DNA from: Candidatus Harrisonbacteria bacterium
Lineage (GTDB): Bacteria; Patescibacteriota; Minisyncoccia; UBA6257; UBA11618
Assembly: GCA_016867415.1 (NCBI GenBank)
Contig: VGJO01000002.1
Coordinates: 118,472 to 182,471 of the forward strand
Reading direction: 5' to 3'
Length of the DNA: 64,000 nucleotides
In this document: positions 1-64,000 of the stretch, in pieces
How positions within the stretch are numbered: position 1 is the stretch's first letter
How the letters are laid out: each line of letters starts with the position of its first letter
Translations under genes and position numbers: made by a program
The notes under the pieces: model-generated
Database searches by the model: none
What the model was told of the DNA's origin: nothing
What the model saw: the letters and a program-made list of their open reading frames with translations, nothing else

Positions 1-449
1 TGAATCAGGAACAAAAAATAAATAAGGAAGAAATAAAAAAAACATTCCATTAAGAAAAACTGTCAAGGTCACATTAAAAAATAATTTCTTTCCCTGCTCA
101 TTACTTTTTTTCTTAATATATAAAGTAACTAAAGAAGGAATAGCAATTATTATGCAAATCAAAATAGTAAGCGCACTTTAAATATTTTTAAGTAAATAAT
201 GTAAATCATGCTCACCAAATAAATAATGCCTACCCTCAGCAGTATTTTGAAATTCTAGTAAAAACTCTAATAATTGAGGAACAAAATACCAATAACAAAA
301 AACAACTATAAATATTAGAAAAACTAAAAAAAAGCTTTTATAGGACCAAGATAAAAAAAACTTTTATGAAAAACTGATGTTTCATCGATTGTGCTTATTA
401 TAAGTTAATTATATTTTTAGAAAAAAATACAAAAACCTTCTTCATGGGG

Positions 450-521
450 TGCGCGCGGGAGGGATCGAACCTCCGACACCTGCAATGTGAATGCAGTGCT
501 CTACCACTGAGCTACGCACGC
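450..521 (-). tRNA. tRNA-Val (anticodon CAC)
   Basis: Hand-folded cloverleaf on minus strand: acceptor GCGTGCG/CGCGCGC (one G-U), D arm GCTC-AGTGGTA-GAGC, anticodon stem CTGCA/TGCAG with loop TTCACAT, T arm GGAGG-TTCGATC-CCTCC; CCA not encoded. Confidence 0.8.
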
Positions 522-594
522 GGTCATTCTTCATTCTATTTCTTTTCCAAAACAAAATGAAGAATACCTATCAATATCTGTATTTTTAAACATT

Positions 595-732
595 ACGCTA
601 GCACTAGATGCAAACGCAGGATTTTTGGATGAAGTTTCCTATTTCTTTTCGAGCAGCGAACGGAGCATACTGGATCTGAGTATGTGAGTACGCAGCGCAG
701 AAAAAAATGGGAAACTTTACCAAAAAGACAAG
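595..732 (+). repeat. Family A intergenic repeat, copy R1 (ends 1 nt before rplL stop codon)
   Basis: Shares ggatttttgga...ttcttttcgagcag...ggagcatactg...agtatgtgag...gaaaaaaat...ccaaaaag...caagc with 9 other copies. Confidence 0.75.
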
Positions 733-1125
733 CTATTTAAGCTCTACCGTGGCGCCAGCTGCTTCAAGCTGCGCCTTAAGCGCATCCGCATCCTCCTTCT
801 TCATCCCCTCTTTCACCGTCTTTGGTGCGGCATCCACCAAAGCCTTCGCCTCAGTAAGACCCAAACCAGTCGCTTCCTTTACTGCCTTGATAACGGCAAT
901 CTTCTGCGCACCGCCATCCTTTAAGACCACATCATAAGTAGACTTTTCTTCCGCCGCTGCTCCTTCTGAAGCTCCGGCACCAGCCGCCATCATAGGCATC
1001 GCCGCCGACACACCAAACTTCTCTTCGATAGCCGAGACCACCTCCGAGAGTTCAATCGCGGTCATCTTCTCAATTTGAGCAAGAAGATCTGCATACTTTT
1101 CCACTAACATTTTTTTATCTTCCAT
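733..1125 (-). CDS. rplL: 50S ribosomal protein L7/L12
   Basis: 130 aa; Ala/Glu-rich hinge; C-terminal domain [24 protein letters not shown]...ELK typical of L7/L12. Confidence 0.93.
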
Positions 1126-1160
1126 ATTTTTATCTTATTTTTATTCTTATATCTAATCTA

Positions 1161-1283
1161 AAGAAGTAATTTTGGAGGATTTTTTTATTTTTCTTCTGAG
1201 TACGGGACGGAGCATACTGCAAGAAGTATATGAGTACCGAACGGAAGAAAAAAATAAAAAAAGACCCAAAAGTACGAAGTGAC
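1161..1283 (+). repeat. Family A intergenic repeat, copy R2 (between rplJ and rplL)
   Basis: aagtaattttggaggattttt...ggagcatactgcaagaagtatatgag...gacccaaaagtacgaag; outer helix gatttttttatttttcttc / gaagaaaaaaataaaaa. Confidence 0.75.
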
Positions 1284-1295
1284 TTCAATAATTAA

Positions 1296-1802
1296 CTATT
1301 TTACTAGAGATTCTTTTCTCGCATTAAGAGCATACATGAGACTCCGGACCGGATATGAAAGCGAAAACGCAATCTGAGTGATAAGTACCGCTCGAGTGGG
1401 TAACTTCGAAAGAGTCACAAAATCCTTAGCCGTTATCTCCTGCTTTTCCGCAAAATTATAGCCGCCTAAGACCTTTAGCTCTTTTTTCTGCTTTTCAAGC
1501 TCTTTCACAAATTTAGAGAGCTTATTCGCCACCTCAATCACATCCCCCATCACAAAGATAGTTGCCGCTTGCGCATCAAACTGCGTCGGATCGTATTCAA
1601 TCCCCGCTTCCTTAAACGCCACCTTCATAAGTCGCTTCTTATACACTGACATTTTTGCATTCAGTTCTCGAAGAAGCGTCCGAAGAACGCGAATATCTTT
1701 TACCGGCACCCCAGAAAAATCAGCAAAAAGGAGGCTATTCGAGGCCTTCATCGTTTCCACGGCTTCCGCAATATGCGCTTGTTTCTGTTTTTTAGTAAGC
1801 AT
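1296..1802 (-). CDS. rplJ: 50S ribosomal protein L10
   Basis: 168 aa; L10 family N-terminus (KKQ..I...V........L..DF.G) immediately upstream of rplL on same strand. Confidence 0.88.
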   Translation of the reverse strand: MLTKKQKQAHIAEAVETMKASNSLLFADFSGVPVKDIRVLRTLLRELNAKMSVYKKRLMKVAFKEAGIEYDPTQFDAQAATIFVMGDVIEVANKLSKFVKELEKQKKELKVLGGYNFAEKQEITAKDFVTLSKLPTRAVLITQIAFSLSYPVRSLMYALNARKESLVK

Positions 1803-1994
1803 TATAGTAGCTCTGATTTTTAAAAAACCAGAAAAAATCTTCGATTATTATTCTTTTTATAAGAATAATAAAAAACGACCTTTCGGCCGCAAACAAAATA
1901 GAAGTAAAGCAATAAAAATTGCTTTTTCCTCGGCAGGACCTCTGGGTTTCCCCCGCCTGCTGTCTGCGGAACTCTTATTAATATATATTGTATT

Positions 1995-2032
1995 CTAAAA
2001 AAAGTAAAGCCCTACTCTATATAATGTAGGGC
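1995..2032 (-). terminator. Rho-independent terminator candidate downstream of trmD
   Basis: Hairpin gccctac-tctatataat-gtagggc followed on minus strand by T-run (plus-strand A-run 1996-2008). Confidence 0.45.
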
Positions 2033-2343
2033 TAAAAAGTCACACCAAGTAAATCTTCTTCTCAGAAATACATGAATCAGAAAGATACCATTTCCGATCA
2101 TTAAGTTTCCTCAGAAGTTCTAATTCTTCTTAATCAATTTCTTCTTTATTTCGAGCGAGCCGCTTTTTCTGAAGCAAAGTGCTACCAAATAAAAAGGTAA
2201 TTTGGGCCTCCACTACTGCTATATTCTTCTATAAAAGAAAATAGTGGTAAAAGGGGAAAAATATTATTCTTCAAAGTGAGCAAACTGAAAAAAAGATGGT
2301 GCGGCCGAAAGAAAGATAAATGGGTAAGACTGGGGTTTATATT

Positions 2344-2991
2344 TTAAAGTTTAAAACTTTTCCTCCATTCCTCGATTTTTTTATGATTTCCTTCTTGTAG
2401 TACCTCCGGCACCTTCCACTCCTTAAATTCCGCCGGACGAGTATAGGTGGGATAGCTTCCTTTTGTTTCTTCCAATGACTCCATCTTTCCTAGTACTCCC
2501 GGCACAAATCGAGAAACCGCATCGATTGTGACCATCGCCGGCAATTCCCCACCAGTAAGGACATAATCGCCAATCGAAAGCTCCTCATCAGCGAGATACT
2601 CTGCCACCCGCTCATCTACCCCCTCATATCGCCCAGAGATTAAAATAAGTTCATCATATTTTTCCGCATATTCTTTCGCCACCTCATTCGTCAGCTTTCT
2701 TCCTCGGGTCGAAAAAAGCACCACCCGCGCCCGCGGTTTTTTCTTCCTTTTCGCAAACTTTGCTTTTATTTTCTCTACCGCTCGATAGATCGGCTCCACC
2801 TTCAAGACCATCCCAGGTCCCCCGCCAAAGGGCGAATCATCCACTGTCTTATGCTTATCTTTCGGATCCGTGTAATCCCTTAGCTGCATGAGCTCCACTT
2901 GAATTGCTTTTTTCTTTTTTCCGCGTGCTAAAACCGATGTCTCAAGATATGAGAATGCTTCTGGAAATAAAGTTATAACCGTAAATTTCAT
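2344..2991 (-). CDS. trmD: tRNA (guanine37-N1)-methyltransferase TrmD
   Basis: ORF 2344..3036; conserved MKFTVITLFPE start and GGGPGMV, ISGRYEGVDER, LTGGELPAMV motifs; start moved to internal Met at 2991. Confidence 0.88.
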   Translation of the reverse strand: MKFTVITLFPEAFSYLETSVLARGKKKKAIQVELMQLRDYTDPKDKHKTVDDSPFGGGPGMVLKVEPIYRAVEKIKAKFAKRKKKPRARVVLFSTRGRKLTNEVAKEYAEKYDELILISGRYEGVDERVAEYLADEELSIGDYVLTGGELPAMVTIDAVSRFVPGVLGKMESLEETKGSYPTYTRPAEFKEWKVPEVLQEGNHKKIEEWRKSFKL

Positions 2992-3016
2992 AGTAATAGT
3001 ATAATTGTTACATTTG

Positions 3017-3052
3017 TAAAAAAATAAAAACCACAAAAAATATTGTGGTTTT
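3017..3052 (-). terminator. Hairpin plus U-tract between KH-protein gene and trmD (attenuator/terminator-like)
   Basis: ccacaa-aaaatat-ttgtgg stem flanked by A/T runs; on minus strand followed by tttttattttttt. Confidence 0.3.
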
Positions 3053-3075
3053 TATTTTTTAAAACTAAAAGCGAG

Positions 3076-3369
3076 TTAGTAGTTACTATCATCGTTCGAG
3101 CTCATTCTTGGCGCTCGTCCGCCCTCCGGCTCCTCAATCTTTAGATTGACGCGGGCATTATTTTTGACACCCACAATTCGGAGTAAGGATCGGATAGCCT
3201 TCGCGGTCGAACCCTGCCGACCTACCACGACTCCCATGTCCTGCGGATTTACTCTCAGGGAAAGTAAAACGCCCATCTCATCGACTTTGCGCTCTACTTT
3301 GACATCCGATGGATTATCAACAATAGCCTCCACTAAAGTCTGCAGAAATTCCTGATCTCTTTCAGCCAT
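3076..3369 (-). CDS. KH-domain RNA-binding protein (YlqC/KhpA-like)
   Basis: 97 aa; VVGRQGSTAKAIRSLL is a KH GXXG loop context; sits between rpsP and trmD as in the conserved rpsP-KH-rimM-trmD-rplS cluster. Confidence 0.7.
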   Translation of the reverse strand: MAERDQEFLQTLVEAIVDNPSDVKVERKVDEMGVLLSLRVNPQDMGVVVGRQGSTAKAIRSLLRIVGVKNNARVNLKIEEPEGGRAPRMSSNDDSNY

Positions 3370-3469
3370 TCTTTCGAAATTTAGTAATAGTCTTTCTTTC
3401 CCGACCTTTTCTGTACCCAGCTAGTATAGCAAAAAGAAGAAAAAGAAGCAAAAAAATAAGGCAAAAGCC

Positions 3470-3757
3470 TTATTTTTTTGCTTCTTCAGCCTTTTTTCTA
3501 CTATGAACCGCAATTTTCTTTCCTTCAATCACCGCATTTTTAACAAGAAGATTATTCACCGTATCTGTCTTCTGCGCTCCGACACTAATCCAGTGCTTCA
3601 CGCGATCTGCATTTATCTTCGTCTCTTTGGAGTGCGGATTGTAATACCCGAGATCTTCAAGCACCTTTCCATCATTTTTGTCTCGGCGCTCATTAACAAT
3701 CAAGCGATATGCCGCCTGATGCTTCTTGCCAATCCGCTTAAGCTTTAATACCAACAT
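3470..3757 (-). CDS. rpsP: 30S ribosomal protein S16
   Basis: 95 aa; MLVLKLKRIGKKHQAAYRLIV...YYNP matches S16 family N-terminus. Confidence 0.9.
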   Translation of the reverse strand: MLVLKLKRIGKKHQAAYRLIVNERRDKNDGKVLEDLGYYNPHSKETKINADRVKHWISVGAQKTDTVNNLLVKNAVIEGKKIAVHSRKKAEEAKK

Positions 3758-3782
3758 AATAAATAAGTGCTCCCAGTATAAT

Positions 3783-3811
3783 AAAACCCCTCCAAATTGT
3801 CAATTAAACGA
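3783..3811 (-). promoter_or_regulatory. Candidate sigma70-type promoter for rpsP
   Basis: On minus strand TTGACA - 17 nt - TATACT ending 17 nt upstream of rpsP ATG. Confidence 0.3.
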
Positions 3812-3879
3812 ATAACCCTTATCTTAATATTACCAAACAGATAATCGTGACAAATATGAGCAGGATTTTTGTCCCTATG

Positions 3880-4067
3880 ATGAGCCTCCACTAGCAATAA
3901 TAGGCTTTAAAAGAAAAAATAAAAACTTCATTAAAGAATGAATAAAATAAGATAAAGCGAGCGAAAGAAAGAGAGGCTTGCGAGGAGGTATGCTGGGCTA
4001 ATGTATGTCGACGAGCAAACAGAATTTTCGACAAAGTCAGAGGAAAAAGAAAAGCGCCAAAAAACAA
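3880..4067 (+). repeat. Degenerate family A-like element, copy R0, abutting smc stop codon; starts with GAGCCTCCAC motif
   Basis: aggtatgctgggctaatgtatgtcgacgagc resembles R8 core cagcatactgggctaagtctgtgagg; 3' end gaaaagcgccaaaaaacaat directly precedes tta (smc stop). Confidence 0.5.
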
Positions 4068-6143
4068 TTATAATTTCATCGACACCACGCGACTATAGCC
4101 TTCCGGAGTCATTGATACGCCATAAATCGCATCCGCCGCCTCCATCACCGCCCGATTATGGGTAATTAATATAAACTGCATCTCTTTTTTCATCTCAGAA
4201 AGAAGCTCTGCAAATCGCCGACAATTCCGCTCATCAAGTGGTGCATCCACCTCATCAAAAAGTAAGAATGGTGGCGCTGATACCGAAGCCAGAGCAAAAA
4301 GCGCCGCTATTCCCAAAAGACTCCGCTCTCCGCCAGAAAATGAAAGCACGCTCTTCGCTCCTTTGTGACCAAGCTCCGCTTGCATCTCCACTCCTTCCTC
4401 TGGAGTAAGAAAAAGTTCTACTTTTCCATCCTTAAACATCCGCAAAAAATTATCCGACAGCCGCTCTTTCACTAAAGAAAACTTCAGAGAAAACTCCTTC
4501 CGAACCAAGTCCTTCAGCTCGCCAATAATCTTTATAAGATTCTCCCGGCTTATTCGTATATCCGCAAGCTCCTTAATAAGGAGAGCATTCCGCTCCTCCG
4601 CCACTCTTGCCTCAAGAAGAACATTTTCATCGATAAGACCTACCCTATTAAGCTCATCCATCGTCCGCTTTCGCTTCCTAGTCACCTCTTCCAAAAGCGG
4701 GGCGGAGCCTTCTCCTATTTCATCAAAAGAAAAATCATCTTCACTCATCCCCACCTCTCTTAGCTCATATTGATACAATTCATTTTCTTTCTGCCACTCC
4801 TCTTCTTGCCGATTGAGCTCCCGGAGCCCATACTCTGTTTCGCGTAATTCATCTTTTTCCTTCTCTATCTCTCTTTCTTTCTCTCTAAACTGCAATCGCA
4901 TTTTCTCTTTTTCCTCCTCAATCTTCTGGAGTTCTTTCTGAAGTTTTTCCCGCACCTGCCTTGCATTTGCTATCTGCTCTTTTTCTTTAGTAAAATCCAA
5001 TTCCTTCTGCGATTCTTGTTTCATTACAAGCTCTTGAGGCTCTTCCTCTCCTAAATATTCTTTCCCCATTTTCCGAATATCTTTGAGCCCCCTCCCCATT
5101 GCCGTCACTCCTCCTTTCTCAATTGCCCGTTCCGCCGTCATAACTATAGAAAAAACTAATTCATTCTCCTGTTTTTTTTGAAGAGATTTTGTAACCGGTA
5201 GAGTCTTGCTAGCCACCACTTCAATGCGCTGCTCCATAAGAGAAACAAAAGAAAAAATCTCCTGCTCTTTCTCCTCCATCTGTCTCTTTATCAACGAAAT
5301 TTTCTTTTCGATAGTTATGAAATCTGGTTGCTCAATAAGCGACATCAAAGTCACCTCTGAAATTCTTTTTAAAAAAGACTCTTTCTGGAGAATAAGTTGC
5401 TCTTTCCGCTCTTTTATTGCAAAAAAATCACGACGCAATAATCCTTTTATTAAAGAAAAATATTGAAGATGAAGCTCAGTGAGTTTCTTTTCGAGATCTT
5501 CCTGTTTCTTTTTCCTCTCTGCTTCACGCCGGAGGATGGTAAGCCGTGGTAAAAGACCTTCAAGTTCTATCTCTGCTCGAGCAATATTTTCCTCAGTGAG
5601 CGTTAGTTTTCGCTCTGCCTCCTCTCCTTTCATTCGGTACCCCTTAAGACCAAAAATTTCCTCGAGAAGGGCTCGTCGCTGAAGAGGCTTTGAAAGTACA
5701 AAAGCATCAGCCTCTCCCTGATTCACAATCATCATTCCCCGCGCCCCGATCCGTGAGTGGGCAAAAAGCTCCACCGCATCCTTGAGCCGCATAGCACTGT
5801 TATTAATAAGACATTCCGAATCCCCATTCTTATATACTCGTCTTGTAATAAGAAGTTCGGGAAAATCGCTAGCCAACTTTCCCTCATGATTCAAAAGCGT
5901 GAGACTTGCATACCCAGCACTCATCCCCTGCTTCTTCTTACTCCCAGAAAATATCAGTCCCGAAAGATCTTCACTCCGAATATTCTTCGCTTCTCGCTCT
6001 CCCAAAACAAACCGAAACGCTTCGACAATATTTGATTTCCCCGAACCATTCGGGCCAACGATCGTGGTCACCCCCGCCGGAAACTCAATCTCCGTCTTCT
6101 CCGCAAATGACTTAAACCCAGAAAGCTCGAGACTCTTTAGCAT
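4068..6143 (-). CDS. smc: Chromosome segregation protein SMC, shortened form (691 aa)
   Basis: N-terminal Walker A FKSF...GPNGSGKSNIVEAFRFVLGE; long coiled-coil; C-terminal LSGGERSLLGIAALFAL...LLFDEVDAPLD signature/Walker B/D-loop. Confidence 0.85.
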   Translation of the reverse strand: MLKSLELSGFKSFAEKTEIEFPAGVTTIVGPNGSGKSNIVEAFRFVLGEREAKNIRSEDLSGLIFSGSKKKQGMSAGYASLTLLNHEGKLASDFPELLITRRVYKNGDSECLINNSAMRLKDAVELFAHSRIGARGMMIVNQGEADAFVLSKPLQRRALLEEIFGLKGYRMKGEEAERKLTLTEENIARAEIELEGLLPRLTILRREAERKKKQEDLEKKLTELHLQYFSLIKGLLRRDFFAIKERKEQLILQKESFLKRISEVTLMSLIEQPDFITIEKKISLIKRQMEEKEQEIFSFVSLMEQRIEVVASKTLPVTKSLQKKQENELVFSIVMTAERAIEKGGVTAMGRGLKDIRKMGKEYLGEEEPQELVMKQESQKELDFTKEKEQIANARQVREKLQKELQKIEEEKEKMRLQFREKEREIEKEKDELRETEYGLRELNRQEEEWQKENELYQYELREVGMSEDDFSFDEIGEGSAPLLEEVTRKRKRTMDELNRVGLIDENVLLEARVAEERNALLIKELADIRISRENLIKIIGELKDLVRKEFSLKFSLVKERLSDNFLRMFKDGKVELFLTPEEGVEMQAELGHKGAKSVLSFSGGERSLLGIAALFALASVSAPPFLLFDEVDAPLDERNCRRFAELLSEMKKEMQFILITHNRAVMEAADAIYGVSMTPEGYSRVVSMKL

Positions 6144-6297
6144 AAAAAAATAAACAGTACCTCTAGTATATCAAAAAAGATTTTTAAAGATAAAAAAAGC
6201 AGTCATCTAGTAACCGATCTTCCTAGTCAAGTTCATAAAAAAAGAAAATTATTTTCCTTGCCTTTTTTCCTCTCAATCAAATGGTTTTGCAATATCA

Positions 6298-6552
6298 TCA
6301 AAATTCATATGAGAAAGATAAGAAAAAAGATTTCTCATAAATTTTAGCTAAAAGTACTTCCCTATCACGATTGATTGTAATCACTTTTCTGAATCTGAGA
6401 AGAGCTTCCCCTCTATAATTTGGCAAAAAATTTGAAATTTTATTAAGAGATGGATGAGGGGGTGTCTCTTCATAATCTAAAAAATATTCCTCTGTTTCAG
6501 GAATATCAATATTTTTTTCCGACGCATATCCGTGCAATTTGTATAGATCCAT
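6298..6552 (-). CDS. hypothetical small protein (weak)
   Basis: 84-aa ORF only; no recognisable motif; overlaps another predicted ORF. Confidence 0.2.
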   Translation of the reverse strand: MDLYKLHGYASEKNIDIPETEEYFLDYEETPPHPSLNKISNFLPNYRGEALLRFRKVITINRDREVLLAKIYEKSFFLSFSYEF

Positions 6553-6611
6553 AAAATAATCCCGAACATCAAGAAAATCTCCACACCACTAAAAAAGCTC
6601 TCTTCCCTATC

Positions 6612-6742
6612 GTGACTATTCTGAAGAAAAGATCTTAATTTTTTATGGTATTTTTTATCTCCTTTTTCCCCAAAAAAATCCTTTTCAAGGACAGAAGAAT
6701 CCATTCTCAGGATTGGATTCTGAGTCACAGAAAGAGAGAAGA
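6612..6742 (+). repeat. Family B repeat fragment (B5)
   Basis: cgtgactattctgaagaaaag...tttttatggtatttttt...ttttcaaggacagaagaa...gagtcacagaaag matches family B 3' module. Confidence 0.55.
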
Positions 6743-6775
6743 AATTTTTTAAAAATAACAGTACAAATCCGTGCT

Positions 6776-7456
6776 TTATTTCTCCAAAGCCTTCTTCGCC
6801 GCCTCCGCCTCTGCCTCCTGCTTTGAAAAGCCTTTTCCCTTCGCTAGCAATACTCCATCCACATACACTCCCACTTCAAAAGTCTTTTCGTGTTCCGGTC
6901 CCTCCTCATGAGTTACCCGGTACTCTGGAGTAATTTTCTTCTCTTTCTGAATCTCTTCCTGAAGGAGGCTCTTAGGATCACGATAATTTCCACTCTTTAA
7001 GACCTCGTGCAAATACTTCATCAAAAATCGATCAAGATACCCCTTCACCGCGCCGTAGCCCCCATCCAGATATATCGCCCCAATCAAAGCCTCCGCCGCA
7101 TTCGCAAGGATCACTTCCATCGCCCGCTTTGTGTCCCGCGCCTCTCCTCGCGATACGAGCATCTTCTTCTCAAGACCACTTTCCTTCGCTACCTCCGCCA
7201 TCATTAAGTAATTGACAAGTGATGCTCGGAGCGGCGTAAGCGCCCCCTCACTTTTCTCTGGAAACCGATGATAAAGCTCCTCAGTCACAATAAGCTCGAG
7301 CACTGCATCTCCTAAAAATTCCAGTCGCTCATTATGAGGAAATGGCCATCTCGGATTTTCATTCAAATATGAGCGATGGGTAATCGCCTCCTTTAAATAC
7401 TCTGGCTTAGAAAATCGATATCCTATAGTTCTCTCTATTTCTCCAATATCCACCAT
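6776..7456 (-). CDS. rnc: Ribonuclease III
   Basis: 226 aa; RNase III signature ERLEFLGDAVLELIVTEELY; C-terminal dsRBD with GxGxSKxxAxxxAA-like KGKGFSKQEAEAEAAKKALE. Confidence 0.9.
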   Translation of the reverse strand: MVDIGEIERTIGYRFSKPEYLKEAITHRSYLNENPRWPFPHNERLEFLGDAVLELIVTEELYHRFPEKSEGALTPLRASLVNYLMMAEVAKESGLEKKMLVSRGEARDTKRAMEVILANAAEALIGAIYLDGGYGAVKGYLDRFLMKYLHEVLKSGNYRDPKSLLQEEIQKEKKITPEYRVTHEEGPEHEKTFEVGVYVDGVLLAKGKGFSKQEAEAEAAKKALEK

Positions 7457-7458
7457 AC

Positions 7459-7965
7459 CTATTCTTTATCCTGAGCTTGTCGAAGGACTTTAACCTCTTC
7501 CTTTTCTTTTTCCTCAGGTTTTTGAGACACTACTTCTTTTGGCAAAGTCGCCTCAATTTCCTTATACACCGTTCCTAAAACACCGTTAATAAATTTACCC
7601 GAATTCGGCCCCCCGTAATTTTTGGCAATCTCAATTGCTTCATTAATCGCCACTTTCGGCGGCACTTCATCCTTATTCGCATGCAAGAGCTCAAAAAGAC
7701 CTATCCGCAAGGCATTTCGATCAATGACCGCCACCTGCGGCAATGGCCACTCCGGCGCCGCCTTCTCAATAATGGCGTCGAGCTCATTAATGTGTTCAAT
7801 CACTCCCGAGACGAGTTTGAAAACAAATTCTGGCTCGTCAAAACCTGGAGCAAACTCATTAATATTGCGCTCCACTATCTTTGCTAAATCTTCCTTCTTA
7901 TCAAGAAAGTCCCATTCATAGAGGGACTGCAGGGCTATTGACCGCCCAAGCTGTCTAGTCGCCAT
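7459..7965 (-). CDS. nusB: Transcription antitermination factor NusB
   Basis: 168 aa; NusB-like helical protein with conserved [15 protein letters not shown]... region. Confidence 0.75.
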
Positions 7966-8010
7966 AATATAAAGTTAATTCTACCACACCACATAAGAAA
8001 GAAGAGTGAA

Positions 8011-8313
8011 TTACTCACTCTTCTTTTCCTCTTCCTTAGATTCGGCTACGACCTCTCCTTCCTCTTTCACTTCTTCTTGCTTTGCCTCTAGAACCACTTC
8101 TTCTTTTTTCTTTCTCGTAGTTTTCTTAGGCTTTATCTCCGCCGTTTTTGCTTCAAGCGGTCCATAATTACCACACTGCAAACATGCTCGATGAGGCAAG
8201 ACCGGACCGCCACACTTCACGCAGACTGCAAGCTTTATTTTCTTCAAAGCATGATGTGACCGTCTTCGGCCCACCTTGCCTTTACTGTGATGTTTAACTG
8301 GTACACCTCCCAT
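8011..8313 (-). CDS. rpmF: 50S ribosomal protein L32 (with Lys/Glu-rich C-terminal extension)
   Basis: N-terminus GGVPVKHHSKGKVGRRRSHHALK and Cys4 cluster CVKCG...CLQCG typical of L32. Confidence 0.75.
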   Translation of the reverse strand: MGGVPVKHHSKGKVGRRRSHHALKKIKLAVCVKCGGPVLPHRACLQCGNYGPLEAKTAEIKPKKTTRKKKEEVVLEAKQEEVKEEGEVVAESKEEEKKSE

Positions 8314-8345
8314 AGTCCGCTAATGATAACAAATAATAGAGAAAA

Positions 8346-8387
8346 GTCAATAAAATCAATTTTAGCTAAAAATTAGATTTTATTGAC
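8346..8387 (-). terminator. 12-bp perfect inverted repeat between rnhB and rpmF (terminator/regulatory hairpin)
   Basis: gtcaataaaatc ... gattttattgac separated by 18 nt. Confidence 0.3.
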
Positions 8388-8439
8388 CCCCGTGAAAGTA
8401 CTCCTCTTTACAGAGTAAACTATATAAATATCTTAAGTA

Positions 8440-9000
8440 TTAATGCAAAAAGCTCTTCCTATGCCACTCAGTCACTCCTAGTTTTTGTATCGCCTCCCTA
8501 TGCTCCCTCGTCCCATACCCTGCATTTCTTTCCCACCCATATCCTTGATATTTTTCCGCAAGCCCTGCCATCACTCTATCTCGCATTACTTTCGCGTATA
8601 CAGCCGCGAGCATCACTGCCGACACTTTCTGATCCGCTTTTATCATTGTCTCTTGATCAACATTTTTATCCACCAAAAAAAGCCCGCCATCAAGAACCAC
8701 TCTATCCCCTTTCTCTCTTACCGCCATATACGCAAAATTCGCACCAAGTCGCGCCGCCTGCAAAATATTTATCTTCTCAATTATTGCAACCGACAGACTC
8801 ACCGCTTCCGCCCTCAAAATTCCCGCCTGCTTCTGCTCCTCAATCCACTCCCACCACCACTCCCGTTCCGGCCTCGGCATCAGCTTCGAATCCCGTATTT
8901 CCTTGGGCAAACAAAGGGACACTGGCACCCGTACCGCCCCTACAGTCACCGGCCCCGCGAGGCACCCCCGCCCCACCTCATCTATTCCAATAAGATGCAT
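8440..9000 (-). CDS. rnhB: Ribonuclease HII
   Basis: 186 aa; N-terminal IGIDEVGRGCLAGPVTVGAV matches RNase HII catalytic motif (DEVGRG). Confidence 0.88.
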   Translation of the reverse strand: MHLIGIDEVGRGCLAGPVTVGAVRVPVSLCLPKEIRDSKLMPRPEREWWWEWIEEQKQAGILRAEAVSLSVAIIEKINILQAARLGANFAYMAVREKGDRVVLDGGLFLVDKNVDQETMIKADQKVSAVMLAAVYAKVMRDRVMAGLAEKYQGYGWERNAGYGTREHREAIQKLGVTEWHRKSFLH

Positions 9001-9010
9001 CTATAGAAAA

Positions 9011-10171
9011 CTATTCAACTTCAGATAAATAATCCTTGCAAGCCACTTTAATATTATCAGGTAGCTTCTGGCTAATATTTTTATATAAAATCACAAAATT
9101 CTTACATTCTTCTCGACTAAAAGTAGTAACCAATTGATTTTTTTTATCTTTACTCTTAATCCTTTGAGCAAAAACCTTACAGGCTTGTTTCGGATCTTTA
9201 CCCAAGCTATTAAGATAAGAAAAAAAATCATTCCTCATCGCAACATCATAATTAAAGTTAGCCTTTCCAGTCGGATTAAGAACTTCTTTAATTTCAGGAA
9301 TTTTATCAATAATGCCGGTTTGTAAAGTTTTACCCCGAATCACAAGAGAAATAAATTTATAGTAAATATCATATCCATATTTATCAATAAAATAACCGGC
9401 TATTAAGGCTCCAGAGTTATAAAGGTCATAAACTTCCTGTTTATCTTGAGAATAAGCCTCTATTTTAAAAAAGGAATCAAAAGAACGACATAACCCGGTA
9501 GGACCAAAAATAATCTTCTTCCTTTCAAAAAACTGCAGGCAAGTTCGATTAACAAAAGACTCGCTCTCTTCTAAAGTACAAGTACCTTCATCAAAGCATC
9601 GAGGAAGAGGGGTTTGGAACATTCGACCCAAAAGTACATGAGATATTTCATGAGGAGCAATATTATCAAGTACATATTGAAAATCATTAGCAATAAAAAA
9701 CATGGTGAAAGTATTGTTTAAGAAAGAAGTTTTACCCTTTCCGAAAAAAGTTAAAAATGTATTTCCACTACCAGCCGGCTCAGAAAGATTAGGGAAAAAA
9801 ATGGAATTAAGTTTAATCTTCACATTTATATAAATATCATCTCCTCGAAGACTACAATTTTGCCTATCACAAAAATTTTTATATTGATCCGCCATTGCAT
9901 CCGCTATTTTTTCAAAATCAACAGCTCGTAAAACAATATCAGAAGAGATAGGAGCTAATTGATCACTTTTTTCAAGATCAGCAATAGGCTGATCTCCAGG
10001 CGTTTGAGAAAAAGTAAAATGAATGACAATTTTAGTTCCATCTTTGTCGGCTATTACCGTCCTTACTATTTCTTCAGTTGCAAGAGAAAGAGCATAAGAA
10101 AAGTAAAAAAATAAGAATAAGAATAAAAAAGTATTTTTAAAATAAAAAAGGAAACCCTTAAAGTTAATCAT
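9011..10171 (-). CDS. Secreted hypothetical protein with HExxH zinc-metallopeptidase-like motif
   Basis: 386 aa; hydrophobic N-terminal signal/anchor (FLFLFLFFYFSYALSLA); HEISHVLLG motif; A/T-rich codon usage. Confidence 0.55.
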   Translation of the reverse strand: MINFKGFLFYFKNTFLFLFLFFYFSYALSLATEEIVRTVIADKDGTKIVIHFTFSQTPGDQPIADLEKSDQLAPISSDIVLRAVDFEKIADAMADQYKNFCDRQNCSLRGDDIYINVKIKLNSIFFPNLSEPAGSGNTFLTFFGKGKTSFLNNTFTMFFIANDFQYVLDNIAPHEISHVLLGRMFQTPLPRCFDEGTCTLEESESFVNRTCLQFFERKKIIFGPTGLCRSFDSFFKIEAYSQDKQEVYDLYNSGALIAGYFIDKYGYDIYYKFISLVIRGKTLQTGIIDKIPEIKEVLNPTGKANFNYDVAMRNDFFSYLNSLGKDPKQACKVFAQRIKSKDKKNQLVTTFSREECKNFVILYKNISQKLPDNIKVACKDYLSEVE

Positions 10172-10980
10172 CTTTTTGGAGCATGCATTTCAATACTTTT
10201 AGCTAGATCTTCAATATTTTTCTTATACCAGTCTTCCCCAAAATTATCTAATAAGACTTTCCTTAAAACAGGATCATTTTTCATATCTGTTATCAATCTT
10301 CTGGTAACTCTTGCCGTAGGCACTATTCCGACTTGATAAATGTTTTCTGTATTAGGAAAATAACCATCATTAATGAGAGTGAACACATCTTTAATATAAG
10401 CAGAATTCTTTTCTAAAAAATCCTTAACCAAAGACCTATAGATTGGTAGAGTAGGATCATTGGGATAATTATCTTGAAGATGACGCAATATAGAGATTCC
10501 AAAGATCATAAAAGCCGCATTCCCCTCTGATAAATTACCCAAATCAGTTGTATTAGGATCAGAAGTTTTGATATTTCTATTACTTCTCACCATTTGTAAT
10601 CTCCATACATTACCAAAATAATAAGCGTCCATCTCATCAAAAAGATAAGACAATTGGGTCCAATAATTATTAGAAAAATAGGTTCCTGACTTTCTGCAAT
10701 ATTTAGCCATATCTTTAGGAATATAAGGTCGTTGGGTATAAGCTTGCAAAGTACTCTGAGATTGAGGGATTACATAAAAGCAAACTCTTTTTGGAGCATT
10801 TCCAGAAAATTGAATATCTTTTACTAGACAAGCAAAAGTATTAGGCTTCTTCCCAGCATTTTTAATGCATCCTACAAGCTTCGTTATAGCCATGAATTTT
10901 TTCGTGAACATTATTATCAGAAAAATTTTTAGAAAGAGCTTCTCTGCAAAGAGCATTATCGCCGCAAGAAGCAAGGTCAT
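10168..10980 (-). CDS. hypothetical protein (start uncertain; ATGA overlap with downstream gene)
   Basis: 270-aa ORF; hydrophobic N-terminus; 5' end overlaps the neighbouring ORF in another frame, so an internal Met start is possible. Confidence 0.45.
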   Translation of the reverse strand: MTLLLAAIMLFAEKLFLKIFLIIMFTKKFMAITKLVGCIKNAGKKPNTFACLVKDIQFSGNAPKRVCFYVIPQSQSTLQAYTQRPYIPKDMAKYCRKSGTYFSNNYWTQLSYLFDEMDAYYFGNVWRLQMVRSNRNIKTSDPNTTDLGNLSEGNAAFMIFGISILRHLQDNYPNDPTLPIYRSLVKDFLEKNSAYIKDVFTLINDGYFPNTENIYQVGIVPTARVTRRLITDMKNDPVLRKVLLDNFGEDWYKKNIEDLAKSIEMHAPKR

Positions 10981-11311
10981 TTACATCATTAATACAAAAA
11001 AAATTAATATCAGATAGATCATTATTATGATTAGTAGGCCCCCGACTATTTAAAACATCGAGTTTACTCTGAAACTCATTTACATCTTTGGCTTTTATTA
11101 TATGAATAATCCTTTTACCATCTTTAAATTCAAAAATACAATTCGAACCCAAAAATCCATCATCGCGAAAAGAGATTATTTTTTTTGTTAAATTTTCTCG
11201 CACAAGAGAATTAATAGAAGAATCATCACAGGCTATTAAAGAATATCGAAGATCCTGAGCAAAAGAAAAAAAAGGAGCAAAAAACAATAGAAGAAGAAAG
11301 AAAAATCTCAT
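10862..11311 (-). CDS. Secreted hypothetical protein
   Basis: ORF 10862..11404; internal Met gives signal peptide MRFFFLLLLFFAPFFSFAQD and removes overlap with upstream gene. Confidence 0.45.
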   Translation of the reverse strand: MRFFFLLLLFFAPFFSFAQDLRYSLIACDDSSINSLVRENLTKKIISFRDDGFLGSNCIFEFKDGKRIIHIIKAKDVNEFQSKLDVLNSRGPTNHNNDLSDINFFCINDVNDLASCGDNALCREALSKNFSDNNVHEKIHGYNEACRMH

Positions 11312-11315
11312 GAAG

Positions 11316-12380
11316 TTAGAAGACACTCCCCACCAAATCAGAAGAATTAGATAATGACCTTTTACATTCTTGAACAGCTTGATCAATCTTATTATTAAAA
11401 TCATTTTTAGCAGTAGCTAAAGCAGCTAGTAAATTCTGATTATTTCTTTGGCTAACAAGATCGGACAGATCTTTAAGAGCCTCATAAGCTAATTGAAAAT
11501 TTTCATTTTTCTTAATTAATGCATCTCGGGTACACTGACCAGGAATAGTATTAGACGAAAGCGAATTATTACCTTCCGGCATAATCACCTGCGGCGGCAA
11601 CTGCATCCGAGCTAAACAATCTTTATAATCTTTATACGCTGCCTGTATTGCCGCAATCTTTTTCTCTGATTCATCTGCGTTGATAGCACAATTAAACGAA
11701 GTCAAAGTTTTTAATAACTTCTGAATCTCGGGAATAGTATTCGATACAAAGTTATCTATATTCAGATCTTTTCCATTTACATAATCCTTAACCGAATCGA
11801 CAAAGTCCACCACATCTTTCTTTTCTTTTGGAGATAAACGACAATACTTGTTTTGAGCTAAATTGACATACCGATCATAAGGCAACCCTCGAATAAGAGT
11901 AATAAGATCACTTTTTTTCTTATCTAGTTCCGCCTTATCCGGTATCGCTGGCTCCAAAAGTCCAGAATTTTTTCTCGCTTCAGTCACAAGACCGCTCACA
12001 TACGCCTCCTTATTCTCTCGCTTGGCATACGCTTCCGGGTCCCCAATCCGTCCCATCACATAGGAAGCAATGCTATTTGCATTTCCTTCGTTAATTCCAT
12101 TAAGCTTCGCCGCATCATTCGGATCAAGCGGGGTATCAAAAAGATACTTCGGTGAGGTGACATTAAAAGTAATCGTATGCGGCCCCAGTTTTCTCACGCA
12201 GGTATAGGTCGTGTGATAAACAGCGTCATCTCCCGGCTTGCACTCCGCCGCCTGCACCTCCTCCGCTAACGGAAAAATAGTTTTTTGTTTAGCAACAACA
12301 AGCAAAAGTAAACTTACAAAAATAAGAGAAAGAATCAAATATTTTTTTCTGTTATTTCCAGTATTTTTTTTCTTTTTCAT
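11316..12380 (-). CDS. Secreted hypothetical protein
   Basis: 354 aa; N-terminal KKKK + hydrophobic signal (YLILSLIFVSLLLLVVA); several Cys; no known motif. Confidence 0.55.
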   Translation of the reverse strand: MKKKKNTGNNRKKYLILSLIFVSLLLLVVAKQKTIFPLAEEVQAAECKPGDDAVYHTTYTCVRKLGPHTITFNVTSPKYLFDTPLDPNDAAKLNGINEGNANSIASYVMGRIGDPEAYAKRENKEAYVSGLVTEARKNSGLLEPAIPDKAELDKKKSDLITLIRGLPYDRYVNLAQNKYCRLSPKEKKDVVDFVDSVKDYVNGKDLNIDNFVSNTIPEIQKLLKTLTSFNCAINADESEKKIAAIQAAYKDYKDCLARMQLPPQVIMPEGNNSLSSNTIPGQCTRDALIKKNENFQLAYEALKDLSDLVSQRNNQNLLAALATAKNDFNNKIDQAVQECKRSLSNSSDLVGSVF

Positions 12381-12383
12381 GAA

Positions 12384-13832
12384 TTAATTAAAATTTCTAA
12401 ATTCTGAAACACGCCACGGTTGAAGTTCAGGATGAGGATATTTATCTACATCGTAGTAAAAGACAGGAATAACACTACCGTCTTTCTGAAACTTGCTATA
12501 ATTTTTATAAGAATGAGGCTTAGCTTCCTGACATGGTACGCACCACGAAGTAGACAGTTGGAGTCGAAATGGTTTGCCGCTCGCCTTTAGTTCCTCAAAC
12601 TGATTATTATCTATTTCAAATGACATCCCTTTTCGAGGATCATCAGGCTTTAGAAGATTATTATTCGGCTGCGTCGCCGGCTTCAAACACGCTACTAGTT
12701 TAATCGGACCAGGCAATTTCACCGCCACCGTCACCTTTGATCCGCATTTTTTATCATTTTCCTCTTTAAGCCGCATAAGCTCATATTCAATCTTCGCTTT
12801 TTTGTCCGACACACTGCACGCCGCCGCTTTCCCCTCTAGTTCATTTTTCTGTTTTTCATAGGTATCGCAAAAAAACTGATCATTTTCCTTAAACGGGGTA
12901 AATGAACAATCATCCTTTTGCTTCTTCAAGCACGCCTGCACCGATTTCAAAAGATCCCCTATATTAAATTTACCTGGATCAGGATATAGATATTTCTCTC
13001 CATCTTTCTCCACGTCCGCTGTTAAGATTTTTAACTCCCACACAAGCGAATAATACGACAACAGCGGTCTTTGAGGAGGTTCAGGTAATGCATTTATTTT
13101 ATTAATGAGCTCAAAAACCACATCTCGATTCTTATTAATATCTTGGAATTTTTTATTTACTTCCACAATATTTGAACCATTCTTTGCAATGGCTGGAATT
13201 TGAAAAATTCCTTTTACATAATTTTTTCCGTTATACTTATCTGCATTATATTTTGCAATCGCCTCATTCGCCGCCTTAATCGCCTTATCGCAATCCGGAG
13301 AAACAATACACGGTTTTTCTTTTATTATTTTATAAGGACCAAAAACCTTCCCATTCTTAGCATTAGTAATAGTAATATATGACTCTCCTTTCTCTTCTTT
13401 TATTGTAACTTCATCACCAGGATAAATTAGTATACAACTAGTCTCTTCTCCATTCTCATCAACTGTACATACTTGTTCCACATTCTTATTCTTATCTTTT
13501 TCCTCCTTCTCATTCTTATATTTAACCTTACATCCTCCCTTACATAAATCAGCTAAAGAAGTATCTGAAGGAACAATATCCACTCCCGAATCATCCATCT
13601 TCCCCGAAAGACAAACTTTCAATTTCTGAGTCAGGGTTTGTACTTCTTTTTTTAGATCTTCAAGCTTAAAAAAATCATCATTATTTATGGCCTCTCGCAG
13701 TAATTCTCTCGCCTTCCTAAGTTCTTCAGAGATAGCCCCGCAATCCGGCCGGGCTTCTTGAGCAAAAGCAAATTGAAAAGAAAAAATACTCAAGAAAAAC
13801 CCCATTAAGAAAAACCAAGCGCTATATTTCAT
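12384..13832 (-). CDS. Cys-rich secreted hypothetical protein with C-terminal thioredoxin-like WCxPC motif
   Basis: ORF 12384..13886; signal peptide from internal Met (MKYSAWFFLMGFFLSIFSFQFAFAQE); about 24 Cys; C-terminal FRLQLSTSWCVPCQ resembles the Trx active-site context (F.AEWCGPCK). Confidence 0.55.
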   Translation of the reverse strand: MKYSAWFFLMGFFLSIFSFQFAFAQEARPDCGAISEELRKARELLREAINNDDFFKLEDLKKEVQTLTQKLKVCLSGKMDDSGVDIVPSDTSLADLCKGGCKVKYKNEKEEKDKNKNVEQVCTVDENGEETSCILIYPGDEVTIKEEKGESYITITNAKNGKVFGPYKIIKEKPCIVSPDCDKAIKAANEAIAKYNADKYNGKNYVKGIFQIPAIAKNGSNIVEVNKKFQDINKNRDVVFELINKINALPEPPQRPLLSYYSLVWELKILTADVEKDGEKYLYPDPGKFNIGDLLKSVQACLKKQKDDCSFTPFKENDQFFCDTYEKQKNELEGKAAACSVSDKKAKIEYELMRLKEENDKKCGSKVTVAVKLPGPIKLVACLKPATQPNNNLLKPDDPRKGMSFEIDNNQFEELKASGKPFRLQLSTSWCVPCQEAKPHSYKNYSKFQKDGSVIPVFYYDVDKYPHPELQPWRVSEFRNFN

Positions 13833-13882
13833 AAACTCTTTCTTGAAGAATATCATAATAAAAAAAGAATGTTTTCCCCAGA

Positions 13883-15604
13883 TCACGGCATCTGCACAAC
13901 CGGCATCGTGATTCCGCCTCGACTTCGCTTATACTGCTTCGGCGGAGTATTAGAGACCTCGTTCACCGCCTCCTGTATCTTCGCCCGCTTAAGCGCCTCC
14001 TCAGCTTCTTTTAAAAGCTCCTCCGCCTCTTCTTTTAATTCCTTCTGAAGCTTCGCCCGCTTAAGCGCCTCCTCAGCTTCTTTTAAAAGCTCCTCCGCCT
14101 CTTCTTTTAATTCCTTCTGAAGCTTCGCCCGCTCAAGCGCCTCCTCAGCTTCTTTTAAAAGCTCCTCCGCCTCTTCTTTTAATCTCTTTTCTTTCATTAG
14201 TCCATTCCCCTTCATACAGTAAGATGGTAAAAGCTTTTGCACCTCCACATCACTAATTGCAAGAACTCTCAGATCGAAATCAGAAAGCTTTTTGGCATTA
14301 TCAATAAAATCACAGATATCATTCACCTTATTATCATCAATATCTTTGATATCTTTTATTTTTTGTTCAATTTCTTTCTTCATCTCACGAAGAGTGGCAA
14401 GATTTGCGTTGATTTTATTCCTATTCTTTTCTGTATTAACAACTGCTACATCCACCCATCCTAAACCTTTTCCTTCACTTAGATTTTTAAACAATTCCTC
14501 AAGCCTATTCACTCGCCCCCAAATCACCTGCAACACTGATTGTAGATTATTCTTCATCAAAACTACCTGCCCTCTATCACAAATCGCTTCTCCCTTCGAA
14601 ATCGTCAGAAAGTCGTTAATAAGTTCAGAAAGTCGTAAAAGATCCTTTTCTTCTCCGCTTCGTTTTTTACCTAGAATTAATGGATCTACTATAGTCACCG
14701 ACCCCCCAATAACCGCCACATGATTATTAGCGTTTTCCATTTGCACCAATTCATTCGCAATAGTAATAAGATACCAATTAATATTTCCTAAAAATGAAAT
14801 ATTAGAAAGCACCTCTTGCACACCTTCTAAGATCTGCTTCTTGGCACTACTTACAATAGCAAGAGAGTCTGCTAAAAATACATTTTCAATATTAGTCTTC
14901 ACTTCATTAAGTACCAGACCCTTTATAAGCTCCTCCGCCGCTCCATACTTCTCCGCAAAAAGATCTGCTAACCGCTCGATCAAATTATCGGGTGATTCCG
15001 TATTCCCTTCTACAAACTTCGTCACGTCTGTAAGAAATTCGAAGACCTCGCTTGGGAAAAGTTTGTTATCTTTTGATTTTGCGCACATAAGCGCCACTCG
15101 ACCCTTCACGCATGCTTTATACTCAGAAGACACTCGGCGAAAAAGCGACACCGCCAAATCCGTTACTACTTTCTTAAGATTTTCCAGTTTATCCTCATTA
15201 TTCTTAAAAAACTTTTGAAGCACCGTATCTACTCGAGTTCGCTGATCATTTGAAAGCCGGCTATATGACGAACTAAAAAATCCTTGGGACACCTCTTCCA
15301 TGATCTTCTGTTCAATATTGATAAAAAATTCATCCCCGCCTAACTTCTCCTCCACCGCTTCCCGAATCGCTTTCTCCGCCTCATCAGCCAAAGCCGGACT
15401 GTTTAGCATCTCATCTACAAGTGTTTTCACTTTAACACAACCCACCCTACACCTTTGTTTGATAAGATCAGCAAGAGTAGTAGGCATCTCTTGAGTCTCG
15501 GGTGATGGTTTTTTAGATACTTCTTGAGCCAAGCTAAAATAAGGAAAAGAGAAACAAACCGTACTCACTACCAAAAGAAAAATCATACCCGTTCTCGAAA
15601 ACAT
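13883..15604 (-). CDS. Secreted coiled-coil hypothetical protein with 3 tandem 24-aa repeats
   Basis: 573 aa; signal peptide MFSRTGMIFLLVVSTVCFSFPYFSLAQE; C-terminal repeats LQKELKEEAEELLKEAEEALKRAK x3; stop-start overlap ATGA with upstream gene. Confidence 0.6.
   Translation of the reverse strand: MFSRTGMIFLLVVSTVCFSFPYFSLAQEVSKKPSPETQEMPTTLADLIKQRCRVGCVKVKTLVDEMLNSPALADEAEKAIREAVEEKLGGDEFFINIEQKIMEEVSQGFFSSSYSRLSNDQRTRVDTVLQKFFKNNEDKLENLKKVVTDLAVSLFRRVSSEYKACVKGRVALMCAKSKDNKLFPSEVFEFLTDVTKFVEGNTESPDNLIERLADLFAEKYGAAEELIKGLVLNEVKTNIENVFLADSLAIVSSAKKQILEGVQEVLSNISFLGNINWYLITIANELVQMENANNHVAVIGGSVTIVDPLILGKKRSGEEKDLLRLSELINDFLTISKGEAICDRGQVVLMKNNLQSVLQVIWGRVNRLEELFKNLSEGKGLGWVDVAVVNTEKNRNKINANLATLREMKKEIEQKIKDIKDIDDNKVNDICDFIDNAKKLSDFDLRVLAISDVEVQKLLPSYCMKGNGLMKEKRLKEEAEELLKEAEEALERAKLQKELKEEAEELLKEAEEALKRAKLQKELKEEAEELLKEAEEALKRAKIQEAVNEVSNTPPKQYKRSRGGITMPVVQMP
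13975..14195. repeat. Three tandem ~72-bp repeats (coding, inside 13883..15604)
   Basis: cgcccgcttaagcgcctcctcagcttcttttaaaagctcctccgcctcttcttttaattccttctgaagctt repeated 3 times nearly perfectly. Confidence 0.9.
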
Positions 15605-15706
15605 AGATACCTTTAGTATACCGCATAGAAATAAAGAAAGAGTGTGGAATAAAAAACCCGCCCATAGTTGAGCGGGGTTTCGGAAAAAGATTTGGGTCTT
15701 CTTCCA

Positions 15707-15982
15707 TTACTTCTCGTCGCTTTCGGGAGAAGGGAGTGTCGGCTTCTCGGGCAAATTGAGTCCCGGAAAAAGCTGCAAGCCTTCGCGGCTCACTTTCCCC
15801 ATCGCCTGCATGGCTTGGAAAGCGTCGGTCACATCCGACGCTGTCTCGATCGAGGCCTCCAAGGAGGCCTCGATCGCTTGAGCACTCGCATCAAGCGCCC
15901 GCTCCACCTTCTTGCTCTCGAAATGGATGAGGAGAGATATCATCAGCACAAACGCGCTCGAAATACCAAAAAACATTTTCAT
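15707..15982 (-). CDS. Small secreted/membrane hypothetical protein
   Basis: 91 aa; N-terminal hydrophobic segment MKMFFGISSAFVLMISLLIHF. Confidence 0.35.
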   Translation of the reverse strand: MKMFFGISSAFVLMISLLIHFESKKVERALDASAQAIEASLEASIETASDVTDAFQAMQAMGKVSREGLQLFPGLNLPEKPTLPSPESDEK

Positions 15983-16079
15983 GACCAGACTCCTGAAAAA
16001 GAGATTTGAATATTTTCAAACTGCCACTATTACTCATATATTATAGCATACCAGATATACAAAAGTCAATAGTAACCCC

Positions 16080-16330
16080 GAAGTTGTCAAGTACCCTTAT
16101 AAAATAAGGGTTCTAGAGATTGTCATCCTAGACCACGATCCAGAATCCAGGGCTTGCCGTCTTTGGCGAGCCTCGCTAAAAGCGGGACCCGGAATCTCGT
16201 AGCGGAGCCCTTAGGCCACGTGGGACAGTATTCTTTCCTTTACGTGGCGAAGACCCTGGAACGGGACAAGGCTTGCCGCTTATGGCGGTATTCATAAGTA
16301 ACTAACTATTTTCTCTTAAGATGTTGTGGG
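16080..16330. ncRNA. Candidate structured non-coding region (unassigned)
   Basis: GC-enriched ORF-free stretch with several stems: gccacgt...acgtggc (7 bp), gggcttgccg/ggcgagcc, ccgc-ttatg-gcgg; ggcttgccg occurs twice. Confidence 0.2.
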
Positions 16331-16387
16331 CTTAACGCAGAGTAGTTTTGTACGAATTTTGCAATTTCTTTGCTCGAAATTATTAAA

Positions 16388-16528
16388 ACGTTACACGTCG
16401 TCAAGCGCAGGATTTTTGGATGGAGTTTGCGATTTCTTTCCGAGGAGCCGCCGCAGCGTACTAAGAGCTAGGTACGTGAGGAGGCACCGCAGGAAAAAAT
16501 CGCAAAATCCGCCAAAAAGACCAGCTCG
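16388..16528 (+). repeat. Family A intergenic repeat, copy R3 (abuts dnaE stop codon)
   Basis: gcgcaggatttttggatggagtttgcgatttctttccgag...cagcgtactaagagctaggtacgtgagg...gaaaaaatcgcaaaatccgccaaaaag; last base 16528, dnaE stop 16529-16531. Confidence 0.75.
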
Positions 16529-19500
16529 TTAAATAGATTTTATCTTCTCGAGTATAAATTTTGGTTCTCCGTTCCTATGACTCATTCGGCCTGAGGCGAG
16601 AATGATTCTCCCCTCCGCCCATTCAAAATTCTTATACTCCTCCACCGTCCGAGGAAATACAATCATCTCGAGTGAATCCCGCGCATCATTCAAGTTTACA
16701 AACATCATCGACTGATTATTCTTGGTAAGAATCTTTTTCACACTTGTCATGAGCCCCGCCACCGCAAAACTCGCCTTCTCATTTGTGACTCCCATCGCGT
16801 CCCTGAGTGTCCGCGCCGTAAGTTTCCCCCGATACGGATTAAACGGATGATCCGAGATATAAAGGCCGAGAAGCTCCTTCTCCCACTCGAGCTTCTGCTT
16901 CACACTCGCGGGTGCTACCTCCTTGAGCTTCAACTGCCCCTTAAACTCATCCTTCATTCCAAAAAGTGATCCCGCCGCCTTCTTCTTATACTCCCTGAGT
17001 AGCTGGCTATACCGCAAAATCTCATCCAAATTTTCATTCGCCATATTCCGCTCGACGCCGAGAGAATCAAAAACTCCGCACTTCACGAGCGCCTCAAGCG
17101 ACTTTTTATTAAGATCCCGATGCTCAATCCGGTTCAAAATATCCCGCATTGTCTTATATGCTCCCCCTCGTCCCCGCTCCTCAATCAAAAGCTTTACGAT
17201 ATTTTCCCCCACATTTTTAATCGCGAGGAGTCCAAATCGAATCTCCAGCTTCTCAGGATACGGTGCAAACTCCACCTCGCTCTCATTGATATCCGGCGGC
17301 AACACTTTGATCCGCATCTTCCGACATTCCTCCACAAGAAACGCCACCCGCTCAATATCCCCCGCATCGTTATTTAAGAGTGCCGTCATAAATTCCACGG
17401 GATAATGCGCCCGCAAATATGCTGTCTGATAGCCAATAAAGGCATAGCAGACCGCGTGCGATTTATTAAATCCATATCGCGCAAACGGTGGAAAGAGCTC
17501 CCAGATCTGGACCGCAATATGATCCGGAATTCCGTTTTCAATCATTCCTTTTGTGAGCTTCTCCCGCTGTTCTTCCAAAAGTGCCTTAATCTTTTTCCCG
17601 ATTGCCTTGCGAAGCGTATCCGCCTCAGCGAGCGTATAGCCGGCGAGATCCCGCGCGATTCGCATCATCTGCTCCTGATAGAGACCGATCCCATACGTGT
17701 CCCGCATGATTGGCTCGAGTCCCGGATGCAAATAGGTCGTCTCCTCTCGCCCATGCTTTCTCGCGATAAACGATGGGATAAGATCCATCGGCCCCGGCCG
17801 ATACGCGGCGACCAATGCCACCAGGTCATCGAGCCGTGTGGGTTGGAGCTCCTTCATATACCGCCGCATACCCGACGATTCAAATTGAAAGACTCCCGTC
17901 GTCTCCCCCCGCTGGAGCATCTCATATGTCTCTGGGTCATCAAGCGGCAAAGTATTAATGTCCACATGCCCCTTTCCGTTTTCTTTAATCAGTCGCACTG
18001 TCTCCTCCATGATCGATAAATTTTTCAGTCCTAAGATATCCATCTTAAGAAGTCCTAGAGACTCAATCGCATGCATTTCAAATTGAGTGATAATCGCCGA
18101 TTCATCCTGTGGCGCATACTGAAGCGGTACATAGTGTGAAAGCGGCTTATCCCCGATCACGATGCCGCAGGCATGCACAGACGCGTGCCGCGTGAGTCCC
18201 TCGAGCTTCCGGGACGCATCGATGATCTGCTTTGCGTCCGCCTCTTTTTCATAGAGCTCTTTGAGCTCTGGCACCGTATCCATCGCCGTCTCCAAGTCCT
18301 CATTAAATGGGATTAGTTTTGCCACCCGATCGCAAAAGCCATAGCTCACTCCAAGCGCTCGCCCCGCATCCCGCACCGCCGCCCGCGCTGCCATCGTCCC
18401 AAAAGTGATAATATTAGCCACTTGATCCTTCCCATATTTATCCCGCAGATATTGCACCACTCGATCCCGCCCCTTATCCGCGATATCGGTATCGATATCC
18501 GGCATTTGAATACGATCGGGGTTTAAAAACCGTTCAAAAAGCAAATCATATTTCAATGGATCCACGTTCGTGATCCCAGTGATATACGCCACGATCGATC
18601 CGGCCGCCGAGCCTCTCCCTGGTCCCACGATGATCCCTTGGCTCCGCGCCCAAGCTATAAAATCCTGCACGATAAGAAAATATGCCGGATACCCCATCCG
18701 CTCGATGACCGAGAGCTCATACTCCACCCGATCTAGCACTATTTTATTTGGCTCCGCCCCATACCGTGTTGGCAGTCGCCCTTCTACAATTTTTCTCAAG
18801 TATGTCGCCGCTGTCTCATCTTCAGGCAAGGGAAATTTGGGCAAAATGGTTTTCCCCAGTTCCAACGTTACCTTGCATCGCTCCGCGATTTTTCCCGTGT
18901 TCTCAATCGCCTCCGGCAAATCGACAAAACATTCCCGCATCATGGCCTCACTCCTCATGGAGAAATCATCCATCCGCATGCCGCCTGCCTTCCCTGCAAT
19001 CTTTCTTGGCCCCTGAGCCTCTCCCTCCACATTACCGCTATGCAGCTTATTGCTCATCTGCACCGCGAGCAGTATCTCATGATATGGCGCATCCTCCTTC
19101 TTCTTATAGTGCACGTCCTGTGTGGCAACCAGTGGCGCCCCGATCTCCTTGCTTATCCAAAGCAACCCCGCCCGCACTCGCTCATGATCTTCTGGAAAAC
19201 ATTTCGGGTGATGCGACACTTCAATAAAATAATTATCTTTGCCAAAAATATTCTGATGGCGCTTCGCCGCCTCCAATGCCTCCTCCCGCTTCCCCAATAG
19301 CAAGTTGCGAATCACCTCGCCCGAATAGCATCCCGAGAGCGCAATCAGCCCCTCGTGATACTCTGAAAGGAGCTCCATATCCATCCGCGGCTTATAATAA
19401 AAACCCTCAAGATTCGCCCGAGTAGTCAGCTGAATCAAATTTTTCCACCCTGTCTCGTTTTCGCAAAGAAGCGTGAGGTGATAGTACTTATTATCCACTC

Positions 19501-19780
19501 CATGCACCTTCTCGTGCCGACTCCTTGGCGCCACATAGGCCTCCACTCCCAAGATCGGCTGAATCCCCACCTTTTTGGTCTTCTCATAAAATTCGATAAG
19601 CCCATACATATTCCCGTGGTCCGTAAGCGCCACCGCTCCCATCCTCATCTCCTTTGCCCCAGCAATGATGTCCTCGATCTTCATCAGTCCATCCAAAAGC
19701 GAAAAATGCGAGTGTAGATGCAGATGGACAAAACCCCTCTTCTCCCCTTCCATATGCCTCCATTCTAATACCTCCTTCAA
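16529..19780 (-). CDS. dnaE: DNA polymerase III alpha subunit
   Basis: 1083 aa; N-terminal PHP domain FVHLHLHSHFSLLDG; polymerase core; C-terminal OB region; true start may be an internal Met about 9 codons in. Confidence 0.92.
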   Translation of the reverse strand: MKEVLEWRHMEGEKRGFVHLHLHSHFSLLDGLMKIEDIIAGAKEMRMGAVALTDHGNMYGLIEFYEKTKKVGIQPILGVEAYVAPRSRHEKVHGVDNKYYHLTLLCENETGWKNLIQLTTRANLEGFYYKPRMDMELLSEYHEGLIALSGCYSGEVIRNLLLGKREEALEAAKRHQNIFGKDNYFIEVSHHPKCFPEDHERVRAGLLWISKEIGAPLVATQDVHYKKKEDAPYHEILLAVQMSNKLHSGNVEGEAQGPRKIAGKAGGMRMDDFSMRSEAMMRECFVDLPEAIENTGKIAERCKVTLELGKTILPKFPLPEDETAATYLRKIVEGRLPTRYGAEPNKIVLDRVEYELSVIERMGYPAYFLIVQDFIAWARSQGIIVGPGRGSAAGSIVAYITGITNVDPLKYDLLFERFLNPDRIQMPDIDTDIADKGRDRVVQYLRDKYGKDQVANIITFGTMAARAAVRDAGRALGVSYGFCDRVAKLIPFNEDLETAMDTVPELKELYEKEADAKQIIDASRKLEGLTRHASVHACGIVIGDKPLSHYVPLQYAPQDESAIITQFEMHAIESLGLLKMDILGLKNLSIMEETVRLIKENGKGHVDINTLPLDDPETYEMLQRGETTGVFQFESSGMRRYMKELQPTRLDDLVALVAAYRPGPMDLIPSFIARKHGREETTYLHPGLEPIMRDTYGIGLYQEQMMRIARDLAGYTLAEADTLRKAIGKKIKALLEEQREKLTKGMIENGIPDHIAVQIWELFPPFARYGFNKSHAVCYAFIGYQTAYLRAHYPVEFMTALLNNDAGDIERVAFLVEECRKMRIKVLPPDINESEVEFAPYPEKLEIRFGLLAIKNVGENIVKLLIEERGRGGAYKTMRDILNRIEHRDLNKKSLEALVKCGVFDSLGVERNMANENLDEILRYSQLLREYKKKAAGSLFGMKDEFKGQLKLKEVAPASVKQKLEWEKELLGLYISDHPFNPYRGKLTARTLRDAMGVTNEKASFAVAGLMTSVKKILTKNNQSMMFVNLNDARDSLEMIVFPRTVEEYKNFEWAEGRIILASGRMSHRNGEPKFILEKIKSI

Positions 19781-19902
19781 ACCCCGCTTCCTCTCCTGTG
19801 TATATCTTTTTCAAAAAAACATTCCTAATTTTTTTTCAAATCCACACCTCTCATCCACCGTCAAAAAGAAAAAGAGGGCCATTTGCCCTCTCTTTAGGAA
19901 AT

Positions 19903-20595
19903 TTAGTCTCCTTTTAAATAAAATATTGGAAGAATTTCTTCTTCAAGAATTTTCTTAATTTCTCCAATTCTTTGAATTTCAACCTGAGAAATAATTCCAA
20001 ATCCTTGAAGAATTCTTTGATAACCAAGAATTGTCTTTTGAGATAAGAGGCATTTCTCAGTCTCCCTGTTCCACGCACGCCTATTCTTTTGCTCCGAAAA
20101 AAAGACTTTTATCAAATGCAAGGTAGGTGTTAGAAATAAAGATCCTTTTGCAATGATTCTCAGCCTCCCTGTTCCATCAAGCTCTGCGGCAGCAATACCT
20201 TCAATTCTATGAAAGATCTTAGGTAATGTTGGAAATAGAGATCCTTTTGCAATAATTCTTGGAAGAAAAAGAAATGTGTTAAGCATCTCAAATGCCAACA
20301 TCTCCACTTGCTCCGCTTCTAAATCACTGCATAAAGAAGATAACTTTTCGGTCTCTGTCTCAAAATCAGAAAGCAAATGGACATGAGCTTCCCATTCTAA
20401 AAAATCATCCTCTTCCATGTTTTTTTCAATATATTCCAAAAACACAAAAGAAAAATGATTTAGTTCAAAGATTGATTTATAAAACAAATATCCTGCATTT
20501 TTTCCATAAATCTGATTGGTGAGAGTAAAAAAAATTTCACTCCAAAATCCTTGAGAAACCAAAAGTAGTTCTTCTTGATTCTGAGTTAATTTCAT
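19903..20595 (-). CDS. hypothetical protein with internal ~100-bp imperfect tandem duplication
   Basis: 230 aa; duplicated peptide RIIAKGSLF.TP/LPKIF; nucleotide repeats near 20058 and 20155 share ttctcag.ctccctgttcca. Confidence 0.4.
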   Translation of the reverse strand: MKLTQNQEELLLVSQGFWSEIFFTLTNQIYGKNAGYLFYKSIFELNHFSFVFLEYIEKNMEEDDFLEWEAHVHLLSDFETETEKLSSLCSDLEAEQVEMLAFEMLNTFLFLPRIIAKGSLFPTLPKIFHRIEGIAAAELDGTGRLRIIAKGSLFLTPTLHLIKVFFSEQKNRRAWNRETEKCLLSQKTILGYQRILQGFGIISQVEIQRIGEIKKILEEEILPIFYLKGD

Positions 20596-20746
20596 TCGAT
20601 ATCTCCCTTAAAACCTAGCTATATTTAACCAGGTAATACTATAAAATTTCCAAAGTACTTTATTAATAAATATCAATTAATTAGATTATTGTCAATATCT
20701 CCCAAAAACCAAAAATATATGTAAGAATAAAGGAAATATTCTACCT

Positions 20747-22495
20747 ATGCCTTCCAAAAAGACCGCCATTTCTTCCCTCGATGCCATCCGCCATTCCCTC
20801 TCCCATGTCCTCGCAATCGCCGTATTAAAAAAATTCCCCGATGCTAAGCTCGCTATCGGCCCCACAATCGACGATGGCTTTTATTATGACTTCCTTCTCC
20901 CCTCCCCGCTCTCAATCGACGATCTCCCTGAACTCGAAGAATCTATGCGAGAGATCATCAAAGCTAATCTTCCCTTCTCCGGCGAAAAAGTAAGCGCGAA
21001 GATTGCCCGGGATTTTCTCCCCGACGCCCCCTTCAAACATGAATTAATTGATGAGCTCGAAAAAAAAGGCGAAGAAATCTCACTGTATAAGACTGGCGAC
21101 GCCTTCATCGATCTCTGTCGCGGTGGCCATGTGAATAATACGAGCGAAATCCCGCTCGACTCCTGGAAGCTTCACAAAGTCGCTGGTGCCTACTGGCGCG
21201 GCGACAATAAACGCGAGCAACTCACTCGCATCTATGGTCTCGCTTTCGAGTCAAAAACCGCCCTCGATGCTCACCTCACGCTCCTTGCTGAAGCCGAAAA
21301 ACGCGACCACAAGAAACTCGGTCCCGAGCTTGGCCTCTTTTTCTTTCACGACACTGCCCCGGGCATGGCCTACTGGCTCCCTAAGGGCATGATCGTCATG
21401 AATGAACTTGTTAATTTCTGGCGCAAAGAGCATGAAGCTCGTGGCTACAGTGAGATCAGTTCCCCACTCATCAACAAAAAAGCTCTCTGGGAGACCTCCG
21501 GCCACTGGGAACACTATAAGGATGATATGTTTATTTGCGACCACGGCGAAGATGAAGTCTATGGTGTCAAAGCCATGAACTGCCCCAATGCCATGATCGT
21601 CTTTGGCTCCACCACTCGCAGTTACCGCGATCTCCCTCTCCGCCTTTCCGATACCGATATGCTCCATCGTCATGAGCTTTCCGGCACCTTAAATGGCCTT
21701 CTCCGCGTACGGAGTTTCCGCCAAGATGATTCTCACAATTTCATCACCGAAGATATGGTAAAAAGCGAATACGAAGCCATCCTCGAGATCGCCGACCGCT
21801 TTTATTCCATTTTTGATTTGAAGTACCGTCTCCGCCTCAGTACCCGACCCGAGAAATTCCTAGGTGATAAAGAGACCTGGGACAGAGCCGAACGAGAACT
21901 AAAAGAAATCTTAGATACCCGCTGCGGTAAAGATGGTTACGAAATTGCCGAGGGCGATGGCGCCTTCTATGGACCAAAAATAGACATCGTGATGGAAGAT
22001 GCCCTAGGCCGAAAGTGGCAAATGGGCACCATCCAGCTCGACTTCCAGCAGCCCCGTCGCTTTAATCTCGAGTACACGGGTGCCGATGGCAAAAAACATA
22101 CTCCCATCGTCATTCACCGAGTCATCTATGGATCGCTCGAGCGCTTCATTGGAATCTTGATTGAACACACTGCCGGCCATTTCCCTCTCTGGCTCTCCCC
22201 GGTCCAAGTAAAGATAGTAAATGTCGGCCTCGACCATGAAGCGTTTGCTAGTAAACTCAAGGATGAATTAAAAATTGCCGGCATTCGCGCTGAGCTAGAT
22301 GCCAGTAACGAAACCCTCGGAAAAAAAATCCGCACCGCCCGCCTCGAAAAAGTCCCCTACCTCATCGTCGTTGGCGACAATGAAATCAGCTCCAAGAACT
22401 TCAATCTTGAAGCCCGCGAAAAAGAAAAGAATTATACGGGTGGAAAAGACGAGCTCATCTCCCACCTCCACTCCCTCATTAAAGCTAAAAAATAA
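20747..22495 (+). CDS. thrS: Threonyl-tRNA synthetase (lacks N-terminal TGS domain)
   Basis: 582 aa; begins at editing-domain motif RHSLSHVLAIAV (HxxxH); class II motifs incl. HRHELSGTLNGLLRVRSFRQDDSHNF; C-terminal anticodon-binding domain. Confidence 0.88.
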   Translation: MPSKKTAISSLDAIRHSLSHVLAIAVLKKFPDAKLAIGPTIDDGFYYDFLLPSPLSIDDLPELEESMREIIKANLPFSGEKVSAKIARDFLPDAPFKHELIDELEKKGEEISLYKTGDAFIDLCRGGHVNNTSEIPLDSWKLHKVAGAYWRGDNKREQLTRIYGLAFESKTALDAHLTLLAEAEKRDHKKLGPELGLFFFHDTAPGMAYWLPKGMIVMNELVNFWRKEHEARGYSEISSPLINKKALWETSGHWEHYKDDMFICDHGEDEVYGVKAMNCPNAMIVFGSTTRSYRDLPLRLSDTDMLHRHELSGTLNGLLRVRSFRQDDSHNFITEDMVKSEYEAILEIADRFYSIFDLKYRLRLSTRPEKFLGDKETWDRAERELKEILDTRCGKDGYEIAEGDGAFYGPKIDIVMEDALGRKWQMGTIQLDFQQPRRFNLEYTGADGKKHTPIVIHRVIYGSLERFIGILIEHTAGHFPLWLSPVQVKIVNVGLDHEAFASKLKDELKIAGIRAELDASNETLGKKIRTARLEKVPYLIVVGDNEISSKNFNLEAREKEKNYTGGKDELISHLHSLIKAKK

Positions 22496-22957
22496 TCCTC
22501 TTGCTTTACCTTTCTCCCTATGCTTTAATAAAAAGATATTTTTTAGAACCTTGTCAATTTAACCCCGAATCCATCATTGGATTCACTTCTAAGAAAGGAA
22601 AAGGAATATGTTGCAACGCGCCTATTCGACCCAAAGTAGGAGACTCCGGTCAAGTAAAGCGCGCAAACCAAAGTTTATTTTTGCTCTATTTCATCGAAGG
22701 ACCAAAAAAAAACCTTGGGAAAAAATCCCCAGGGAAGTGACTGCCAGTCATCTCCACGAGGCTATCGTCGCTTTTGTGGAAATTCCCGAAGGCAATCATT
22801 TGCGCAAACATCAGCCCGTGAGCCGCAACGAAAATGGCAAGATCACGAGCTTTCATCCAGAGACCACTCATCTCAAAGTGGATCTTGTTGAGAGTTATTC
22901 TTAACTCTCTTCAAATCTTTCCTGTATTTCCCTCTTCATCATTTCTACAAATAGGAT

Positions 22958-23278
22958 ATGAAGCCTATGTCTGCAAAAATCCGGTCACAAAAAAGTCTCC
23001 CGGTCTCAATCCTCTCCCATTTCTCCTTCTACATCTGGCAAGAAAAGAGTTGGGAAGAAACACCGATCAAGACTTACGCCTTGAGTAAAGGAGACGCCCT
23101 TCAAAAAATGAAGCGGCGCATCCCTGATAAATTTCAAAAAATCGCCTTCCATCCCTCAGGAAATGAAGAAAGCGTCTTCACCCGCCTCACAAATTCTTTC
23201 AAAGTCGATACATCAGGCCTCGGCACTCACAAAGATCCCATAAACGAATCTCTCCCTCAAAGAAAAGCCACAGCCTGA
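22958..23278 (+). CDS. hypothetical small protein (followed by its own terminator)
   Basis: 106-aa ORF ending 20 nt before a strong hairpin + T-tract; no recognisable motif. Confidence 0.3.
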   Translation: MKPMSAKIRSQKSLPVSILSHFSFYIWQEKSWEETPIKTYALSKGDALQKMKRRIPDKFQKIAFHPSGNEESVFTRLTNSFKVDTSGLGTHKDPINESLPQRKATA

Positions 23279-23297
23279 CTTCTCCCCTCTTTCTCCC

Positions 23298-23330
23298 GCC
23301 CCGGACAATCGTGTCCGGGGATTTTTTTAT
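23298..23330 (+). terminator. Rho-independent terminator
   Basis: ccccggaca-atcg-tgtccgggg followed by atttttttat. Confidence 0.65.
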
Positions 23331-23339
23331 CTTGTCATT

Positions 23340-23675
23340 CCAGATTAAATCTAGAATCTATATAAATAAAAAGCTTGAGCGATAGCAAAAGCTCACCTAA
23401 GGTGTAAACCTTCGTTTCATAAAAACGAAGAAATCAATCTTTGATTAAAAAAAGTCGGAGACTTTTTACTCCCTCCTCCACTACTCACGCCACCCAATCT
23501 CTCTACTACCAAAGAAACTTTTATCTTCTCCTAAAATGACCATCCACAGAAAAATGGCATGGTTTTTTTATGGTAATGCTTTTTCTTCTTCTGTCCTCAA
23601 CGGATTGCCATAAAAAAAATTTTCAAGGACAGAAGAAAAAGCCGCTGGGCTTTTTATGGGTCACGGAAGGAAAAG
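23340..23675 (+). repeat. Family B composite repeat, near-full copy B1
   Basis: ataaataaaaagc...cttcgtttcataaaaacgaag...aaaaaagtcggagacttttt...ccaaagaaactttt...atgaccatccacagaaaaatggcatggttttttt...ttttcaaggacagaag...gggtcacggaagg. Confidence 0.65.
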
Positions 23676-23701
23676 AGAAAGTTTCTAAAAAACAATAAGC
23701 T

Positions 23702-25117
23702 TTATCTCTTTAAGATATCCAGTAAAACAGACTTGATAATCTCTGGATTTCCTTGGCCTTTTAATTCCCTCATCACTTGTCCTAAGAAAAACTGGAGAAG
23801 ATTTTTATTTCCTGCCCTATATCTCATTACCACCTCTTCATTTTCAGAAACCACTTTCTCCACTACCTCCTGAATTCTCTTCTTATCCGAAATCTGTCCC
23901 AACCCCCTCTCTTCCACCAGTTTTTTTGGCGAAATTCCTTTCTCTTGCATCACTCCAATCAAATCCTTCGCTGTTCGGCTATTTATCTCTCCACTACTTA
24001 AAAGATAAATGAGCTCGGAAAGTGCCAAGGGCTTTATCCGTAGCCCCTCAAACTCCACTCCCTTTTCTTTCAAAAAACCAAAAATATCTGACGTTAAATA
24101 ATTATAGACTAGTCCCGCCTGACGCTTATCTTTAAGCTCCGATACCGCCTCCTCAAAATATTCCGCTATTTTTGGATCTTCTATCAAAATATCTGCCTGT
24201 TCTCTTGTAAGTTCATATTCCTTAGTCATCCGGACTCGCTTTTCCTCCGGAAGTTCTGGGATACTCCGCCGTATTTCTTCTATCTTAAATGCCTCTTTGG
24301 TAAACGGTGGCAAATCCGGCTCTGGAAAATAGCGGTAGTCATGCGCCTCTTCCTTGCTCCGCTGAGATACTGTTTTTTTCTCCACATCATCCCATCCGCG
24401 TGTTTCCTGCGTTACTTTCTCTCCATTCTTGATCAGCTCTTCCTGTCGCGCCGCTTCATAATCAATCGCGTCCGCGAGCGCCTTAAAGCTATTAATATTT
24501 TTTACCTCTACCTTCGTCCCCATGTTAAGCGACACGTTAGCCTCGAGCCGCATCTCTCCCCGCTCCATATTTCCGCCTGATACATTGAGGTACCGCAAAA
24601 TCCGCTGGAGCTCCTCGGCAAATTCTTTCGCCTGCTCCGCACTCCGGATGTCCGGCTCAGTCACAAGCTCCATGAGCGGCACCCCCGCCCGATTTAAGTC
24701 CACAAGACTCGCGTCTTTTGCGTGAGCAAGCCGCCCCGCATCCTCCTCCAAATGAATCCGAGTAATCCCTACCCCCAAGAGCTTTCCACCCGAAACAATT
24801 GGCTCATCATATTGCGAGATCTGATACCCCTTTGGCAGATCCGGATAAAAATAATTCTTCCTATCAAATTTCGCCCGACCGCTCGGAAATATCTCTCCGC
24901 CCAAAGCTAATCCCACCTTGATCACCGACTCAATTGCTTTTTTGTTTGCGACCGGCAGTGCCCCCGGATGCCCCGCGCAGATCGGGCAGACATGCTCATT
25001 CGGCCGGCCCTGATGCGGATCATTCAGACACTCGCAAAACATCTTCGTCTTCGTAAGTAGCTCCGCGTGAATCTCTAAGCCCACCGTCACCTGATATTTC
25101 TTCTCCCTACTTTCCAT
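23702..25117 (-). CDS. gatB: Asp-tRNA(Asn)/Glu-tRNA(Gln) amidotransferase subunit B
   Basis: ORF 23702..25237; GatB motifs YQVTVGLEIHAELLTKTKMFC...NEHVCPICAGHPGALP; start moved to internal MESREKK. Confidence 0.88.
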   Translation of the reverse strand: MESREKKYQVTVGLEIHAELLTKTKMFCECLNDPHQGRPNEHVCPICAGHPGALPVANKKAIESVIKVGLALGGEIFPSGRAKFDRKNYFYPDLPKGYQISQYDEPIVSGGKLLGVGITRIHLEEDAGRLAHAKDASLVDLNRAGVPLMELVTEPDIRSAEQAKEFAEELQRILRYLNVSGGNMERGEMRLEANVSLNMGTKVEVKNINSFKALADAIDYEAARQEELIKNGEKVTQETRGWDDVEKKTVSQRSKEEAHDYRYFPEPDLPPFTKEAFKIEEIRRSIPELPEEKRVRMTKEYELTREQADILIEDPKIAEYFEEAVSELKDKRQAGLVYNYLTSDIFGFLKEKGVEFEGLRIKPLALSELIYLLSSGEINSRTAKDLIGVMQEKGISPKKLVEERGLGQISDKKRIQEVVEKVVSENEEVVMRYRAGNKNLLQFFLGQVMRELKGQGNPEIIKSVLLDILKR

Positions 25118-25310
25118 AACTATTGCTCCCGCATTCTCCCACATTTCCTCTCTTTTTTCCACATTGCTTCTCCATAACGTACTCGTGATGGAAGGATCCG
25201 AAATCCAGTACATATACTTTGTCACTATAAGCGGCATTATATAAATTCTCTCCGTTTTTTCGTTTTCTAATTTCCAAATACTAATTACTAAACACTCTTT
25301 TATCTTGAGC

Positions 25311-25607
25311 TTATCGAAAGATAAAAAAAGAACTCCTGCAAGAGCCCTTTTGTAATAGGAAAAGAGAATTTCCGACTCTGCCGCCGAAAGTGATCACCTT
25401 AATCCCAAAAGTGCCGGTGAGCATTCCTTTGATAATTTGCCCAATCGAAGTTGGGTAGCGAGGCATATCCACCATACACACCTCAATCCCTCCTCCTAAT
25501 TGACCCTTAAGCCAATGACAGAGAAGTGGGGATTGGGTCGCCTTACCAGCTCCATCCGGCCCCTCGATCGCCACCGACACATGCTCCGGCTTCAGAGAAA
25601 AACTCAT
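25311..25607 (-). pseudogene. tmk: Thymidylate kinase N-terminal fragment (truncated after ~90 aa)
   Basis: VAIEGPDGAGKATQS P-loop and MPRYPTSIGQIIKGML (compare LRFPERSTEIGKLL in eukaryote/archaeal-type TMPK); ORF terminates early, no room for the rest before gatB. Confidence 0.5.
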
Positions 25608-25711
25608 AATTCCTTTCCCTTCTCTTTCTCTAAAAGTAAAAAGTTTTCAAACTCATTTTTTGTGAAAAATGAGAAACCGCCCCCACTCTACCAAACTCTC
25701 TCCCCTTCTGC

Positions 25712-25737
25712 AAATAAAAAACCGCGGAAACGGTTTT
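25712..25737 (-). terminator. Terminator candidate downstream of rplK
   Basis: aaaccg-cggaaa-cggttt hairpin with T-run on minus strand. Confidence 0.35.
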
Positions 25738-25899
25738 TTAGAAAAGAATAACACTACACAAAGAAAAGACGTGACTAACAGAATAGTTTCTGAGATAAAA
25801 TTTCCAAGATCAAGGCGTAAGAAAATTTTTACGAGGGTAGCTGTACAAAGGAGTACTGCGACTGAGAAAAATTTTCTTGCAACGATGATATTGGGAATT

Positions 25900-26331
25900 T
25901 TAGCCAGAAATCTCGATGCCCATATTCTTGGCCGTCCCCGCAATAATCTTAATCGCCGCCGCTTCATCATAGGCATTTAAGTCATTCTTCTTGCGCTCGG
26001 CAATTTCCTTCACCTGTGCCATCGTCACTTTTCCCACGATAGTCTTAGCCCCTGTCGCCGATCCCTTTTCAATCCCCGCCGCCTTCTTAAGCAAGACCGA
26101 GGCCGGAGGAGTACCGAGAGTGAAGCTAAAACTTCGATCTTCATAGACGGTAATGAGCGCTGGTACCATCTCGCCTGGCGTCATGTCCTTGGTCGCGTCA
26201 TTAAACTCCTTGCAAAAACCGGCAATGTTAATACCGTGCTGACCAAGCGCCGGACCAATAGGAGGCGCTGGATTTGCCTGCTTGGCCGGAGCCAAGAGCT
26301 TTAATGTAGTTTTAATAGGTTTTCCTGCCAT
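25900..26331 (-). CDS. rplK: 50S ribosomal protein L11
   Basis: 143 aa; [27 protein letters not shown] and C-terminal [15 protein letters not shown] typical of L11. Confidence 0.93.
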
Positions 26332-26416
26332 ATCTCTAAAAAGTCCCTCTATAGTATCAAACTAATCTAAAAAACGCAAATAAATCTTATTCCAAAAATT
26401 TTGATTACTTTCGTAC

Positions 26417-26553
26417 ATCCAGCACAGATGTAAGTGAAGTAATTTTGGAGGATTTTTCGATTTTCTTTTCGAGCAGGCATCGGAGCATACTGCGGGAAGT
26501 ATGTGAGAAGCCAGCGCATAAAAAAAATCGAAAAAGACCCAAAAGTACAAGCG
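26417..26553 (+). repeat. Family A intergenic repeat, copy R4 (abuts nusG stop codon)
   Basis: aagtgaagtaattttggaggatttttcgattttcttttcgagcaggcatcggagcatactgcgggaagtatgtgagaagccagcgcataaaaaaaatcgaaaaagacccaaaagtacaagcg; nusG stop 26554-26556. Confidence 0.8.
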
Positions 26554-27135
26554 TTAAACCTTTTGGACTTGGAGGGAGTCCAGCTCTAAATCCGTTTCCC
26601 GTCCGAAAATCTGCACCGCCACCTTCACTCTTCCTCTCTCCTTATCCACTCCCATCACCTTGCCATCATAATCCTTAAAGGGACCATCAATAATCTTCAC
26701 TAAATCATTCTCATTAAGATCAATGGTAAATTCCTGATCTTCCCTTCCCATTCGCGCAAGCAGGGCATCTACCTCGTGCTTGGAAAGTGGTACAGGTCGA
26801 GTCGTCTCCGGTCCTACAAAGCGAGTCACTCTCGGCGTATTCCGTACCACGTACCAAGTATCTTCATTCATGATCATGTCCACCAAGACATATCCTGGAT
26901 AAATTTTCTCTTCAATCACTCGCCGCTTACCATTCTTCACTTTGATTTTTTTCTCCTTTGGCACTACTACGGAAAAAATCCGATCTTCCATGGAAAGAGA
27001 TCCTACCCGCTGATCAAGATAACGCTTCACCGCATCTTCATAGCCAGAGTAAGTATGCACTGCATACCAATGTCGCTCACCCGAAAGCTTCCCTCCCTCG
27101 ACTATATTTCCTCCCTTCTCTTTATTGTCTTCCAT
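26554..27135 (-). CDS. nusG: Transcription termination/antitermination factor NusG
   Basis: 193 aa; NGN domain HWYAVHTYSGYEDAV; KOW motif near C-terminus; secE-nusG-rplK synteny. Confidence 0.9.
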   Translation of the reverse strand: MEDNKEKGGNIVEGGKLSGERHWYAVHTYSGYEDAVKRYLDQRVGSLSMEDRIFSVVVPKEKKIKVKNGKRRVIEEKIYPGYVLVDMIMNEDTWYVVRNTPRVTRFVGPETTRPVPLSKHEVDALLARMGREDQEFTIDLNENDLVKIIDGPFKDYDGKVMGVDKERGRVKVAVQIFGRETDLELDSLQVQKV

Positions 27136-27144
27136 AATTCAAAT

Positions 27145-27336
27145 CTATAAGATATTAAATAAGTTCTGTAATCCGGAGAGAAATGCGAAATCAAAAACTC
27201 CCAAAAGTATCGCCATCACGAGCGAAAACCCAATCACAGTAATAGTCATTTGAATTGTCTCTTGTGCATCCGGCCACTGAATCCGAGAAAATTCCCCCAT
27301 TGATTCGGTCAAAAATCTTTGCAACTGCGCAAACAT
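27145..27336 (-). CDS. secE: Preprotein translocase subunit SecE
   Basis: 63 aa; single TM helix ITVIGFSLVMAILLGVFDFAF; position immediately upstream of nusG. Confidence 0.75.
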   Translation of the reverse strand: MFAQLQRFLTESMGEFSRIQWPDAQETIQMTITVIGFSLVMAILLGVFDFAFLSGLQNLFNIL

Positions 27337-27363
27337 GATAAATAAAATGTAATATAGGAATCG

Positions 27364-29292
27364 TTATATGTCAAGATTAGTCACCGAAATAGCGTGGGTC
27401 TGAATAAAATGTTTTCGAGGCTCCACCACACTTCCCATGAGGATATCAAAGAGTTTATTTGCCTCCTCCGCATCCTCCATCATCACCTGTTTCAATATTC
27501 GATTTCGTGGATCAAGAGTGGTTTCTCTAAGTTGATCCGGATTCATTTCTCCAAGACCCTTATAGCGTTGAATAGAAATTCCTCTTAGACCCCCTTCTGG
27601 GTCAATTCTTTTAAGCAAGGCTTCTTTCTCTGCGTCCGAATAGACATAATGAGTCTCCTTGCCTTTTTTAATGTTATACAAGGGCGGCTGAGCAATATAG
27701 ACATATCCGTTTCTTAGCACCTCTGGGAAATACCGATAAAAAAGTGTGAGAAGAAGAGTACGGATATGTGATCCATCTACATCCGCATCAGTCATGATTA
27801 CAACCTTATGATAGCGAAGCTTGGTAAGATCAAATTCCTCGGCAATTGCCGTCCCCAGTGCTACAACCAACGACCGGATCTCAGCGTTTGCAAGCATCTT
27901 ATCCACGCGTGCTTTTTCTACGTTTAAAATCTTACCTTTTAGCGGCAAGATTGCCTGCGTTCGACGATCCCGACCCATGCGTGATGATCCACCGGCCGAG
28001 TCTCCCTCTACGATAAAGAGCTCACTCTCCTCCGGCTTTCGGCTGGTGCAATCAGCTAATTTTCCCGGTAAAGACAAACCCTCTAAGACTCCTTTGCGCA
28101 AAATAGTCTCCTTGGCCGCTTTTGCCGCCTTGCGCGCCTTAGCCGCCAGCATACACTTCTCGATCATCCGCTTAGCATCTGCTCCATTCCGCTCCAAGAA
28201 ATCCTTAAGCGCCTCGGCCACTACCGACTCGACCGCCGTTCTCGCTTCTGTACTCCCCAGTTTTCCCTTGGTCTGACCCTCAAACTGCGGCTCCGGCATC
28301 TTGATAGAGACAATCGCTACCAATCCCTCTCTCACATCATCTCCGGTAAGATTATCCTTCGTATCCTTAATATACCCTCCTTGCTTACCGAAATCATTGA
28401 TCACTCGAGTGAGCGCCGAACGGAAACCAGTAAGGTGTGTCCCACCATCCATCGTATAAATATTATTTACAAAAGAAAGCTCCTTCGTCTCAAGTTCATT
28501 GGCATACACCATCGCCACTTCGACAAACATGCTTTGCCACGCCTTCTCTACATAAAACATTTCCTGTTGCAACGGAGCTTCTTCCTCGGAGATATGTCGA
28601 ATAAATGATTTAATTCCGTTTTCAAAATAAAATCCGTGATAATCTCCTTGAGGATTAGTCCGATAATCAATTACTTCAATCGTAATCCCTTTGGTAAGAT
28701 AGGCCTGCTGGCGCAAGTGATCCAAGATTTTTTTCAACGAAAATTCCGTCGTCTGAAAAATAGTGTCATCCGCCCAAAAAGCAATCTTTGTCCCCTGCTT
28801 TTCCGTCTTCCCCACTTTCTTTACCGCGCCCTGAGAATCTCCTCGCTTAAATTCTTGTCGATGAATATTCCCATCCCGATAGACCTCGGCTACCAATTTG
28901 TTTGACAAGGCATTCACGACCGACGCGCCCACGCCATGCAAGCCACCAGATACTTTATATCCCCCACCGCCAAACTTGCCTCCCGCATGAAGAATAGTAA
29001 GCACCGTCTCAAGTGTTGAAAGTCCCGTCTGTGGATGCTTCTCAACTGGGATTCCTCGCCCGTCATCCTCTACCGCCACTCCGCCATCAGCCAAAAGTTC
29101 CACCCGGACCTTCGTGGCATGTCCGGCCAAAGCTTCGTCAACCGAGTTGTCCACGATCTCCCAGATCATGTGGTGCAGTCCCTCCGGCCCCGTTGAGCCA
29201 ATATACATACCCGGCCGCTTCCGGACCGGCTCAAGACCCTCAAGTACTTGAATACTTTCCGCCGAATACTGCTCTTTCTTGTTCTCCGCCAT
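27364..29292 (-). CDS. gyrB: DNA gyrase subunit B (type IIA topoisomerase ATPase subunit)
   Basis: 642 aa; GHKL ATPase N-terminus VRKRPGMYIGSTG...HHMIWEIVDNSVDEALAG; TOPRIM EGDSAGG; C-terminal tail. Confidence 0.88.
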   Translation of the reverse strand: MAENKKEQYSAESIQVLEGLEPVRKRPGMYIGSTGPEGLHHMIWEIVDNSVDEALAGHATKVRVELLADGGVAVEDDGRGIPVEKHPQTGLSTLETVLTILHAGGKFGGGGYKVSGGLHGVGASVVNALSNKLVAEVYRDGNIHRQEFKRGDSQGAVKKVGKTEKQGTKIAFWADDTIFQTTEFSLKKILDHLRQQAYLTKGITIEVIDYRTNPQGDYHGFYFENGIKSFIRHISEEEAPLQQEMFYVEKAWQSMFVEVAMVYANELETKELSFVNNIYTMDGGTHLTGFRSALTRVINDFGKQGGYIKDTKDNLTGDDVREGLVAIVSIKMPEPQFEGQTKGKLGSTEARTAVESVVAEALKDFLERNGADAKRMIEKCMLAAKARKAAKAAKETILRKGVLEGLSLPGKLADCTSRKPEESELFIVEGDSAGGSSRMGRDRRTQAILPLKGKILNVEKARVDKMLANAEIRSLVVALGTAIAEEFDLTKLRYHKVVIMTDADVDGSHIRTLLLTLFYRYFPEVLRNGYVYIAQPPLYNIKKGKETHYVYSDAEKEALLKRIDPEGGLRGISIQRYKGLGEMNPDQLRETTLDPRNRILKQVMMEDAEEANKLFDILMGSVVEPRKHFIQTHAISVTNLDI

Positions 29293-29417
29293 AGATATAA
29301 ATAAGTAACTTAATTATAGCAAAAAAAAGAAGGCTCCACCACCCCCTTTTATTCTCTAAAAAACACTCATTCTAACCAGCGTAAGTAAAGTATTTTTGCT
29401 TTGTCCGCCGTAGCCTC

Positions 29418-29517
29418 TGGCGAAGGAGGAGAATTTTTCGATTTTCTTTCAAAAAAGCCAGGGTAAAGCGGAGAGAACGTGATAGTTTGTACTCAAACTA
29501 TCACGTTCTACAAGCGC
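29418..29517 (+). repeat. Family A variant, copy R5 (alternative central palindrome)
   Basis: ggaggagaatttttcgattttctttc shared with family A; central perfect palindrome gaacgtgatagttt-gtactc-aaactatcacgttc; ends ctacaagcgc 8 nt before the stop of 29526..29873. Confidence 0.5.
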
Positions 29518-29525
29518 TTTTCCTT

Positions 29526-29873
29526 TTACATTTGGCAAGCCAAAAAAGCGCACTGTCTATCACTCGTCACGCCTTTAATCTTATTCCCCCCATTATCAAA
29601 ACACCCAAGGTCCGGCTCCACTCCCGTCGCTACATTTTTATTTCCCCAACCAAACGCTCGAGTCGGATTATTATCACACTCTCGCACAATAAGCGTCTTC
29701 TGATCCAATCCTTCTGAAGCCTGTACTCGCTTCTCCTCCGAATCACTGAAATACACCTGAGTATAAATAATATAAAGACCTACCGCCACCAAAAACAAAA
29801 ACCAAAAATCTCTCCGGTGGGAAGAAAAAAACGACCCTTTATTACCCTTATCGCTTCCTTTTTTCTTTTTCAT
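29526..29873 (-). CDS. Small membrane-anchored hypothetical protein
   Basis: 115 aa; KKKKGSDKGNKG then TM WFLFLVAVGLYIIY; 4 Cys in C-terminal part. Confidence 0.45.
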   Translation of the reverse strand: MKKKKGSDKGNKGSFFSSHRRDFWFLFLVAVGLYIIYTQVYFSDSEEKRVQASEGLDQKTLIVRECDNNPTRAFGWGNKNVATGVEPDLGCFDNGGNKIKGVTSDRQCAFLACQM

Positions 29874-29933
29874 ATCCTAAGTATAAAACAAAGAGAAAAG
29901 AAAAACTGGGGATAAGTACTTCTATATAAAAAT

Positions 29934-31853
29934 CTAAAAAATTTCTACTCCATTCTTTGAAAGAGACTGGATGATATCCGACATTCTCCCGTCCACTTCT
30001 TCATTAGTAAGAGTTTTCTCCTTGCTCTGAAAATACATTCTATAAGTAAAAATACTCTTACCTTCCTTCTTATATTCATCTCTTTGATAAAAATCAGAGA
30101 GAAGCTCTCTCCCCGCTTTTATCATCTCTGACTCTAATTCTCCAAAAGAAACTTCCCTGGAAAGGGAAAAAGAAATATCTCGAAAAGTTACCGGGTACAC
30201 TGACTCCGCCTCATATTTCTTTTCGAAAGAAATGAAAGATAAAAGCCTCGTAAGACTAATTTCTCCGTATGCCACTCCTTCTGCATGCCCGACTACCCCT
30301 ACCACCTTCCCCTGCAAAGAGAGGAAAAGCTTATCATCTTTTTGTTCTTCTATAAGAGAAGAGGGAGAAATGTTTTTTATAATAGCTTGAAGTACTCCTT
30401 TCACTTCTCGAATTCCTTCTCGTTCGCGGGAGGAAGAGAAAAAAGTCGCCACAGTCTCCTCCTTCACTTTTCCTATATTTTTCACATACACATTTCCAAT
30501 TTCAAACATTCTCACTTGAGAAAAATCCTTCGCCGCTCTCTTTACCACCTCTTTCCCGAGAGTGATCAAAGTTTTTCTCCCACGCGCATACAAAGCCGCC
30601 GTCGGATTTTCTATTTTCACAGCTTCTCCCTCATCCCCTATCACTCCCCAATTCCCAGTCTCTTCCGCTTCTCGCTCTGAAACAAAGCTATGCGTCTTGA
30701 TCTCTTGATACGAAGTAGCGATTAATCGTTCTCGCACTACTCTTTCAAGCATATGAAGCCCCTCCTCTTCATTAGAAAATAAATAAACCTGTGGCGAAAT
30801 AAGAGAAAAGTTATTATATCCATAGATTCGCCCCACTTCCTCCGCCACGTCTTCAATCGTCTCAATATCTGTCCGAACACTCGGAACAATAATTTGTTTT
30901 CCGGAAAATCCGAATCCTGCATCCTGAAGAATCTTTTTCATTTCTTTGGGTGTAATCTCTACCCCTAAAATTTCCAAAATTCGATCCGGATCAAAAACTA
31001 TTTTCTTCGCTAATGCTTTTTTCGGATATGCATCAAAAGTCTTTCCAAGTTTTGCTCCTGTGATTTTGATAAGAAGATTAATCGCCATCTCCATACCCGC
31101 CCCTACAAGCTCAGCAGATAAGCCATGAGCAAATCGTGAAGAAGCATCCGTAATCACTCCCACTCGTCGGGCTGTTTCCCGCACCGTCGTCCCATCAAAA
31201 TTAGCCGCGGTAAGAACAATATCTTCAGTCTCTGCATTAATCTCTGCCCGCTCCCCGCCCTTAATTCCAGCAAGATCAAGCGCGCCTCTTGTATCAGCAA
31301 GCATTAATTCTCCTTTTTGGAAAAAAATTTGCTCTCCAGTGAGAAGCTTCACTTCTTCTCCTTGTTTCGCCTCTCGCACCACAATCTGTTTACCCTCCAT
31401 TTTTTGAAAATCAAAAGCATGCAAGGGCTGTCCAGTCATAAGCGTCACATAATTAGTAACATCGACCACATTATTAATCGGCCGCATCCCTGAGTGCAGT
31501 AAGACGTCCTGAAGCCACTTCGGCGAAGGACTAATCCTCACTCCTTCCATATACACAGTCATACACCGAGCGCACTTTTTAGTCTGAATAACGGCTTTAA
31601 CAGATCCCTTTTTTACTACTCGGACTTTCGTAAGCTTTTTCTCTTTCCAGCGCTTTCCGGCCGCCGCGTAAAGTTCTCGAGTAAGACCAAGATACGAAGC
31701 CGCATCATATCGATTAGGCAAAATCTTAATATCAATCGTATCTCCTACAATATCCTCCACTTCAAATAAATGTGTGGTCAGCCGCTCGCGTACATCTTCC
31801 GCCGATTTTACAAACGGCGCCATCTCTCTAATTTTTTGTATTGAAAATTTCAT
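29934..31853 (-). CDS. pheT: Phenylalanyl-tRNA synthetase beta subunit (short form)
   Basis: 639 aa; B3/B4 and B5 domains, catalytic-like core and C-terminal FDX-ACB domain (TYRMYFQSKEKTLTNEEVD); follows pheS. Confidence 0.85.
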   Translation of the reverse strand: MKFSIQKIREMAPFVKSAEDVRERLTTHLFEVEDIVGDTIDIKILPNRYDAASYLGLTRELYAAAGKRWKEKKLTKVRVVKKGSVKAVIQTKKCARCMTVYMEGVRISPSPKWLQDVLLHSGMRPINNVVDVTNYVTLMTGQPLHAFDFQKMEGKQIVVREAKQGEEVKLLTGEQIFFQKGELMLADTRGALDLAGIKGGERAEINAETEDIVLTAANFDGTTVRETARRVGVITDASSRFAHGLSAELVGAGMEMAINLLIKITGAKLGKTFDAYPKKALAKKIVFDPDRILEILGVEITPKEMKKILQDAGFGFSGKQIIVPSVRTDIETIEDVAEEVGRIYGYNNFSLISPQVYLFSNEEEGLHMLERVVRERLIATSYQEIKTHSFVSEREAEETGNWGVIGDEGEAVKIENPTAALYARGRKTLITLGKEVVKRAAKDFSQVRMFEIGNVYVKNIGKVKEETVATFFSSSREREGIREVKGVLQAIIKNISPSSLIEEQKDDKLFLSLQGKVVGVVGHAEGVAYGEISLTRLLSFISFEKKYEAESVYPVTFRDISFSLSREVSFGELESEMIKAGRELLSDFYQRDEYKKEGKSIFTYRMYFQSKEKTLTNEEVDGRMSDIIQSLSKNGVEIF

Positions 31854-31857
31854 AAGC

Positions 31858-32853
31858 TTACTTTAGTCGCATTTCTCCGCCAAATTGCTGGAGAAATTTC
31901 ATATCATTCTGATAGAAAAAACGAATATCCGGCACTCCATATTTCACCATCGCCAAACGCTCTACCCCAAGACCAAAAGCGAATCCCGAAATTCCTTTTG
32001 GATACTTCACTGCCTGGAATACTTTAGGATGCACTAGTCCCGCCCCGCCCATCTCAAGCCATCCCTTCCCCGGCAAATACACATCCACCTCAATCCCCGG
32101 CTCCACAAAAGGAAAATAACTCGGGCGAAATCTCGTCTTTATTTTTTGCCCGGAAAAAAATCGCTTAAAGAAAGCATCGAGAGTATAAAGGAGATTAGCC
32201 ATGCTCACTTTTTCTCCTACGAGCAGTCCCTCGGCCTGATGAAAATTAATTTCATGGGAAAAATCCGTCGCTTCATGACGAAATACCCGACCCACGGAAA
32301 TTATTTGAAACGGCGGCTCATTTTTTTCCATATAGCGAATTTGCACCGCCGAAGTCTGCGTCCGCATCAGTCTCCCCTCCTCCCGAGGCGCTACAAAAAG
32401 CGTATCCCACATTTCCCGTGCCGGATGATCCGCTGGAATATTAAGCGCGTCAAAATTATATCGTTCCGTTTCTATCTCCGGCCCCGCCACGGACAAAAAT
32501 CCAAATCCTTCAAAAATCCGTTCAATTTCCCGAATAGTCGTCGTAAGAAGATGCTCTCCTCCAGTCGGTACAGTTTTTCCCCGTCCGGTTAAGTCTAATA
32601 ATTCATCTTTAGCAAAATTCTTTTCCTGAATGGAAAGTAAACTTTCCACGGTGACTCGTAATTGCTGAAGAATTGGACCAACATCTCTCTTCTGATCGAC
32701 TGACAAACCTGGCAATCGTTTCATAAGCTCCGTAATCTTTCCCTCTTTCCGTCCCAGATAAAAAATTCGCGCTTGAGAAAGCTCTTCCGCTGTCTGAGCC
32801 GCCAAAATCCTTTCCTCCGCCTCCTTCAAGAGAGCTTCAACTTCCTCTTTCAT
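31858..32853 (-). CDS. pheS: Phenylalanyl-tRNA synthetase alpha subunit
   Basis: 331 aa; class II motifs FDALNIPADHPAR, RTQTSAVQIR, FRPSYFPFVEPG. Confidence 0.92.
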   Translation of the reverse strand: MKEEVEALLKEAEERILAAQTAEELSQARIFYLGRKEGKITELMKRLPGLSVDQKRDVGPILQQLRVTVESLLSIQEKNFAKDELLDLTGRGKTVPTGGEHLLTTTIREIERIFEGFGFLSVAGPEIETERYNFDALNIPADHPAREMWDTLFVAPREEGRLMRTQTSAVQIRYMEKNEPPFQIISVGRVFRHEATDFSHEINFHQAEGLLVGEKVSMANLLYTLDAFFKRFFSGQKIKTRFRPSYFPFVEPGIEVDVYLPGKGWLEMGGAGLVHPKVFQAVKYPKGISGFAFGLGVERLAMVKYGVPDIRFFYQNDMKFLQQFGGEMRLK

Positions 32854-33079
32854 AAGTAATAAAAAGATACCTTACTAACCAACAATTTTCAAAAAACATA
32901 ATAGTTGGTAAAAAATAATATTCGCTTAAAAGCGTAGAATTTTTTGTCCAGAGCTAAGAAGAAACGAGAATTAGGAGAAAGCATACGTAATCTGTATACC
33001 GTAGGTGCTAAGTAATCTCGGCATAAGACGACTAAACGGAATTTTAAAACCGCTCTGAACAAAAAAACAGCGAAAGCAT

Positions 33080-33113
33080 ATAAAAATCCCCCTGAGATAT
33101 TTCACTCAGGGGG
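33080..33113 (-). terminator. Rho-independent terminator after 33137..34039
   Basis: ccccctgag-atatttca-ctcaggggg with T-rich run downstream on minus strand. Confidence 0.5.
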
Positions 33114-33136
33114 CGGGACTTTCAAAATCCTCAGGT

Positions 33137-34039
33137 TCAGTGATTGTTTAAGATCTGGCTCGGCGTCTTCCCTTGGAAGGAAGACCGGGTCCGCGCCGTC
33201 GAGACTTTCATCTGCGGTTGTTGATACCGCATCTGAGGTTGCACAGTTCGCGGCGCCTGAGAGCCAACAGGGATTACCACCGCGCCCGCCAAGAATCGAT
33301 CTCGTTCTTCTCGAGAGACTTCGGTGCGAACACCGTTTCGCTCAATGAAGAACCGATCCTTACGAACCACCGCCACTTGATCACTCGAGCTTGGCTTCCG
33401 ACCCGGATACGGGCTAAAGGTCGGTTTCGCTTCCGGTTCTTGAACCTTCGGCGTCGAAAGCTTCGGTTGCTTCGGCGTGAGCTGAAGCTCCTGCACCGGC
33501 GGCTCCTCTTCACTGTCGAAGTTGAGCTCGAGTTCCTGCGAAGGCACGGACGGCGAAGCTACTGGTGCCTTCGCCTGCTGACTCTTCGATGCATTCGGCG
33601 GGGCTTGTCGCGTCACCTCCGGCGGTTCTTGCGAACCGCCATTAGTACCCGAAGCCTTCGACGCATTCTTCTGATCAAGGAGCTGTTTGATTCCAGCCAG
33701 CTCATCTGGATTGAGATCCCGAAGCAGAAGTGCTGCGGCCGATGATTGACCTTCTTGGATGAAGATCATATCGTGACTGGTGCCAGCCAGTTGCCGCTTG
33801 ATGGCAACCTTGATCTGATCCTCGAGCGGCAGTGCTTTGAACGCTTCCTCTGCCTTCCGCTGATCAGACTGCAAGACCGAGTCTTGACCTTCGCGCCGAC
33901 CCTGATTCAGAGCCTTTTCGCGAGCCGTCGCGACCGCCTCATCGACAGTCTTCTGGACATTCGGAGAGACGCAGTAAGCGATGATCGCCACAAGCACTCC
34001 GCCGAAAAAAACACCAACGAATTGCCAAAAATTCTTCAC
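33137..34039 (-). CDS. Membrane-anchored low-complexity (Pro/Gln/Ser/Glu-rich) hypothetical protein
   Basis: 300 aa; N-terminal TM FWQFVGVFFGGVLVAIIAYCV; long disordered-looking tail. Confidence 0.5.
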   Translation of the reverse strand: MKNFWQFVGVFFGGVLVAIIAYCVSPNVQKTVDEAVATAREKALNQGRREGQDSVLQSDQRKAEEAFKALPLEDQIKVAIKRQLAGTSHDMIFIQEGQSSAAALLLRDLNPDELAGIKQLLDQKNASKASGTNGGSQEPPEVTRQAPPNASKSQQAKAPVASPSVPSQELELNFDSEEEPPVQELQLTPKQPKLSTPKVQEPEAKPTFSPYPGRKPSSSDQVAVVRKDRFFIERNGVRTEVSREERDRFLAGAVVIPVGSQAPRTVQPQMRYQQPQMKVSTARTRSSFQGKTPSQILNNH

Positions 34040-34251
34040 AGGGCACCTACTTTCGTTTTGAGGGAGTTTTTAAACTTCATTCATAGGGTTACTAAACATT
34101 CACCCTTTCTCTTATATTATAGCATACTAAATACACCAATGTCAATATATAGCCCAAAAACTATTAATAAAACCTGTAAAATAAGGATAATTTACAATTT
34201 TAATTGTGCGTAAACAGTCTATTTGTAAAAAATCTAATCCCAAGGGCCGCC

Positions 34252-34299
34252 TAGAAAATAAAACCGCTTTTTCTATAAAAAAGCGGATTTATTTTCTTT
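34252..34299. terminator. Bidirectional terminator-like hairpin downstream of tRNA-Met
   Basis: aaaccgcttttt-ctat-aaaaagcggattt flanked by A/T runs on both sides. Confidence 0.45.
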
Positions 34300-34305
34300 T
34301 CGGGG

Positions 34306-34444
34306 TGGCTGGGGTGGGGAGTCTTACTACTCGAAACTTTTCTCATAAAGAAAAGTTTCTGCGTCCGTAAACCCCTCGGTTTACGATATCCGCCACGGAA
34401 AACTTCCGTTTCCCGACCCCTTCCCCTTCGACCCCCACCCCAGC
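34306..34444. repeat. Duplicated copies of the tRNA-Met 3' end (direct 14-nt copy at 34306-34319; 18-nt perfect inverted copy at 34428-34444)
   Basis: tggctggggtgggg (34306) repeats tRNA 3' segment at 34465; ttcgacccccaccccagc (34428-34444) is the exact reverse complement of gctggggtgggggtcgaa in the tRNA. Confidence 0.7.
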
Positions 34445-34464
34445 ATAAAAAAGCAAGCTTTTTG

Positions 34465-34538
34465 TGGCTGGGGTGGGGGTCGAACCCACGACCTAGGGGT
34501 TATGATTCCCTCGCTCTAACCAACTGAGCTACCCAGCC
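34465..34538 (-). tRNA. tRNA-Met or tRNA-Ile2 (anticodon CAT), elongator type
   Basis: Cloverleaf resembling elongator tRNA-Met: GGCUGGG acceptor, GCUCAGUUGGUUAGAGC D arm, loop AUCAUAA, T arm GUGGG-UUCGACC-CCCAC. Confidence 0.75.
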
Positions 34539-34669
34539 TACTTCTACAGAGAATGTAAAGCTCATAATAGCTTATTTTCCGGCACTTTAAAAGATGTAAT
34601 CATTTTTCTTTACGTGACTACCTTAGCGTTTATACCTCCTATTCCGGAAAAGTAAAACGTATCCTTATT

Positions 34670-34812
34670 GCGACCTTCTGCAGAAAAGAAGCTTGGCTTT
34701 TTTGTGATATGCTTTTGTCTAGTTTTCTATCCTCAAAGGCATACCACAAAAAATTCTTTTCGAAGCCTGAATGAGAGCTCGCAGGAGCTTTCATGTGTCG
34801 TAATAAGGATAT
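34670..34812 (+). repeat. Family B repeat, 3' module copy B4
   Basis: gaccttctgcagaaaag...ttttttgtgatatgcttttg...cataccacaaaaaattcttttcgaagcctgaatgagagctcgcaggagctttcatgtgtc. Confidence 0.6.
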
Positions 34813-34835
34813 TTTTTACTTTTCCCCTCCCTTTG

Positions 34836-34907
34836 TTGCCGGGGTCGGATTTGAACCGACGACCTTCGGATTATGAGCCCGACGAGCTACCACTGCTCCA
34901 CCCGGCG
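34836..34907 (-). tRNA. Initiator tRNA-fMet (anticodon CAT)
   Basis: Near-identical to canonical bacterial initiator: CGCCGGGUGGAGCAGUGGUAGCUCGUCGGGCUCAUAAUCCGAAGGUCGUCGGUUCAAAUCCGACCCCGGCAA with C1xA72 mismatch and three G-C pairs in the anticodon stem. Confidence 0.85.
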
Positions 34908-34958
34908 ATACTGAAAATTAACCTCCTAATTATATAAAGTTTTTAGAAAAAAGACAAG

Positions 34959-35663
34959 CTAAGCAAAAGCAATAATATCAGCAATTTCTCCTCTCAATGA
35001 TGCTCCCCCCACTAAAGTACCCTCAATAACACTTTCCTTTAAAAAATCTTCGGCATTGTTTTTGTCCACCGAACCTCCATACAAAAATTTCACTTTCGTA
35101 AAGTCTTTTTTTTCAACAACTTCCCGTAATCCTTCAATCACCTTTACTGCTCTTTCGGGCACATCCGCCTCCGCCCCAGCATTCGTCGAAATCGCCCACC
35201 ATGGCTCATACGCCACATGCATCTCCTTCTCCTCCAATCCCCGCAATTCAAAAAGTACTCGCTCTAAACTTTCTCTCACTATTCTTTCTCCCCCTCCCTT
35301 TTCCTTCTCCCCCACACAGATAATCGGCACCATCCCGGAAAAGATTACCGCTCGCGCCTTCTCCCCTACTTCTCTATCCGTCTCCCCCAAACGCCGCCGC
35401 TCACTATGCCCGATAATAATCGCTTTCACGCCAAGATCCTTAAGTTCCGTAGCGGTCACCTGTCCTGTCTGCCCCCCAGGCCTCGGAAGCGCTACGTCCT
35501 GTGCCGCCAAACTCGCCTTCTCTAAGGTCTCCCTCACCGCCTCAAGATACACAAACGGCGGCGCCACAAAGACAAATGGAAAATCACACTCCTTCGCGAG
35601 CCGTACTGCCTCCCGTCTTGTCCCAGGATTCGCCTTCCAATTCGCCACAATCACCTTCCCCAT
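34959..35663 (-). CDS. tpiA: Triosephosphate isomerase
   Basis: 234 aa; ANWKAN, IIGHSERR, VGEKEKGG-like and FLYGGSV motifs. Confidence 0.9.
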   Translation of the reverse strand: MGKVIVANWKANPGTRREAVRLAKECDFPFVFVAPPFVYLEAVRETLEKASLAAQDVALPRPGGQTGQVTATELKDLGVKAIIIGHSERRRLGETDREVGEKARAVIFSGMVPIICVGEKEKGGGERIVRESLERVLFELRGLEEKEMHVAYEPWWAISTNAGAEADVPERAVKVIEGLREVVEKKDFTKVKFLYGGSVDKNNAEDFLKESVIEGTLVGGASLRGEIADIIAFA

Positions 35664-35747
35664 ATTCCTTCCATCATTATATCACTTCAAAAAATCTTCC
35701 AGATTTTAAAAAATCATTTCCTCAGATTTTACAGATTAAATAAATAT

Positions 35748-35882
35748 CCTCAGTTCCATGAAGTAATTTTGAATAAAGTTTCGCGATTCTTTCCGAAGAG
35801 CCAAGGAAGCACTACTAAGAGCTGAGTATGTGAAGAGGTGCCATAGAAAAAACCGCGAAAATTCTCCAAAAGTACGAGCGCC
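35748..35882 (+). repeat. Family A intergenic repeat, copy R6 (abuts mrdA stop codon)
   Basis: gaagtaattttgaataaagtttcgcgattctttccgaag...ctgagtatgtgaag...gaaaaaaccgcgaaaattctccaaaagtacgagcgcc; mrdA stop 35883-35885. Confidence 0.75.
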
Positions 35883-37712
35883 TTAAGGTTTCCCAAACCG
35901 ATGAGCATACCACCAGCTAAATACTTGATGCGCTATCGGAATAGTGTTTAGACTCCCATCCTTTGAATCCTCGATTAAAACTAAAATCGCAATTTTCGGA
36001 TCTTCCGCTGGCGCATATCCCACAAAAAACGCATTAGTCTTTTTATTATTCTGAATCTGCGCGCTTCCCGTCTTTCCCGAAATCATCATTGGAATATTAT
36101 TCAGCAAATGTGCCGTCCCATATTCCTTCGTCACCGAATCCCGTAATCCTTTTTTTATCTCATAGATAAGCGGATAAAGATCCGAAAGATCCAAGGACAT
36201 TTTAGGCTCATGGAGCGCCGCAATATTTCCCCTCGCATCCGTCACCGACTTTCCCACAAACGGTACAAATTCCTTCCCATCATTTGCAATCATTGCAATC
36301 GATGAAATAAGCCGCAAAGGCGTAAGCGCCAAATCCCCCTGCCCAATGCTCACATTGTAGGTATCTCCAATCCGCCACGCCGATCCCGTCTTTTCTTCCT
36401 TTTCCTCCGGAGTATAAAAAAATCCTTTTCCCTCCGCCGGCAAATCCACTCCCGTCTTCTCCCCAAACTGAAATCTAGCCCACCATTCCTGAAGCTTCTT
36501 GATTCCCAGTCCCTTCGTCCGCTCAAATCCTCCTCCAACATAGTAAAAATAGACATTGCTCGAGCGGGCGAGCGCAGAATACAGATTTACCCAACCGTGC
36601 GGTTTCCAATCCAAAAATCGTGATGGCTTATCAGGAAAATATGGATTAGGAATTTCAATATGTCCTTTAGAATAAAATTCATCCGTCGTTTTCATCACTC
36701 CCTCCTTTAGCCCTGCAAGCGCCACAAAGGGTTTGTACGTTGACCCTGGTGAGTAGACTCCCGACAATGCCCGATTAAAAAGCGGCTGCCCGGAAGCACC
36801 CAGATACTTCGCCGGTTCATTATTGTTGTAAGATGGAAAATTAACTAAAGATAAAATCTCTCCCGTCTTGGGATTAATCGCTATCCCCACTCCGGCCGTG
36901 CGTGAGAGTCTCGTAAGTCCTTCCTGAAATGCCTTATAAAATACCCGCTGTAATGGTGCGTCAATCGTAGTCACCAAATCATGTCCCAACTCCGACTTTT
37001 GCGTCACTGTCTCCGAAAGGATCTTTCCCTTAACATCTCGAAACTTGGTAAAAATCCCATCCTTACCTTTAAGATCTTTATTATACTGTGCCTCCAGTCC
37101 CGTGTCCCCGACTATAAACTGCCCCGAATCATGGAGTCGAGTATAGCCCAAAACATGAGCAAATATCTCCGGGTCAAAATATTCTCGTTTATAATCATTC
37201 CGCACTCGGAGCGCCGGAAAAGAAAGTACCTTTGCTTCGAGCGCTTGCTCCACTGGTATATTATGAAGAAGCACCACTTCTCCCCCCTCACCTTTCTTAA
37301 ATTTTTCTATTTTTTCTCCCACTCCTTCTCCCGGAAAAATAAGCGCTAATATAGACAGCATTTCTCTTTGCTCCTCTTTCTTCATCTGAAAATAATCCGC
37401 CACCGATAGCGTCAAAGAAAAAGCCGGCGAATTCCGCAAAAGCGGCTCATGATTTCTATCATAAATAATTCCCCGAAGAGCTGGGGTCCGGATCTCTTTA
37501 TTGACATTTGATTCCGCCCGCACCCGATAATTTTCGCCTTGAATAACGGAAAAATAAAATACTCGCAAAAAAAGAAAAAAGATAAGCCCGCTTGTGGTAA
37601 GGAGCATGAATGAAAAAACTCTCTCCGAAATGCCTAATTCTATCCGGCCATAGCGCCTGTTTTCTTCAAAAAGAGCCTCATCAAAATCAATTTGTGGCTT
37701 TATATTCTTCAC
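35883..37712 (-). CDS. mrdA: Penicillin-binding protein 2 (peptidoglycan D,D-transpeptidase)
   Basis: 609 aa; N-terminal TM; dimerisation domain; transpeptidase motifs STYKPF, SSN, KTGS/A; follows mreBCD. Confidence 0.85.
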   Translation of the reverse strand: MKNIKPQIDFDEALFEENRRYGRIELGISERVFSFMLLTTSGLIFFLFLRVFYFSVIQGENYRVRAESNVNKEIRTPALRGIIYDRNHEPLLRNSPAFSLTLSVADYFQMKKEEQREMLSILALIFPGEGVGEKIEKFKKGEGGEVVLLHNIPVEQALEAKVLSFPALRVRNDYKREYFDPEIFAHVLGYTRLHDSGQFIVGDTGLEAQYNKDLKGKDGIFTKFRDVKGKILSETVTQKSELGHDLVTTIDAPLQRVFYKAFQEGLTRLSRTAGVGIAINPKTGEILSLVNFPSYNNNEPAKYLGASGQPLFNRALSGVYSPGSTYKPFVALAGLKEGVMKTTDEFYSKGHIEIPNPYFPDKPSRFLDWKPHGWVNLYSALARSSNVYFYYVGGGFERTKGLGIKKLQEWWARFQFGEKTGVDLPAEGKGFFYTPEEKEEKTGSAWRIGDTYNVSIGQGDLALTPLRLISSIAMIANDGKEFVPFVGKSVTDARGNIAALHEPKMSLDLSDLYPLIYEIKKGLRDSVTKEYGTAHLLNNIPMMISGKTGSAQIQNNKKTNAFFVGYAPAEDPKIAILVLIEDSKDGSLNTIPIAHQVFSWWYAHRFGKP

Positions 37713-38116
37713 GCGTTATGAATATTTCTCCCTATTATATAGAATATCTCTCCAAAAAAAACAAAAAGTAAAAAATCCCAAAAAGAGAGGGAAAAAGTTC
37801 CCAAAAGCACTCCCGCTCCTAGCAAAACAAAAAGTTGATTAAGCTCCGCTCGAAAAGGAAAATTTTTTTGAATGACATATGTCAAAATAACCATCAAAAA
37901 CAATATTCCCATAAAACGAATTTCAAACGGCGATGATAAAGAAAAGACCACTGAAAATGCATACAAAAGCATCGCGTCAAATAGATTAGGAAGAAGTGCT
38001 ACCAAAGCAAGAAGAAGAGGTACAAATACTGGCAAAGATTGATGAGAAAAAAAAGATACCGCCCAAATTTTTTGCAAAAAAGCGACCACAAAAAGAACTA
38101 TGATTGAATAAGCCAT
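37709..38116 (-). CDS. mreD: Rod shape-determining protein MreD (putative)
   Basis: 135-aa polytopic membrane protein positioned between mreC and mrdA. Confidence 0.55.
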   Translation of the reverse strand: MAYSIIVLFVVAFLQKIWAVSFFSHQSLPVFVPLLLALVALLPNLFDAMLLYAFSVVFSLSSPFEIRFMGILFLMVILTYVIQKNFPFRAELNQLFVLLGAGVLLGTFSLSFWDFLLFVFFGEIFYIIGRNIHNA

Positions 38117-38853
38117 ACTTCTGATATGTCTGCCATATCATATGGCAAGCGAAGTTTTGCCTCAAAAAAAAGCCCCTCTGTCGACTGAGCAAGTTCTGTA
38201 TCCACTTCTCCTATCTTCATCCCATAAGGCAAACCGCGCCCAGCAGTAAAAATAACATCTCCTGGCTTTATCTGCTTTTCCTTCTCTCCCAATACCATCT
38301 GTAATATTGGTTCTGGTCCGCTCTTTACAAGACCACTTCGCGCCGGCTCACCCACCCGAATTGGTATTTGCCACCCTGGTGAAAAGATAGTCTTTACGAC
38401 AGCATAATGCTTCTCGACCAATTGTACTACCCCCAAGAAAATCTCCCCGCCAATCGTCACCACCGCCCCCTCTTTTACTCCTGCTTTCTGCCCTGCTTGA
38501 ATGACTATGGTATTTATCTCGGGATAACCCGATCCGGCAAGCACTTTCGCCGGAAGCAAGTCGTTGGTAAATGCCAAAGTTGACGAGACAATATCTTCAA
38601 ACTGATTTGCCTTGAGTAGCGCAATCTCCGCTTTTAAAACCTCATTTTTTAAAAGTAACACCCGTTGCTCTCGCTCGGAAAGTGCTGGGGAAAAAATCCC
38701 ATAAAAAAAATATTTCACCTGCCCCACTCCCGTATTGAAAAAAGCCACCGCCCTATCCCGATGCAGCACAAAAAATTCTCCCGCTAAAAACCACAAGATA
38801 AAAATGATTGCCGTTGCTAAAAAAGACTTCATCTCTTTACCATAATTCTGCAC
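38098..38853 (-). CDS. mreC: Rod shape-determining protein MreC
   Basis: 251 aa; N-terminal TM + coiled coil (LLLKNEVLKAEIALLKANQ) + beta-rich C-terminal domains; downstream of mreB. Confidence 0.75.
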   Translation of the reverse strand: MQNYGKEMKSFLATAIIFILWFLAGEFFVLHRDRAVAFFNTGVGQVKYFFYGIFSPALSEREQRVLLLKNEVLKAEIALLKANQFEDIVSSTLAFTNDLLPAKVLAGSGYPEINTIVIQAGQKAGVKEGAVVTIGGEIFLGVVQLVEKHYAVVKTIFSPGWQIPIRVGEPARSGLVKSGPEPILQMVLGEKEKQIKPGDVIFTAGRGLPYGMKIGEVDTELAQSTEGLFFEAKLRLPYDMADISEVWLIQS

Positions 38854-38880
38854 TGTAAAGAACGATAATAGAAAATTATA

Positions 38881-39960
38881 TTATATGCGAATCTCTTTTG
38901 GTAAAAGCGGCTGGGAAAGAATACCCATAAACTGGGGAAAATTTTCCACCGCGATTCCCGTCCCTCGAGCCACGCACGTAAGTGGATCATCTATGATATA
39001 CGTTGATACAAAAAGCTCCTTCGCGACCAGCTCATCAAATTTCTTAAGCATTGATCCTCCTCCGGAAAGAAACACTCCCCGCCGCAAGATATCCCCCGCA
39101 AGCTCCGGCGGAGAGATCTCCAAAACCTCGCGAATCGCATCTACAATCGTCTTCAGAGATCGGATAATTGCAGTCCGCACATGGATATCTTTCACTACCA
39201 CCTCCTTTGGAAGACCCGTCGCCAAATCTCTTCCTTGCACTGCCATCTCAAGCCGCTCCGTAAGGGGCATCGCCGAGCCAATCTGGACTTTGAGCTCCTC
39301 TGCTGTCGGCTCCCCAATTACTAAACGAAATTCATCTCGTACAAATCGGATAATCTCTTCATTAAGCTTGCCTCCGGCAATTTTCAGAGTCTTGCTCTTC
39401 ACCGTCCCATTCATGGAGATAATCGCAATCTCCGTAGTCCCCTCCCCAATATCCACAATCATGCTCGCCGTCGGCTCATCGATCGGCAACCGTGCTCCCA
39501 AAGAGACCGCCAGCGGTTCATCAATCAAATATGCCCTAGAAACTCCGGAAGAGACCACTACATCCTCCACCGACTTTCTTTCGACCTCCGTAAGATTAGA
39601 CGGCACCCCCACGACCGCTCGCCGGAAGTTACCAAAAGCCCCTCCCCCCAAAGCCTGTTTCAAAAAAGTCTTTAGAATCTCCTGAGTCACCTCAAAGTCA
39701 GAAATTACTCCGTTTACAATCGGCTTCACTACTTCTACATGCAAAGGCGTCCGTCCCATCATCTTCTTTGCCTCATCCCCCACCGCGATCACCTGCCCTG
39801 TCTTAGTATTGATGGCTGCAAGCGTCGCTTCTTTCACCACAATCCCGCTCCCTGCCACATAAATAAGCGTATGTGCCGTCCCTAAATCAATCCCTACATC
39901 CTTCGCAAAATAATGAAGAGGATTAAAACCAAATTCCGTCAACTTGGAAAAAGAAAACAT
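38881..39960 (-). CDS. mreB: Rod shape-determining protein MreB (actin homolog)
   Basis: 359 aa; IDLGTAHTLIYV phosphate-1, DIGEGTTEIAIIS phosphate-2, FLSGGGS adenosine motifs. Confidence 0.92.
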   Translation of the reverse strand: MFSFSKLTEFGFNPLHYFAKDVGIDLGTAHTLIYVAGSGIVVKEATLAAINTKTGQVIAVGDEAKKMMGRTPLHVEVVKPIVNGVISDFEVTQEILKTFLKQALGGGAFGNFRRAVVGVPSNLTEVERKSVEDVVVSSGVSRAYLIDEPLAVSLGARLPIDEPTASMIVDIGEGTTEIAIISMNGTVKSKTLKIAGGKLNEEIIRFVRDEFRLVIGEPTAEELKVQIGSAMPLTERLEMAVQGRDLATGLPKEVVVKDIHVRTAIIRSLKTIVDAIREVLEISPPELAGDILRRGVFLSGGGSMLKKFDELVAKELFVSTYIIDDPLTCVARGTGIAVENFPQFMGILSQPLLPKEIRI

Positions 39961-40112
39961 CGTGCATACAAACTAATCTATCTCCTTTATTTTTTCAATC
40001 TCTCTTATTGTCATCCCGGGCTTAACTCGGAATCCAGTAATCTACCTCCAAAGGAGGTATTATAAGATTCCTTACCTTTTTCTCGTTTATAAAACATTAG
40101 ATAAAAAAATCC

Positions 40113-40136
40113 CATGCATTATTTGCATAATGCATG
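40113..40136. promoter_or_regulatory. Perfect 10-bp inverted repeat (candidate operator) upstream of mreB
   Basis: catgcattat-ttgc-ataatgcatg located about 150 nt upstream of mreB start. Confidence 0.3.
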
Positions 40137-40359
40137 AGACAAACACCCTCCCTCGGAAAAATTTACCGAGAGAAAACAAACCAATTGATCGGGTTAGTGA
40201 GATCGCGGAGGTAAATGAGATTGGTAGTCTGCCAATCCTTTTCCTTCGCAAAAGTACAAGTAGACTACCGCTCGTCAAATACTCAGAGTTTCTTTACCTA
40301 GGGGTGAGCCTTTGTTTTTTAAAACAGAGGATACATTATCGATTGTACCCAATCGATAT

Positions 40360-40592
40360 TGCATAAAAAAGTCCCCGACTTTTTACTCACCCCGTCTACC
40401 CTACCATCCTCACCTAATTCTAGCATCACCAAGAAATATTTCTCTCCCTTGAGTGACCATCCGCAGAAAAGTGGCATGGTTTTTTTGTGTTGTTATTTTG
40501 TCTTCCCTGCCCTCAAAAGAACAACACAAAAAACACTTTTCGAGGAAAGAATAAAAAATTCGCAGGAATTTTTTATGCGTCACGAAGAGGAG
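40360..40592 (+). repeat. Family B composite repeat, copy B2
   Basis: aaaagtccccgactttttactcacc...ccaagaaatattt...gagtgaccatccgcagaaaagtggcatggtttttttgtgttgttattttg...caacacaaaaaacacttttcgagg...atgcgtcacgaag. Confidence 0.65.
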
Positions 40593-40623
40593 AGAAATAT
40601 TTCAAAAAATACCCAATACAAAA

Positions 40624-41823
40624 TTATCCAAAAACCCTCTTAATCATTTCTTCCTCCCCCACCACCTCACTCTTTGCTCTTCCTCTTTTCTTAATCTCCA
40701 CCTCCCCCTCTGGTACCCGATCCGAGATCACTATTCTATAAGGGCACCCGATCATATCCGCATCCACAAATTTTACTCCCGCCGGCTCCTCCCGGTCATC
40801 AAAAAGCACTTCATGTCCCTGAACTATTAATTTTTCATACAAATCCTTTGCTCGCTCCCGCGTCTTCTCCTCCTTCCCAAGCACCAAAAGATGTGCTTGA
40901 AACGGCGCCACGGCCTCCGGCCAGACGATCCCCTGCTCATCATGAGACACCTCGACAATCGTCCCTAAGACTCGTGTCGGCCCGATCCCATACGACGCCA
41001 TAAAAAACTTTTCTGAAAATCGCTTCCCTAGTCGGAAAATATTTCCCACCTCAATCGCCTTTTTCTCCTCTATCTTTCCCTTACTGCACTGCGGACACTG
41101 CTCTCCCGCGCCCACCTTAGCAATCTCTTTGTTCTGGCAAAAGCCACACCCCGCTTCGCAGACATAGATAAGATCCTCTCCCGACTCCGCCACCACCTGA
41201 AACTCATGTGTGTAGTCTTTAGTAAAATCCCCTCCCGAAGCTTCGCAGACAAGCGCCTGAAGGCCTACTCGCGCAAATACTCGCTTGTACGCCTCTGCCA
41301 CCACCTCGTAGTATGCGCGCATATCCGCCTCTGTCGCATGAAAACTATATAAGTCCTTCATGAGAAATTCCCGTCCGCGCAAAATACCGCTCTTCGCCCG
41401 CGCCTCTTTCCGAAACTTAGTCTGGATCTGATATACTGCCCTCGGCAAAAACTTTTCCGCCACCAAATATTTCTCGCCAATCTCTGCGATTACCTCCTCG
41501 TGCGTCCAGCCGAGTCCATATTCCTCTCCATCCGCCCCAGTAAGCTTGTAGACTACAGGCACTTCCCACCGTCCCGACTGCTCCCAAATTCGCTTCGGGA
41601 TCAAAGCCGGCATCGAGAGCTCCTCCGCTCCCACGCCATTCATCTCCTCTCGGATAATCGCATTGATTTTATGTAGTACTCGCTGCCCAAGAGGCAAAAG
41701 CGTATACACCCCTGCCGCCGTTTTTGACAGAAAGCCAGCCCGGATCAAATACCGCGCATTGATAGCCTCCTCATCCTTAGGCCACTGATCTAAGACCCGC
41801 GCAAACTGCCTAGACTGTAACAT
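40624..41823 (-). CDS. proS: Prolyl-tRNA synthetase, minimal form without editing insertion (probable)
   Basis: 399 aa; class II motif 2 RGREFLMKDLYSFH; WEQSGRWE; Cys-rich insertion CEAGCGFCQN...CPQC; C-terminal anticodon-binding domain. Confidence 0.6.
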   Translation of the reverse strand: MLQSRQFARVLDQWPKDEEAINARYLIRAGFLSKTAAGVYTLLPLGQRVLHKINAIIREEMNGVGAEELSMPALIPKRIWEQSGRWEVPVVYKLTGADGEEYGLGWTHEEVIAEIGEKYLVAEKFLPRAVYQIQTKFRKEARAKSGILRGREFLMKDLYSFHATEADMRAYYEVVAEAYKRVFARVGLQALVCEASGGDFTKDYTHEFQVVAESGEDLIYVCEAGCGFCQNKEIAKVGAGEQCPQCSKGKIEEKKAIEVGNIFRLGKRFSEKFFMASYGIGPTRVLGTIVEVSHDEQGIVWPEAVAPFQAHLLVLGKEEKTRERAKDLYEKLIVQGHEVLFDDREEPAGVKFVDADMIGCPYRIVISDRVPEGEVEIKKRGRAKSEVVGEEEMIKRVFG

Positions 41824-42125
41824 TTCTCCTTATTTTAATCTGATTAACCAAAATTGCCAATAAAACACATTAACTACTATCACATTTATTAATTTATTTT
41901 TAAGATGCTCTAGATCTTTAATAATCTATAAGCAGAGAAAAGGAGATGATTTTAAAGACACCTCGCTCCTCTCTTCTTTCTTTCTACTGGGAAAGAAGTG
42001 ATCTCCAATAAAAAAAGATTATTCTTTTTTCCCCTCTCTTCTTCAAGTAAGAGAAATCCAGAAAGGTAAAAAAACAACCCCTTTTCTCTGACCTCTCTCC
42101 ACCCGCCCACCTGGCAAGTTTTTCA

Positions 42126-43157
42126 TTACAAAAATCTAGTTATATCTTTCACCGTCACCAAAATTATCAAAAGGAAAAGCAACGCGAGTGACAAAGAATT
42201 CGCCGCCATCTGAAATTTTTCCGAAAGATTCCGTCCCCGCACTTTTTCAATGAGAAGAAAAAGTAATCGTCCCCCATCGAGCGCCGGTATTGGCAAGCTA
42301 TTAAGTACCGTAAGATTGATGGACAAAAGTCCTAAAAATTGAAAGAGGTATGCTATCCCCGAGGCATAGGTCCCTGCCCCCACTTCCACAATTCCCACCG
42401 GCCCCAAGACATCAGCCGGCAAAAAGAAAAGTTGTGTCAGAGAAATGAGGATGAGAAAGACCATCTTAAACGCCATTAATAATCCTTCATAAGCACTAGA
42501 AAAAAACCCTCTTTGCTCTACCCCCGCGAATTCGGATAAAGCCACTCCCAAAGCTCCTTTATCTTCATGAGACACAAGAGGAATTACTGGTGTCAGTACC
42601 ATCTCTTTTCCCTTCCGTCGTATGGTAAGTGCTGCTTCTTTCCCTTGATGCGCCTTGATATATTCTACAAACACCCTTGAATCAGGAAAACCAATCACCT
42701 CATCGCCCACCATAAGTCCCGCCGCAAGCGCCGGAGATTCTGGAAAGATCTTATCAATAATAATCCGAGGCATCGTCCCGATCATAAACACCAGCGCAAA
42801 AAGCAGCCATCCAAAAAGAAAATTCATGATGACTCCGGCCGCCAGCACCACCGCCTTCGCTCCCGGCCTTGCTGCCACAAAACTCTCCTCTTTAGTAAAA
42901 AAAGCTTGAACAGCATTTTGATCTTCGTCTTTTCCAGTCACTTCTCCGTTTTCTTCGAAAATCTTTACAAATCCGCCAAGAAAAATGAGTCCGAGCGAAT
43001 ATACCGTCCGTCCAATCTTTTTTTGCAAAATCCGTGGCGGAAATCCGATAGCAAATTCAATCACCCCCATCCCATAATACTTAGCCGCCAAAAAATGTCC
43101 CAGTTCATGAACAAAAACCAGTGCCGACAAGCCCAAGAGCACTAAAAGAATTCCCAT
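42126..43157 (-). CDS. rseP: Site-2 protease RseP (M50 zinc metalloprotease)
   Basis: 343 aa; HELGH zinc motif in first TM region; PDZ-like middle; C-terminal LDGG motif region (ALDGGRLLF). Confidence 0.85.
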   Translation of the reverse strand: MGILLVLLGLSALVFVHELGHFLAAKYYGMGVIEFAIGFPPRILQKKIGRTVYSLGLIFLGGFVKIFEENGEVTGKDEDQNAVQAFFTKEESFVAARPGAKAVVLAAGVIMNFLFGWLLFALVFMIGTMPRIIIDKIFPESPALAAGLMVGDEVIGFPDSRVFVEYIKAHQGKEAALTIRRKGKEMVLTPVIPLVSHEDKGALGVALSEFAGVEQRGFFSSAYEGLLMAFKMVFLILISLTQLFFLPADVLGPVGIVEVGAGTYASGIAYLFQFLGLLSINLTVLNSLPIPALDGGRLLFLLIEKVRGRNLSEKFQMAANSLSLALLFLLIILVTVKDITRFL

Positions 43158-43168
43158 CGCTTCAATAA

Positions 43169-43735
43169 TTAATTATTTGCTAACTCCTCGCTTTTTTTTC
43201 TTATCATCTCCTCGATCATCTTATTCCCGCCATTAATCACCTCCTGAATCTCCGACAAAGTCCGAAATCGCTGATCCTCGCTGATAAGCCCCTCCGCCTC
43301 CACTCTCTTTACCATCTTGTTTGCTTCATCTCGGACCCATCGCAAGCGAATTCGGGTCTCCTCCGCCATCTTGCCAATAAGCTTAATAAGTTCTTTTCGC
43401 CGTTCCTCCGAGAGAGCCGGTAAATTGATCCGGATCGACGCGCCCGCCACCGACGGATTCACCCCAATCCCCGCGTTTTCGATCGCTTTCGCCACATCAT
43501 TTGCTGCACCCGCATCCCAAACACTGATCTGAATTTCCCGCGGCGGCACAATTGAGATTGATCCCAAGGCTTTTATGGGCATCCTTTGCCCAAAATACTC
43601 CACCTGAATATCTTCGACAAGCTTAGTGCTCGGCCGATTGCTCCGCACTCCCCCAAACTCACCCTTAAGATGCTCCACCACCTTACTGACTTCTTCCTTT
43701 ATTTTTTTTATCTCCAGTTCCATATACATTATCAT
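43169..43735 (-). CDS. frr: Ribosome recycling factor
   Basis: 188 aa; conserved RRF core ...IRINLPALSEERRKELIKL...RIRLRWVRDEANK. Confidence 0.9.
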   Translation of the reverse strand: MIMYMELEIKKIKEEVSKVVEHLKGEFGGVRSNRPSTKLVEDIQVEYFGQRMPIKALGSISIVPPREIQISVWDAGAANDVAKAIENAGIGVNPSVAGASIRINLPALSEERRKELIKLIGKMAEETRIRLRWVRDEANKMVKRVEAEGLISEDQRFRTLSEIQEVINGGNKMIEEMIRKKSEELANN

Positions 43736-43920
43736 TCCGGCTTTGCCTCATCTTGGTGTACTCGCAGCGGCAAAACCCATAATCCATTTTTCTGTCTCTC
43801 CTTAAAGAGGCAAGTTTACAATAATCCTACCTTTTTCAAAACATCATTATAAAATAAATCACCACAAATATAAAGACATTGGATACAAATATAAAAAAAG
43901 TGCTCCAAAAAACAAAATCA

Positions 43921-44643
43921 CTACCCACTGAAAGATTCCTTCCATGCTTCAAGCTGTAATCGTTTATTAAGTGGCGATCGGGAAAACCCCTGATAAAGAG
44001 ACACAAGTCCCCGCAAAGCCTTTGCATACTTTTCCGAATCCCGAGACAAAATATACATTCCCGCCCGCAAAAAATCAAAGATATCAAAGGCTACCTCACT
44101 CGCCGCCATCTCTTTAATAAAGGCCATCCGCCCCGCATCTTTACTTCGCATAAACTTTTCAAACTTCTCCACCCACTCTTCTTTAGTAAAGATCTTACCC
44201 CCTGACATGTCAGGGAAAAAATATTGCTGCGCCCGTGATCGGATCGGCGAAAGAAGCCGCCCCGCCTCTGCAGTAACTAGAAGTATCATTCCATCCTTCG
44301 GTGGCTCTTCGAGAATCTTCAAAATAGCATTCTGTGCCGCCCCAGTCATCCTCTCTGCTCCCATTACAACAAGCAATCGCTTCTTCCCTCGCCCCTTCCC
44401 TAAAAAAAGAAACCGTCTCCCTTCTCGCGCCGTCTCAATCCCAATCGATCCCGATTCATTCGGCCGGATCATCATACTGTCAGATAAAACTCCTTTATAT
44501 TCCTGCCACTCTCCTGTCTCGAGATACCCCATCATTCCCCCCAGAAATTCCTCCGTCACCCCCCCGGAAAATAAACAAGCATGCGGCAACCCGCCCTGCA
44601 TCACCTGCCCCTTCACAAACTCCTTCACCCCTGCTCCTCTCAT
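43921..44643 (-). CDS. holB: DNA polymerase III delta-prime-like subunit (degenerate P-loop)
   Basis: 240 aa; sensor/box motif TGAAQNAILKILEEPP and LLSPIRSRAQ typical of clamp-loader delta-prime/gamma; no intact Walker A. Confidence 0.6.
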   Translation of the reverse strand: MRGAGVKEFVKGQVMQGGLPHACLFSGGVTEEFLGGMMGYLETGEWQEYKGVLSDSMMIRPNESGSIGIETAREGRRFLFLGKGRGKKRLLVVMGAERMTGAAQNAILKILEEPPKDGMILLVTAEAGRLLSPIRSRAQQYFFPDMSGGKIFTKEEWVEKFEKFMRSKDAGRMAFIKEMAASEVAFDIFDFLRAGMYILSRDSEKYAKALRGLVSLYQGFSRSPLNKRLQLEAWKESFSG

Positions 44644-44808
44644 AGTCTTTTCTATACTAATCCCTTTTCCTTTAAAAATAAAAAGGTTGGCGCGAAATGT
44701 AAGCCTACCTAGGGATGAGTCTCTCTTAAAGGGAGAATAGAAAAACTTATATTTCTCTCCTTGCTTTTATCTACACCATTCATGTATTTTATAAACACTT
44801 CCATGCCC

Positions 44809-45816
44809 ATGTTTGTCCGAAAAATTGGTATTGATCTTGGCACGGTAAATACCGTCGTCTATGCAGAAGGCCTTGGTTTTGTGGTCAATGAGCCCACAAT
44901 AGTTGCTCTTTCCTACCCCGACAACACCGTCATCGCCGTCGGTCGCGAAGCAAAGGAAATGGTGGGCAAGACTCCCGAAGACATCGTCGCTTACCGTCCA
45001 CTCAAAGACGGTGTCATCGCTGACTATTATATTACGCGCGCGATGCTCAAGTATTTCATTAGTAAAGCTCTGGGTAATTTTAATTTTTTCAAACCCGATC
45101 TGGTAATCAGCGCTCCCGCTGGCATCACCCCTAACGAAAAAAGAGCGATTACAAACGCCGCCTTGGAATCAGGTGCGAAGACCGTTGCTATAGTAAAAGA
45201 GCCTATCCTCGCCGCTCTTGGTGCTGGCATCCCGATCAACTCTCACTCGGGTAATATGATCATCAATATCGGCGGTGGCACGGCTGAAGTCGCAGTCATC
45301 TCCTTAGGCTCCGTCGTCTCCTGGTCATCGCTACGCGTCGCCGGAAACAAATTTGATCAAGCGATTATCGATCTTATTAAACGAAAATATTCTCTCTCTA
45401 TTGGCGAGCAAACCGCCGAAACTATCAAAATCCAGATCGGCGCCGCCCTCCCCGCCCGCCAAAAGCTCGAAATGGAGACTCGCGGTCGCGACCTCATCTC
45501 CGGCCTGCCAAAAAATATCATAGTCAATTCCAATGAAATCGCCGAAGCCTTGAATCCCCACCTCATGGATATTGCCACCGCCGCTCAAAATGTCTTCAAC
45601 AATACCCCGCCCGAGCTCGTCGCCGACGTTATGGAAAAAGGCATTATTATCTCTGGTGGCGGCGCCCAGATCCGCTACATTGATGAGTTCTTCAAGCGGA
45701 TGCTTGGCGTCGAGGCCTACATCGCCGAAGAGCCTCTTTTCTGCGTCGCCAAAGGATCCTCTCTCATCCTCTCCCACCTCGACACATACAAACGCACCCT
45801 CTTAAACAAAAGATAA
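44809..45816 (+). CDS. Second MreB/Mbl-like actin homolog
   Basis: ORF 44761..45816; MreB motifs from internal Met: IGIDLGTVNTVVY, NIGGGTAEVAVIS, IISGGGAQI; one of only three plus-strand genes. Confidence 0.85.
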   Translation: MFVRKIGIDLGTVNTVVYAEGLGFVVNEPTIVALSYPDNTVIAVGREAKEMVGKTPEDIVAYRPLKDGVIADYYITRAMLKYFISKALGNFNFFKPDLVISAPAGITPNEKRAITNAALESGAKTVAIVKEPILAALGAGIPINSHSGNMIINIGGGTAEVAVISLGSVVSWSSLRVAGNKFDQAIIDLIKRKYSLSIGEQTAETIKIQIGAALPARQKLEMETRGRDLISGLPKNIIVNSNEIAEALNPHLMDIATAAQNVFNNTPPELVADVMEKGIIISGGGAQIRYIDEFFKRMLGVEAYIAEEPLFCVAKGSSLILSHLDTYKRTLLNKR

Positions 45817-45980
45817 AAAAAATTATTTTTGAAGCCTGAATGAAAGCTTGCTGGATCATAGGACTTTTTGTGCTCTAATAGTCTGAAGATCCACAGTACT
45901 TGGGGGCCTTTCATGTATTGGGAAAAACTTGAGCTTATTTTTTTCCTCTCCCTCTAAATTACTATCTACTAGCCACTGCT

Positions 45981-47276
45981 TTATTTTTCTCTTACTATCT
46001 CTGCCCCCAACACCCTCAATCTCCCATCAATCTCGGCATACCCCCGATCGATTTCCTCTACCCCAGAAATTACTGACTCTCCCTCAGCAATCAAAGCTGC
46101 AATGAGATTCACCATCCCTGATCGCAAATCCCGCACCGTCGTCTCTACCGCAATAAGATTCGTCGGCCCTTCAATCACTGCCACATGCCGAAATCCTTTT
46201 CCACTATAGTGACATTCCTCCCCTTTCGGACACTCGGTCTTAATCTCTATCTTTGCTCCCATCGCAATAAGATCATCAGCGTAATGAAACCGATCTTCAT
46301 AGATCGTCTCATGCATCACCGATCTTCCCTTCGCCTGCGTAAGCAAGGCCACAAATGGCTGCTGCCAATCCGTCATAAAGCCCGGATGGGGCGCCGTCAT
46401 AATCTCCGTCCCGATAAGCTCCTTTGCCCGGAAAAAACGAATTCCTTCTTCCTTTACCTCATACTCTCCTCCTACTCGCCGAAATGCATTTAGAAAATTA
46501 ATAAGAGTATCTTGCCTTGCCCCTTTGGCAAAAATATCTCCATTAGTCGCCGCCGCAAGGCAAGCAAAAGATACTACCTCATTTCTGTCCGTGATCACCT
46601 CATGCGTCACGCCATGAAGTTTCTTTACCCCTTCAATAAAAATTTTCCGATCCACCCCCATTTCAATAATTGCTCCCATTTTCTGGAGCATCTTAATAAG
46701 TTCCATTATCTCTGGTTCTACCGCCGCTCCAGTAATTATCGTCTTTCCCGAAGCCAAAACTGCTGCTAAAAGAGTATTCTCAGTCGCTCCTACTGATGGA
46801 AATGAGAGATGAATCTCCGCTCCATGCAGACCCTCCAACGCCTCAGCGTAGTAGGTATGATCGCGCACCTCAATCCTTGCTCCTAGTTTTTGAAGCGCTT
46901 CGATATGCAAATTTACTGGCCTCGCCCCAATCTTATCCCCCCCCAAAAATGGCACTTCCACTCTTCCCACTCGAGCAAGAAGAGGCCCAAAAGCCAAAAT
47001 AGGGATTCGATTTCTCCGCGACAAAGTGAGCGCCTGAAAATTTTCTATTTTTTCCGTCCGAATCCGAAGACTATCTCCCTCGTGAATAATGTCACTCCCA
47101 AAAACACTCAAGAGTTCTTCGGTAATCTCAATATCCCCAATTTTAGGAAAATTATTCAGCACACATTCTTCATCAGTAAGAAGCGAAGCGATCATCATCT
47201 TCGTCGCCGCATTTTTCGCTCCAGAAATATTCGCCTCTCCCCTCAGCGCTTTTCCACCCCGAACCCTGAATTTCAT
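45981..47276 (-). CDS. murA: UDP-N-acetylglucosamine 1-carboxyvinyltransferase
   Basis: 431 aa; N-terminus KFRVRGGKALRGEANISGAKNA; typical two-domain EPT fold signature. Confidence 0.9.
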   Translation of the reverse strand: MKFRVRGGKALRGEANISGAKNAATKMMIASLLTDEECVLNNFPKIGDIEITEELLSVFGSDIIHEGDSLRIRTEKIENFQALTLSRRNRIPILAFGPLLARVGRVEVPFLGGDKIGARPVNLHIEALQKLGARIEVRDHTYYAEALEGLHGAEIHLSFPSVGATENTLLAAVLASGKTIITGAAVEPEIMELIKMLQKMGAIIEMGVDRKIFIEGVKKLHGVTHEVITDRNEVVSFACLAAATNGDIFAKGARQDTLINFLNAFRRVGGEYEVKEEGIRFFRAKELIGTEIMTAPHPGFMTDWQQPFVALLTQAKGRSVMHETIYEDRFHYADDLIAMGAKIEIKTECPKGEECHYSGKGFRHVAVIEGPTNLIAVETTVRDLRSGMVNLIAALIAEGESVISGVEEIDRGYAEIDGRLRVLGAEIVREK

Positions 47277-47505
47277 ATATTGTATGAATGTAACCTAAAA
47301 AAACCTTTCCGGCAATTTACGGCGTAGCTATAAGCATACTCGCTTCAATTTGCTCCACCTCTTGAAGCGATAAAATCAATCACACCAATCAAAATATCCG
47401 TACTCCCCGCTCTCTCCTCTTGAGAAAAATTCGCGCCGCCCACGTTGACCTCGATGAACCCCGATCAAAAAGCCATTTGTACTCAATATTCCGTATCCCC
47501 TTTCT

Positions 47506-48939
47506 TTAAGGGAATTGATGCAAAAAATCAAAAAAGTGGTAGATGGCAGGTGGCAGTATCGGTAGTAATGATTGCAGTAATAGTAGTGATAATGCAGGTG
47601 CAGGTGCAGGTGCAGGTGTAGGTGCAGGTGTAGGTGCAGGTGTAGGTGTAGATGTAGGTTCAGGTGTAGGTGTAGGTGTAGGAGTAGGTGTAGGAGTAGG
47701 TGTAGGAGTAGGAGGAGGAGCAGGAGGAGGAGCAGGAGGAGGAGGAGGAGGTGGAGGAGGAGGAGGAGGAGGTGGAGGTGGAGGTGGAGGTGGAGGTGGA
47801 GGAGGAGGTGGAGGTGGAGGTGGAGGTGGAGGAGGAGTAAGTTCAGTTGCATGAGGAGGTTCAGGTGTAGGTTCAGGTGTAGGTTCAAGTGTAGGTGAGC
47901 CGTCTACTAGGGCGCCGCCATCGCCGCCATTGCCGCGATTGCCGCCATCGCCACCATTGCCACCATTGCCACCATTGCCGCCATTGCCGCCATTGCCGCG
48001 ATTGCCGCCATTGCCGCCATCGCCGCCATTGCCGCCATCGCCTGTATTGCCTGTATTGTCTGTATTGCCTGTGAATCCAGTCAACTTTGAAATTTCATTT
48101 AATATTAGTTTACGTTCATCAGAATCTCTCAAAAATTTTTCGGCTATTTTTTCAATTTTCGCTTCTATTTCGGCTTGGCTTTTTGGTGACCAAGATTCAA
48201 TAGCGGCAGGCAAAGAACTGGCTTCAATAAAACTATCATTGATGAATACTGGCACTTCTTCTCTCCTTGATTCTCCTCCATACGCTTGGGCTGTTAACCT
48301 CCCCATTTCATTGTTCTTATTCGAAGCAAATCCCCGTTTCCATCCCAATTTTTGCTCTATCCATCTGACCACCCACTGCTCAAAGGATTCGGCCGCTGCC
48401 GCATTCGCCTGCAAGCTTGCGAATCGGACACCCACCGAATAACTCCCGAAAGTATAGTGGTAAAAAAACAATGTATCTTCATTTGTATCCGGATTAATTC
48501 CATTTTTCCCGTTTTGTGGATCAATCGGCAAAGCATCAATCTGAATCCCAGGAATCTGCCGAAAATCAATTGGTAGCCAACCACTTCCATCAATCTGCGT
48601 AAGTCGCTCTTTTGGCACACATCGGTAATCATACCCCTCCGCTAATTGAAGCAAACCCCGATCTCTCCAATAGCCACAAGTCGGATCATCATCTGGTAAG
48701 GAAACATAGACAAGCCGCCGCTCCCCTAAAAGAGCATATTGAGCCTGCTCATCTATAAAGCTAATAAGTTGAGAAAGAAACTTAAGATCTTTATTGCGTT
48801 GCCGATCTACCTGAAAACGAAAAAATTCCAAAGGATTAATCGTCACCGAAAATACCCCTGCAATAAGAAAAAAAGACACCCCGATAAGCAAGGCTTTCAC
48901 CGGAAAAGATAAACGCTCGAGCCTCTGCATGAGCTCCAT
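47506..48939 (-). CDS. Membrane-anchored/secreted hypothetical protein with GN-rich, poly-Pro (34 P) and (TP)n tail
   Basis: 477 aa; N-terminal TM ALLIGVSFFLIAGVF; ~300-aa globular region; then GNGGNGGDGG repeats, P34 run, TPTPTP repeats, hydrophobic C-terminus. Confidence 0.65.
   Translation of the reverse strand: MELMQRLERLSFPVKALLIGVSFFLIAGVFSVTINPLEFFRFQVDRQRNKDLKFLSQLISFIDEQAQYALLGERRLVYVSLPDDDPTCGYWRDRGLLQLAEGYDYRCVPKERLTQIDGSGWLPIDFRQIPGIQIDALPIDPQNGKNGINPDTNEDTLFFYHYTFGSYSVGVRFASLQANAAAAESFEQWVVRWIEQKLGWKRGFASNKNNEMGRLTAQAYGGESRREEVPVFINDSFIEASSLPAAIESWSPKSQAEIEAKIEKIAEKFLRDSDERKLILNEISKLTGFTGNTDNTGNTGDGGNGGDGGNGGNRGNGGNGGNGGNGGNGGDGGNRGNGGDGGALVDGSPTLEPTPEPTPEPPHATELTPPPPPPPPPPPPPPPPPPPPPPPPPPPPPPPPPPAPPPAPPPTPTPTPTPTPTPTPTPEPTSTPTPAPTPAPTPAPAPAPALSLLLLQSLLPILPPAIYHFFDFLHQFP
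47594..48062. repeat. Coding simple-sequence repeats (hexamer ggtgca/ggtgta, trimer gga/ggt, nonamer gccgccatt)
   Basis: Visible runs caggtgcaggtgcaggtgtagg..., ggaggaggaggtggaggtgg..., gccattgccgccattgccgcgattgcc... Confidence 0.9.
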
Positions 48940-48962
48940 AAAAAAAGTATATCACTAAAAAA

Positions 48963-49385
48963 TTATTTATTCTCCACAAACGCCTTCTTTCTAGGCCAAA
49001 AAAAACTAAAAAATACGAGCGCACCAGAAAGATCATTCATGAAATCAGTCATAGTGTCCGGCAAGCCTGGCTGAAGAAAATGTTTTTGTAAATAAAGATC
49101 GCCTAGGAATTCATACCCTTCCCACAGCACCGAAAAAAGCGCCACAAATGAGAGACCAAAAAAAAGCCGCAACCACGGCTTCCCTAAAGTCTCAGCAATT
49201 CCAGTCCGATAGATAAAAAAATCAAAAAGAGATGCAAGCCATACCCCTCCTGAAAAGTGTAAAATATTATCTGTCCAAAGTGATTGGAAATGCCAGCCAA
49301 AATAAAGCGTCAACCAAAAACCAAAAACTAAGACAAAAGAGAAAAGAGCGGCCCTTCGGGCCGTCACTTTTATCGCTTGCTCCAC
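48963..49385 (-). CDS. Polytopic membrane hypothetical protein
   Basis: 140 aa; 3-4 predicted TM helices; 16-nt overlap with rpsI. Confidence 0.45.
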   Translation of the reverse strand: MEQAIKVTARRAALFSFVLVFGFWLTLYFGWHFQSLWTDNILHFSGGVWLASLFDFFIYRTGIAETLGKPWLRLFFGLSFVALFSVLWEGYEFLGDLYLQKHFLQPGLPDTMTDFMNDLSGALVFFSFFWPRKKAFVENK

Positions 49386-49768
49386 TGCGGAGCACGCCGG
49401 GCCTTCTTAAGACCAGGCTTCTTTCTTTCCACCATTCGCGAATCTCTGGTGAGAAAGCCTAGTTTCCGTAATCGCTTCCGATATTCTTCGTTATGCCGGA
49501 CAAGCGCTCTCGAGATAGCATGTCGCACCGCCTCCGCCTGAGCCGTCAATCCCCCACCCATCACTTTCACTGAAGCTCCTATCTGATCTGCTATATGAAG
49601 CCCCGCAAGAGCTTGTCCAGCAATAGATCGCTGACCGTCAGTTTTAAAATAGTCTTTGACAGACTTTCCATTAATAGTAATCGCCGTCTCTTTCATGAGT
49701 AAGCGGGCCCGCGCCGACGCGGTCTTTCTTCGTCCCACTCCTTCCACATATCGTTCCTTAGTCTTCAT
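49370..49768 (-). CDS. rpsI: 30S ribosomal protein S9
   Basis: 132 aa; C-terminal LTRDSRMVERKKPGLKKARRAPQWSKR signature. Confidence 0.92.
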   Translation of the reverse strand: MKTKERYVEGVGRRKTASARARLLMKETAITINGKSVKDYFKTDGQRSIAGQALAGLHIADQIGASVKVMGGGLTAQAEAVRHAISRALVRHNEEYRKRLRKLGFLTRDSRMVERKKPGLKKARRAPQWSKR

Positions 49769-49794
49769 AGTCTTTTGCTAAATAAATAAAAAAA

Positions 49795-50145
49795 TTAATT
49801 AGTGACCGATAAATTAGCCATCATTTTTCGACGAAGAGAATTCTTTGGAAGCATATTAAATACCGCTCGCCGCAAGACCCATTCTGGTGATTTTTCCATC
49901 GCCTGCTTTAAAGTCTTTTCCTTTAAGTGACCCATGTAGCCAGTATGTTTATAGTAGATCTTCTGGTCATATTTCTTACCAGAAAAATCCATCTTGCTAG
50001 CATTCATCACCACCACTTTTTCTGTCCCTGGTCGTTCGTGAGTATAGTCCGGTCGGTGCTTGCCCTGCAAAAGTACGGCAATCTCCGAAGCCAATCGTCC
50101 GAGTCTCTTTGCCGAAGCATCCAAGTTGTGAGTCTTTTTTTCCAT
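49795..50145 (-). CDS. rplM: 50S ribosomal protein L13
   Basis: 116 aa; L13 family (DASAKRLGRLASEIAVLLQGKH...YKHTGY.G). Confidence 0.88.
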   Translation of the reverse strand: MEKKTHNLDASAKRLGRLASEIAVLLQGKHRPDYTHERPGTEKVVVMNASKMDFSGKKYDQKIYYKHTGYMGHLKEKTLKQAMEKSPEWVLRRAVFNMLPKNSLRRKMMANLSVTN

Positions 50146-50150
50146 AATTA

Positions 50151-50498
50151 TTATTTCACGAGTTCAATTACCGCAAGCTTTGCCGCATCCCGCTTTCTCC
50201 GCTCGCCTAATTTCACAATTCGGGTATAGCCGCCATTTCGCTCTTTATACTTCGGAGCAATTTCATAAAAAAGCTTCTCCGCTGCCTCCTTGCTATTAAG
50301 CCGGGAAATAGCCAATCGAAGATCACTCACCCGATTCCGTCGAGTAATAGTGACGAGTCGCTCAAAAAGCGGCCGCACAAAGCGAGCTCGATCCTCCGTC
50401 GTCTTCATTTTGCCATGCATGATCAAATTTACCGCTAAATTGCGAATAAACGACCGCCGCATACCCTTCTTTCTATGAAATTTCTTAACTAAAGCCAT
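50151..50498 (-). CDS. rplQ: 50S ribosomal protein L17
   Basis: 115 aa; HRKKGMRRSFIRNLAVNLIMHGKMKTT aligns with L17 N-terminus; follows rpoA. Confidence 0.88.
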   Translation of the reverse strand: MALVKKFHRKKGMRRSFIRNLAVNLIMHGKMKTTEDRARFVRPLFERLVTITRRNRVSDLRLAISRLNSKEAAEKLFYEIAPKYKERNGGYTRIVKLGERRKRDAAKLAVIELVK

Positions 50499-50583
50499 AC
50501 CAAAATAAATGTTTACAAATTCTACTATAACCCAAACAAAAAATCAATACTAAAAATTTTCAAAATAAAAGCATTATTTCATC

Positions 50584-50805
50584 ACGCTAGCACCCAGCAT
50601 AAGCGAAGTAATTTTGAGCTTATTTTCGTTCTTCTTTTCTAAAAAGGTACCGGAGCATACTACAGGAAGTATGTGAGGAACGTTTTTAGAAAAAAGGATG
50701 AGCCTCCACTACTACTAGATAAACAAAGAAAAAGAAGAAACAGAATAATCAGTAGAAGAGAGATAAGGTCGGCTACACGAGCGAAAGAAGCCAAAAATAC
50801 GAGCG
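50584..50805 (+). repeat. Family A repeat copy R7 carrying a ~100-nt nested insertion (GAGCCTCCAC motif)
   Basis: acgctagcacccagcataagcgaagtaattttgag...ggagcatactacaggaagtatgtgagg... then atgagcctccactactactag...aatcagtagaag... then gccaaaaatacgagcg; rpoA stop 50812-50814. Confidence 0.7.
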
Positions 50806-50811
50806 TTCTCT

Positions 50812-51573
50812 TTACTTCTTTTTTTCTTTCTTCGAAGAAGAAACCGAAGAAGATGTAATTTCAAAGAGAGAAATCTTTTGGAAGTGTTCTTGGAGCACCG
50901 TACACGCCTTGTGCAATGCCTCCGAAGGACTCGTCGAACCATCCGTCTCAATCTGAATCAAGACTTTATTATAGTCTGTCCGATCCCCTACCCGCATGTT
51001 CTGCACGGTAAAATTAGCCTTAATAATCGGAGAAAAAATTGCATCCAAGACAATCACCCCCACTGGCAGCTTTTCAGTCTTCATTGATTCCGCAGTTCGA
51101 TAACCCAAGCCATTTTCTACGGTAATTTCCATATCAAGCTCCGCTGATTTATTCGACAATTGAGCGATATGCGCCTCCGGATTAATCACTTCGACTTCGG
51201 AATTAACCTTTATGTCCCCTGCAGTCACTTCCTTTTCTCCTTTTACTTTAAGAGATAAGACCTGTGGCTCTTCCGAATGAAGCGTAAATCGAATTTTCTT
51301 AAGATTAAGCAAAAGCTCTACCACATCCTCTACCATGCCTGGTAAAGTAGAAAACTCATGATTAACATCCTTTAACTTTATTCGGGTAATCGCCGCGCCC
51401 TTCAAAGAAGAATAAAGTACTCGCCGCAAAGCGCTACCAATCGTAATCCCATATCCGGTATAGAGGCCTTCAATCTCAAACTCACCCGTAGTGGCCGTCT
51501 CTTTGACCTTTTTTATCTGTAATGCCTCGGAAATATTTGTTATTTTCATGTATTCTGAATCCTTATAGAGCAA
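50812..51573 (-). CDS. rpoA: DNA-directed RNA polymerase alpha subunit, N-terminal domain only (253 aa)
   Basis: alpha-NTD motifs GYGITIGSALRRVLYSSL, TRIKLKDVNHEFSTLPG; ends in SSSVSSSKKEKKK without a recognisable alpha-CTD. Confidence 0.85.
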   Translation of the reverse strand: MLYKDSEYMKITNISEALQIKKVKETATTGEFEIEGLYTGYGITIGSALRRVLYSSLKGAAITRIKLKDVNHEFSTLPGMVEDVVELLLNLKKIRFTLHSEEPQVLSLKVKGEKEVTAGDIKVNSEVEVINPEAHIAQLSNKSAELDMEITVENGLGYRTAESMKTEKLPVGVIVLDAIFSPIIKANFTVQNMRVGDRTDYNKVLIQIETDGSTSPSEALHKACTVLQEHFQKISLFEITSSSVSSSKKEKKK

Positions 51574-51635
51574 GATAATCTCAAGCTCACAGGAACATTG
51601 CTTTTATATTCAGACTATTTATATTAAAGAATAAA

Positions 51636-52250
51636 CTATTTTGCGTAATAGTCAACAACGATGTTTATCTCAAATGGAGATTCCACATCTTTTGGCTTTG
51701 CCGTTACCTTACCCTGAAGCTTATCTTTATCAATTTCCAGCCACACTGGTGCCTCATGCCGCTTAATAGTATTTGGGAGATCGGCAAATAAAGGGTGAGT
51801 CTTTGATTGTTCTCTAATAGCCACTATATCCCCCACCTTCATTTCTCGGGAAGGAATAGTCACTTTCCGTCCATTTACCGTAATATGACCATGAGAAACA
51901 AGTTGTCTTGCAATTGCTCGTGAAGCAGCAAGACCCAAGCGATAGATAACATTGTCTAATCGGCTTTCCAAAAGCTGCAAGATCGCCACGCTGGTCGACA
52001 TCTTGGATTTATTTGCCCTGAAAAACAAATTTTTCAAATATGTCTCAGAAATTCCATAGGTATAGCGAATCTTCTGCTTTTCCATGAGCTGAAGACCCGT
52101 TTCCGACAATGCCTTTCTCCGAGCCTTGCCATGCATACCGGGTCGAAAAGGCCGTTTGGCCATCGCCGACTTTGGCGTCGCGCTCCGATAAGCCTTTAGA
52201 CCAAGTTTTACTCCGAGCGCTCGTTCTATCTTTTCTTTAGTAGTAAACAT
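51636..52250 (-). CDS. rpsD: 30S ribosomal protein S4
   Basis: 204 aa; S4 domain LESRLDNVIYRLGLAASRAIARQLVSHGHITVNGRKV. Confidence 0.92.
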   Translation of the reverse strand: MFTTKEKIERALGVKLGLKAYRSATPKSAMAKRPFRPGMHGKARRKALSETGLQLMEKQKIRYTYGISETYLKNLFFRANKSKMSTSVAILQLLESRLDNVIYRLGLAASRAIARQLVSHGHITVNGRKVTIPSREMKVGDIVAIREQSKTHPLFADLPNTIKRHEAPVWLEIDKDKLQGKVTAKPKDVESPFEINIVVDYYAK

Positions 52251-52256
52251 AAAAAA

Positions 52257-52706
52257 TTAAATTTTTCTAGCTTTCTTTGGCTTAGGACCATTATGTGGAA
52301 TAGGAGTGACATCTTTAATTCCTAAAATAGTAAAACCATTATTAAGCAAAGATCGCACTGCGGAGTCTCTACCACCACCCACACCATTCACATAGACCGT
52401 CACATTAAACGGGCCGGACTTCTTAAGCTTTTCCGCAATCGCCGCAATAATCTTACTTGCCGCAAATGGCGTCGCCTTCTTTGGTCCAGAAAATCCCAAG
52501 GAGCCTGCTGATGCCCAAGCAATTACATTCCCTTTGGCGTCCGTGACCGTAATATGAGTATTATTGTAAGAAGCTTTGATGTATACTCGGCCTTCCTCCA
52601 CCTTTGAAGAAACGCTCTTTGCCATTTTGACCATAGCGGTCTCAACAGCCTCACCTTGCTTTAACACCTCTTCCTGACTTTCTGCTGCTACTTTTTTCTT
52701 TCCCAT
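52257..52706 (-). CDS. rpsK: 30S ribosomal protein S11
   Basis: 149 aa; C-terminus ...GIKDVTPIPHNGPKPKKARK typical of S11. Confidence 0.92.
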   Translation of the reverse strand: MGKKKVAAESQEEVLKQGEAVETAMVKMAKSVSSKVEEGRVYIKASYNNTHITVTDAKGNVIAWASAGSLGFSGPKKATPFAASKIIAAIAEKLKKSGPFNVTVYVNGVGGGRDSAVRSLLNNGFTILGIKDVTPIPHNGPKPKKARKI

Positions 52707-52717
52707 ATATAAAATCG

Positions 52718-53101
52718 TTACTTAAGATCAACTTTTCTCTTACCCGATCCGGCCGTCTTACGCACATTACCCCGCACCGTTCTCGAATTGGTCTTCGTTC
52801 GCTGACCGTGCACCGGCAACTTTCTCATGTGTCGAAGACCTCGATACGCCCCAATTTCTTTTAAGAGCTGGACATTCTGCCGAATCTGTAATCGAAGCTC
52901 TCCCTCTACTTTATAATTTTTTTCAATATATTCCTTAAGAAGTCCCACTTCGTTTGCCGCTAAATCTTTAGCTCGCTTATTTGGATCTATCTTTGTTGCT
53001 TGTAAAATTTCCCGAGCGGCAGTAAAACCCACACCGTAAATATAGGGTAATGCCCGCTCAATTCTCTTATTATCCGGAATATTGATACCAAGAAGTCTCA
53101 T
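52718..53101 (-). CDS. rpsM: 30S ribosomal protein S13
   Basis: 127 aa; MRLLGINIPDNKRIERALPYIYGVG typical S13 start. Confidence 0.92.
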   Translation of the reverse strand: MRLLGINIPDNKRIERALPYIYGVGFTAAREILQATKIDPNKRAKDLAANEVGLLKEYIEKNYKVEGELRLQIRQNVQLLKEIGAYRGLRHMRKLPVHGQRTKTNSRTVRGNVRKTAGSGKRKVDLK

Positions 53102-53108
53102 AATTTAT

Positions 53109-53222
53109 TTAGCCTTGTCGCTGTTTGTGCTTAGGCGTCTTGCAGATCACAAAAACTCTTCCTCCTCTGCGGACGGTCTTACAATGCAAACATCTCTTTT
53201 TTACCGAAGATTGTACCTTCAT
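53109..53222 (-). CDS. rpmJ: 50S ribosomal protein L36
   Basis: Not in ORF track (37 aa); hand-translated [37 protein letters not shown] between infA and rpsM, with C..C...C..H zinc ribbon. Confidence 0.8.
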
Positions 53223-53230
53223 AAATATAT

Positions 53231-53449
53231 TTATAATCGTCGCGTAATTCGCCCGCGATCAACGTCATATGGAGTCATCTCCACCTGCACCTTATCTCCA
53301 GGCAATACTTTTATATAATGCATGCGCATTTTGCCTGAAAGATGAGCCAAAATCAAGCGCCCATCCTCAAGCTCTACCCGGAAATTAGTTCCCGGAAGAT
53401 TTTCAAGAACAGTTCCCGAAACTTTTATGACGTTATTATCTTGAGTCAT
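53231..53449 (-). CDS. infA: Translation initiation factor IF-1
   Basis: 72 aa; S1-like OB fold [43 protein letters not shown]. Confidence 0.92.
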
Positions 53450-53522
53450 TAGAAACCCCTATGTATAACAGCTAAAAAGCCGTAAAAACATGTAAGAGAA
53501 AGTCTAACATAGCCCACTCCTG

Positions 53523-55220
53523 CTAGTCAACAGTGACATGTATCTTTTCAGGAGCCATCGGCGCTGATCCCGCCCAAATTGGGAAAAAAGAGATATCTGC
53601 TTTCTTAAGGCCTGGAATAGCTAAAATCATTGCTTGTAATTCCGCCTCATTCTTACCTACTAACATCTTTCTTACTGATTGAGGATCAATCACCTGTTCT
53701 GCCTTCGCCGTAAATACTGTATTAAGCTTAATTCTCTGCAAGGAAGGATCGCTTGCTTCAGCCATCGAATAGGTAAGAGTATGACTCTTTAATCTCCACC
53801 CCTCTCCAAGACCAGTAAGAGTTTTCGTCTCAAGGAGTTTCGAAAGATCTACTTCCTTAAAAGCTAAGATCTGCATCTCGCCTTCAAAGAAGGCGGCAAA
53901 CTTTCCCACCTCTCTCGACTCTGATTTAATCACTTCCTTCGTCAAGAAAAACTTTTCTGCATTTGGTAAGACTGTATAGCCTTTTGGAATCTGTTTGGAT
54001 AATTCAAGAGAAAGAGCCTGCCGAAAAGCATTTGTCACCTGCTCTCGAGCCTTAGCCATATCTTGGTCCGTAGGATATGCGATTTCTCCCATAAATCCTC
54101 CTGCTAATTGATTTCGAAGCTCTCCATAAAAACCAGCGTACTTTTCAGGAAATTGTTTGAATCCAGGAATAGTAAGTTTAGCCACAGGACCAATGTTGTA
54201 CTCCGCTCCCGCCTTGTCAGCAATCACTTCCGCTTCCGTAAGCGAAGGGGTTATCTTGCCATTTACAATTTTTGCCCCCGGCACAGTCACCGCCTCCGTC
54301 AAGCGAAAAATCTTTCCATCCTTCTCAAATCGAGTATTTTTAACAAGTGGCTGAGCTTCCGAACTGTACGCGTTATAAATATAAATCCTTCCTTTTGATT
54401 TTTCCGCTACCTGCTTCTTGGAAGATGCCGAAAAAAGAAATTCCCCATTCTTTGTCTTGGAAAAAATCTCTCCTGGCACCTCCCCAGGAATCGCCTGGCC
54501 CACTCCTACTATCATCTTTTCATTCAAAGTAATCTCCTTTTTCTTGGTAGTAATCGCAATCGTTGCTTGCTTGAAGTATTCTGTGCCATAGATCCCTAAT
54601 CCTAGGATTGCTATGAGTCCCAAAAGCACCTTCGTCACTGCCGCCACTGGAAACTTTCCCGGCTTTGTCTCCCGTGGCGCATACGCTCGCGAGAGACCCT
54701 CTTCTGCCTGCAAAAAAACATCATCTCCCACCCGCTCCCCATATGTCTTTGGCCGGGCAACTCCAGCATATACTTCTTCCTCTTCAGTCTCCTCTCCTAC
54801 TTCCTCTTCTTCCTCAGCTTCTTCTTCCGCTTCTCCGTCAGAATCCGGAGTCGGCGAATCTGGCTTCGGCTCTCCCACACCTTCCTCATCCTCTTCTTCG
54901 TCTCTGTAGCCCATTCCCGTCATCTTCGGCGCCACCTCTCCATTTTCTTTCTCTTTTTCAAAAAAAGGATTATAGGCTTTAAGACCCAAATCCCGAGCAT
55001 GAGCAAGGATCTTTTCATCCACCGATTCAATCGATAATTCAATAGAAAGAGTCTTTGCCCCCTCCTGTAAAAAAGCTAAAGCCGCGATCTTTGGATTAGC
55101 AATCTCCGCTCCTTTTGGTACTACGAGCACCAACTCTCCTTTTTGAGCAGCAAAGACTCGCGCCGCAACCTCCGGAAGTTTCTCCTTTTTCCCAACCTCA
55201 ATTCGTACTCGTTCCTTCAT
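53523..55220 (-). CDS. Bitopic membrane hypothetical protein (cytoplasmic N-domain, acidic linker, one TM, ~350-aa extracytoplasmic domain)
   Basis: 565 aa; acidic stretch DEEEDEEGVGE...EAEEEAEEEEEVGEETEEEE; TM VAAVTKVLLGLIAILGLGIY; no known motif. Confidence 0.55.
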   Translation of the reverse strand: MKERVRIEVGKKEKLPEVAARVFAAQKGELVLVVPKGAEIANPKIAALAFLQEGAKTLSIELSIESVDEKILAHARDLGLKAYNPFFEKEKENGEVAPKMTGMGYRDEEEDEEGVGEPKPDSPTPDSDGEAEEEAEEEEEVGEETEEEEVYAGVARPKTYGERVGDDVFLQAEEGLSRAYAPRETKPGKFPVAAVTKVLLGLIAILGLGIYGTEYFKQATIAITTKKKEITLNEKMIVGVGQAIPGEVPGEIFSKTKNGEFLFSASSKKQVAEKSKGRIYIYNAYSSEAQPLVKNTRFEKDGKIFRLTEAVTVPGAKIVNGKITPSLTEAEVIADKAGAEYNIGPVAKLTIPGFKQFPEKYAGFYGELRNQLAGGFMGEIAYPTDQDMAKAREQVTNAFRQALSLELSKQIPKGYTVLPNAEKFFLTKEVIKSESREVGKFAAFFEGEMQILAFKEVDLSKLLETKTLTGLGEGWRLKSHTLTYSMAEASDPSLQRIKLNTVFTAKAEQVIDPQSVRKMLVGKNEAELQAMILAIPGLKKADISFFPIWAGSAPMAPEKIHVTVD

Positions 55221-55270
55221 ATTATAATTATATATTTCTTCTAAAAATCTGTAAGAGCTTCAGCTTTGGA

Positions 55271-56392
55271 TTATAAAATCCCCATCCACTCCATCCGACG
55301 CTTAAGAAGTGAAATAAGTCGAGGATCACCTCCTCGAAACAAGACTTCTCCAAAATGCAGCAAAAAAAGCAAAAATCCCGGTCGCACCCTCTCCCCTTCT
55401 TTATAATCAAATGATACCAATCCTGCATCAAAAGAAAAAGCTTTATTTTTCCCCAAATCTACCTCCGCCACCCCGCTCTTTCTCCCCCTCTCTCCCTGTG
55501 AAAAAGAAAAGTCCTGATATGGTGCAAATAATATCCCCTCCTTCACCCCCTTCCGCTTGCAAAAAGCAAATAAAAGAGCTCTCAACTTTTCTTCCTCATC
55601 TTTATACAGCATCTCAATTTTTTCTCTTACCTCTCTACTCATCCCTCCGCTCTCATAAAGCGCCATGATCATTTTTCCCTCCCCCGCTCCCACTCCAAGC
55701 ATTTCTTCTAACTCACTCCTCAAAGCTTGCAAGCCTCGCACCTCATTCCCTATTTGCCGCTCCGCTCCTGATCCTTCCTCAACAAAAAATAAATCCCTGT
55801 GCCCTAGAAAAAACACCCCTTGCTCTCCTCGCCGCAAAGAAAGAGAAAAAGGAAGAAAAAAAGTACTGCAGCCCACTTCAGGAAAGTGAGAAAGTAATTC
55901 TTTCATTTCTTTAGTGCAAAAAATCACTGCAATCCGCACCTTGATCTCCCGCACCGATTCCTCAAACACCCTCTCTATATTTTCTTCTTTCTTCCCATCA
56001 ATCTCCCATTGAAGCAAAGATATGGAATAAAGTCTTTGTTCTGCCTCCATTCCCGCAAGTGCCTCTTGCAAAAGCCGCGATATCATCCCATCAAGCTCCC
56101 CCTCCTCCAATCTCCTTCCCGAAAGATCCCAAAAAAGATGCACCCACCGCATCCGTCCCACCAATCGAGAATCCGAAAAAAATGCGTATCGAAAAAAATC
56201 TTTCCCCTTCCCTGAGATTTCCTTCATTGTCATCAGCATTTCCCTCACTCCCTCCCCTTCAGAAACAAAAGAAAAGCGCGTCTCTTCCCGCCTCTCCCCC
56301 GAAAAAGATTTCACAAACCGATACGTAAAAAATTTTCCCCCATCCTCAAACCCCAAAACCCCCTCCTTCATATACTGCGATTGTACACCCAT
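55271..56392 (-). CDS. Cytoplasmic hypothetical protein (373 aa)
   Basis: ORF only; no Walker or other recognisable motif; co-oriented 50 nt upstream of 53523..55220. Confidence 0.5.
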   Translation of the reverse strand: MGVQSQYMKEGVLGFEDGGKFFTYRFVKSFSGERREETRFSFVSEGEGVREMLMTMKEISGKGKDFFRYAFFSDSRLVGRMRWVHLFWDLSGRRLEEGELDGMISRLLQEALAGMEAEQRLYSISLLQWEIDGKKEENIERVFEESVREIKVRIAVIFCTKEMKELLSHFPEVGCSTFFLPFSLSLRRGEQGVFFLGHRDLFFVEEGSGAERQIGNEVRGLQALRSELEEMLGVGAGEGKMIMALYESGGMSREVREKIEMLYKDEEEKLRALLFAFCKRKGVKEGILFAPYQDFSFSQGERGRKSGVAEVDLGKNKAFSFDAGLVSFDYKEGERVRPGFLLFLLHFGEVLFRGGDPRLISLLKRRMEWMGIL

Positions 56393-56463
56393 TTTCCTCT
56401 TTAACTCTAAGAATAAATCTTTAGAGTACTAATAGAGATAAAAAGACAAGTGATACTTCTATG

Positions 56464-56534
56464 TCGGGCTGCCGGGAATCGAACCCGGGCTACAAACACC
56501 CCATGCTCGCGTACTACCATTATACTACAGCCCG
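56464..56534 (-). tRNA. tRNA-Pro (anticodon GGG)
   Basis: Cloverleaf: acceptor CGGGCUG/CAGCCCG, D arm GUAU-AAUGGUA-GUAC, anticodon stem CGAGC/GUUUG (2 G-U) loop AUGGGGU (U33, G37), T arm CCGGG-UUCGAUU-CCCGG. Confidence 0.65.
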
Positions 56535-56583
56535 TAGTATTACTTTCTGCAAAATTTTACCCTAAAAATCCCCTTTAATCCAG

Positions 56584-56622
56584 CCAAAATAAAATCCCGT
56601 GCTTACGGGATTTTATTTATAT
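56584..56622. terminator. Terminator hairpin between rpmB/R8 and tRNA-Pro
   Basis: aaaatcccgt-gctt-acgggatttt flanked by A/T runs on both strands. Confidence 0.5.
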
Positions 56623-56640
56623 TATGTCTTTTGTTTAAAT

Positions 56641-56780
56641 AACAGCGAATAACGTAAGCGAAGTAATTTTGGATGGAGTTTGCGATTTCTTTTCGAGCAG
56701 GCACCGCAGCATACTGGGCTAAGTCTGTGAGGAGCCAGCGGAGAAAAAAATCGCAAAATCCGCCAAAATTACAAGCACCC
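56641..56780 (+). repeat. Family A intergenic repeat, copy R8 (ends 2 nt before rpmB stop codon)
   Basis: aacgtaagcgaagtaattttggatggagtttgcgatttcttttcgagcaggcaccgcagcatactgggctaagtctgtgaggagccagcggagaaaaaaatcgcaaaatccgccaaaattacaagcaccc. Confidence 0.8.
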
Positions 56781-56782
56781 AG

Positions 56783-56971
56783 CTACTTGGTAGACTTAAC
56801 AGAAGTCCGCATGCATTGAGTACACAACAAACCCCTACTTCCATCAGGCAAAGTTCCCTTCTGTAAATTCGGCTGCTTTCTCGTCCAATTCACCGGATTA
56901 TAATGGCCGCGCAAGAGCTTTCTCGCCCCCACCATTCGCGATCCTTTTTTACACACTGCACACTGTCTCAT
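56783..56971 (-). CDS. rpmB: 50S ribosomal protein L28
   Basis: 62 aa; CAVCKKGSRMVGARKL..GHYNP..TRKQPNLQK matches L28 family pattern. Confidence 0.75.
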   Translation of the reverse strand: MRQCAVCKKGSRMVGARKLLRGHYNPVNWTRKQPNLQKGTLPDGSRGLLCTQCMRTSVKSTK

Positions 56972-57269
56972 ACAAGTAAAATTAAGTATCCGTAATTCTA
57001 CCTTATCTCCTCTTTTTTTGCAAATGAATCAGAGCGGACGGCAAAAAAATCATGTAGCCACACCATATCCTGCCTATCCGGCTGCCTTGCCTCCCCCGAC
57101 GCGCCGATTGGTTGCACCACATAAATGATCTTATATTGGAGAAGTTCCTTTTTCCTAATATGTTCCCATACCACCTGATCCTGTGTTACTCATGTTGTCT
57201 TCGCCGTCCATCATACCACCTGAGCCTTTGTTTTCTTAAAAAAAATAATTCAATCGAAGATTGAAGAAA

Positions 57270-57590
57270 AAAGTCTTTGACTTTTTGCTCACCCCTCCAC
57301 TCTCTCCTCTCTTTATTACATCTCAATCTCTGCGCCAGCAAAGAACTCTACCTTTCCCGTGAGTGACCTTCTGCAGGACGAGCTTCCACAAAGAAAAATA
57401 TTCTTTAAAGAAAAAAACAAAAGCATCAGTATAAAAAGACTAAAACAAGATAAAGTCAGCGAGGCATGGTTTTTTCATGGTGTTATTTTTTCTTCTTCTT
57501 TCCCAAAAATAACACCATGAAAAATTTTCTCCGAAGCCTGAATGAAAGCTCGCAGGAGCTTTCATGTGTCACGAAGGGGAAAGGTGGGGT
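57270..57590 (+). repeat. Family B composite repeat, copy B3
   Basis: aaaaagtctttgactttttgctcacc...gtgaccttctgcag...catggtgttatttttt...aaaataacaccatg...gcctgaatgaaagctcgcaggagctttcatgtgtcacgaagg. Confidence 0.7.
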
Positions 57591-57644
57591 TCTTCTAAAA
57601 GATAAAAAGTACTGGATTCCAGCTCGGGGGCCGGAATGACAAGC

Positions 57645-59390
57645 TTACTTAACTACCGCTCTAATACGTCTTATTCCTGCCCCCACCGCCTCGTCTTTCA
57701 CAATCTGAAACTCCCCCACCTCCCCTGTATGCGTCACATGAGGCCCCCCGCAAAATTCCTTTGAGATCGCCTCATCAAGACTTTTTCCTACATAATACAC
57801 CTTCACCCGCTCTGGATATTTTTCTTTAAAGAAATATAAAGCTCCCGTTCTCTTAGCCTCTTCTATTGGCATCTCTTCATATGAGACCAAGAGATCCTCA
57901 CTCACCATATTACGCACCCAAGTCTCCACCTGCCGCAGTTCCTCCTCGGTGAGTTTCCGAGGCGCCGCATAGTCAAATCGTAATCGCTCACTGGTAATAT
58001 CACTCCCTGCCTGCTTGACCTCTGGTCCCAGCACTTCCCGAAGTGCCGCCTGTAGCAAATGCGTCGCCGTGTGAAGCCGAGTCACCTTCTTCACCTCCTC
58101 CTCGCTCCCCGCCTTTAGCTCTCCTGTATCCAGGATTAATCCGTGCCCGCCAAACTTCTTTTCCATCCCCGCCTTTGACACCTCCCGATGCTTCTCCATC
58201 TCCGCATCAAATTCCGCTCGAGTAAAAGCCAGCCGCCCCTCGCCCCGGTCCTTGATCACTTCATAAGACAATCCATAGCTTTCATACAAACGAAAGGCTT
58301 CCTTCGCCCCGATCTTCATGATGCTAGCCATCTCCCGCAACCCTTTCCCTAGGCTTTTCTCAAACTTTCCCCGCTCTTTGGTGAGTACCTGAAAGGCCTC
58401 GTGTGCCCGCAAGTCATAGAGTCCCTTATATATCCCCTCAATCTGCTCAAAAATCTTTTCGTAAGGAATCTTTCGTTCCCGCGCCAAAACCCGTCGAATG
58501 AGCCGCCGCAAGACATAGCCCACCTCTTTATTCGATGGCATGACCCCATCGCTTATGAGAAAAAGAGCGCTTCGCAAGTGATCCGCAATCATCCGCTGCT
58601 CCCTCTCCTCTGTCACTTCTCCTCCTATCTCTTCCGCTATCTTTTGAAGCGGCCCTACCTCATACACCGATTTCTTTGCATTAATAATTGTTACGAGCCG
58701 CTCAAGACCCATCCCAGTATCTACTCCGGGACTTGAGAGATTCTCAAGACTCGCCTTCCCTGAAAGAAGCTCCTCCCGACTCCCTGAACAAAAAAACTGA
58801 TTAAAGACAATATTCCAGACCTCAATCCCATCCACATAGATCTCCGTCGTCGGTCCGCATGGACCATTCTTCCCCGTCGGCCCCCAAAAATTATCCTCCA
58901 TTCCCGAAAAATGGATCCGCTCCTCTGGTATCCCCATCTCTTCCCTCCAGATCCGAAAAGACTCCTCATCCCTCGGCACTCCGTCTGTCCCTTCAAAGAC
59001 CGAAACCTCGATCCGGGACACATCCACCCCTAATTCCTTCACAATAAACTCATACCCAAAGCGAATGCTTTCTTCTTTGAGATAATCACCAAAAGAAAAA
59101 TTCCCGAGCATTTCAAAAAAGGTGAGATGCGTATCATCCCCCACCTCATCGATATCACTCGTCCGAAAGCACTTCTGCGCCGACGCCACCCTCCGCCCGC
59201 CAAAATCCCGCATCGGATCCAGCTCCCCTGTATAATATTTCTTAAATTGCTGTACTCCCGCCGTAGTCAAAAGCACCGACGGATCATCAGGTAAAAGCGA
59301 AGACGACGAAACCACCCGATGCCCCTGCCGCTCAAAATACTCCAAAAATTTTTTCCTCACCAAAAAATAATCCATAGAAACTTCCCTCAA
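57645..59390 (-). CDS. alaS: Alanyl-tRNA synthetase, short form (catalytic + tRNA-recognition + editing domains; no C-Ala domain)
   Basis: 581 aa; class II core ...FEMLGNFSFGDY...; editing-domain HTATHLLQAALREVLG and CGGPHV. Confidence 0.88.
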   Translation of the reverse strand: MREVSMDYFLVRKKFLEYFERQGHRVVSSSSLLPDDPSVLLTTAGVQQFKKYYTGELDPMRDFGGRRVASAQKCFRTSDIDEVGDDTHLTFFEMLGNFSFGDYLKEESIRFGYEFIVKELGVDVSRIEVSVFEGTDGVPRDEESFRIWREEMGIPEERIHFSGMEDNFWGPTGKNGPCGPTTEIYVDGIEVWNIVFNQFFCSGSREELLSGKASLENLSSPGVDTGMGLERLVTIINAKKSVYEVGPLQKIAEEIGGEVTEEREQRMIADHLRSALFLISDGVMPSNKEVGYVLRRLIRRVLARERKIPYEKIFEQIEGIYKGLYDLRAHEAFQVLTKERGKFEKSLGKGLREMASIMKIGAKEAFRLYESYGLSYEVIKDRGEGRLAFTRAEFDAEMEKHREVSKAGMEKKFGGHGLILDTGELKAGSEEEVKKVTRLHTATHLLQAALREVLGPEVKQAGSDITSERLRFDYAAPRKLTEEELRQVETWVRNMVSEDLLVSYEEMPIEEAKRTGALYFFKEKYPERVKVYYVGKSLDEAISKEFCGGPHVTHTGEVGEFQIVKDEAVGAGIRRIRAVVK

Positions 59391-59464
59391 AGATACCTCA
59401 ATCTACAGTCATTTTTCAATGTCTTTTAGAGAAATCCCCTTTAGACATTGCTAAAGATCGCAAG

Positions 59465-59770
59465 ACATGTCGGATCCGCGAAGTAATTTTGGAGGATTTT
59501 TCGATTTTCTTTCCGAGTATGAGCCTCCACTACTAAAAGATAGTCTTATGCAATATAAAAACAATAGAATCAGTAGTGAAAATCAGAAAGAGGAACGATG
59601 AGCACAAGAGAGTATATCGAAGGCGATTAGTACTCTAATCGCCTGAAGATCCCGAGTACTCTTGGGGCAATCCATTCTGTGAGTACCGAGCACAGAAAAA
59701 AAATGAAAAGGAGCCTCCACAAGCAATAGTAGAAAATTAGAAAAGGTCAGCGACCCAAAATTACGAACAC
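59465..59770 (+). repeat. Family A repeat copy R9 split by a ~215-nt nested insertion bounded by GAGCCTCCAC-type repeats; abuts stop of 59771..61051
   Basis: gcgaagtaattttggaggatttttcgattttctttccgagt | atgagcctccactactaaaag...ggagcctccacaagcaatagtag | ...cagcgacccaaaattacgaacac followed by cta (stop, minus). Confidence 0.65.
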
Positions 59771-61051
59771 CTAAAAAGAATCAAAGAGCCACGCTTCTAC
59801 TCGCACATCTGGGAAAGTCAACTTCCTATCCTTTACTACCTCCAAAATATTCTCAATCCTCTCTCGTTGATCCGGATTCTCTATCTTAAGCCTCTCAAAT
59901 TCCTTTATATATACCCGCTCTGAATTATTCGGGGTGGTAAGAAATAAAAGCGTCTGAAAAAGGACAGCTACCGCCCGATTCGCTTCGAAAAGCGCCTGCT
60001 CCGGCTGATTATTTTTAAGAAATAGATCTGCCTGATCAAGGAAAAATTGTACCTGATCAATATTCTTTTTCATTGCTCCTTCCGTATCCCACTTCTCTGC
60101 CACCTTTAGCATTTCTCGAGAAAAACGAACGGCCCTAAGCTCCACCTTTTTTATCTCAATTGGCGCTCCAATCATTTTAATGATTTCAAGATTAAGACTA
60201 TCAAAAGTAGCTCGCTCAGCCTCAGAGACCCTGGCCCGAATTGCCACGAGAGCTTGCAGTTTCAAAAGCGGATCAAGATTAGCGGAAAGGAAAAGATTCT
60301 GTTCCTCCCGAGCAATCTTCAAAGCCCGATTAAGATAGCTAAGCATTTCCTCCGAAAGTCGTAAGAGCTCATATTGGTCAGCTGAGCTAAGGCCCGGCTG
60401 AATTGCCGCATCAATAAAAAAATTAAAAGCCGTTACTGCAAGCACCGGATTCGCTTCTTCTAAAAAAAAGACTCGATATTTCTCGCGCACGGTCTCCCCC
60501 GTCGTTCCTAAATCAAAGATAGCTTTAAGAAGCGCCTGCTTCTCTTTTAGCACTACCTCTCCCAAAGGGAGATTAGAAAAAACATCCACATTGGAGTAGC
60601 TAAGATCTAAGGCCTTTGCCTGGATAGCCGGCGAATATGACCTCTGTTTCAGAGCGGCAAACTTCGGCTGAAATGCTCTAAACTGATCTGCATACTGTCG
60701 CACCGCCACTCCCACTGCCTCGCTCCCTTCTGACATGATACCCGAAAGTTTCGTGACCTCCGCCTCCTTGTCTCTTAAGATCGAAAGCTCAAGCAAATTA
60801 CGCTTTTCATCCGAAAAAGTCGTCGCTCGGCGAATCCCCCGTCCCCACTCCTTAAAAAAGTAAAAAGGATTAGAGGGTAAAAGCCCCTCATCCCCCGGGG
60901 CTGCAAAGGTCGAGCCAGAAAAAACTAGAAGACACCCCAAAACAAGCAATGTCTGCTTTAAAATATTTGTAGTAAACTGACGTATACTCATGTGAGTTTT
61001 TATTATATCATATCCACCACAAAAATCAAGGAAAATCCCCCATTTTTTCAT
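59771..61051 (-). CDS. Secreted hypothetical protein
   Basis: 426 aa; signal peptide LLVLGCLLVFSGSTFAAPG; largely helical-looking, no known motif. Confidence 0.5.
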   Translation of the reverse strand: MKKWGIFLDFCGGYDIIKTHMSIRQFTTNILKQTLLVLGCLLVFSGSTFAAPGDEGLLPSNPFYFFKEWGRGIRRATTFSDEKRNLLELSILRDKEAEVTKLSGIMSEGSEAVGVAVRQYADQFRAFQPKFAALKQRSYSPAIQAKALDLSYSNVDVFSNLPLGEVVLKEKQALLKAIFDLGTTGETVREKYRVFFLEEANPVLAVTAFNFFIDAAIQPGLSSADQYELLRLSEEMLSYLNRALKIAREEQNLFLSANLDPLLKLQALVAIRARVSEAERATFDSLNLEIIKMIGAPIEIKKVELRAVRFSREMLKVAEKWDTEGAMKKNIDQVQFFLDQADLFLKNNQPEQALFEANRAVAVLFQTLLFLTTPNNSERVYIKEFERLKIENPDQRERIENILEVVKDRKLTFPDVRVEAWLFDSF

Positions 61052-61224
61052 TCTGAACTTGATCTATAAAATATCCTCTCCAAAACTAAAAAACCTTATT
61101 TCACAAAAAAATTTTGACAGAAATAATAAATATTTTATGTTAAAAAATAATTATAACATAATAATGGAGAATAGGACAATTTCGCCAAAAGAATGGCCGT
61201 CTTTCACTCGTCCCTCCCTTCCTG

Positions 61225-61440
61225 CGACACCTCGCCACGGGATTTTTTATAAATAAAAGGGCTTAAGTGAAGTGAAAGACTACCAAAGGAGTATGTCTTC
61301 GTTTCTGGGAAACGAAGAAAAGAAATATTAATTGTGTTCAATCAAAATTTCTTTGAAAAGATTGTAAATCTTTTGCTTACTCCTCCACTTTCCGCCCCGC
61401 CAATCTCGACATTACCAAAGAAATATTTTTTTAAAACAAT
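61225..61440 (+). repeat. Family B repeat, 5' module only (B7)
   Basis: ataaataaaagggcttaagtg...cttcgtttctgggaaacgaagaaa...cttactcctccactttccgcc...ccaaagaaatattttt parallels 23340-23520 of copy B1; runs to the rpoD stop. Confidence 0.5.
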
Positions 61441-62819
61441 TAATAGTCCTCCAACGTATAAGACTTTTCGTGGTTCTTAATCCGTTGCAGCGCCTTCGCC
61501 TCAATCTGCCGAATTCTCTCTCTCGTCACACCAAACTCCTTTCCCACCTCTTCCAAGGTATGCGTCACCCCATCATCGAGCCCAAATCGCATCATAAGAA
61601 TCTTCTGCTCTCGCTCAGTAAGATCTACTAAGACCTCCTTAATCCTTTCCCGAAGTAAGGACTGCGTCGCCGACTGCGCCGGGGTGAGACTGCTGTCATC
61701 TGGAATAAAATCCGAAAGCACCGAATCATTATCATCCTCATCGCCGAGAGGCGCCTCTAGTGAAATTGTATCCTGAGAAATCTGCTGGATATGATGGATC
61801 TTCTCCACTGGCATTCCCATTTCAATCGCTATTTCTTCCGGCAATGGTTCTCGGCCAAGCTCTTGAAACAACCGCCGCTTCGCCTGAGTATATTTGGAAA
61901 TAGTCTCCACCATATGCACTGGAATTCGGATTGTCCGGGACTGATCCGCTAGAGCACGAGTGATCGCCTGCCGGATCCACCAGTGAGCATACGTCGAAAA
62001 TTTAAAGCCTCTCCGGTAATCAAATTTTTCCACCGCTCTGGTAAGACCAATATTTCCCTCTTGGATAAGGTCAAGAATACTCAAATTCGGACTCCGATTG
62101 GCATATCGCTTCGCAATCGAGACCACAAGCCGCAAGTTTGCCTTGATAAATTGCCGTCGTGCTTCCTCATCCCCTCTCTCAATCCTTTTTGCCAACTCCT
62201 TTTCCTGATCAGAAGTAAGAAGATCTGTCTTACCAATAGATTTTAGATAAATCTGGACCGCATCTGGCAGACCCTGGAGCAGACGTTCGTCAGAAATATC
62301 CTCCATAGAAATCCTCGCTTCATCCGGCACCTCAATAAGCTGCGCCGTCTCTACTACTTTAATATTCATCCGCTCGAGCTCCTCATAAATTTCATCCAAG
62401 AAACCCACACTCATCTCAATATCAGGAAAAACACTCAAGACCTCCTGATCCGTCACAAAACCTCGGTCCTTGCCCCGATCAATAAGCTCTTCCAAATTTT
62501 TTTTCTTCTCCTGCTCCTTAGGAGTGAGTTTCATTCCTTCTACTCGCTCCAAAAAAGTCTTTTTTCTCGGCACCTCTTCTTTTGCCTTTACAACCGGTTT
62601 CTTGACCTGTTTAAGCTTTTTCAGCTCCTCCCCTTTTTTCGCCACAGCCAAAAATTTCTTCCCTTTGGAAGAAATTTTCTTCTTAATCACCACCTTCTTT
62701 TTCTTATCCTGAGTAGACCGAATTATTTTTTTAGAAGCAGCAATTTTTTTTCCTCCGCTTTTTTTCCCACCACTCCCTTTGCGAGACTTCACCTTGGTCT
62801 TTATAGACATTATCCGCAT
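61440..62819 (-). CDS. rpoD: RNA polymerase sigma factor RpoD (sigma-70 family) with Lys-rich N-terminal region
   Basis: 459 aa; region 2.x motifs [39 protein letters not shown]; region 4 HTH ...[24 protein letters not shown]. Confidence 0.9.
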
Positions 62820-63017
62820 TATGCTAGTCTACATCCTCTTTGTCAAACATATTGCAATAAAAAATAATCTTATTTAGCAGAAAGTTTTCCGAGGATTTTT
62901 TCCGAATGGCTAGGCGCCTTTGAGCATTGCGACCAAGATGTACATAGAGGAAGTACTTCGCGGGAGCAAGCGGAGAAGGCAACAACGCCATTCGGAAAAA
63001 AGACCGAAAACTATAAA

Positions 63018-64000
63018 TTATTTCACGGTTTTCTTTATTCTCTCAAACTCCTTTAATTTTTTCATAAGCTCCTCTCCTCCTCCCCGTTCCTCGAGCTCTC
63101 GAATCTTTCCTCGTAATACAAAAAGCTGCCGTTTCATCCTATCCTTAGCAAGAAGCTTTTCAAGCATCACAAGCGTCATCTTCCGCTCATCTTCTCCCAA
63201 ACTCCCATTCACATACGTTGCCTGAAGCAAATCTTTTTCGGAAAGTCGAGAAAGATCCTCCACCTCCTCTCCTATAAGCTCTCCTCCCAAATCCTTCACT
63301 CGCGCCATAAGAAACAATCTCCTATCAGTCACTCCTTCATCCCGACTTTCTTTTTGTTTTACTTCATCATAAAAAGATTCGTCTTTCACTTGATCCTTAC
63401 CTAATCGTTTTACCTCTTCCTTGAGCGCTTCAAGTGACACTCCTGTCCGCGCCGCCACCTCCTTATACCACTCCTCCTGATCAATCGCCGATGCTAATCC
63501 TTGGATCCGAGAAAGGATTATGGTAAGCCCCTCTTTCTTTTTCTTTTCATCCTGGACAATATCACTGCTCAGATACTTCGCAAAAAAATATTCCTTCGTC
63601 GAAACCGCCTCTTTTAATTTTTTCTTGAGCTCTCCTGGCGCTTCTTTCACCATCTCCGCCGGATCTTTTCCCGAAAAAGAAATCACTTTGACAGCAAAAT
63701 CCAACGAATGCGCTAAGTCAATCGAGCGCTCCGCCGCCTTCTGCCCGGCCGCATCCATGTCAAAACCCAAAAGAATTTTATCCGTCATTTTTTTCAAAAT
63801 CCGCAATTGCTCAAGCGTCAGTGCCGTCCCTGATGACGCCACCACATTCTTCACTCCGTCTTGATAGCTCATAAGCACGTCCATCTGCCCCTCGACAATC
63901 ATCACATACCCCCAATCCTTCACATGCGGCTTTGATTTGTGATATCCATACAAAATCCGCGACTTTTTATACGCCAATGTCTCCGGCGTATTCACGTACT
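63018..64000 (-). CDS. dnaG: DNA primase DnaG (C-terminal part; N-terminus beyond window end)
   Basis: TOPRIM motifs YVMIVEGQMDV and LGFDMDAAGQKAA; dnaG-rpoD synteny; ORF open at position 64000. Confidence 0.85.
   Translation of the reverse strand, partial: YVNTPETLAYKKSRILYGYHKSKPHVKDWGYVMIVEGQMDVLMSYQDGVKNVVASSGTALTLEQLRILKKMTDKILLGFDMDAAGQKAAERSIDLAHSLDFAVKVISFSGKDPAEMVKEAPGELKKKLKEAVSTKEYFFAKYLSSDIVQDEKKKKEGLTIILSRIQGLASAIDQEEWYKEVAARTGVSLEALKEEVKRLGKDQVKDESFYDEVKQKESRDEGVTDRRLFLMARVKDLGGELIGEEVEDLSRLSEKDLLQATYVNGSLGEDERKMTLVMLEKLLAKDRMKRQLFVLRGKIRELEERGGGEELMKKLKEFERIKKTVK

Follow-up and report, generated by a model that had tools for sequence, protein, structure and literature searches.

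A predicted accessory operon for exported, cysteine-rich proteins at the dnaE-rnhB junction of a Candidatus Harrisonbacteria genome

The genes between rnhB and dnaE

The DNA analyzed here, a stretch of 64,000 nucleotides referred to as the window, belongs to a member of Candidatus Harrisonbacteria (CPR) known from lake metagenomes. Between rnhB and dnaE it carries a low-GC block of 6.6 kb (positions 9011-15604) containing six tightly packed minus-strand genes, ORF1 to ORF6, and a further minus-strand frame, ORF7. The features of the region are as follows.

8440..9000, minus strand: rnhB (RNase HII), the downstream boundary
9011..10171, minus strand: ORF1, 386 aa; signal peptide and predicted divergent gluzincin zinc metallopeptidase (Peptidase_MA_2-like); 9 Cys
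9587-9589, minus strand: putative third zinc ligand of ORF1, E195, placed by alignment
9638-9652, minus strand: HEISH motif (HExxH) of ORF1
10168..10980, minus strand: ORF2, 241 aa (start 10893) or 270 aa (start 10980); 4 Cys; no recognizable family
10862..11311, minus strand: ORF3, 149 aa from Met32; predicted signal peptide MRFFFLLLLFFAPFFSFA, cleaved before QD; 6 Cys (4%); no recognizable family
11316..12380, minus strand: ORF4, 354 aa; N-terminal signal peptide or anchor; 7 Cys; no recognizable family
12384..13856, minus strand: ORF5, 490 aa; signal peptide; 16 Cys; C-terminal thioredoxin-like region; strain-variable cassette gene
12531-12545, minus strand: WCVPC of ORF5, residues 438-442, which aligns to the thioredoxin active site
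13883..15604, minus strand: ORF6, 573 aa (567 from Met7); signal peptide; C-terminal coiled-coil repeats; first gene of the block; strain-variable cassette gene
13969..14188, minus strand: in ORF6, a tandem array of three 72-nt units for the 24-aa repeat LKEEAEELLKEAEEALKRAKLQKE
15657..15676, minus strand: intrinsic-terminator-like hairpin followed by TTTTTT, directly past ORF7 and between ORF7 and ORF6
15707..15982, minus strand: ORF7, 91 aa; single N-terminal transmembrane helix, then an acidic Ala-rich tail
16040..16069, minus strand: promoter-like site TTGACT-18-TATAAT upstream of ORF7; 11/12 matches, TG extension
16529..19780, minus strand: dnaE, the upstream boundary of the inserted region

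The seven minus-strand frames reported in the initial annotation were all found at these coordinates, with maximal lengths of 386, 270, 180, 354, 500, 573, and 91 aa. Alternative starts shorten ORF3 from 180 to 149 aa (from Met32) and ORF5 from 500 to 490 aa (from the first ATG). ORF1 to ORF6 are real genes and not chance frames. Approximately 7.6-8% of random codons are stops in block DNA, and the chance probability of frames so long in A/T-rich DNA is 8e-6 to 3e-20 per ORF. Two junctions had been described as ATGA stop-start overlaps. The end of ORF2 does overlap the start of ORF1 in this manner, but at the ORF6/ORF5 junction the sequence is GTGA, and the start assigned to ORF5 by gene callers is an ATG 27 nt downstream.

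The GC content of the block is 0.36 compared with 0.445 in the remaining window, and its first 2.3 kb has a GC content of 0.31. The individual values for ORF1 to ORF6 are, in order, 0.31, 0.33, 0.30, 0.38, 0.37, and 0.41, and the GC3 of these genes is 0.21-0.40, against 0.43-0.59 in the neighboring housekeeping genes. Positions 9001-12000 have the lowest GC content (0.323) of all 3-kb windows (mean 0.437, sd 0.032), in agreement with the compositional shift originally described. The A/T-rich cluster had been taken to comprise seven genes. This description is correct for ORF1 to ORF6 (GC 0.30-0.41) but not for ORF7, which has a native GC content (0.54, with a GC3 of 0.69). Because ORF7 has its own promoter-like and terminator-like sites, it appears to be a separate transcription unit, and the cluster is reduced to six genes. 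Terminator-like sites on the minus strand occur only in or past ORF7, with none inside the block, and the ORF1 stop codon is followed after 10 nt by the rnhB start with no terminator-like site between them. From this layout, ORF6 to ORF1 are predicted to form a co-oriented accessory operon. No credible RNA family was detected by an Rfam search of positions 8000-23700.

Each ORF has one hydrophobic segment, which is always N-terminal, and in ORF1, ORF3, ORF4, ORF5, and ORF6 an AXA-type cleavage site followed by Gln or Glu is present. As judged by this hydrophobicity and AXA heuristic, most products have signal-peptide-like N termini, as had been proposed, and five or six of the six block products carry Sec-type N termini and look exported. 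The uncertain case is ORF2, because the choice of start codon decides its export: the hydrophobic N terminus is present only with the start 119 nt inside ORF3, and most gene callers select the 241-aa form, which lacks it. Overall, Cys makes up 2.3% of the block products but ≤0.9% of most proteins encoded elsewhere in the window. In exported proteins outside the block the value is 0.3-0.5%, and the enrichment is therefore specific to the block.

Predicted properties of the block products

No family threshold was reached in Pfam and NCBIfam searches of the block ORFs, and no paralogy was found among the cluster proteins, the other exported proteins of the window, and the junction genes of relatives. 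The initial statement that none of the products resembles a housekeeping family agrees with this result, but ORF1 does have recognizable relatives.

The HExxH motif noted in one of the frames is the HEISH of ORF1. In an alignment of 40 sequences (ORF1 and 39 homologues) the residues H174-E175-I-S-H178 are invariant, as are D194-E195-G196, which lie 17 residues past H178 and whose role in metal ligation is putative. Conserved Tyr positions are also common to ORF1 and the 39 homologues. A model built from the alignment has a thermolysin-like fold, with an N-terminal β subdomain and a helical subdomain that carries the ligands; it supersedes a single-sequence AlphaFold model with a pLDDT of 42.7. 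ORF1 also has an extra helical, Cys-containing C-terminal region (residues ∼287-386). Given this modeled fold and the presence of all of the invariant catalytic residues, ORF1 is predicted to be a secreted gluzincin zinc peptidase. ORF1 does not match PF13485 even at E ≤ 1, and the Pfam threshold is not reached; nine of the ten top ORF1 homologues tested match this family, three of them above the 32.4-bit cut-off. Membership of the gluzincins therefore rests on transitive homology. A comparison of the ORF1 profile with PDB sequences returned only a spurious repeat-protein match and a marginal match (E = 0.35) to an M1-family protein, which we take to be leukotriene A4 hydrolase-like.

ORF1 is 21-33% identical to its relatives, and no close relative was found among 1.84 billion representatives. 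The best match, P0143, is 31-33% identical and sits on a low-GC contig; most of the remoter relatives are proteins of Planctomycetota type. In the PRW/CxDEG motif, ORF1 has Cys in place of Trp, which is otherwise seen only in P0143. The HExxH motif and downstream Glu (H174, E175, H178, and E195 in ORF1) are common to ORF1, the M9, M30, M1, and M4 gluzincins, and PF13485. M1 aminopeptidases and M4 thermolysin are among the characterized enzymes set beside ORF1, and a signal peptide is shared with the proteins that contain M9 collagenase peptidase domains (PDB 7wss, 4ar8, and 2y3u) and with M30 lugdulysin (PDB 7bb8). ORF1 differs in having no collagen-binding or PKD accessory domains.

ORF3 is predicted to be a small secreted Cys-rich protein. 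The mature part of ORF4 is conserved between strains.

One product had been described as Cys-rich with a thioredoxin-like WCxPC motif, and ORF5 indeed combines WCVPC with 16 Cys residues. Alignment to the thioredoxin active site places this CxxC at a helix N terminus. The match to Pfam Thioredoxin (E = 0.009, 16.5 bits) falls below the cut-off of 23.5 bits, and those to the NCBIfam ResA/TlpA families (E = 0.004-0.01, 16-17 bits) fall below cut-offs of 170-230. Further weak matches were to ResA, TlpA, StoA, and DsbD-γ, and a thioredoxin design in the PDB was matched at 4e-4. The Pfam match stops at approximately position 61 of the 103 in the profile, and the protein ends 12 residues beyond the residue that lines up with the cis-Pro loop. 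A second allele of ORF5, from a co-occurring strain (discussed below), is more complete: it has CSPC, scores 22.7 bits against Pfam Thioredoxin, and aligns nearly full-length, through thioredoxin residue 100. Because the window allele has a thioredoxin-like region that scores below the Pfam cut-off and seemingly lacks its C-terminal third, this module may be inactive.

An enrichment of extracytoplasmic CxxC oxidoreductases has been reported for CPR bacteria, and a role of these enzymes in folding secreted pilins has been proposed (bioRxiv 10.1101/335083). ORF5 resembles the extracytoplasmic thiol-disulfide oxidoreductases of monoderms and CPR (MdbA-like and ResA/TlpA/StoA proteins) in its CxxC, its thioredoxin-like segment, and its predicted export, and its gene adjoins genes for Cys-rich secreted proteins. 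However, MdbA/ResA-type enzymes are stand-alone anchored domains, whereas in ORF5 the module occupies the last ∼80 residues of a Cys-rich protein of 490 aa. Moreover, window ORF5 scores below the family thresholds and is apparently truncated past the cis-Pro region, and no VKOR or DsbB partner was seen.

The coiled-coil protein with three 24-aa tandem repeats proposed initially was found in ORF6. The underlying 72-nt repeat is present in 2.8 copies that are 99% identical, and the copy number differs between assemblies, one assembly having two copies rather than three. Variable tandem repeats are a feature of M-protein-like coiled-coil surface proteins, which ORF6 resembles in its signal peptide, its near-identical heptad-like 24-aa repeats, and their variable number. 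ORF6 differs from these proteins in having no LPXTG or other recognized anchor, no sequence similarity to them, and only two or three repeats.

Strain variation and the junction in relatives

A co-occurring strain, L002, is 99.9% identical to the window over positions 3830-12278, beyond which there is no DNA similarity. The breakpoint, at ∼12278, is in the signal-peptide coding part of ORF4. The ORF5 and ORF6 alleles of L002, which are known from one 10-kb contig, are ∼22-25% identical to the window alleles and alike in architecture. Within ORF5 a 28-aa island (VAVKLPGP..L.ACLKPATQP) is 75% identical between the two alleles. Strains that are otherwise 99.9% identical therefore carry at least two deeply divergent allelic versions of the ORF6/ORF5 end of the block.

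Independent assemblies from several samples agree completely or almost completely in the sequence of the block. Two assemblies compared over 17.5 kb differ by only five SNPs, all of them nonsynonymous and clustered within 38 nt of the 3′ end of ORF5. A diversity-generating retroelement was considered as the source of these SNPs and rejected, as the 64-kb window contains no second copy of the segment and no reverse transcriptase was seen. In many assemblies the contig ends within ORF5, within ORF6, or shortly before ORF6.

Flexible "metagenomic islands" with surface-protein genes and allele replacement have been described in marine and hypersaline microbes. The locus resembles these islands in its 99.9% identical flanks, its sharp breakpoint, and its alleles of exported proteins that are highly divergent in sequence but have the same architecture, and it is a locus at which assemblies fragment. 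It differs from them in lying in a CPR genome, in having two documented haplotypes, and in lacking glycosyltransferase or O-antigen-type content. In addition, the variable part comprises two genes here, with ORF1 to ORF4 invariant.

The junction was compared with that of six Parcubacteria, all of them distant (RNase HII 43-46% identical). The arrangement in all six is thrS-dnaE<->rnhB, in which dnaE is divergent from rnhB and the two genes are direct neighbors or have no more than two small genes between them, such as the pilin-like genes in L035 and the CYTH gene in L042. In the source genome dnaE is inverted relative to these relatives, and ∼7.5 kb separates it from rnhB. Inverted repeats flanking dnaE were sought as a cause of the inversion and none were found. 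Thus the junction lacks the block in six of six distant Parcubacteria, consistent with the accessory status proposed for it.

Origin and possible role of the block

With moderate confidence we interpret the block as a lineage-specific accessory operon for exported Cys-rich proteins at a conserved dnaE-rnhB junction, operating as follows. The Sec pathway would export the proteins to the surface of a cell that lacks an outer membrane, where disulfides would stabilize them, and the CxxC module of ORF5 would make or edit disulfides of exported proteins. ORF6 would form an elongated coiled-coil surface protein of variable repeat number. ORF1 may cut extracellular or partner-cell proteins for attachment, remodeling, or peptide supply. 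Cassette replacement, through homologous recombination in the conserved flanks, would be driven by exposure to hosts or phages.

The initial annotation proposed that the block was acquired horizontally. In its full form, as a recently acquired A/T-rich effector island that supplied a ready-made host- or prey-interaction system between dnaE and rnhB, we consider this unlikely. The low GC and GC3, the inverted neighboring dnaE, the lack of the block at the homologous junction in six relatives, and the mostly Planctomycetota-type distant relatives of ORF1 are consistent with such an event. However, the dinucleotide signature is ordinary (δ* of 34-82, within a range of 13-110 across the window), and GC rises gradually from ORF1 to ORF6 with no step. 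Lineage-specific genes elsewhere in the window are equally A/T-rich (19903-20595, GC 0.33), and even the best ORF1 relative is divergent and on a low-GC contig. Hallmarks of mobility were also lacking: no integrase or transposase (Pfam, PHROG, and NCBIfam) was detected in the block, no direct or inverted repeats were found flanking it, and there is no flanking tRNA, the nearest tRNAs being at 448 and 34464. The PHROGs gave nothing below E = 0.002 and no coherent matches for the block, a phage DNA search and four IMG/VR scans gave no match, and no donor was identified. A phage, plasmid, or defense-system origin was rejected, as no similarity was found with PHROGs, PADLOC, phage and plasmid searches, or IMG/VR. 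With an RNase HII identity of 44-46%, the relatives used for comparison are remote enough to allow for an ancient insertion, which argues against a recent acquisition.

Lack of homology had been offered as further evidence of a foreign origin. The absence of Pfam and NCBIfam families stands, but as evidence of origin it is weak. Among 5.8 billion proteins, no other exceeds 46% identity to the source RNase HII itself, and a search of representative genomes with RNase HII found only relatives ≤46% identical, in other phyla. An absence of homologues thus says little about the origin of the block.

Equally, it is doubtful that the block consists of ordinary, lineage-specific native genes for the envelope or exoproteome that have no special part in interactions, were weakly constrained, and drifted A/T-rich under mutational bias, with strain variation reflecting the usual turnover of a flexible genome. 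The native-like dinucleotide signature, the A/T-richness of other poorly conserved genes in the window, the small variable genes at the junction in L035 and L042, and the lack of a close relative for comparison are in keeping with this explanation. Against it, the Cys enrichment is confined to the block and not shared by other exported proteins, and alleles 22-25% identical in a 99.9% identical background point to strong diversifying or frequency-dependent selection and not to neutral drift. As to the DNA itself, horizontal acquisition and A/T-ward drift of native, fast-evolving DNA both stand as readings. Where no close relative has been sequenced, an absence of homologues together with low GC is weak ground for invoking horizontal transfer.

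It is very improbable that the block is a decaying, non-functional remnant of a prophage, mobile element, or pseudogenized DNA, since the seemingly truncated thioredoxin-like domain of ORF5, the awkward ORF2/ORF3 overlap, and the lack of family matches for most ORFs are outweighed by six long intact frames, near-identity across independent assemblies from several samples, intact catalytic residues in ORF1, and the absence of PHROG, PADLOC, phage, or plasmid signal.

CPR bacteria are believed to spend their lives attached to other cells, and from the exported products and the strain variability we infer a possible role of the accessory operon in host or prey interaction, as was suggested initially. 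Tentatively, the locus could be a self-contained episymbiotic interaction cassette comprising the ORF6 fiber, the disulfide module, the small Cys-rich proteins, and the protease, with whole ORF6/ORF5 alleles swapped between co-existing strains under frequency-dependent selection. In such a cassette ORF6 would be adhesin-like and ORF1 collagenase-like, the ORF6/ORF5 end would be partner-facing, and selection would be host- or phage-driven.

Overall, we regard the locus as a genuine, if rather ordinary, accessory island of surface-protein genes. It offers a predicted secreted gluzincin in which the catalytic residues are intact, a module possibly dedicated to oxidative folding, and a two-gene segment that is radically different between otherwise identical strains of one lake. 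To our knowledge, few candidate interaction genes are known in CPR bacteria apart from pili. If the ORF6/ORF5 end is not partner-facing, the locus would be one more flexible surface-protein island of the type common in free-living microbes. If it is partner-facing, this end would mark host specificity, and the interaction cassette, if true, would provide a tractable host-range locus in Parcubacteria.

Composition and layout of the ORF block

The source organism is a Candidatus Harrisonbacteria bacterium of the CPR/Parcubacteria, assembled from lake metagenomes, and the window has an overall GC content of 0.436. All seven minus-strand ORFs described between rnhB and dnaE in the initial annotation exist. 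The A/T-rich character ascribed to the whole group holds for ORF1–ORF6 (GC in order 0.31, 0.33, 0.30, 0.38, 0.37, and 0.41; GC3 0.21–0.40) but not for ORF7 (GC 0.54, GC3 0.69), and the flanking rnhB, nusB, rnc, and dnaE genes have GC 0.45–0.51 and GC3 0.46–0.59. The proposed GC-window analysis gave 0.361 for the six-gene block versus 0.445 for the remainder of the window, and positions 9001–12000 had the lowest GC of all 3-kb windows, 3.6 standard deviations under the mean. Stop codons are expected at about 7.6–8% of random codons in block DNA, and frames of 149–573 codons would arise by chance with P = 8e-6 to 3e-20, showing that the ORF1–ORF6 frames are not chance occurrences. The frames are intact in independent assemblies, and unchanged copies of ORF1 (NCBI protein FJY91_01815) are present on 11 contigs from ENA, JGI, and Logan assemblies.

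Features of the region and a repeated element in the window
9011–15604, minus strand: six-gene block, ORF6 to ORF1, compositionally distinct
15676–15657, minus strand: terminator-like hairpin with T-run, after ORF7 and ahead of ORF6
15707–15982, minus strand: ORF7, outside the block
16069–16040, minus strand: promoter-like site of ORF7, TTGACT-18-TATAAT, the region's top promoter match
611–740, 16402–16532, 26421–26552, and 56656–56776, minus-strand sense: four copies of a ~130-nt element family, 75% mean identity

No terminator-like sites were found within ORF6–ORF1, and 10 nt separate the ORF1 stop from the rnhB start. As judged by this layout, ORF6–ORF1 probably form one transcript able to read into rnhB. 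Two ATGA stop-start overlaps had been claimed; the sole true ATGA junction is ORF2/ORF1, the ORF6/ORF5 junction being GTGA, and gene callers place the ORF5 start at the next ATG past it. ORF3 most likely starts at Met-32, giving a 149-residue protein with a predicted textbook signal peptide. ORF2 has either 241 residues and no hydrophobic N terminus or 270 residues and a 119-nt overlap with ORF3.

Between dnaE and the promoter of ORF7 is a 546-nt spacer with a GC-rich segment of ~230 nt (16100–16330, minus strand) that folds somewhat better than shuffled sequences (z = −2.4) and had no match in an Rfam search. Strain L036 cannot be aligned on the dnaE side of the spacer (16169–16529), while its identity is 93.6% from 16168 in the direction of ORF7. 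Three of the ~130-nt elements begin at or just after the stop codons of rplL, dnaE, and nusG; the remaining one is close to tRNA-Pro. Their common fold is a single long, imperfect hairpin. Of its 38 consensus pairs, 12 have undergone compensatory double changes, with just four copies to compare. The core motif occurs three times versus zero in 100 shuffles, and the elements have no Rfam match. The family resembles REP/MITE-like palindromes or, alternatively, 3′ terminator or stabilizer elements. A related strain has a different variant in place of the copy that follows dnaE.

The dnaE–rnhB junction and the origin of the block

The junction was compared in six distant Parcubacteria (Colwellbacteria, Yonathbacteria, and other lineages), and the block was absent from all six. 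Synteny among them is strongly conserved: each has the gene order thrS(−), dnaE(−), rnhB(+), with nusB and rnc within 2 kb beyond rnhB in five; in the exception (L043), prfB follows rnhB, and nusB is found at another place on the contig. In four of the six, dnaE and rnhB are divergent and 92–186 nt apart. The other two junctions carry two pilin-like genes (PF07963 N_methyl; L035, 8949–10008) and a CYTH-domain gene (L042, 7376–7951), respectively. The window differs from the six relatives in having dnaE inverted, on the same strand as rnhB, from which it is separated by ORF7 and the six-gene block (~7.5 kb). No inverted repeats that would account for the inversion were found around dnaE. A further A/T-rich ORF without a family match (230 residues, GC 0.33) lies between dnaE and thrS at 19903–20595. 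Compared with the ancestral gene order, the block is thus an insertion. Some other lineages also vary at this junction, where insertions may have recurred in Parcubacteria. In the same syntenic neighborhood of another distant relative, L034, a gene between gatB and miaA (579–2189) encodes a 536-residue protein joining reverse-transcriptase (RVT_1) and trypsin-like domains.

The evidence that the block was horizontally acquired, as first proposed, is mixed, and we do not endorse this origin. In favor are its low GC and the fact that relatives lack it at the syntenic site. However, the dinucleotide signature is ordinary, GC changes as a gradient rather than a step, and lineage-specific genes elsewhere in the window are equally A/T-rich, all of which is against the proposal or neutral. 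The same applies to the failure to find an integrase, tRNA, or flanking repeats, or any similarity to phages, plasmids, viral contigs, PHROGs, or defense systems. The RNase HII of the source organism has at most 46% identity to any other protein among 5.8 billion searched; the lineage lacks a sequenced close relative, which by itself accounts for much of the reported lack of homology.

Predicted products of the block

A word-indexed search with ORF1 returned only ORF1 itself. An exhaustive HMMER search of 1.84 billion representatives detected 255 proteins at E ≤ 1e-3, covering ORF1 residues ~135–280, the best being P0143 (E = 6.5e-12, 33% identity). The claim of no homology therefore falls for ORF1. 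ORF2, ORF3, and ORF4 had no match in Pfam, NCBIfam, PHROGs, or PADLOC, nor, for ORF2 and ORF4, in a PDB sequence search. Nine of the 10 top ORF1 relatives tested matched Pfam PF13485 (Peptidase_MA_2). In a 40-sequence alignment Pro-173, His-174, Glu-175, His-178, Pro-190, Arg-191, Asp-194, Glu-195, Gly-196, Glu-202, Tyr-240, and Tyr-251 are invariant; ORF1 retains every such column, including the HExxH motif noted in the initial annotation, the downstream Glu, and the conserved tyrosines. The proposed structure prediction, unsuccessful with the single sequence, gave an AlphaFold model with pLDDT 75.5 and pTM 0.67 when supplied with this alignment. ORF1 itself falls under the PF13485 threshold, and its membership is therefore a divergent one, through transitive homology and fold. 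On these grounds we assign ORF1 as a divergent gluzincin, a predicted secreted protease. Its nearest relative has the same unusual PRCFDEG variant and lies on a 1.4-kb contig of 37% GC. The sole organism-named match is from Planctomycetota, and another relative lies in a GC-rich, Planctomycetota-like genomic context.

Export was predicted by a hydrophobicity and AXA heuristic over 49 window genes. Each cluster ORF has a single hydrophobic segment, at the N terminus, and ORF1, ORF3, ORF4, ORF5, and ORF6 have small-x-small (AXA-type) cleavage sites with Q, E, or A as the next residue (collectively SFA|QD, AFA|QE, SLA|QE, PLA|EE, and ALS|LA). The prediction of secreted products is supported for these five but not for ORF2 with the 241-residue start, which lacks the segment. 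Cysteine makes up 1.4–4.0% of the cluster proteins (2.3% overall), versus mostly ≤0.9% elsewhere in the window and 0–0.5% in other exported or membrane proteins. High cysteine content with N-terminal signals fits disulfide-stabilized extracytoplasmic proteins. ORF3, ORF5, and ORF6 share 68–74% DNA similarity where they encode the end of the signal peptide at the cleavage site (11253–11283, 13756–13786, and 15522–15552, for FSFA|Q, FAFA|Q, and FSLA|Q, respectively). Their mature proteins are otherwise unrelated.

ORF5 is the Cys-rich protein with a thioredoxin-like motif reported earlier (490 residues, 16 Cys, WCVPC in a thioredoxin-like C-terminal segment). Its similarity to thioredoxins is weak (Pfam E = 0.009; ResA/TlpA E = 0.004–0.01; a designed thioredoxin in the PDB, 4e-4), and the alignments end about two-thirds through the fold, the C terminus being 12 residues past the position aligned to the cis-Pro loop. 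ORF6, with a predicted signal peptide, carries the three 24-residue repeats described previously; they are nearly identical and form a C-terminal region. No paralogy was found among the cluster proteins. ORF2–ORF6 each belong to a 90%-identity cluster of 1–5 sequences, all from the same species.

Strain variability and proposed function

Contig L002 (JGI 3300020214) is 99.9% identical to window positions 3830–12278, and DNA similarity is lost wholly past a breakpoint in the signal-peptide part of ORF4. Upstream of it lies a 324-residue protein of ORF5-like architecture: a signal peptide, a DCxA(L/I)S helix, a Cys-rich middle, the island VAVKLPGP..L.ACLKPATQP, and a CSPC thioredoxin domain more complete than that of ORF5. 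The island is 75% identical over 28 residues between the two alleles, versus ~22% elsewhere. An ORF6-like C terminus in L002 is 25% identical to ORF6. One assembly has two 72-nt repeats versus three in the window. Over 17.5 kb, the 73-kb JGI contig L041 and the window differ only by five SNPs, which cluster within 38 nt at the 3′ end of ORF5 (12407–12444) and are each nonsynonymous (D471E, H475Y, Q479R, W481S, and S484P). Gene conversion over a short tract, with an unseen third allele as donor, may account for this cluster. The window has no template-repeat copy, and a DGR therefore lacks support. In a population further removed, identity is 98.9% from gatB to dnaE but falls to 93.6% over ORF7, and the contig stops 47 nt before ORF6. 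Breaks within ORF6 or ORF5 also occur in several other assemblies. Taken together, these observations identify the ORF6/ORF5 end as a hypervariable cassette that can be replaced, with the mature part of ORF4 through to ORF1 invariant.

The ORF6–ORF1 products are most likely Sec-exported, disulfide-stabilized surface or extracellular proteins. ORF1 would act as a zinc endopeptidase or aminopeptidase-like enzyme, ORF5 as a possible disulfide catalyst in cis, and ORF6 as a coiled-coil fiber with variable repeats; surface exposure would explain cassette replacement at ORF6/ORF5. Extracytoplasmic CxxC oxidoreductases have earlier been proposed to fold secreted CPR proteins (bioRxiv 10.1101/335083). 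A host- or prey-interaction role is plausible as conjecture, and peptide scavenging or envelope remodeling fits equally well. The block is genuinely accessory and varies between strains; it is a probable operon for a predicted secretome and has six genes rather than seven. It belongs to the known class of flexible surface-protein islands, and its predicted protease adds a newly recognized divergent gluzincin.

What the first reader, a model, noticed from the sequence alone, without database searches (positions are those of the whole stretch)
12384..13832. Cys-rich secreted protein ending in a truncated thioredoxin-like CxxC motif
The ~480-aa protein has about 24 cysteines, many in CxxC- or CxxxC-like spacing (CKGGC, CIVSPDC, CLKKQKDDC). 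Its last 60 residues read FRLQLSTSWCVPCQEAKPH..., which resembles the thioredoxin active-site context (x-W-C-G/V-P-C), yet the protein stops before a full Trx fold can be completed. This suggests a disulfide-rich extracellular protein with a redox-active or metal-binding terminal motif.
Basis: seen in the sequence. Interest (0 to 1): 0.5.

Follow-up and report, generated by a model that had tools for sequence, protein, structure and literature searches.

The report
Secreted cysteine-rich protein with half a thioredoxin
This is an exported, cysteine-rich orphan protein of an uncultured Harrisonbacteria-like (CPR) bacterium whose C-terminus is a real but truncated thioredoxin-type CxxC domain, and the gene lies in a small cassette that exists as two very different versions in otherwise identical strains.

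Summary
The ORF is real: 12384..13832 on the minus strand, 482 aa, with a Sec signal peptide. It has 16 cysteines, not about 24, but that is 3.3% against 0.7% for the window. It has only one CxxC. The C-terminal 80 aa are thioredoxin/TlpA-like (WCVPC). Pfam scores it below threshold, but an exhaustive search of 1.84 billion proteins gives E=1e-8 to TlpA-like proteins, and NCBI names the identical protein "thioredoxin family protein".

In alignment the protein ends 3 residues after the cis-proline position, where it has Arg. The beta-beta-alpha half of the fold is missing, and no remnant of it exists in any frame. The stop codon is the same in assemblies from at least five samples.

The only homologue (P0008/P0017, 316/324 aa) sits at the same locus in a strain whose flanks are 99.9% identical. 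It shares a 28-aa motif and the CxxC and has a complete small Trx domain.

The target and its upstream gene therefore form a strain-variable replacement cassette. The cassette lies inside a low-GC island of six genes, five of which encode signal-peptide proteins.

Most likely this is a disulfide-stabilised, variable secreted or surface protein whose Trx module is no longer a canonical oxidoreductase. Structure prediction failed, and function is untested.

The parts
12384..13832 (-). Target CDS, 482 aa plus TAA stop (alternative start ATG 13856 gives 490 aa)
13761..13832 (-). Sec-type signal peptide, aa 1-24, predicted cleavage AFA|QE
   Evidence: Read from the sequence. The same AxA|Q(E/D) pattern occurs in neighbouring island proteins.
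12744..13760 (-). Orphan N-terminal region, aa 25-363, with 13 of the 16 cysteines. The low-confidence model suggests a helical hairpin (aa 31-76), a beta-rich stretch (aa 100-170), then helices.
   Evidence: No Pfam, NCBIfam, PHROGs or PADLOC hit. No homologue among 1.84e9 proteins except P0008. AF2 mean pLDDT 44.5.
12660..12743 (-). Conserved 28-aa motif GSKVTVAVKLPGPIKLVACLKPATQPNN (aa 364-391), probably a beta-hairpin leading into the Trx module. It is the only stretch of the gene still alignable at DNA level with the other allele.
   Evidence: 75% aa identity to P0008. 79.8% nt identity to L085. 7 synonymous and 7 nonsynonymous codon changes.
12387..12626 (-). Truncated thioredoxin/TlpA-like module, aa 403-482 (beta-alpha-beta-CxxC-alpha-beta-alpha, then it stops)
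12531..12542 (-). CxxC motif C431-V-P-C434, within WCVPC
12407..12444 (-). Cluster of 5 nonsynonymous differences (D461E, H465Y, Q469R, W471S, S474P) against contig L087, which otherwise differs at 1 of 21,473 nt
12384..12386 (-). TAA stop. The next ORF's ATG (12380) follows after 3 nt, in the same frame.
   Evidence: The stop is identical in L001 and L087-L090.
12278..12380 (-). Divergent 5' end (signal-peptide codons) of the downstream gene. This is the downstream edge of the strain-variable cassette: identity to allele-B contig L085 rises to 99.9% from 12278 towards lower coordinates.
13883..15604 (-). Upstream secreted coiled-coil protein (573 aa), also replaced in allele B (25% aa identity). 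It contains a 72-nt tandem repeat whose copy number varies between assemblies.
9011..15604 (-). Low-GC six-gene island (GC 0.30-0.41 against 0.50-0.54 in the flanks). Five of the six products have signal peptides. The island lies between rnhB and dnaE, which are adjacent in related genomes.

Best explanation
The gene encodes a Sec-exported, disulfide-stabilised protein of a Harrisonbacteria-like (Paceibacteria, CPR) bacterium. Its layout is: signal peptide, an orphan Cys-containing N-terminal region, a conserved 28-aa hairpin motif, and a thioredoxin/TlpA-type CxxC module.

In this allele the module stops at the cis-Pro position and lacks the beta-beta-alpha half of the fold. It is therefore most likely no longer an autonomous thiol-disulfide oxidoreductase. 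The WCVPC probably persists as a local disulfide or a residual site.

The gene and its upstream neighbour form a cassette of about 3.6 kb that occurs as two deeply divergent alleles in otherwise 99.9%-identical genomes from the same samples. The other allele keeps a complete small Trx domain. That pattern is typical of surface or secreted proteins under diversifying or frequency-dependent selection, from a host or a phage.

Shown: the ORF, the signal-peptide features, the cysteine enrichment, the Trx homology, the truncation, the allelic replacement and the island context. Inferred: export, disulfide formation, loss of catalytic competence and the selective driver.
For: Trx homology. NCBI names the identical protein MBM3281469.1 'thioredoxin family protein [Candidatus Harrisonbacteria bacterium]'.

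Truncation: the alignment ends 3 aa past the cis-Pro column, which holds R479. The Pfam match stops at profile position 61 of 103 with only 16 residues left. No C-terminal Trx remnant scores better than E=0.78 in six-frame translations of the whole window.

The stop codon is not an error. The same 3' end is found in ENA ERZ27247963, JGI 3300020197 and 3300020214, and Logan SRR7990525 and SRR7053297.

Allelic cassette:
- L085 is 99.92% identical to window 3830-12278. Beyond that it is unalignable except for the 84-nt motif.
- L085 has the same gene order.
- Its upstream gene is only 25% identical in protein.
- Both alleles occur in JGI sample 3300020214, and contigs break at the boundary.

Allele B has a complete domain whose C-terminal half aligns to Anabaena thioredoxin 1thx.

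Cysteines and island: 16 Cys, an even number, P=2e-7; island GC3 is 0.21-0.40 against 0.54-0.69 in the flanks; five of six island products have signal peptides. The island is absent between rnhB and dnaE in more than 30 related Paceibacteria loci.
Against: There is no structural evidence. AF2 without a useful alignment gave pLDDT 44.5 for the full length and 32.5 for the C-terminal 144 aa, so the fold state of the tail is unknown.

The CxxC and its Trx-like context are retained intact in the truncated allele across all sampled strains, which could mean the site is still used.

Only two alleles exist in about 15 billion proteins, so conservation arguments rest on a single comparison. Export, disulfide bonding and expression are inferred from sequence only. 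The upstream edge of the cassette is inferred from contig ends (about 15.9 kb), not observed.
Confidence: 0.55

Rival explanations
1. The half-thioredoxin is still a working redox module. The missing beta-beta-alpha half would be supplied in cis by the conserved hairpin or the beta-rich N-terminal region, or in trans by a partner protein. This would resemble the known non-covalent complementation of E. coli thioredoxin fragments 1-73 and 74-108. The CxxC would then oxidise, reduce or isomerise cysteines of the protein itself, of the other Cys-rich island proteins, or of host surface proteins.
For: WCVPC is the active-site motif I recall for TlpA/CcmG-type extracytoplasmic reductases (from memory, not checked here), and it is intact. 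The CxxC is the only feature besides the 28-aa motif kept between alleles that are otherwise under 25% identical. The island is strongly cysteine-enriched: 44 Cys in 2083 aa, P=1e-13. The truncated allele is an intact 482-aa ORF in every sample.
Against: No sequence resembling the Trx C-terminal half occurs in any frame of the 64-kb window. The cis-Pro, needed for substrate binding in canonical family members, aligns with Arg. The tail carries 5 amino-acid changes in 22 codons between near-identical strains, which is unexpected for a tightly packed catalytic domain.
Confidence: 0.2
2. The terminal CxxC, with nearby C382 and H440, is a metal-binding site, as in Sco-type copper proteins built on a Trx fold, rather than a redox site.
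For: CxxC with a downstream His (WCVPCQEAKPH) and a conserved Cys in the preceding motif. Precedent recalled from general knowledge: Sco proteins bind Cu with a CxxxC motif plus a His on a Trx-like fold.
Against: No similarity to Sco or any metal-binding family in Pfam, NCBIfam or the PDB. H440 is not conserved in allele B (CSPCRDMAPL). The spacing is CxxC, not Sco's CxxxC.
Confidence: 0.07
3. The truncation is an assembly or sequencing artefact, or the gene is a decaying pseudogene with no function.
For: The domain is incomplete. The stop is followed 3 nt later, in frame, by the next ORF. The SNP cluster lies at the 3' end.
Against: The stop and tail are identical in assemblies made by different pipelines from at least five samples. 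Read-through would run into a signal peptide, not Trx sequence. The other 460 codons are intact and differ at no more than one residue among strains.
Confidence: 0.08
4. The C-terminal tail is the variable region of a diversity-generating retroelement (DGR). DGRs are common in CPR bacteria, and this would explain the 5 clustered nonsynonymous differences.
For: 5 of the 6 differences in 21.5 kb fall within 38 nt at the 3' end of the gene, and all change the amino acid. DGR variable regions sit at the 3' ends of target genes (general knowledge).
Against: No template-repeat copy of the 3' end exists anywhere in the window; the longest other match is 13 nt, and the repeat finder lists none. The ORFs scanned against Pfam gave no reverse-transcriptase hit, although not every ORF in the window was scanned. 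Only 5 sites vary, and Asn AAT codons in the tail are unchanged. A short recombination tract from a third allele explains the pattern more simply.
Confidence: 0.03

Closest known systems
Extracytoplasmic thioredoxin-like thiol-disulfide oxidoreductases (TlpA / ResA / CcmG-DsbE / StoA group)
   Same: Exported. WCxPC active-site context; WCVPC is the TlpA/CcmG motif as I recall it (not checked here). A beta-hairpin-like lead-in precedes the CxxC strand. The best library hits are TlpA-like multi-domain proteins and the ResA/TlpA NCBIfam models.
   Different: Scores are far below family cut-offs (about 17 bits against 170-230). The central insertion of the family is absent. The cis-Pro loop and beta4-beta5-alpha4 are absent. 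The module is fused behind a roughly 380-aa orphan Cys-rich region instead of a membrane anchor.
Classical thioredoxin / PDI a-type domains (Pfam PF00085)
   Same: The beta-alpha-beta-CxxC-alpha-beta-alpha order and the spacing up to the 'DxD...P...Y.V' segment match. The profile built with allele B hits PDI A4 (E=7e-7) and Anabaena Trx (E=8e-6).
   Different: The target alone is below the Pfam gathering score (16.6 against 23.5 bits) and covers only profile positions 8-61 of 103. It ends where E. coli Trx residue about 79 would be.
P0008/P0017: the allele-B protein at the same locus (JGI 3300020214 Ga0194132_10013036; GEM; Logan SRR7990526)
   Same: Same genomic position and same neighbours. 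It has a signal peptide, a mature N-terminus starting xDC followed by a helix, the 28-aa motif (75% identical) and a CxxC module.
   Different: 316/324 aa against 482/490 aa, and 10 Cys against 16. It lacks roughly 170 aa of the target's N-terminal/middle region and is otherwise unalignable. Its Trx module is short (no beta1-alpha1 lead-in) but complete, with cis-Pro (IPAF), a beta hairpin and a terminal helix.
Replacement-type flexible genomic islands / divergent allelic cassettes for surface proteins (for example O-antigen or pilin loci; concept from marine and freshwater population genomics)
   Same: The flanks are essentially identical (99.9%). The cassette products are homologous but deeply divergent (at most 25% aa identity for the upstream gene). 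The alleles coexist in one sample. The products are secreted. GC content is low.
   Different: The cassette is very small (about 3.6 kb, two genes). Only two alleles, plus one tail variant, have been seen. The host is a CPR bacterium and the function is unknown.

Membership tests
Thioredoxin (Pfam PF00085) / thioredoxin-fold superfamily | Significant match to the family profile at the curated threshold | tested here: not met
   16.6 bits against a gathering score of 23.5, E=0.0078. Superfamily-level homology is nevertheless supported by the exhaustive phmmer search (E=1.2e-8) and by the profile search against the PDB (E=7e-7).
Thioredoxin (Pfam PF00085) / thioredoxin-fold superfamily | CxxC at the N-terminus of the first long helix, after a hydrophobic beta strand (WCxPC context) | tested here: met
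   FRLQLSTSWCVPCQEAKP aligns column for column with VDFWAEWCGPCKMIAP of E. coli Trx (written from memory) and with six other Trx domains.
Thioredoxin (Pfam PF00085) / thioredoxin-fold superfamily | Conserved cis-proline loop opposite the active site | tested here: not met
   The cis-Pro column holds R479. All seven reference domains have Pro there.
Thioredoxin (Pfam PF00085) / thioredoxin-fold superfamily | C-terminal beta-beta-alpha unit that completes the four-stranded core sheet | tested here: not met
   The protein ends 3 residues after the cis-Pro column. No remnant is found in any frame of the window.
Thioredoxin (Pfam PF00085) / thioredoxin-fold superfamily | Three-dimensional Trx fold | tested here: inconclusive
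   AF2 models have pLDDT 44.5 and 32.5 and are unusable, so no fold search was attempted.
Thioredoxin (Pfam PF00085) / thioredoxin-fold superfamily | Thiol-disulfide exchange activity | not testable with these tools
   Needs insulin-reduction, oxidase or isomerase assays on purified protein.
TlpA/ResA/CcmG extracytoplasmic reductases | Match to NCBIfam ResA, TlpA or StoA models at their cut-offs | tested here: not met
   17.1, 15.8 and 13.3 bits against cut-offs of 170, 230 and 210. Only the N-terminal half of each model is matched.
TlpA/ResA/CcmG extracytoplasmic reductases | Extracytoplasmic location (signal peptide or membrane anchor) | tested here: met
   The N-terminal signal peptide has an AFA|QE site, read from the sequence. 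No predictor was run.
TlpA/ResA/CcmG extracytoplasmic reductases | Central alpha/beta insertion between beta3 and alpha3 of the Trx core | tested here: not met
   The spacing from the CxxC to the 'Y.V..P' segment equals that of classical Trx, with no insertion.
Diversity-generating retroelement target | Template repeat and reverse transcriptase near the variable region | tested here: not met
   No repeat of 12384-12560 longer than 13 nt in the 64-kb window. No RT among the scanned ORFs; not every ORF in the window was scanned.

The most novel reading that the evidence does not exclude
The truncated module is a natural 'split thioredoxin'. The exported half-fold, with its intact CxxC, would complete its sheet only on a partner that supplies the missing beta-beta-alpha, either a host-cell surface protein or another island protein. 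Fold complementation plus a mixed disulfide would then act as a covalent attachment or recognition device for an episymbiotic CPR cell. The two-allele cassette would reflect an arms race over that interaction.
Probability: 0.06. Interest if true: 0.75.

Novelty: new variant of a known kind. Interest (0 to 1): 0.35.

Why it matters
CPR/Patescibacteria are thought to live attached to host cells, and almost nothing is known about the secreted proteins that mediate this. Here a tiny low-GC island of exported, cysteine-rich orphan proteins contains a two-gene cassette that is swapped between otherwise identical strains in the same samples. That marks it as a candidate determinant of host or phage interaction.

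The thioredoxin-derived module is one of the few recognisable handles on these proteins, besides an unconfirmed HExxH motif in ORF 9011..10171. The pair of alleles, one complete and one truncated at about the position where I recall E. coli thioredoxin being split into complementing fragments, offers a natural experiment on whether half a Trx fold can be functional.

The Trx call itself is ordinary. NCBI already names the protein 'thioredoxin family protein'.

Tried and rejected
1. The word-indexed homology search with the full protein found only the protein itself. With the two-sequence C-terminal alignment it returned nothing. With P0008 it found only P0008.
2. The genome-contig scan with the target found no relative. 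A tblastn of the target and its neighbours against 80 related CPR dnaE loci found nothing.
3. The metagenome scan with alignment-derived patterns found nothing. A degenerate DNA pattern for AVKLPGPxxLxAC gave 3 matches, all by chance.
4. AF2 on the full length (pLDDT 44.5) and on the C-terminal 144 aa with P0008 (pLDDT 32.5) was unusable, so no fold search was run.
5. Frameshift or read-through rescue of the Trx domain is rejected. The next ORF is in frame but encodes a signal peptide, and no Trx C-terminal signal exists in six frames.
6. The DGR idea for the SNP cluster is rejected, with no template repeat and no RT hit in the ORFs scanned.
7. The island proteins are not detectably paralogous: all-against-all BLASTP gave nothing below E=0.15.
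8. PHROGs and PADLOC gave no meaningful hit for the island proteins.
9. No DsbA, VKOR or CcdA-like protein was found among the window ORFs scanned.
10. Literature searches for CPR extracellular disulfide or thioredoxin proteins, and for the source samples, gave nothing relevant.

Full report
**The observation**

The region holds one long ORF on the minus strand, 12384..13832 (482 aa from ATG 13832). An in-frame ATG at 13856 gives the 490-aa product that other gene callers report. The N-terminus (MKYSAWFFLMGFFLSIFSFQFAFA|QE) is a typical Sec signal peptide.

The protein has 16 cysteines, all in the mature part. There is one CxxC (C431-V-P-C434) and one Cx3C. The other quoted strings are Cx5C and Cx7C.

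Sixteen Cys in 482 aa is 3.3%. The other ORFs in the window average 0.66% (binomial P=2e-7).

**Is the C-terminus thioredoxin-like?**

Yes, at superfamily level.

- Curated libraries score it below their thresholds. Pfam PF00085 gives 16.6 bits against 23.5, covering profile positions 8-61 of 103. NCBIfam ResA and TlpA give about 16-17 bits. PDB phmmer gives E=3.8e-4 to a designed Trx.
- An exhaustive phmmer search of 1.84 billion representative proteins returned only 12 hits. One is the protein itself. Ten align residues about 380-466 to Trx/TlpA CxxC domains, best E=1.2e-8.
- A profile of the C-terminus together with its only homologue hits PDI A4 at E=7e-7 and Anabaena thioredoxin at E=8e-6.
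- NCBI already names the identical protein (MBM3281469.1) 'thioredoxin family protein [Candidatus Harrisonbacteria bacterium]'.

**Is it truncated?**

Yes. In a MAFFT alignment with seven Trx domains, the segment DVDKYPHPELQPWRVSEFRNFN aligns to [20 protein letters not shown] of E. coli thioredoxin (that sequence was written from memory). The universally conserved cis-Pro column holds R479, and the protein ends three residues later. About 25-30 residues are missing, corresponding to beta4, beta5 and alpha4.

An HMM built from 24 Trx domains finds the N-terminal half in the target (39.9 bits, positions 8-65 of 109). It finds no C-terminal half anywhere in the six-frame translation of the window; the best other hit has E=0.78.

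The stop is TAA. It is followed by TTC and then the ATG of the next ORF in the same frame, but that ORF begins with its own signal peptide.

The same 3' end is present in ENA ERZ27247963, JGI 3300020197 and 3300020214, and Logan SRR7990525 and SRR7053297. Some of these assemblies differ from the window at a few SNPs and in a tandem-repeat copy number, so they are not copies of one assembly. The truncation is therefore genuine.

**Organism and context**

DnaE in the window is at most 60% identical to Paceibacteria-class MAGs such as Wolfebacteria and Harrisonbacteria.

The target lies in a block of six co-oriented, tightly packed ORFs (9011..15604).

- None has a meaningful hit in Pfam, NCBIfam, PHROGs or PADLOC.
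- Five have signal peptides with AxA|Q/T sites.
- The block is cysteine-enriched: 44 Cys in 2083 aa, P=1e-13.
- Its GC content is 0.30-0.41 (GC3 0.21-0.40), against 0.50-0.54 (GC3 0.54-0.69) for the flanking rnhB, dnaE and a small 91-aa ORF.
- In more than 30 related genomes rnhB lies next to dnaE. Here the block sits between them and dnaE is inverted.

The block is therefore a lineage-specific island of secreted proteins.

**The only homologue, and what it reveals**

The one non-Trx hit of the exhaustive search, P0008 (316 aa; the same protein with a longer start is P0017, 324 aa), shares a 28-aa motif with the target. The motif is GSxxxVAVKLPGPxxLxACLKPATQPxN, 75% identical, and lies directly upstream of a CxxC module.

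P0008's module (CSPC) is short but complete. It has a cis-Pro (IPAF), a beta hairpin and a terminal helix that align to Anabaena thioredoxin.

Its contig (L085, JGI 3300020214) has the same gene order as the window. It is 99.92% identical to window 3830-12278. Beyond 12278 the similarity collapses, and only the 84-nt motif is still alignable, at 79.8%.

Within the motif there are seven synonymous and seven nonsynonymous codon changes, which indicates purifying selection on the peptide.

The upstream gene in L085 is only 25% identical in protein to the 573-aa upstream ORF of the window. The signal peptide of the downstream gene is about 50% identical by eye, and from AEEVQAAEC onwards the two downstream proteins are nearly identical (two substitutions near the C-terminus).

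Both alleles are found in the same JGI sample. Contigs from several runs end at the 12.17-12.28 kb boundary and near 15.9 kb.

The target and its upstream neighbour therefore make up a replacement cassette of about 3.6 kb, with two deeply divergent alleles in one population.

A third minor variant (P0014, contig L087) differs from the window at 6 of 21,473 nt. Five of those lie within 38 nt (12407-12444), and all change amino acids in the last 22 codons. No template repeat or reverse transcriptase was found, so a short recombination tract is the simplest explanation.

**Mechanism**

The most likely reading (confidence 0.55) is a Sec-exported, disulfide-stabilised, strain-variable secreted or surface protein. 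Its ancestral architecture ended in a tethered thioredoxin-type module. In this allele the module has lost the cis-Pro loop and the beta-beta-alpha half, so it is probably not a canonical oxidoreductase, and the WCVPC is probably a local disulfide or a vestige. The cysteine spacing suggests eight sequential local pairs, but this is inference only.

The main rival (0.2) is that the half-domain is still redox-active through complementation in cis or in trans, by analogy with the E. coli Trx 1-73/74-108 fragments (general knowledge). The retention of the intact CxxC in both alleles and the cysteine-rich neighbours favour this rival. The lack of any complementing sequence and the fast-changing tail argue against it.

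The metal-site (0.07), artefact or pseudogene (0.08) and DGR (0.03) readings are less likely.

**Limits**

Structure prediction failed for lack of homologues, with pLDDT 44.5 and 32.5. No fold search was justified. Export, disulfides, expression and activity are untested. Only two alleles exist in the public data, and the upstream cassette boundary is inferred from contig ends.

**Verdict**

Its interpretation is partly supported.

The Trx call is ordinary and already in NCBI. The truncation is real. The more interesting result is the allelic cassette inside an island of secreted orphan proteins in a CPR genome.

I rate it a new variant of a known kind, with interest 0.35.

Noticed in passing
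window 606-740, 1153-1279, 16397-16532, 26426-26552, 35759-35886, 50604-50682, 56650-56783, 59479-59709: A dispersed intergenic repeat family of about 120-130 nt, with an internal imperfect inverted repeat (arms 38-49 nt, 71-74% complementary). There are at least 8 copies in 64 kb. Rfam finds nothing at gathering threshold. It could be a REP/MITE-like element or a conserved regulatory or terminator structure.
   Followed up: no
window 6670-6699, 23449-23637, 34710-34799, 40366-40554, 45817-45855, 57268-57570, 61356-61389: A second dispersed intergenic repeat family (shared blocks of 30-90 nt, 70-87% identical). Several copies lie near tRNA genes or gene starts.
   Followed up: no
window 13979-14183 (inside ORF 13883..15604, minus strand): A 72-nt tandem repeat, 2.8 copies, 99% identical, encoding KLQKELKEEAEELLKEAEEALKRA. 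ENA contig L001 has one unit fewer, so copy number varies between strains or assemblies.
   Followed up: partly
window 9011-10171 (minus strand), about aa 174-178: The last island protein (386 aa, signal peptide, 9 Cys) contains an HEISH (HExxH) motif, which suggests a secreted zinc metallopeptidase. Pfam, NCBIfam and PHROGs give no hit.
   Followed up: no
window 8440-22495: There is a gene-order change relative to more than 30 related Paceibacteria loci. There, rnhB lies directly upstream of dnaE on the opposite strand, and thrS follows dnaE. Here dnaE is inverted and the six-gene low-GC island plus a 91-aa ORF are inserted between rnhB and dnaE.
   Followed up: partly
window 15657-16069 (minus strand): A near-consensus promoter-like site (TTGACT-18 nt-TATAAT with TG, 16069-16040) and a terminator-like hairpin (15676-15657) bracket a GC-rich (0.54) 91-aa ORF with an N-terminal hydrophobic segment (15707-15982). 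Contigs of several assemblies end inside it at about 15921-15991, so it may mark the upstream edge of the variable cassette.
   Followed up: partly
window 47578-48084 (inside ORF 47506..48939, minus strand): Long arrays with 12-nt and 9-nt periods (GGTGCA/GGAGGA-type and GCCGCCATT-type) form an extended low-complexity segment in a 477-aa protein that has an N-terminal hydrophobic segment and no Pfam hit.
   Followed up: no
window 53523-55220 and 55271-56392 (minus strand): Two further sizeable ORFs (565 and 373 aa) have no Pfam family at E<=0.01. They lie among housekeeping genes.
   Followed up: no

Follow-up and report, generated by a model that had tools for sequence, protein, structure and literature searches.

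A strand-polar foldback repeat abutting stop codons in one 'Candidatus Harrisonbacteria' population, a candidate mobile element

Results and Discussion

A 64-kb stretch of a 'Candidatus Harrisonbacteria' contig (64,000 nucleotides, hereafter the window) contains 11 copies of a hairpin-forming repeat of 125-150 nt, termed family A, all on the minus strand and all close behind a stop codon; with the copies found outside the window the family counts 23 members, and in 23 of 23 the sense strand of the element is the G-rich (leading) strand. From sequence comparison we consider it somewhat more probable than not that family A is a lineage-specific, high-copy, non-autonomous mobile foldback of the MITE/REPIN/PATE kind, inserting strand-specifically 3' of stop triplets.

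Structure of the family A element

The foldback itself is imperfect and about 125 nt long; a 3' tail of another 12-25 nt is common to some of the copies. In the consensus of 17 sequences 38 pairs are 90% paired, 16 pairs show a change on both sides, and the covariation score is 0.32, as against 0.13 in shuffles and a mean of 0.11 (0.05-0.12) when the partners are slid. This covariation favours a single long hairpin joining the 5' arm to the 3' arm and not distinct left and right subterminal hairpins, and neither arm is itself palindromic. The termini GTAC-TTTTGG and CCAAAA-TTAC pair with each other as terminal inverted repeats and covary between subfamilies (as in the GGTC...TCC type); terminus types and mid-stem types are recombined among the subfamilies, which gives the family a mosaic character. 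Conserved T-T and T-C (pyrimidine-pyrimidine) mismatches occupy the apical half of the hairpin.

Both strands of family A fold about equally well. The model pairs comprise 24 G-U pairs versus 18 A-C mismatches on the sense strand, and RNA parameters make the antisense fold the more stable one in 9 of 13 copies, DNA parameters in 15 of 17, so that neither the pair counts nor the folding energies reveal a preference for the mRNA-sense strand. The 3' foot of the hairpin is followed by ACUUCGCUUAC and lacks a U-tract; the sequence-only reading was right that this is not a canonical intrinsic terminator, and that identity was rejected. All-against-all blastn-short found no sequence common to the spacers 3' of the copies, which indicates that conservation of family A does not extend into the 90-nt spacer.

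Copies in the window

Six of the window copies are intact, two composite, two decayed and one a diverged variant (Table 1). The window was scanned with R1, a covariance model built from six family A copies, while the two decayed copies are recognisable by eye only; intact copies score 118-138 bits on the minus strand and 19-47 bits on the plus strand at the same places. Pfam identifies the upstream genes rplL, rplJ, smc, dnaE, nusG, mrdA and rpoA, while rpmB is the label that the sequence-only reading gave to ORF 56783-56971, which lies outside the Pfam scan. The variant after dnaG was absent from the list of that reading. Family A occupies about one fifth of the intergenic junctions of the window, and nested insertions are present in two copies. 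In size and copy number it resembles MITEs, which are short (<200-300 bp), non-coding and dispersed in many copies: family A measures about 125-150 nt and is represented by 11 copies in the window and 12 more beyond it.

Table 1. Family A copies in the 64-kb window, with their surroundings and the basis of each assignment.
Position	Strand	Copy	Surroundings and features	Basis
611-735	minus	intact, after rplL	first model positions shared with the rplL stop TAG (733-735); tRNA-Val 89 nt downstream	covariance model 130 bits; fold z-score -4.5; rplL by Pfam
1158-1281	minus	intact, rplJ-rplL spacer	14 nt past rplJ stop, 32 nt ahead of rplL start; inside the L10-L7/L12 operon, L10 leader RF00557 at 1859-1987	covariance model 119 bits
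about 3950-4067	minus	decayed relic, after smc stop	5' block, apical loop motif and 3' block still recognisable; arms unpaired	by eye; no covariance-model match up to E = 10
16402-16527	minus	intact, after dnaE	starts 1 nt past dnaE stop (16529-16531); the earlier range 16388-16531 takes in 14 nt of 3' tail and the stop as well; RNA fold -55 kcal/mol, z -5.6; ssDNA fold -31.6 sense, -35.0 antisense	covariance model 133.6 bits
26431-26554	minus	intact, after nusG stop	directly at nusG stop, 99 nt ahead of rplK	covariance model 135 bits
29385-29519	minus	rearranged and decayed, after ORF 29526-29873	starts 6-8 nt past the ORF stop; canonical terminator-like hairpin beyond it at 29350-29325 (terminator scan)	by eye from sequence
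35755-35881	minus	intact, after mrdA	1 nt past mrdA stop, 91 nt ahead of tpiA	covariance model 118.5 bits
50600-50808	minus	composite, after rpoA stop	insertion of ~85 nt with AGTGGAGGCTCAT module splits the 5' terminus from the remainder	covariance model 54.9 bits (50600-50721); alignment; module search
56655-56778	minus	intact, after ORF 56783-56971	4 nt past the ORF stop; tRNA-Pro 120 nt downstream	covariance model 138 bits; ORF list
59475-59770	minus	composite, after ORF 59771-61051	internal insertion of ~170 nt; 3'-arm pattern match at 59482-59516	covariance model 16 bits; alignment
62876-63017	minus	diverged variant, after dnaG stop	hairpin TTTTCGG...CCGAAAA, 56 nt ahead of rpoD; 84% identical (blastn) to copy 2794-2927 of locus L027, the proteins upstream of the two being unrelated	covariance model 20.9 bits; sequence

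Position relative to stop codons

That ten copies abut the stops of minus-strand genes had been noted from the sequence alone, and the abutment is confirmed: in the window the first model position lies -3 to +14 nt from the stop codon, and 32 to ~390 nt separate the 3' end of the element from the next gene. Compared with random placement in each spacer, the window copies give a combined p of 9e-8. In the wider set the median gap is 1 nt on the 5' side and 92 nt on the 3' side, 20 of 21 copies have a smaller gap on the 5' than on the 3' side, and the combined p is 8e-13; a comparison of this kind with random expectation had been suggested earlier as a genome-wide check. The stronger statement that copies always follow a stop holds in the window and fails elsewhere, where some lie next to a start codon or a tRNA gene. 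Between the stop triplet and the TTTTGG block of the hairpin foot lie 6-14 nt, and this variable offset means either that integration was not base-precise or that the junctions have drifted since.

Where orthologs were compared, the stop codons themselves are the original ones. The C-termini of NusG, DnaE and the product of ORF 29526-29873 end within one codon of the ends of their orthologs, and that of DnaE aligns through the last residue of its ortholog; family A therefore sits after native, positionally conserved stop codons. The window has about twice as many canonical hairpin-plus-U terminators as shuffled sequence would give, and some of them lie just downstream of a copy, which indicates that harmless sites further from the stop existed and were left unused.

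A short motif recurs at the 5' junction: K-T-A-R lies within a few nucleotides 5' of about 14 of 19 copies at a variable offset, TA stands 5' of the homology in about 16 of 19, and G/T-T-A-A/G is often found ahead of the hairpin foot. At the other end CTTA closes the homology in about 11 of 19. Of the five copies located elsewhere than behind a gene, two are without T-A-R, and the motif is no commoner next to the five than chance (p ~0.2, a base-frequency estimate). A search for target-site duplications found neither a copy-specific direct repeat, the 3' TA being part of the conserved CTTA(C), nor an empty site that can be aligned; matches to TAA, TAG or TAAC in some 3' flanks (dnaE, rplL) are inconsistent and expected by chance in AT-rich DNA.

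Strand polarity

Of the 23 copies, 11 lie in the 64 kb, two in the next 8.8 kb and ten in other contigs, which derive from the same Lake Tanganyika population. The sequence-only reading had described the copies as always oriented like the upstream gene. This is true of the window, where it is uninformative because 54 of the 56 protein genes are on the minus strand, but not of the other contigs, where antisense copies occur; missed at that stage was that orientation tracks the replication strand and not the gene. Five independent contigs show the same polarity, and it persists across a block of lagging-strand genes. GC3 skew, computed in coding sense, is +0.57 for the minus-strand genes of the window and -0.55 for the plus-strand genes thrS and mreB, and the opposite signs indicate a skew tied to the DNA strand rather than to the direction of coding. 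The plus strand of contig Ga0194121_10000271 (loci L041, L023 and L027) is C-rich on average, a few 2-kb stretches at the L041 end turning slightly positive in skew, and its copies are all minus, whether the genes around them run on the minus strand (L027) or on the plus strand (the leuS block, L041 and L039).

Leading-strand genes make up about 95% of the protein genes in the window and about 79% of those counted over all loci. Among 84 leading-strand genes, 18 have a co-oriented copy behind the stop; among 23 lagging-strand genes none does (Fisher p = 0.011). In the lagging-strand block there are two copies whose flanking genes both run opposite to the element, and three copies lie beside the starts of divergent genes (some 10-13 nt from the start codon) or beside a tRNA gene; the cases decisive for polarity are few, namely these two and the three in divergent spacers.

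Distribution across genomes and relatives

Family A is specific to one 'Candidatus Harrisonbacteria' population. A degenerate 35-nt pattern of the 3' arm gave four chance matches and no true one in 185,579 species-representative genomes. Viral contigs yielded 34 pattern matches, of which the covariance model confirmed none, and plasmids yielded no match. A metagenome scan returned 17 loci, and the copies confirmed by the model came only from Lake Tanganyika samples. In three syntenic relatives (NusG 72-76% identical) the nusG-rplK spacers are 39, 11 and 48 nt long and contain no copy, and the covariance model finds no match in 49.5 kb of these relatives. Comparison of orthologous loci, suggested earlier as a test of mobility, has established absence from the related spacer; strain-level polymorphism between filled and empty sites was not found, and for this reason we infer mobility rather than observe it. 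At the gathering threshold Rfam recovers only tRNAs and the L10 leader from the window, and a permissive Rfam scan of one copy gives only miRNA-like noise (E = 0.2-0.7).

As to an enzyme, there is no transposase of any kind among the Pfam-annotated genes of ~130 kb from this population, no tnpA, tnpB or RAYT gene in the ~130 kb reached, no Y1 HUH transposase (PF01797) in the fetched loci, and no transposase or recombinase among the hypothetical ORFs near copies (Pfam and NCBIfam scans).

Proposed mode of insertion and alternatives

We propose that family A would integrate in a single polarity, with its sense strand on the G-rich strand, which carries the leading-strand sequence and serves as template for lagging-strand synthesis. 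Its 5' end would come to lie just 3' of a T-A-R triplet, at a distance of a few bases, and in most cases this triplet is the native stop with which a leading-strand gene ends. The appearance of copies placed after a stop and in gene orientation would follow from the high proportion of leading-strand genes in the window. The geometry is that of single-stranded 'peel-and-paste' transposition by HUH Y1 enzymes (the TnpA of IS200/IS605, and the RAYTs that move REP elements), so that family A probably moved as single-stranded DNA; with these enzymes the lagging-strand template offers a short target, the left end goes in on its 3' side, and no target duplication arises. In IS200/IS605 this target measures 4-5 nt (PMC5027513). 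Any change to the mRNA, whether in its stability, through cutting by RNase III or by ribosomes that stall where the stop lies within the hairpin foot, would then result from the landing site and would not be the cause of the pattern. Seen against these results, the suggestion of the sequence-only reading that family A is a selfish, IS200/605-derived element with a stop preference fits much better than its RNA alternative, with target motif and transposase both putative: the copies are dispersed, lineage-specific and mosaic, some carry nested insertions, and they begin 0-8 nt past native stop codons. Rather improbable are the further possibilities that family A represents an undescribed class of ssDNA-mobilised foldback using stops on the lagging-strand template as targets or, more boldly, that its hairpins have been co-opted as lagging-strand signals, for instance in priming.

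The strongest competing explanation, though an improbable one, is an ordinary TIR-type MITE that depends for its movement on a TA- or YTAR-targeting DDE transposase (IS630 or IS5 kind) and on which selection later imposed the polarity. Bacterial MITEs typically have 5'-TA-3' at their termini (PMC2229807), and both the TA ahead of the 5' homology and the CTTA at the 3' end are consistent with this, as is an end-to-end foldback of ERIC/Correia size. The selection could act through the hairpin, a weaker one on the lagging-strand template meaning less deletion or fork stalling, and the sense ssDNA hairpin is indeed the weaker in the 15 of 17 copies mentioned above. But no target-site duplication is demonstrable, the 3' TA belongs to the conserved sequence of the element with the 12-25-nt tail extending beyond it in some copies, and TA or YTAR is abundant in the 90-nt AT-rich spacers, yet the copies are at the stop codon. 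The complete polarity argues in the same direction, and we know of no description of it for DDE-mobilised MITEs.

Slightly less probable still is a functional RNA of the 3' UTR or intercistronic spacer, acting in protection of mRNA 3' ends, RNase III processing or modulation of translation termination. Most copies must be transcribed in sense, the one within the rplJ-rplL operon being an example; the hairpin is long, covaries and has the stop codon at or in its foot, and the 5' gap is very tight. In Escherichia coli a REP element located at most ~15 nt from the stop codon reportedly modulates translation termination. However, the strands show no asymmetry in favour of the mRNA sense, the same spacers in syntenic relatives lack the element, no lagging-strand gene among the 23 has a co-oriented copy, and essential genes, smc and rpoA among them, tolerate decayed or interrupted copies behind their stops. 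The copies antisense to both flanks and those by divergent starts or a tRNA are equally difficult to accommodate, and an RNA processing, stability or translation-termination element, as offered earlier, is therefore unsupported as the reason for the pattern.

It is very unlikely that the host has domesticated family A as a DNA signal on the lagging-strand template, either a priming or primosome hairpin, like the ssi/PAS sites of plasmids and phages, or a mark of replication direction. The strict polarity against the replication strand and the conserved ssDNA hairpin with its pyrimidine-pyrimidine mismatches would fit such a role, but relatives do without the element, copies decay or are interrupted without replacement, their spacing is irregular, and no link to replication proteins was found. 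An unconventional terminator replacing hairpin-plus-U-tract terminators, suggested by very stable hairpins directly after genes, can be practically dismissed given the missing U-tract, the antisense copies, the excess of canonical terminators, some just downstream of copies, and the copy between rplJ and rplL, which are normally co-transcribed and here have the L10 leader upstream.

Comparison with known repeats

In architecture family A resembles the MITE-like ERIC/IRU (127 bp) and Correia/NEMIS elements, which like it are end-to-end imperfect palindromes of ~105-155 bp, AT-rich, intergenic, co-transcribed with their flanks, dispersed in many copies and bounded by TA termini (PMC2229807). Family A has no sequence similarity to them. 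ERIC and Correia elements occur in both orientations and make TA duplications, unlike family A with its single polarity against the replication strand, its 5' end at the stop codon and no demonstrable duplication.

In its behaviour family A resembles IS200/IS605 and PATE elements, which are strand-specific, have their active strand on the lagging-strand template, insert with the left end 3' of the target and produce no target duplication (PMC5027513), as none is detectable here. It differs from IS200/IS605 in that separate subterminal left and right hairpins are replaced by one 125-nt foldback of TIR-type MITE architecture, the junction offset varies by several bases, and neither tnpA nor tnpB lies in the sequence reached. 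With the REP/BIME/REPIN elements that accompany RAYTs it shares an extragenic location, high copy number and a frequent position just downstream of stop codons. REPIN doublets form hairpins of ~100 nt. The REP unit is 20-40 nt long and BIMEs and REPINs occur in both orientations, whereas family A is a single 125-nt foldback of strict polarity. REPs have a conserved GTAG ahead of the hairpin foot, and their Y1 enzyme recognises them only if the stem contains a mismatch (PMC3333891); the frequent G/T-T-A-A/G motif and the conserved mismatches of family A may be counterparts of these.

Integron attC sites are likewise imperfect hairpins lying directly after an ORF in one orientation; they measure 57-141 nt, enter recombination as a folded single strand and are sensitive to the direction in which they are replicated. 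Family A copies are flanked by core housekeeping genes and scattered, not arrayed, and a search for R''/R' core sites and an integrase found none, RYYYAAC occurring by chance in two copies with no 3' GTTRRRY. An attC identity was rejected in view of the rplL-, nusG- and dnaE-type flanks and the lack of core sites and integrase, and a reading of family A as an RPE was considered and rejected as well.

CPR/Patescibacteria genomes are small. To our knowledge their repeats have received no account, and a full-text search found no paper describing MITE-like repeats in this group. If polarity and abutment to stops reflect the mechanism of insertion, a selfish sequence may spread in a gene-dense genome via the one short motif that is certain to lie just outside every gene. 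Were the proposal true, family A would provide a natural system for ssDNA transposition of a full-length foldback, and an undescribed ssDNA class would have spread through a minimal CPR genome without gene disruption. For annotation the lesson is that conserved structure behind stop codons does not by itself signify a regulatory RNA. The family A repeat also breaks metagenome assemblies.

Family A repeats abut stop codons

The segment 16388-16531 belongs to a repeat family that was delineated by direct-repeat search, alignments and a covariance model (R1) built from six copies. All six intact copies in the window lie on the minus strand and score 118-138 bits, and since the plus strand at the same loci reaches merely 19-47 bits, the orientation of copies can be assigned with confidence. 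Both composite copies carry the motif AGTGGAGGCTCAT in the insertion that interrupts their 5' arm. The smc copy and the one behind ORF 29526-29873 have decayed to relics; the sequence-only reading had listed them along with the others and had missed a diverged variant after dnaG. Pfam confirmed rplL, rplJ, smc, dnaE, nusG, mrdA and rpoA as upstream genes, and "rpmB" is that reading's label for ORF 56783-56971, which lies upstream of the 56655-56778 copy and outside the Pfam scan. The AGTGGAGGCTCAT module occurs four times in the window against 0.14 expected, next to the smc relic as well as within the 5' arms of both composite copies. Either it represents a third small element nesting inside family A, or the copies that have it form a long subfamily.

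The abutment of the repeat on stop codons is real and statistically strong. In the window copies the first model position lies -3 to +14 nt from the stop codon, and 32 to ~390 nt separate the copy from the next gene. Under random placement within each spacer, the combined p is 9e-8 when the ten window copies are taken and 8e-13 when all 21 measured copies are. Canonical terminators stand 3' of some copies (e.g. 29350-29325 and after the rpmB copy), so harmless sites further from the stop existed and were left unused. The C-termini of NusG, DnaE and the ORF 29526-29873 product lie within one codon of ortholog ends, and RplL ends in VELK, the usual L7/L12 end; family A thus follows the native stop codon rather than replacing it. 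Eight copies have 3' spacers in the narrow range of 84-101 nt. Possible family A 5' termini without a hairpin stand after the stops of tpiA, alaS and gatB, and may be deletion relics.

Coordinates of repeats and associated features (window positions unless an L number, denoting a locus on another contig of the same population, is given)
Feature	Location	Strand or orientation	Remark
Intact family A copy	611-735	minus	R1
Intact family A copy	1158-1281	minus	R1
Intact family A copy	16402-16527	minus	R1
Intact family A copy	26431-26554	minus	R1
Intact family A copy	35755-35881	minus	R1
Intact family A copy	56655-56778	minus	R1
Composite copy after rpoA	50600-50808		5' arm interrupted, insertion ~85 nt
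Composite copy after ORF 59771-61051	59475-59770		5' arm interrupted, insertion ~170 nt
Diverged variant after dnaG	62876-63017
Family A copy	L017 6732-6855	opposite, between two minus-strand genes	5' end 11 nt from start codon
Family A copy	L017 3641-3730	antisense to flanking genes	5' end 24 nt from start codon
Family A copy	L023 418-575	gene divergent	5' end 10 nt from start of putative greA (translated N-terminus only)
Family A copy	L027 8188-8311	gene divergent	5' end 13 nt from start of ftsX
Family A copy	L015 3959-4082	gene divergent	5' end 3 nt from 5' end of tRNA-Thr gene
AGTGGAGGCTCAT module	3880-3892, 50698-50710, 59519-59531, 59709-59721
Possible 5' terminus after tpiA	34945-34958		TAG CTTGTCTTTTTT
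Possible 5' terminus after alaS	57635-57644		TAA GCTTGTC
Possible 5' terminus after gatB	23685-23701		TAA AGCTTATTGTTTTTT
Family B	23556-23660, 34689-34800, 40458-40580, 57456-57590; L019 9497-9612

Orientation follows the replication strand

Twelve further copies were found on contigs of the same population. Seven lie behind a co-oriented ORF at a gap of -7 to +9 nt (two in the 8.8 kb beyond the window, three in L027, one in L019 and one in L015); the other five do not, and the rule that every copy sits at a stop in the orientation of the gene, which holds in the window, is broken by them. Their 5' ends are still tight to a start codon or tRNA end (combined p = 0.018). Divergent ftsX and putative greA start 10-13 nt from a copy and show no Shine-Dalgarno sequence (L027 8311-8325; L023 575-586). 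Either the family A copy or the DNA beyond it must contain their promoter or 5' UTR, or their mRNAs are leaderless.

Read in coding sense, the minus-strand genes of the window have a GC3 skew of +0.57 and its two plus-strand genes, thrS and mreB, one of -0.55; the skew therefore belongs to the DNA strand as such and does not stem from transcription. Leading strands are usually G-rich; together with the gene-strand bias, this identifies the window minus strand as the leading strand. Replication-strand asymmetry is very strong across the whole window, in L039 and in L019.

The sense strand of the element is the G-rich strand in every contig. The clearest case is Ga0194121_10000271 (fetched parts L041, L023 and L027), whose plus strand is C-rich on average, with a few slightly positive 2-kb stretches at the far L041 end: all its copies are minus, both among minus-strand genes (L027) and in the leuS block (L041, L039), a run of at least 11 consecutive plus-strand (lagging) genes from recO to htrA with GC3 skew of -0.2 to -0.55. 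Of 84 leading-strand genes, 18 have a co-oriented copy behind the stop; of 23 lagging-strand genes, none does (Fisher p = 0.011). The leading strand holds ~95% of protein genes in the window and ~79% over all counted loci, and the shared orientation of copy and gene arises because a fixed replication polarity meets this excess. Replication-strand polarity is a new, testable point.

Lineage distribution and relation to known repeats

The window NusG, annotated in NCBI as a protein of a 'Candidatus Harrisonbacteria bacterium' MAG, was found in metagenomes of Lake Tanganyika, and the NusG that matches it next best is just 72-76% identical. Metagenome copies confirmed by R1 come from Lake Tanganyika contigs only; a 35-nt 3'-arm pattern returned nothing real in 185,579 species-representative genomes. 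Three relatives share the synteny pheS-pheT-hyp-gyrB-secE-nusG-rplK, with nusG-rplK spacers of 39, 11 and 48 nt versus 222 nt in the window, and R1 has no match in 49.5 kb of their sequence. Family A is thus a recent expansion within this lineage and no ancient regulatory element, and the earlier suggestion of a selfish element is broadly right. The comparison of orthologous loci proposed with it yielded the three relatives without a copy at nusG-rplK, but no filled-versus-empty polymorphism for family A. Same-nusG contigs from independent assemblies of the population (L003, L004, L006-L009) stop 57-100 nt past nusG, within the repeat; family A thus fragments metagenome assemblies.

Family A falls among the small non-autonomous palindromic repeats of bacteria, a broad class that includes ERIC, Correia, RUP, REP/REPIN and PATE (PMC2229807). 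Each specific family tested has at least one defining feature that family A lacks, and family A combines a foldback architecture with IS200/IS605-like polarity. Full-text literature searches brought up no account of repeats of this kind in CPR bacteria.

Proposed mechanism and alternatives

We propose that the combination of features reproduces the single-strand transposition geometry of Y1 HUH enzymes. Polarity is strict, the sense strand being the template for lagging-strand synthesis; the 5' end abuts a short T-A-R motif, usually a stop codon and often preceded by G or T; target duplications were not detectable, and some copies have an asymmetric 3' tail in common. In a genome so dense in genes, the T-A-R triplets of the G-rich strand at which insertion does no harm are chiefly the stops of leading-strand genes; the observed pattern would then arise with no role for gene expression. 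REPs that TnpA-REP recognises have GTAG conserved on the 5' side of the hairpin foot and need a stem mismatch (PMC3333891). In family A the offset from stop to hairpin foot varies by several bases. Beside the five copies not behind a gene the T-A-R motif is no commoner than chance, and no transposase was seen in ~130 kb of population sequence. A serious rival is a DDE MITE targeting TA or YTAR, its polarity imposed by selection on hairpin stability; family A is one end-to-end foldback, as in TIR-MITE architecture, and not two subterminal hairpins.

Every copy is a single long imperfect hairpin (-29 to -55 kcal/mol), with fold z-scores of -3.2 to -6.8 in five of six intact copies; the sixth, at mrdA, does not reach significance (z -1.6; 14 of 200 shuffles equally stable). 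Pairing reaches 90% over the 38 consensus pairs of a 17-sequence alignment; 16 of these pairs have changes on both sides, and the covariation score is 0.32 versus 0.13 in shuffles and a mean of 0.11 (range 0.05-0.12) with partners slid. The apical half is a conserved series of 2-3-bp helices with single pyrimidine-pyrimidine mismatches between them. No U-tract follows the hairpin, as had been noticed earlier, and Rfam gave no match. The model pairs hold 24 G-U pairs versus 18 A-C mismatches on the sense strand, and folding with RNA parameters favours the antisense strand in 9 of 13 copies, folding with DNA parameters in 15 of 17 (Wilcoxon p = 0.0014, the copies being related and hence not independent); neither the counts nor the energies show a sign of selection on the hairpin in mRNA sense. 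Together with antisense copies and empty orthologous sites, this argues against the dedicated 3'-UTR function suggested in the sequence-only reading, while side effects on mRNA remain compatible. A strong terminator is rejected for the rplJ-rplL spacer copy, which lies within what is normally a single operon; an L10 leader stands upstream of the pair in the window.

Other features of the window

A second repeat, family B (~150 nt; no Rfam match), has two hairpins whose stems differ with compensation, and conserved single-stranded motifs CGTGAC...ACCATGCC...GGATGGTCA. It lies 36-150 nt past gatB, tRNA-Met, ORF 40624-41823 and alaS, always with the polarity of family A. RpoA (50812-51573) is just 253 aa and has no alpha C-terminal domain match; a composite repeat lies directly 3' of rpoA, and a separate CTD would not fit before the next gene. 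In the 477-aa ORF 47506-48939, which has no Pfam match, 12-nt and 9-nt units form long tandem arrays (repeats 47578-48084) that are GGN-rich on the plus strand.
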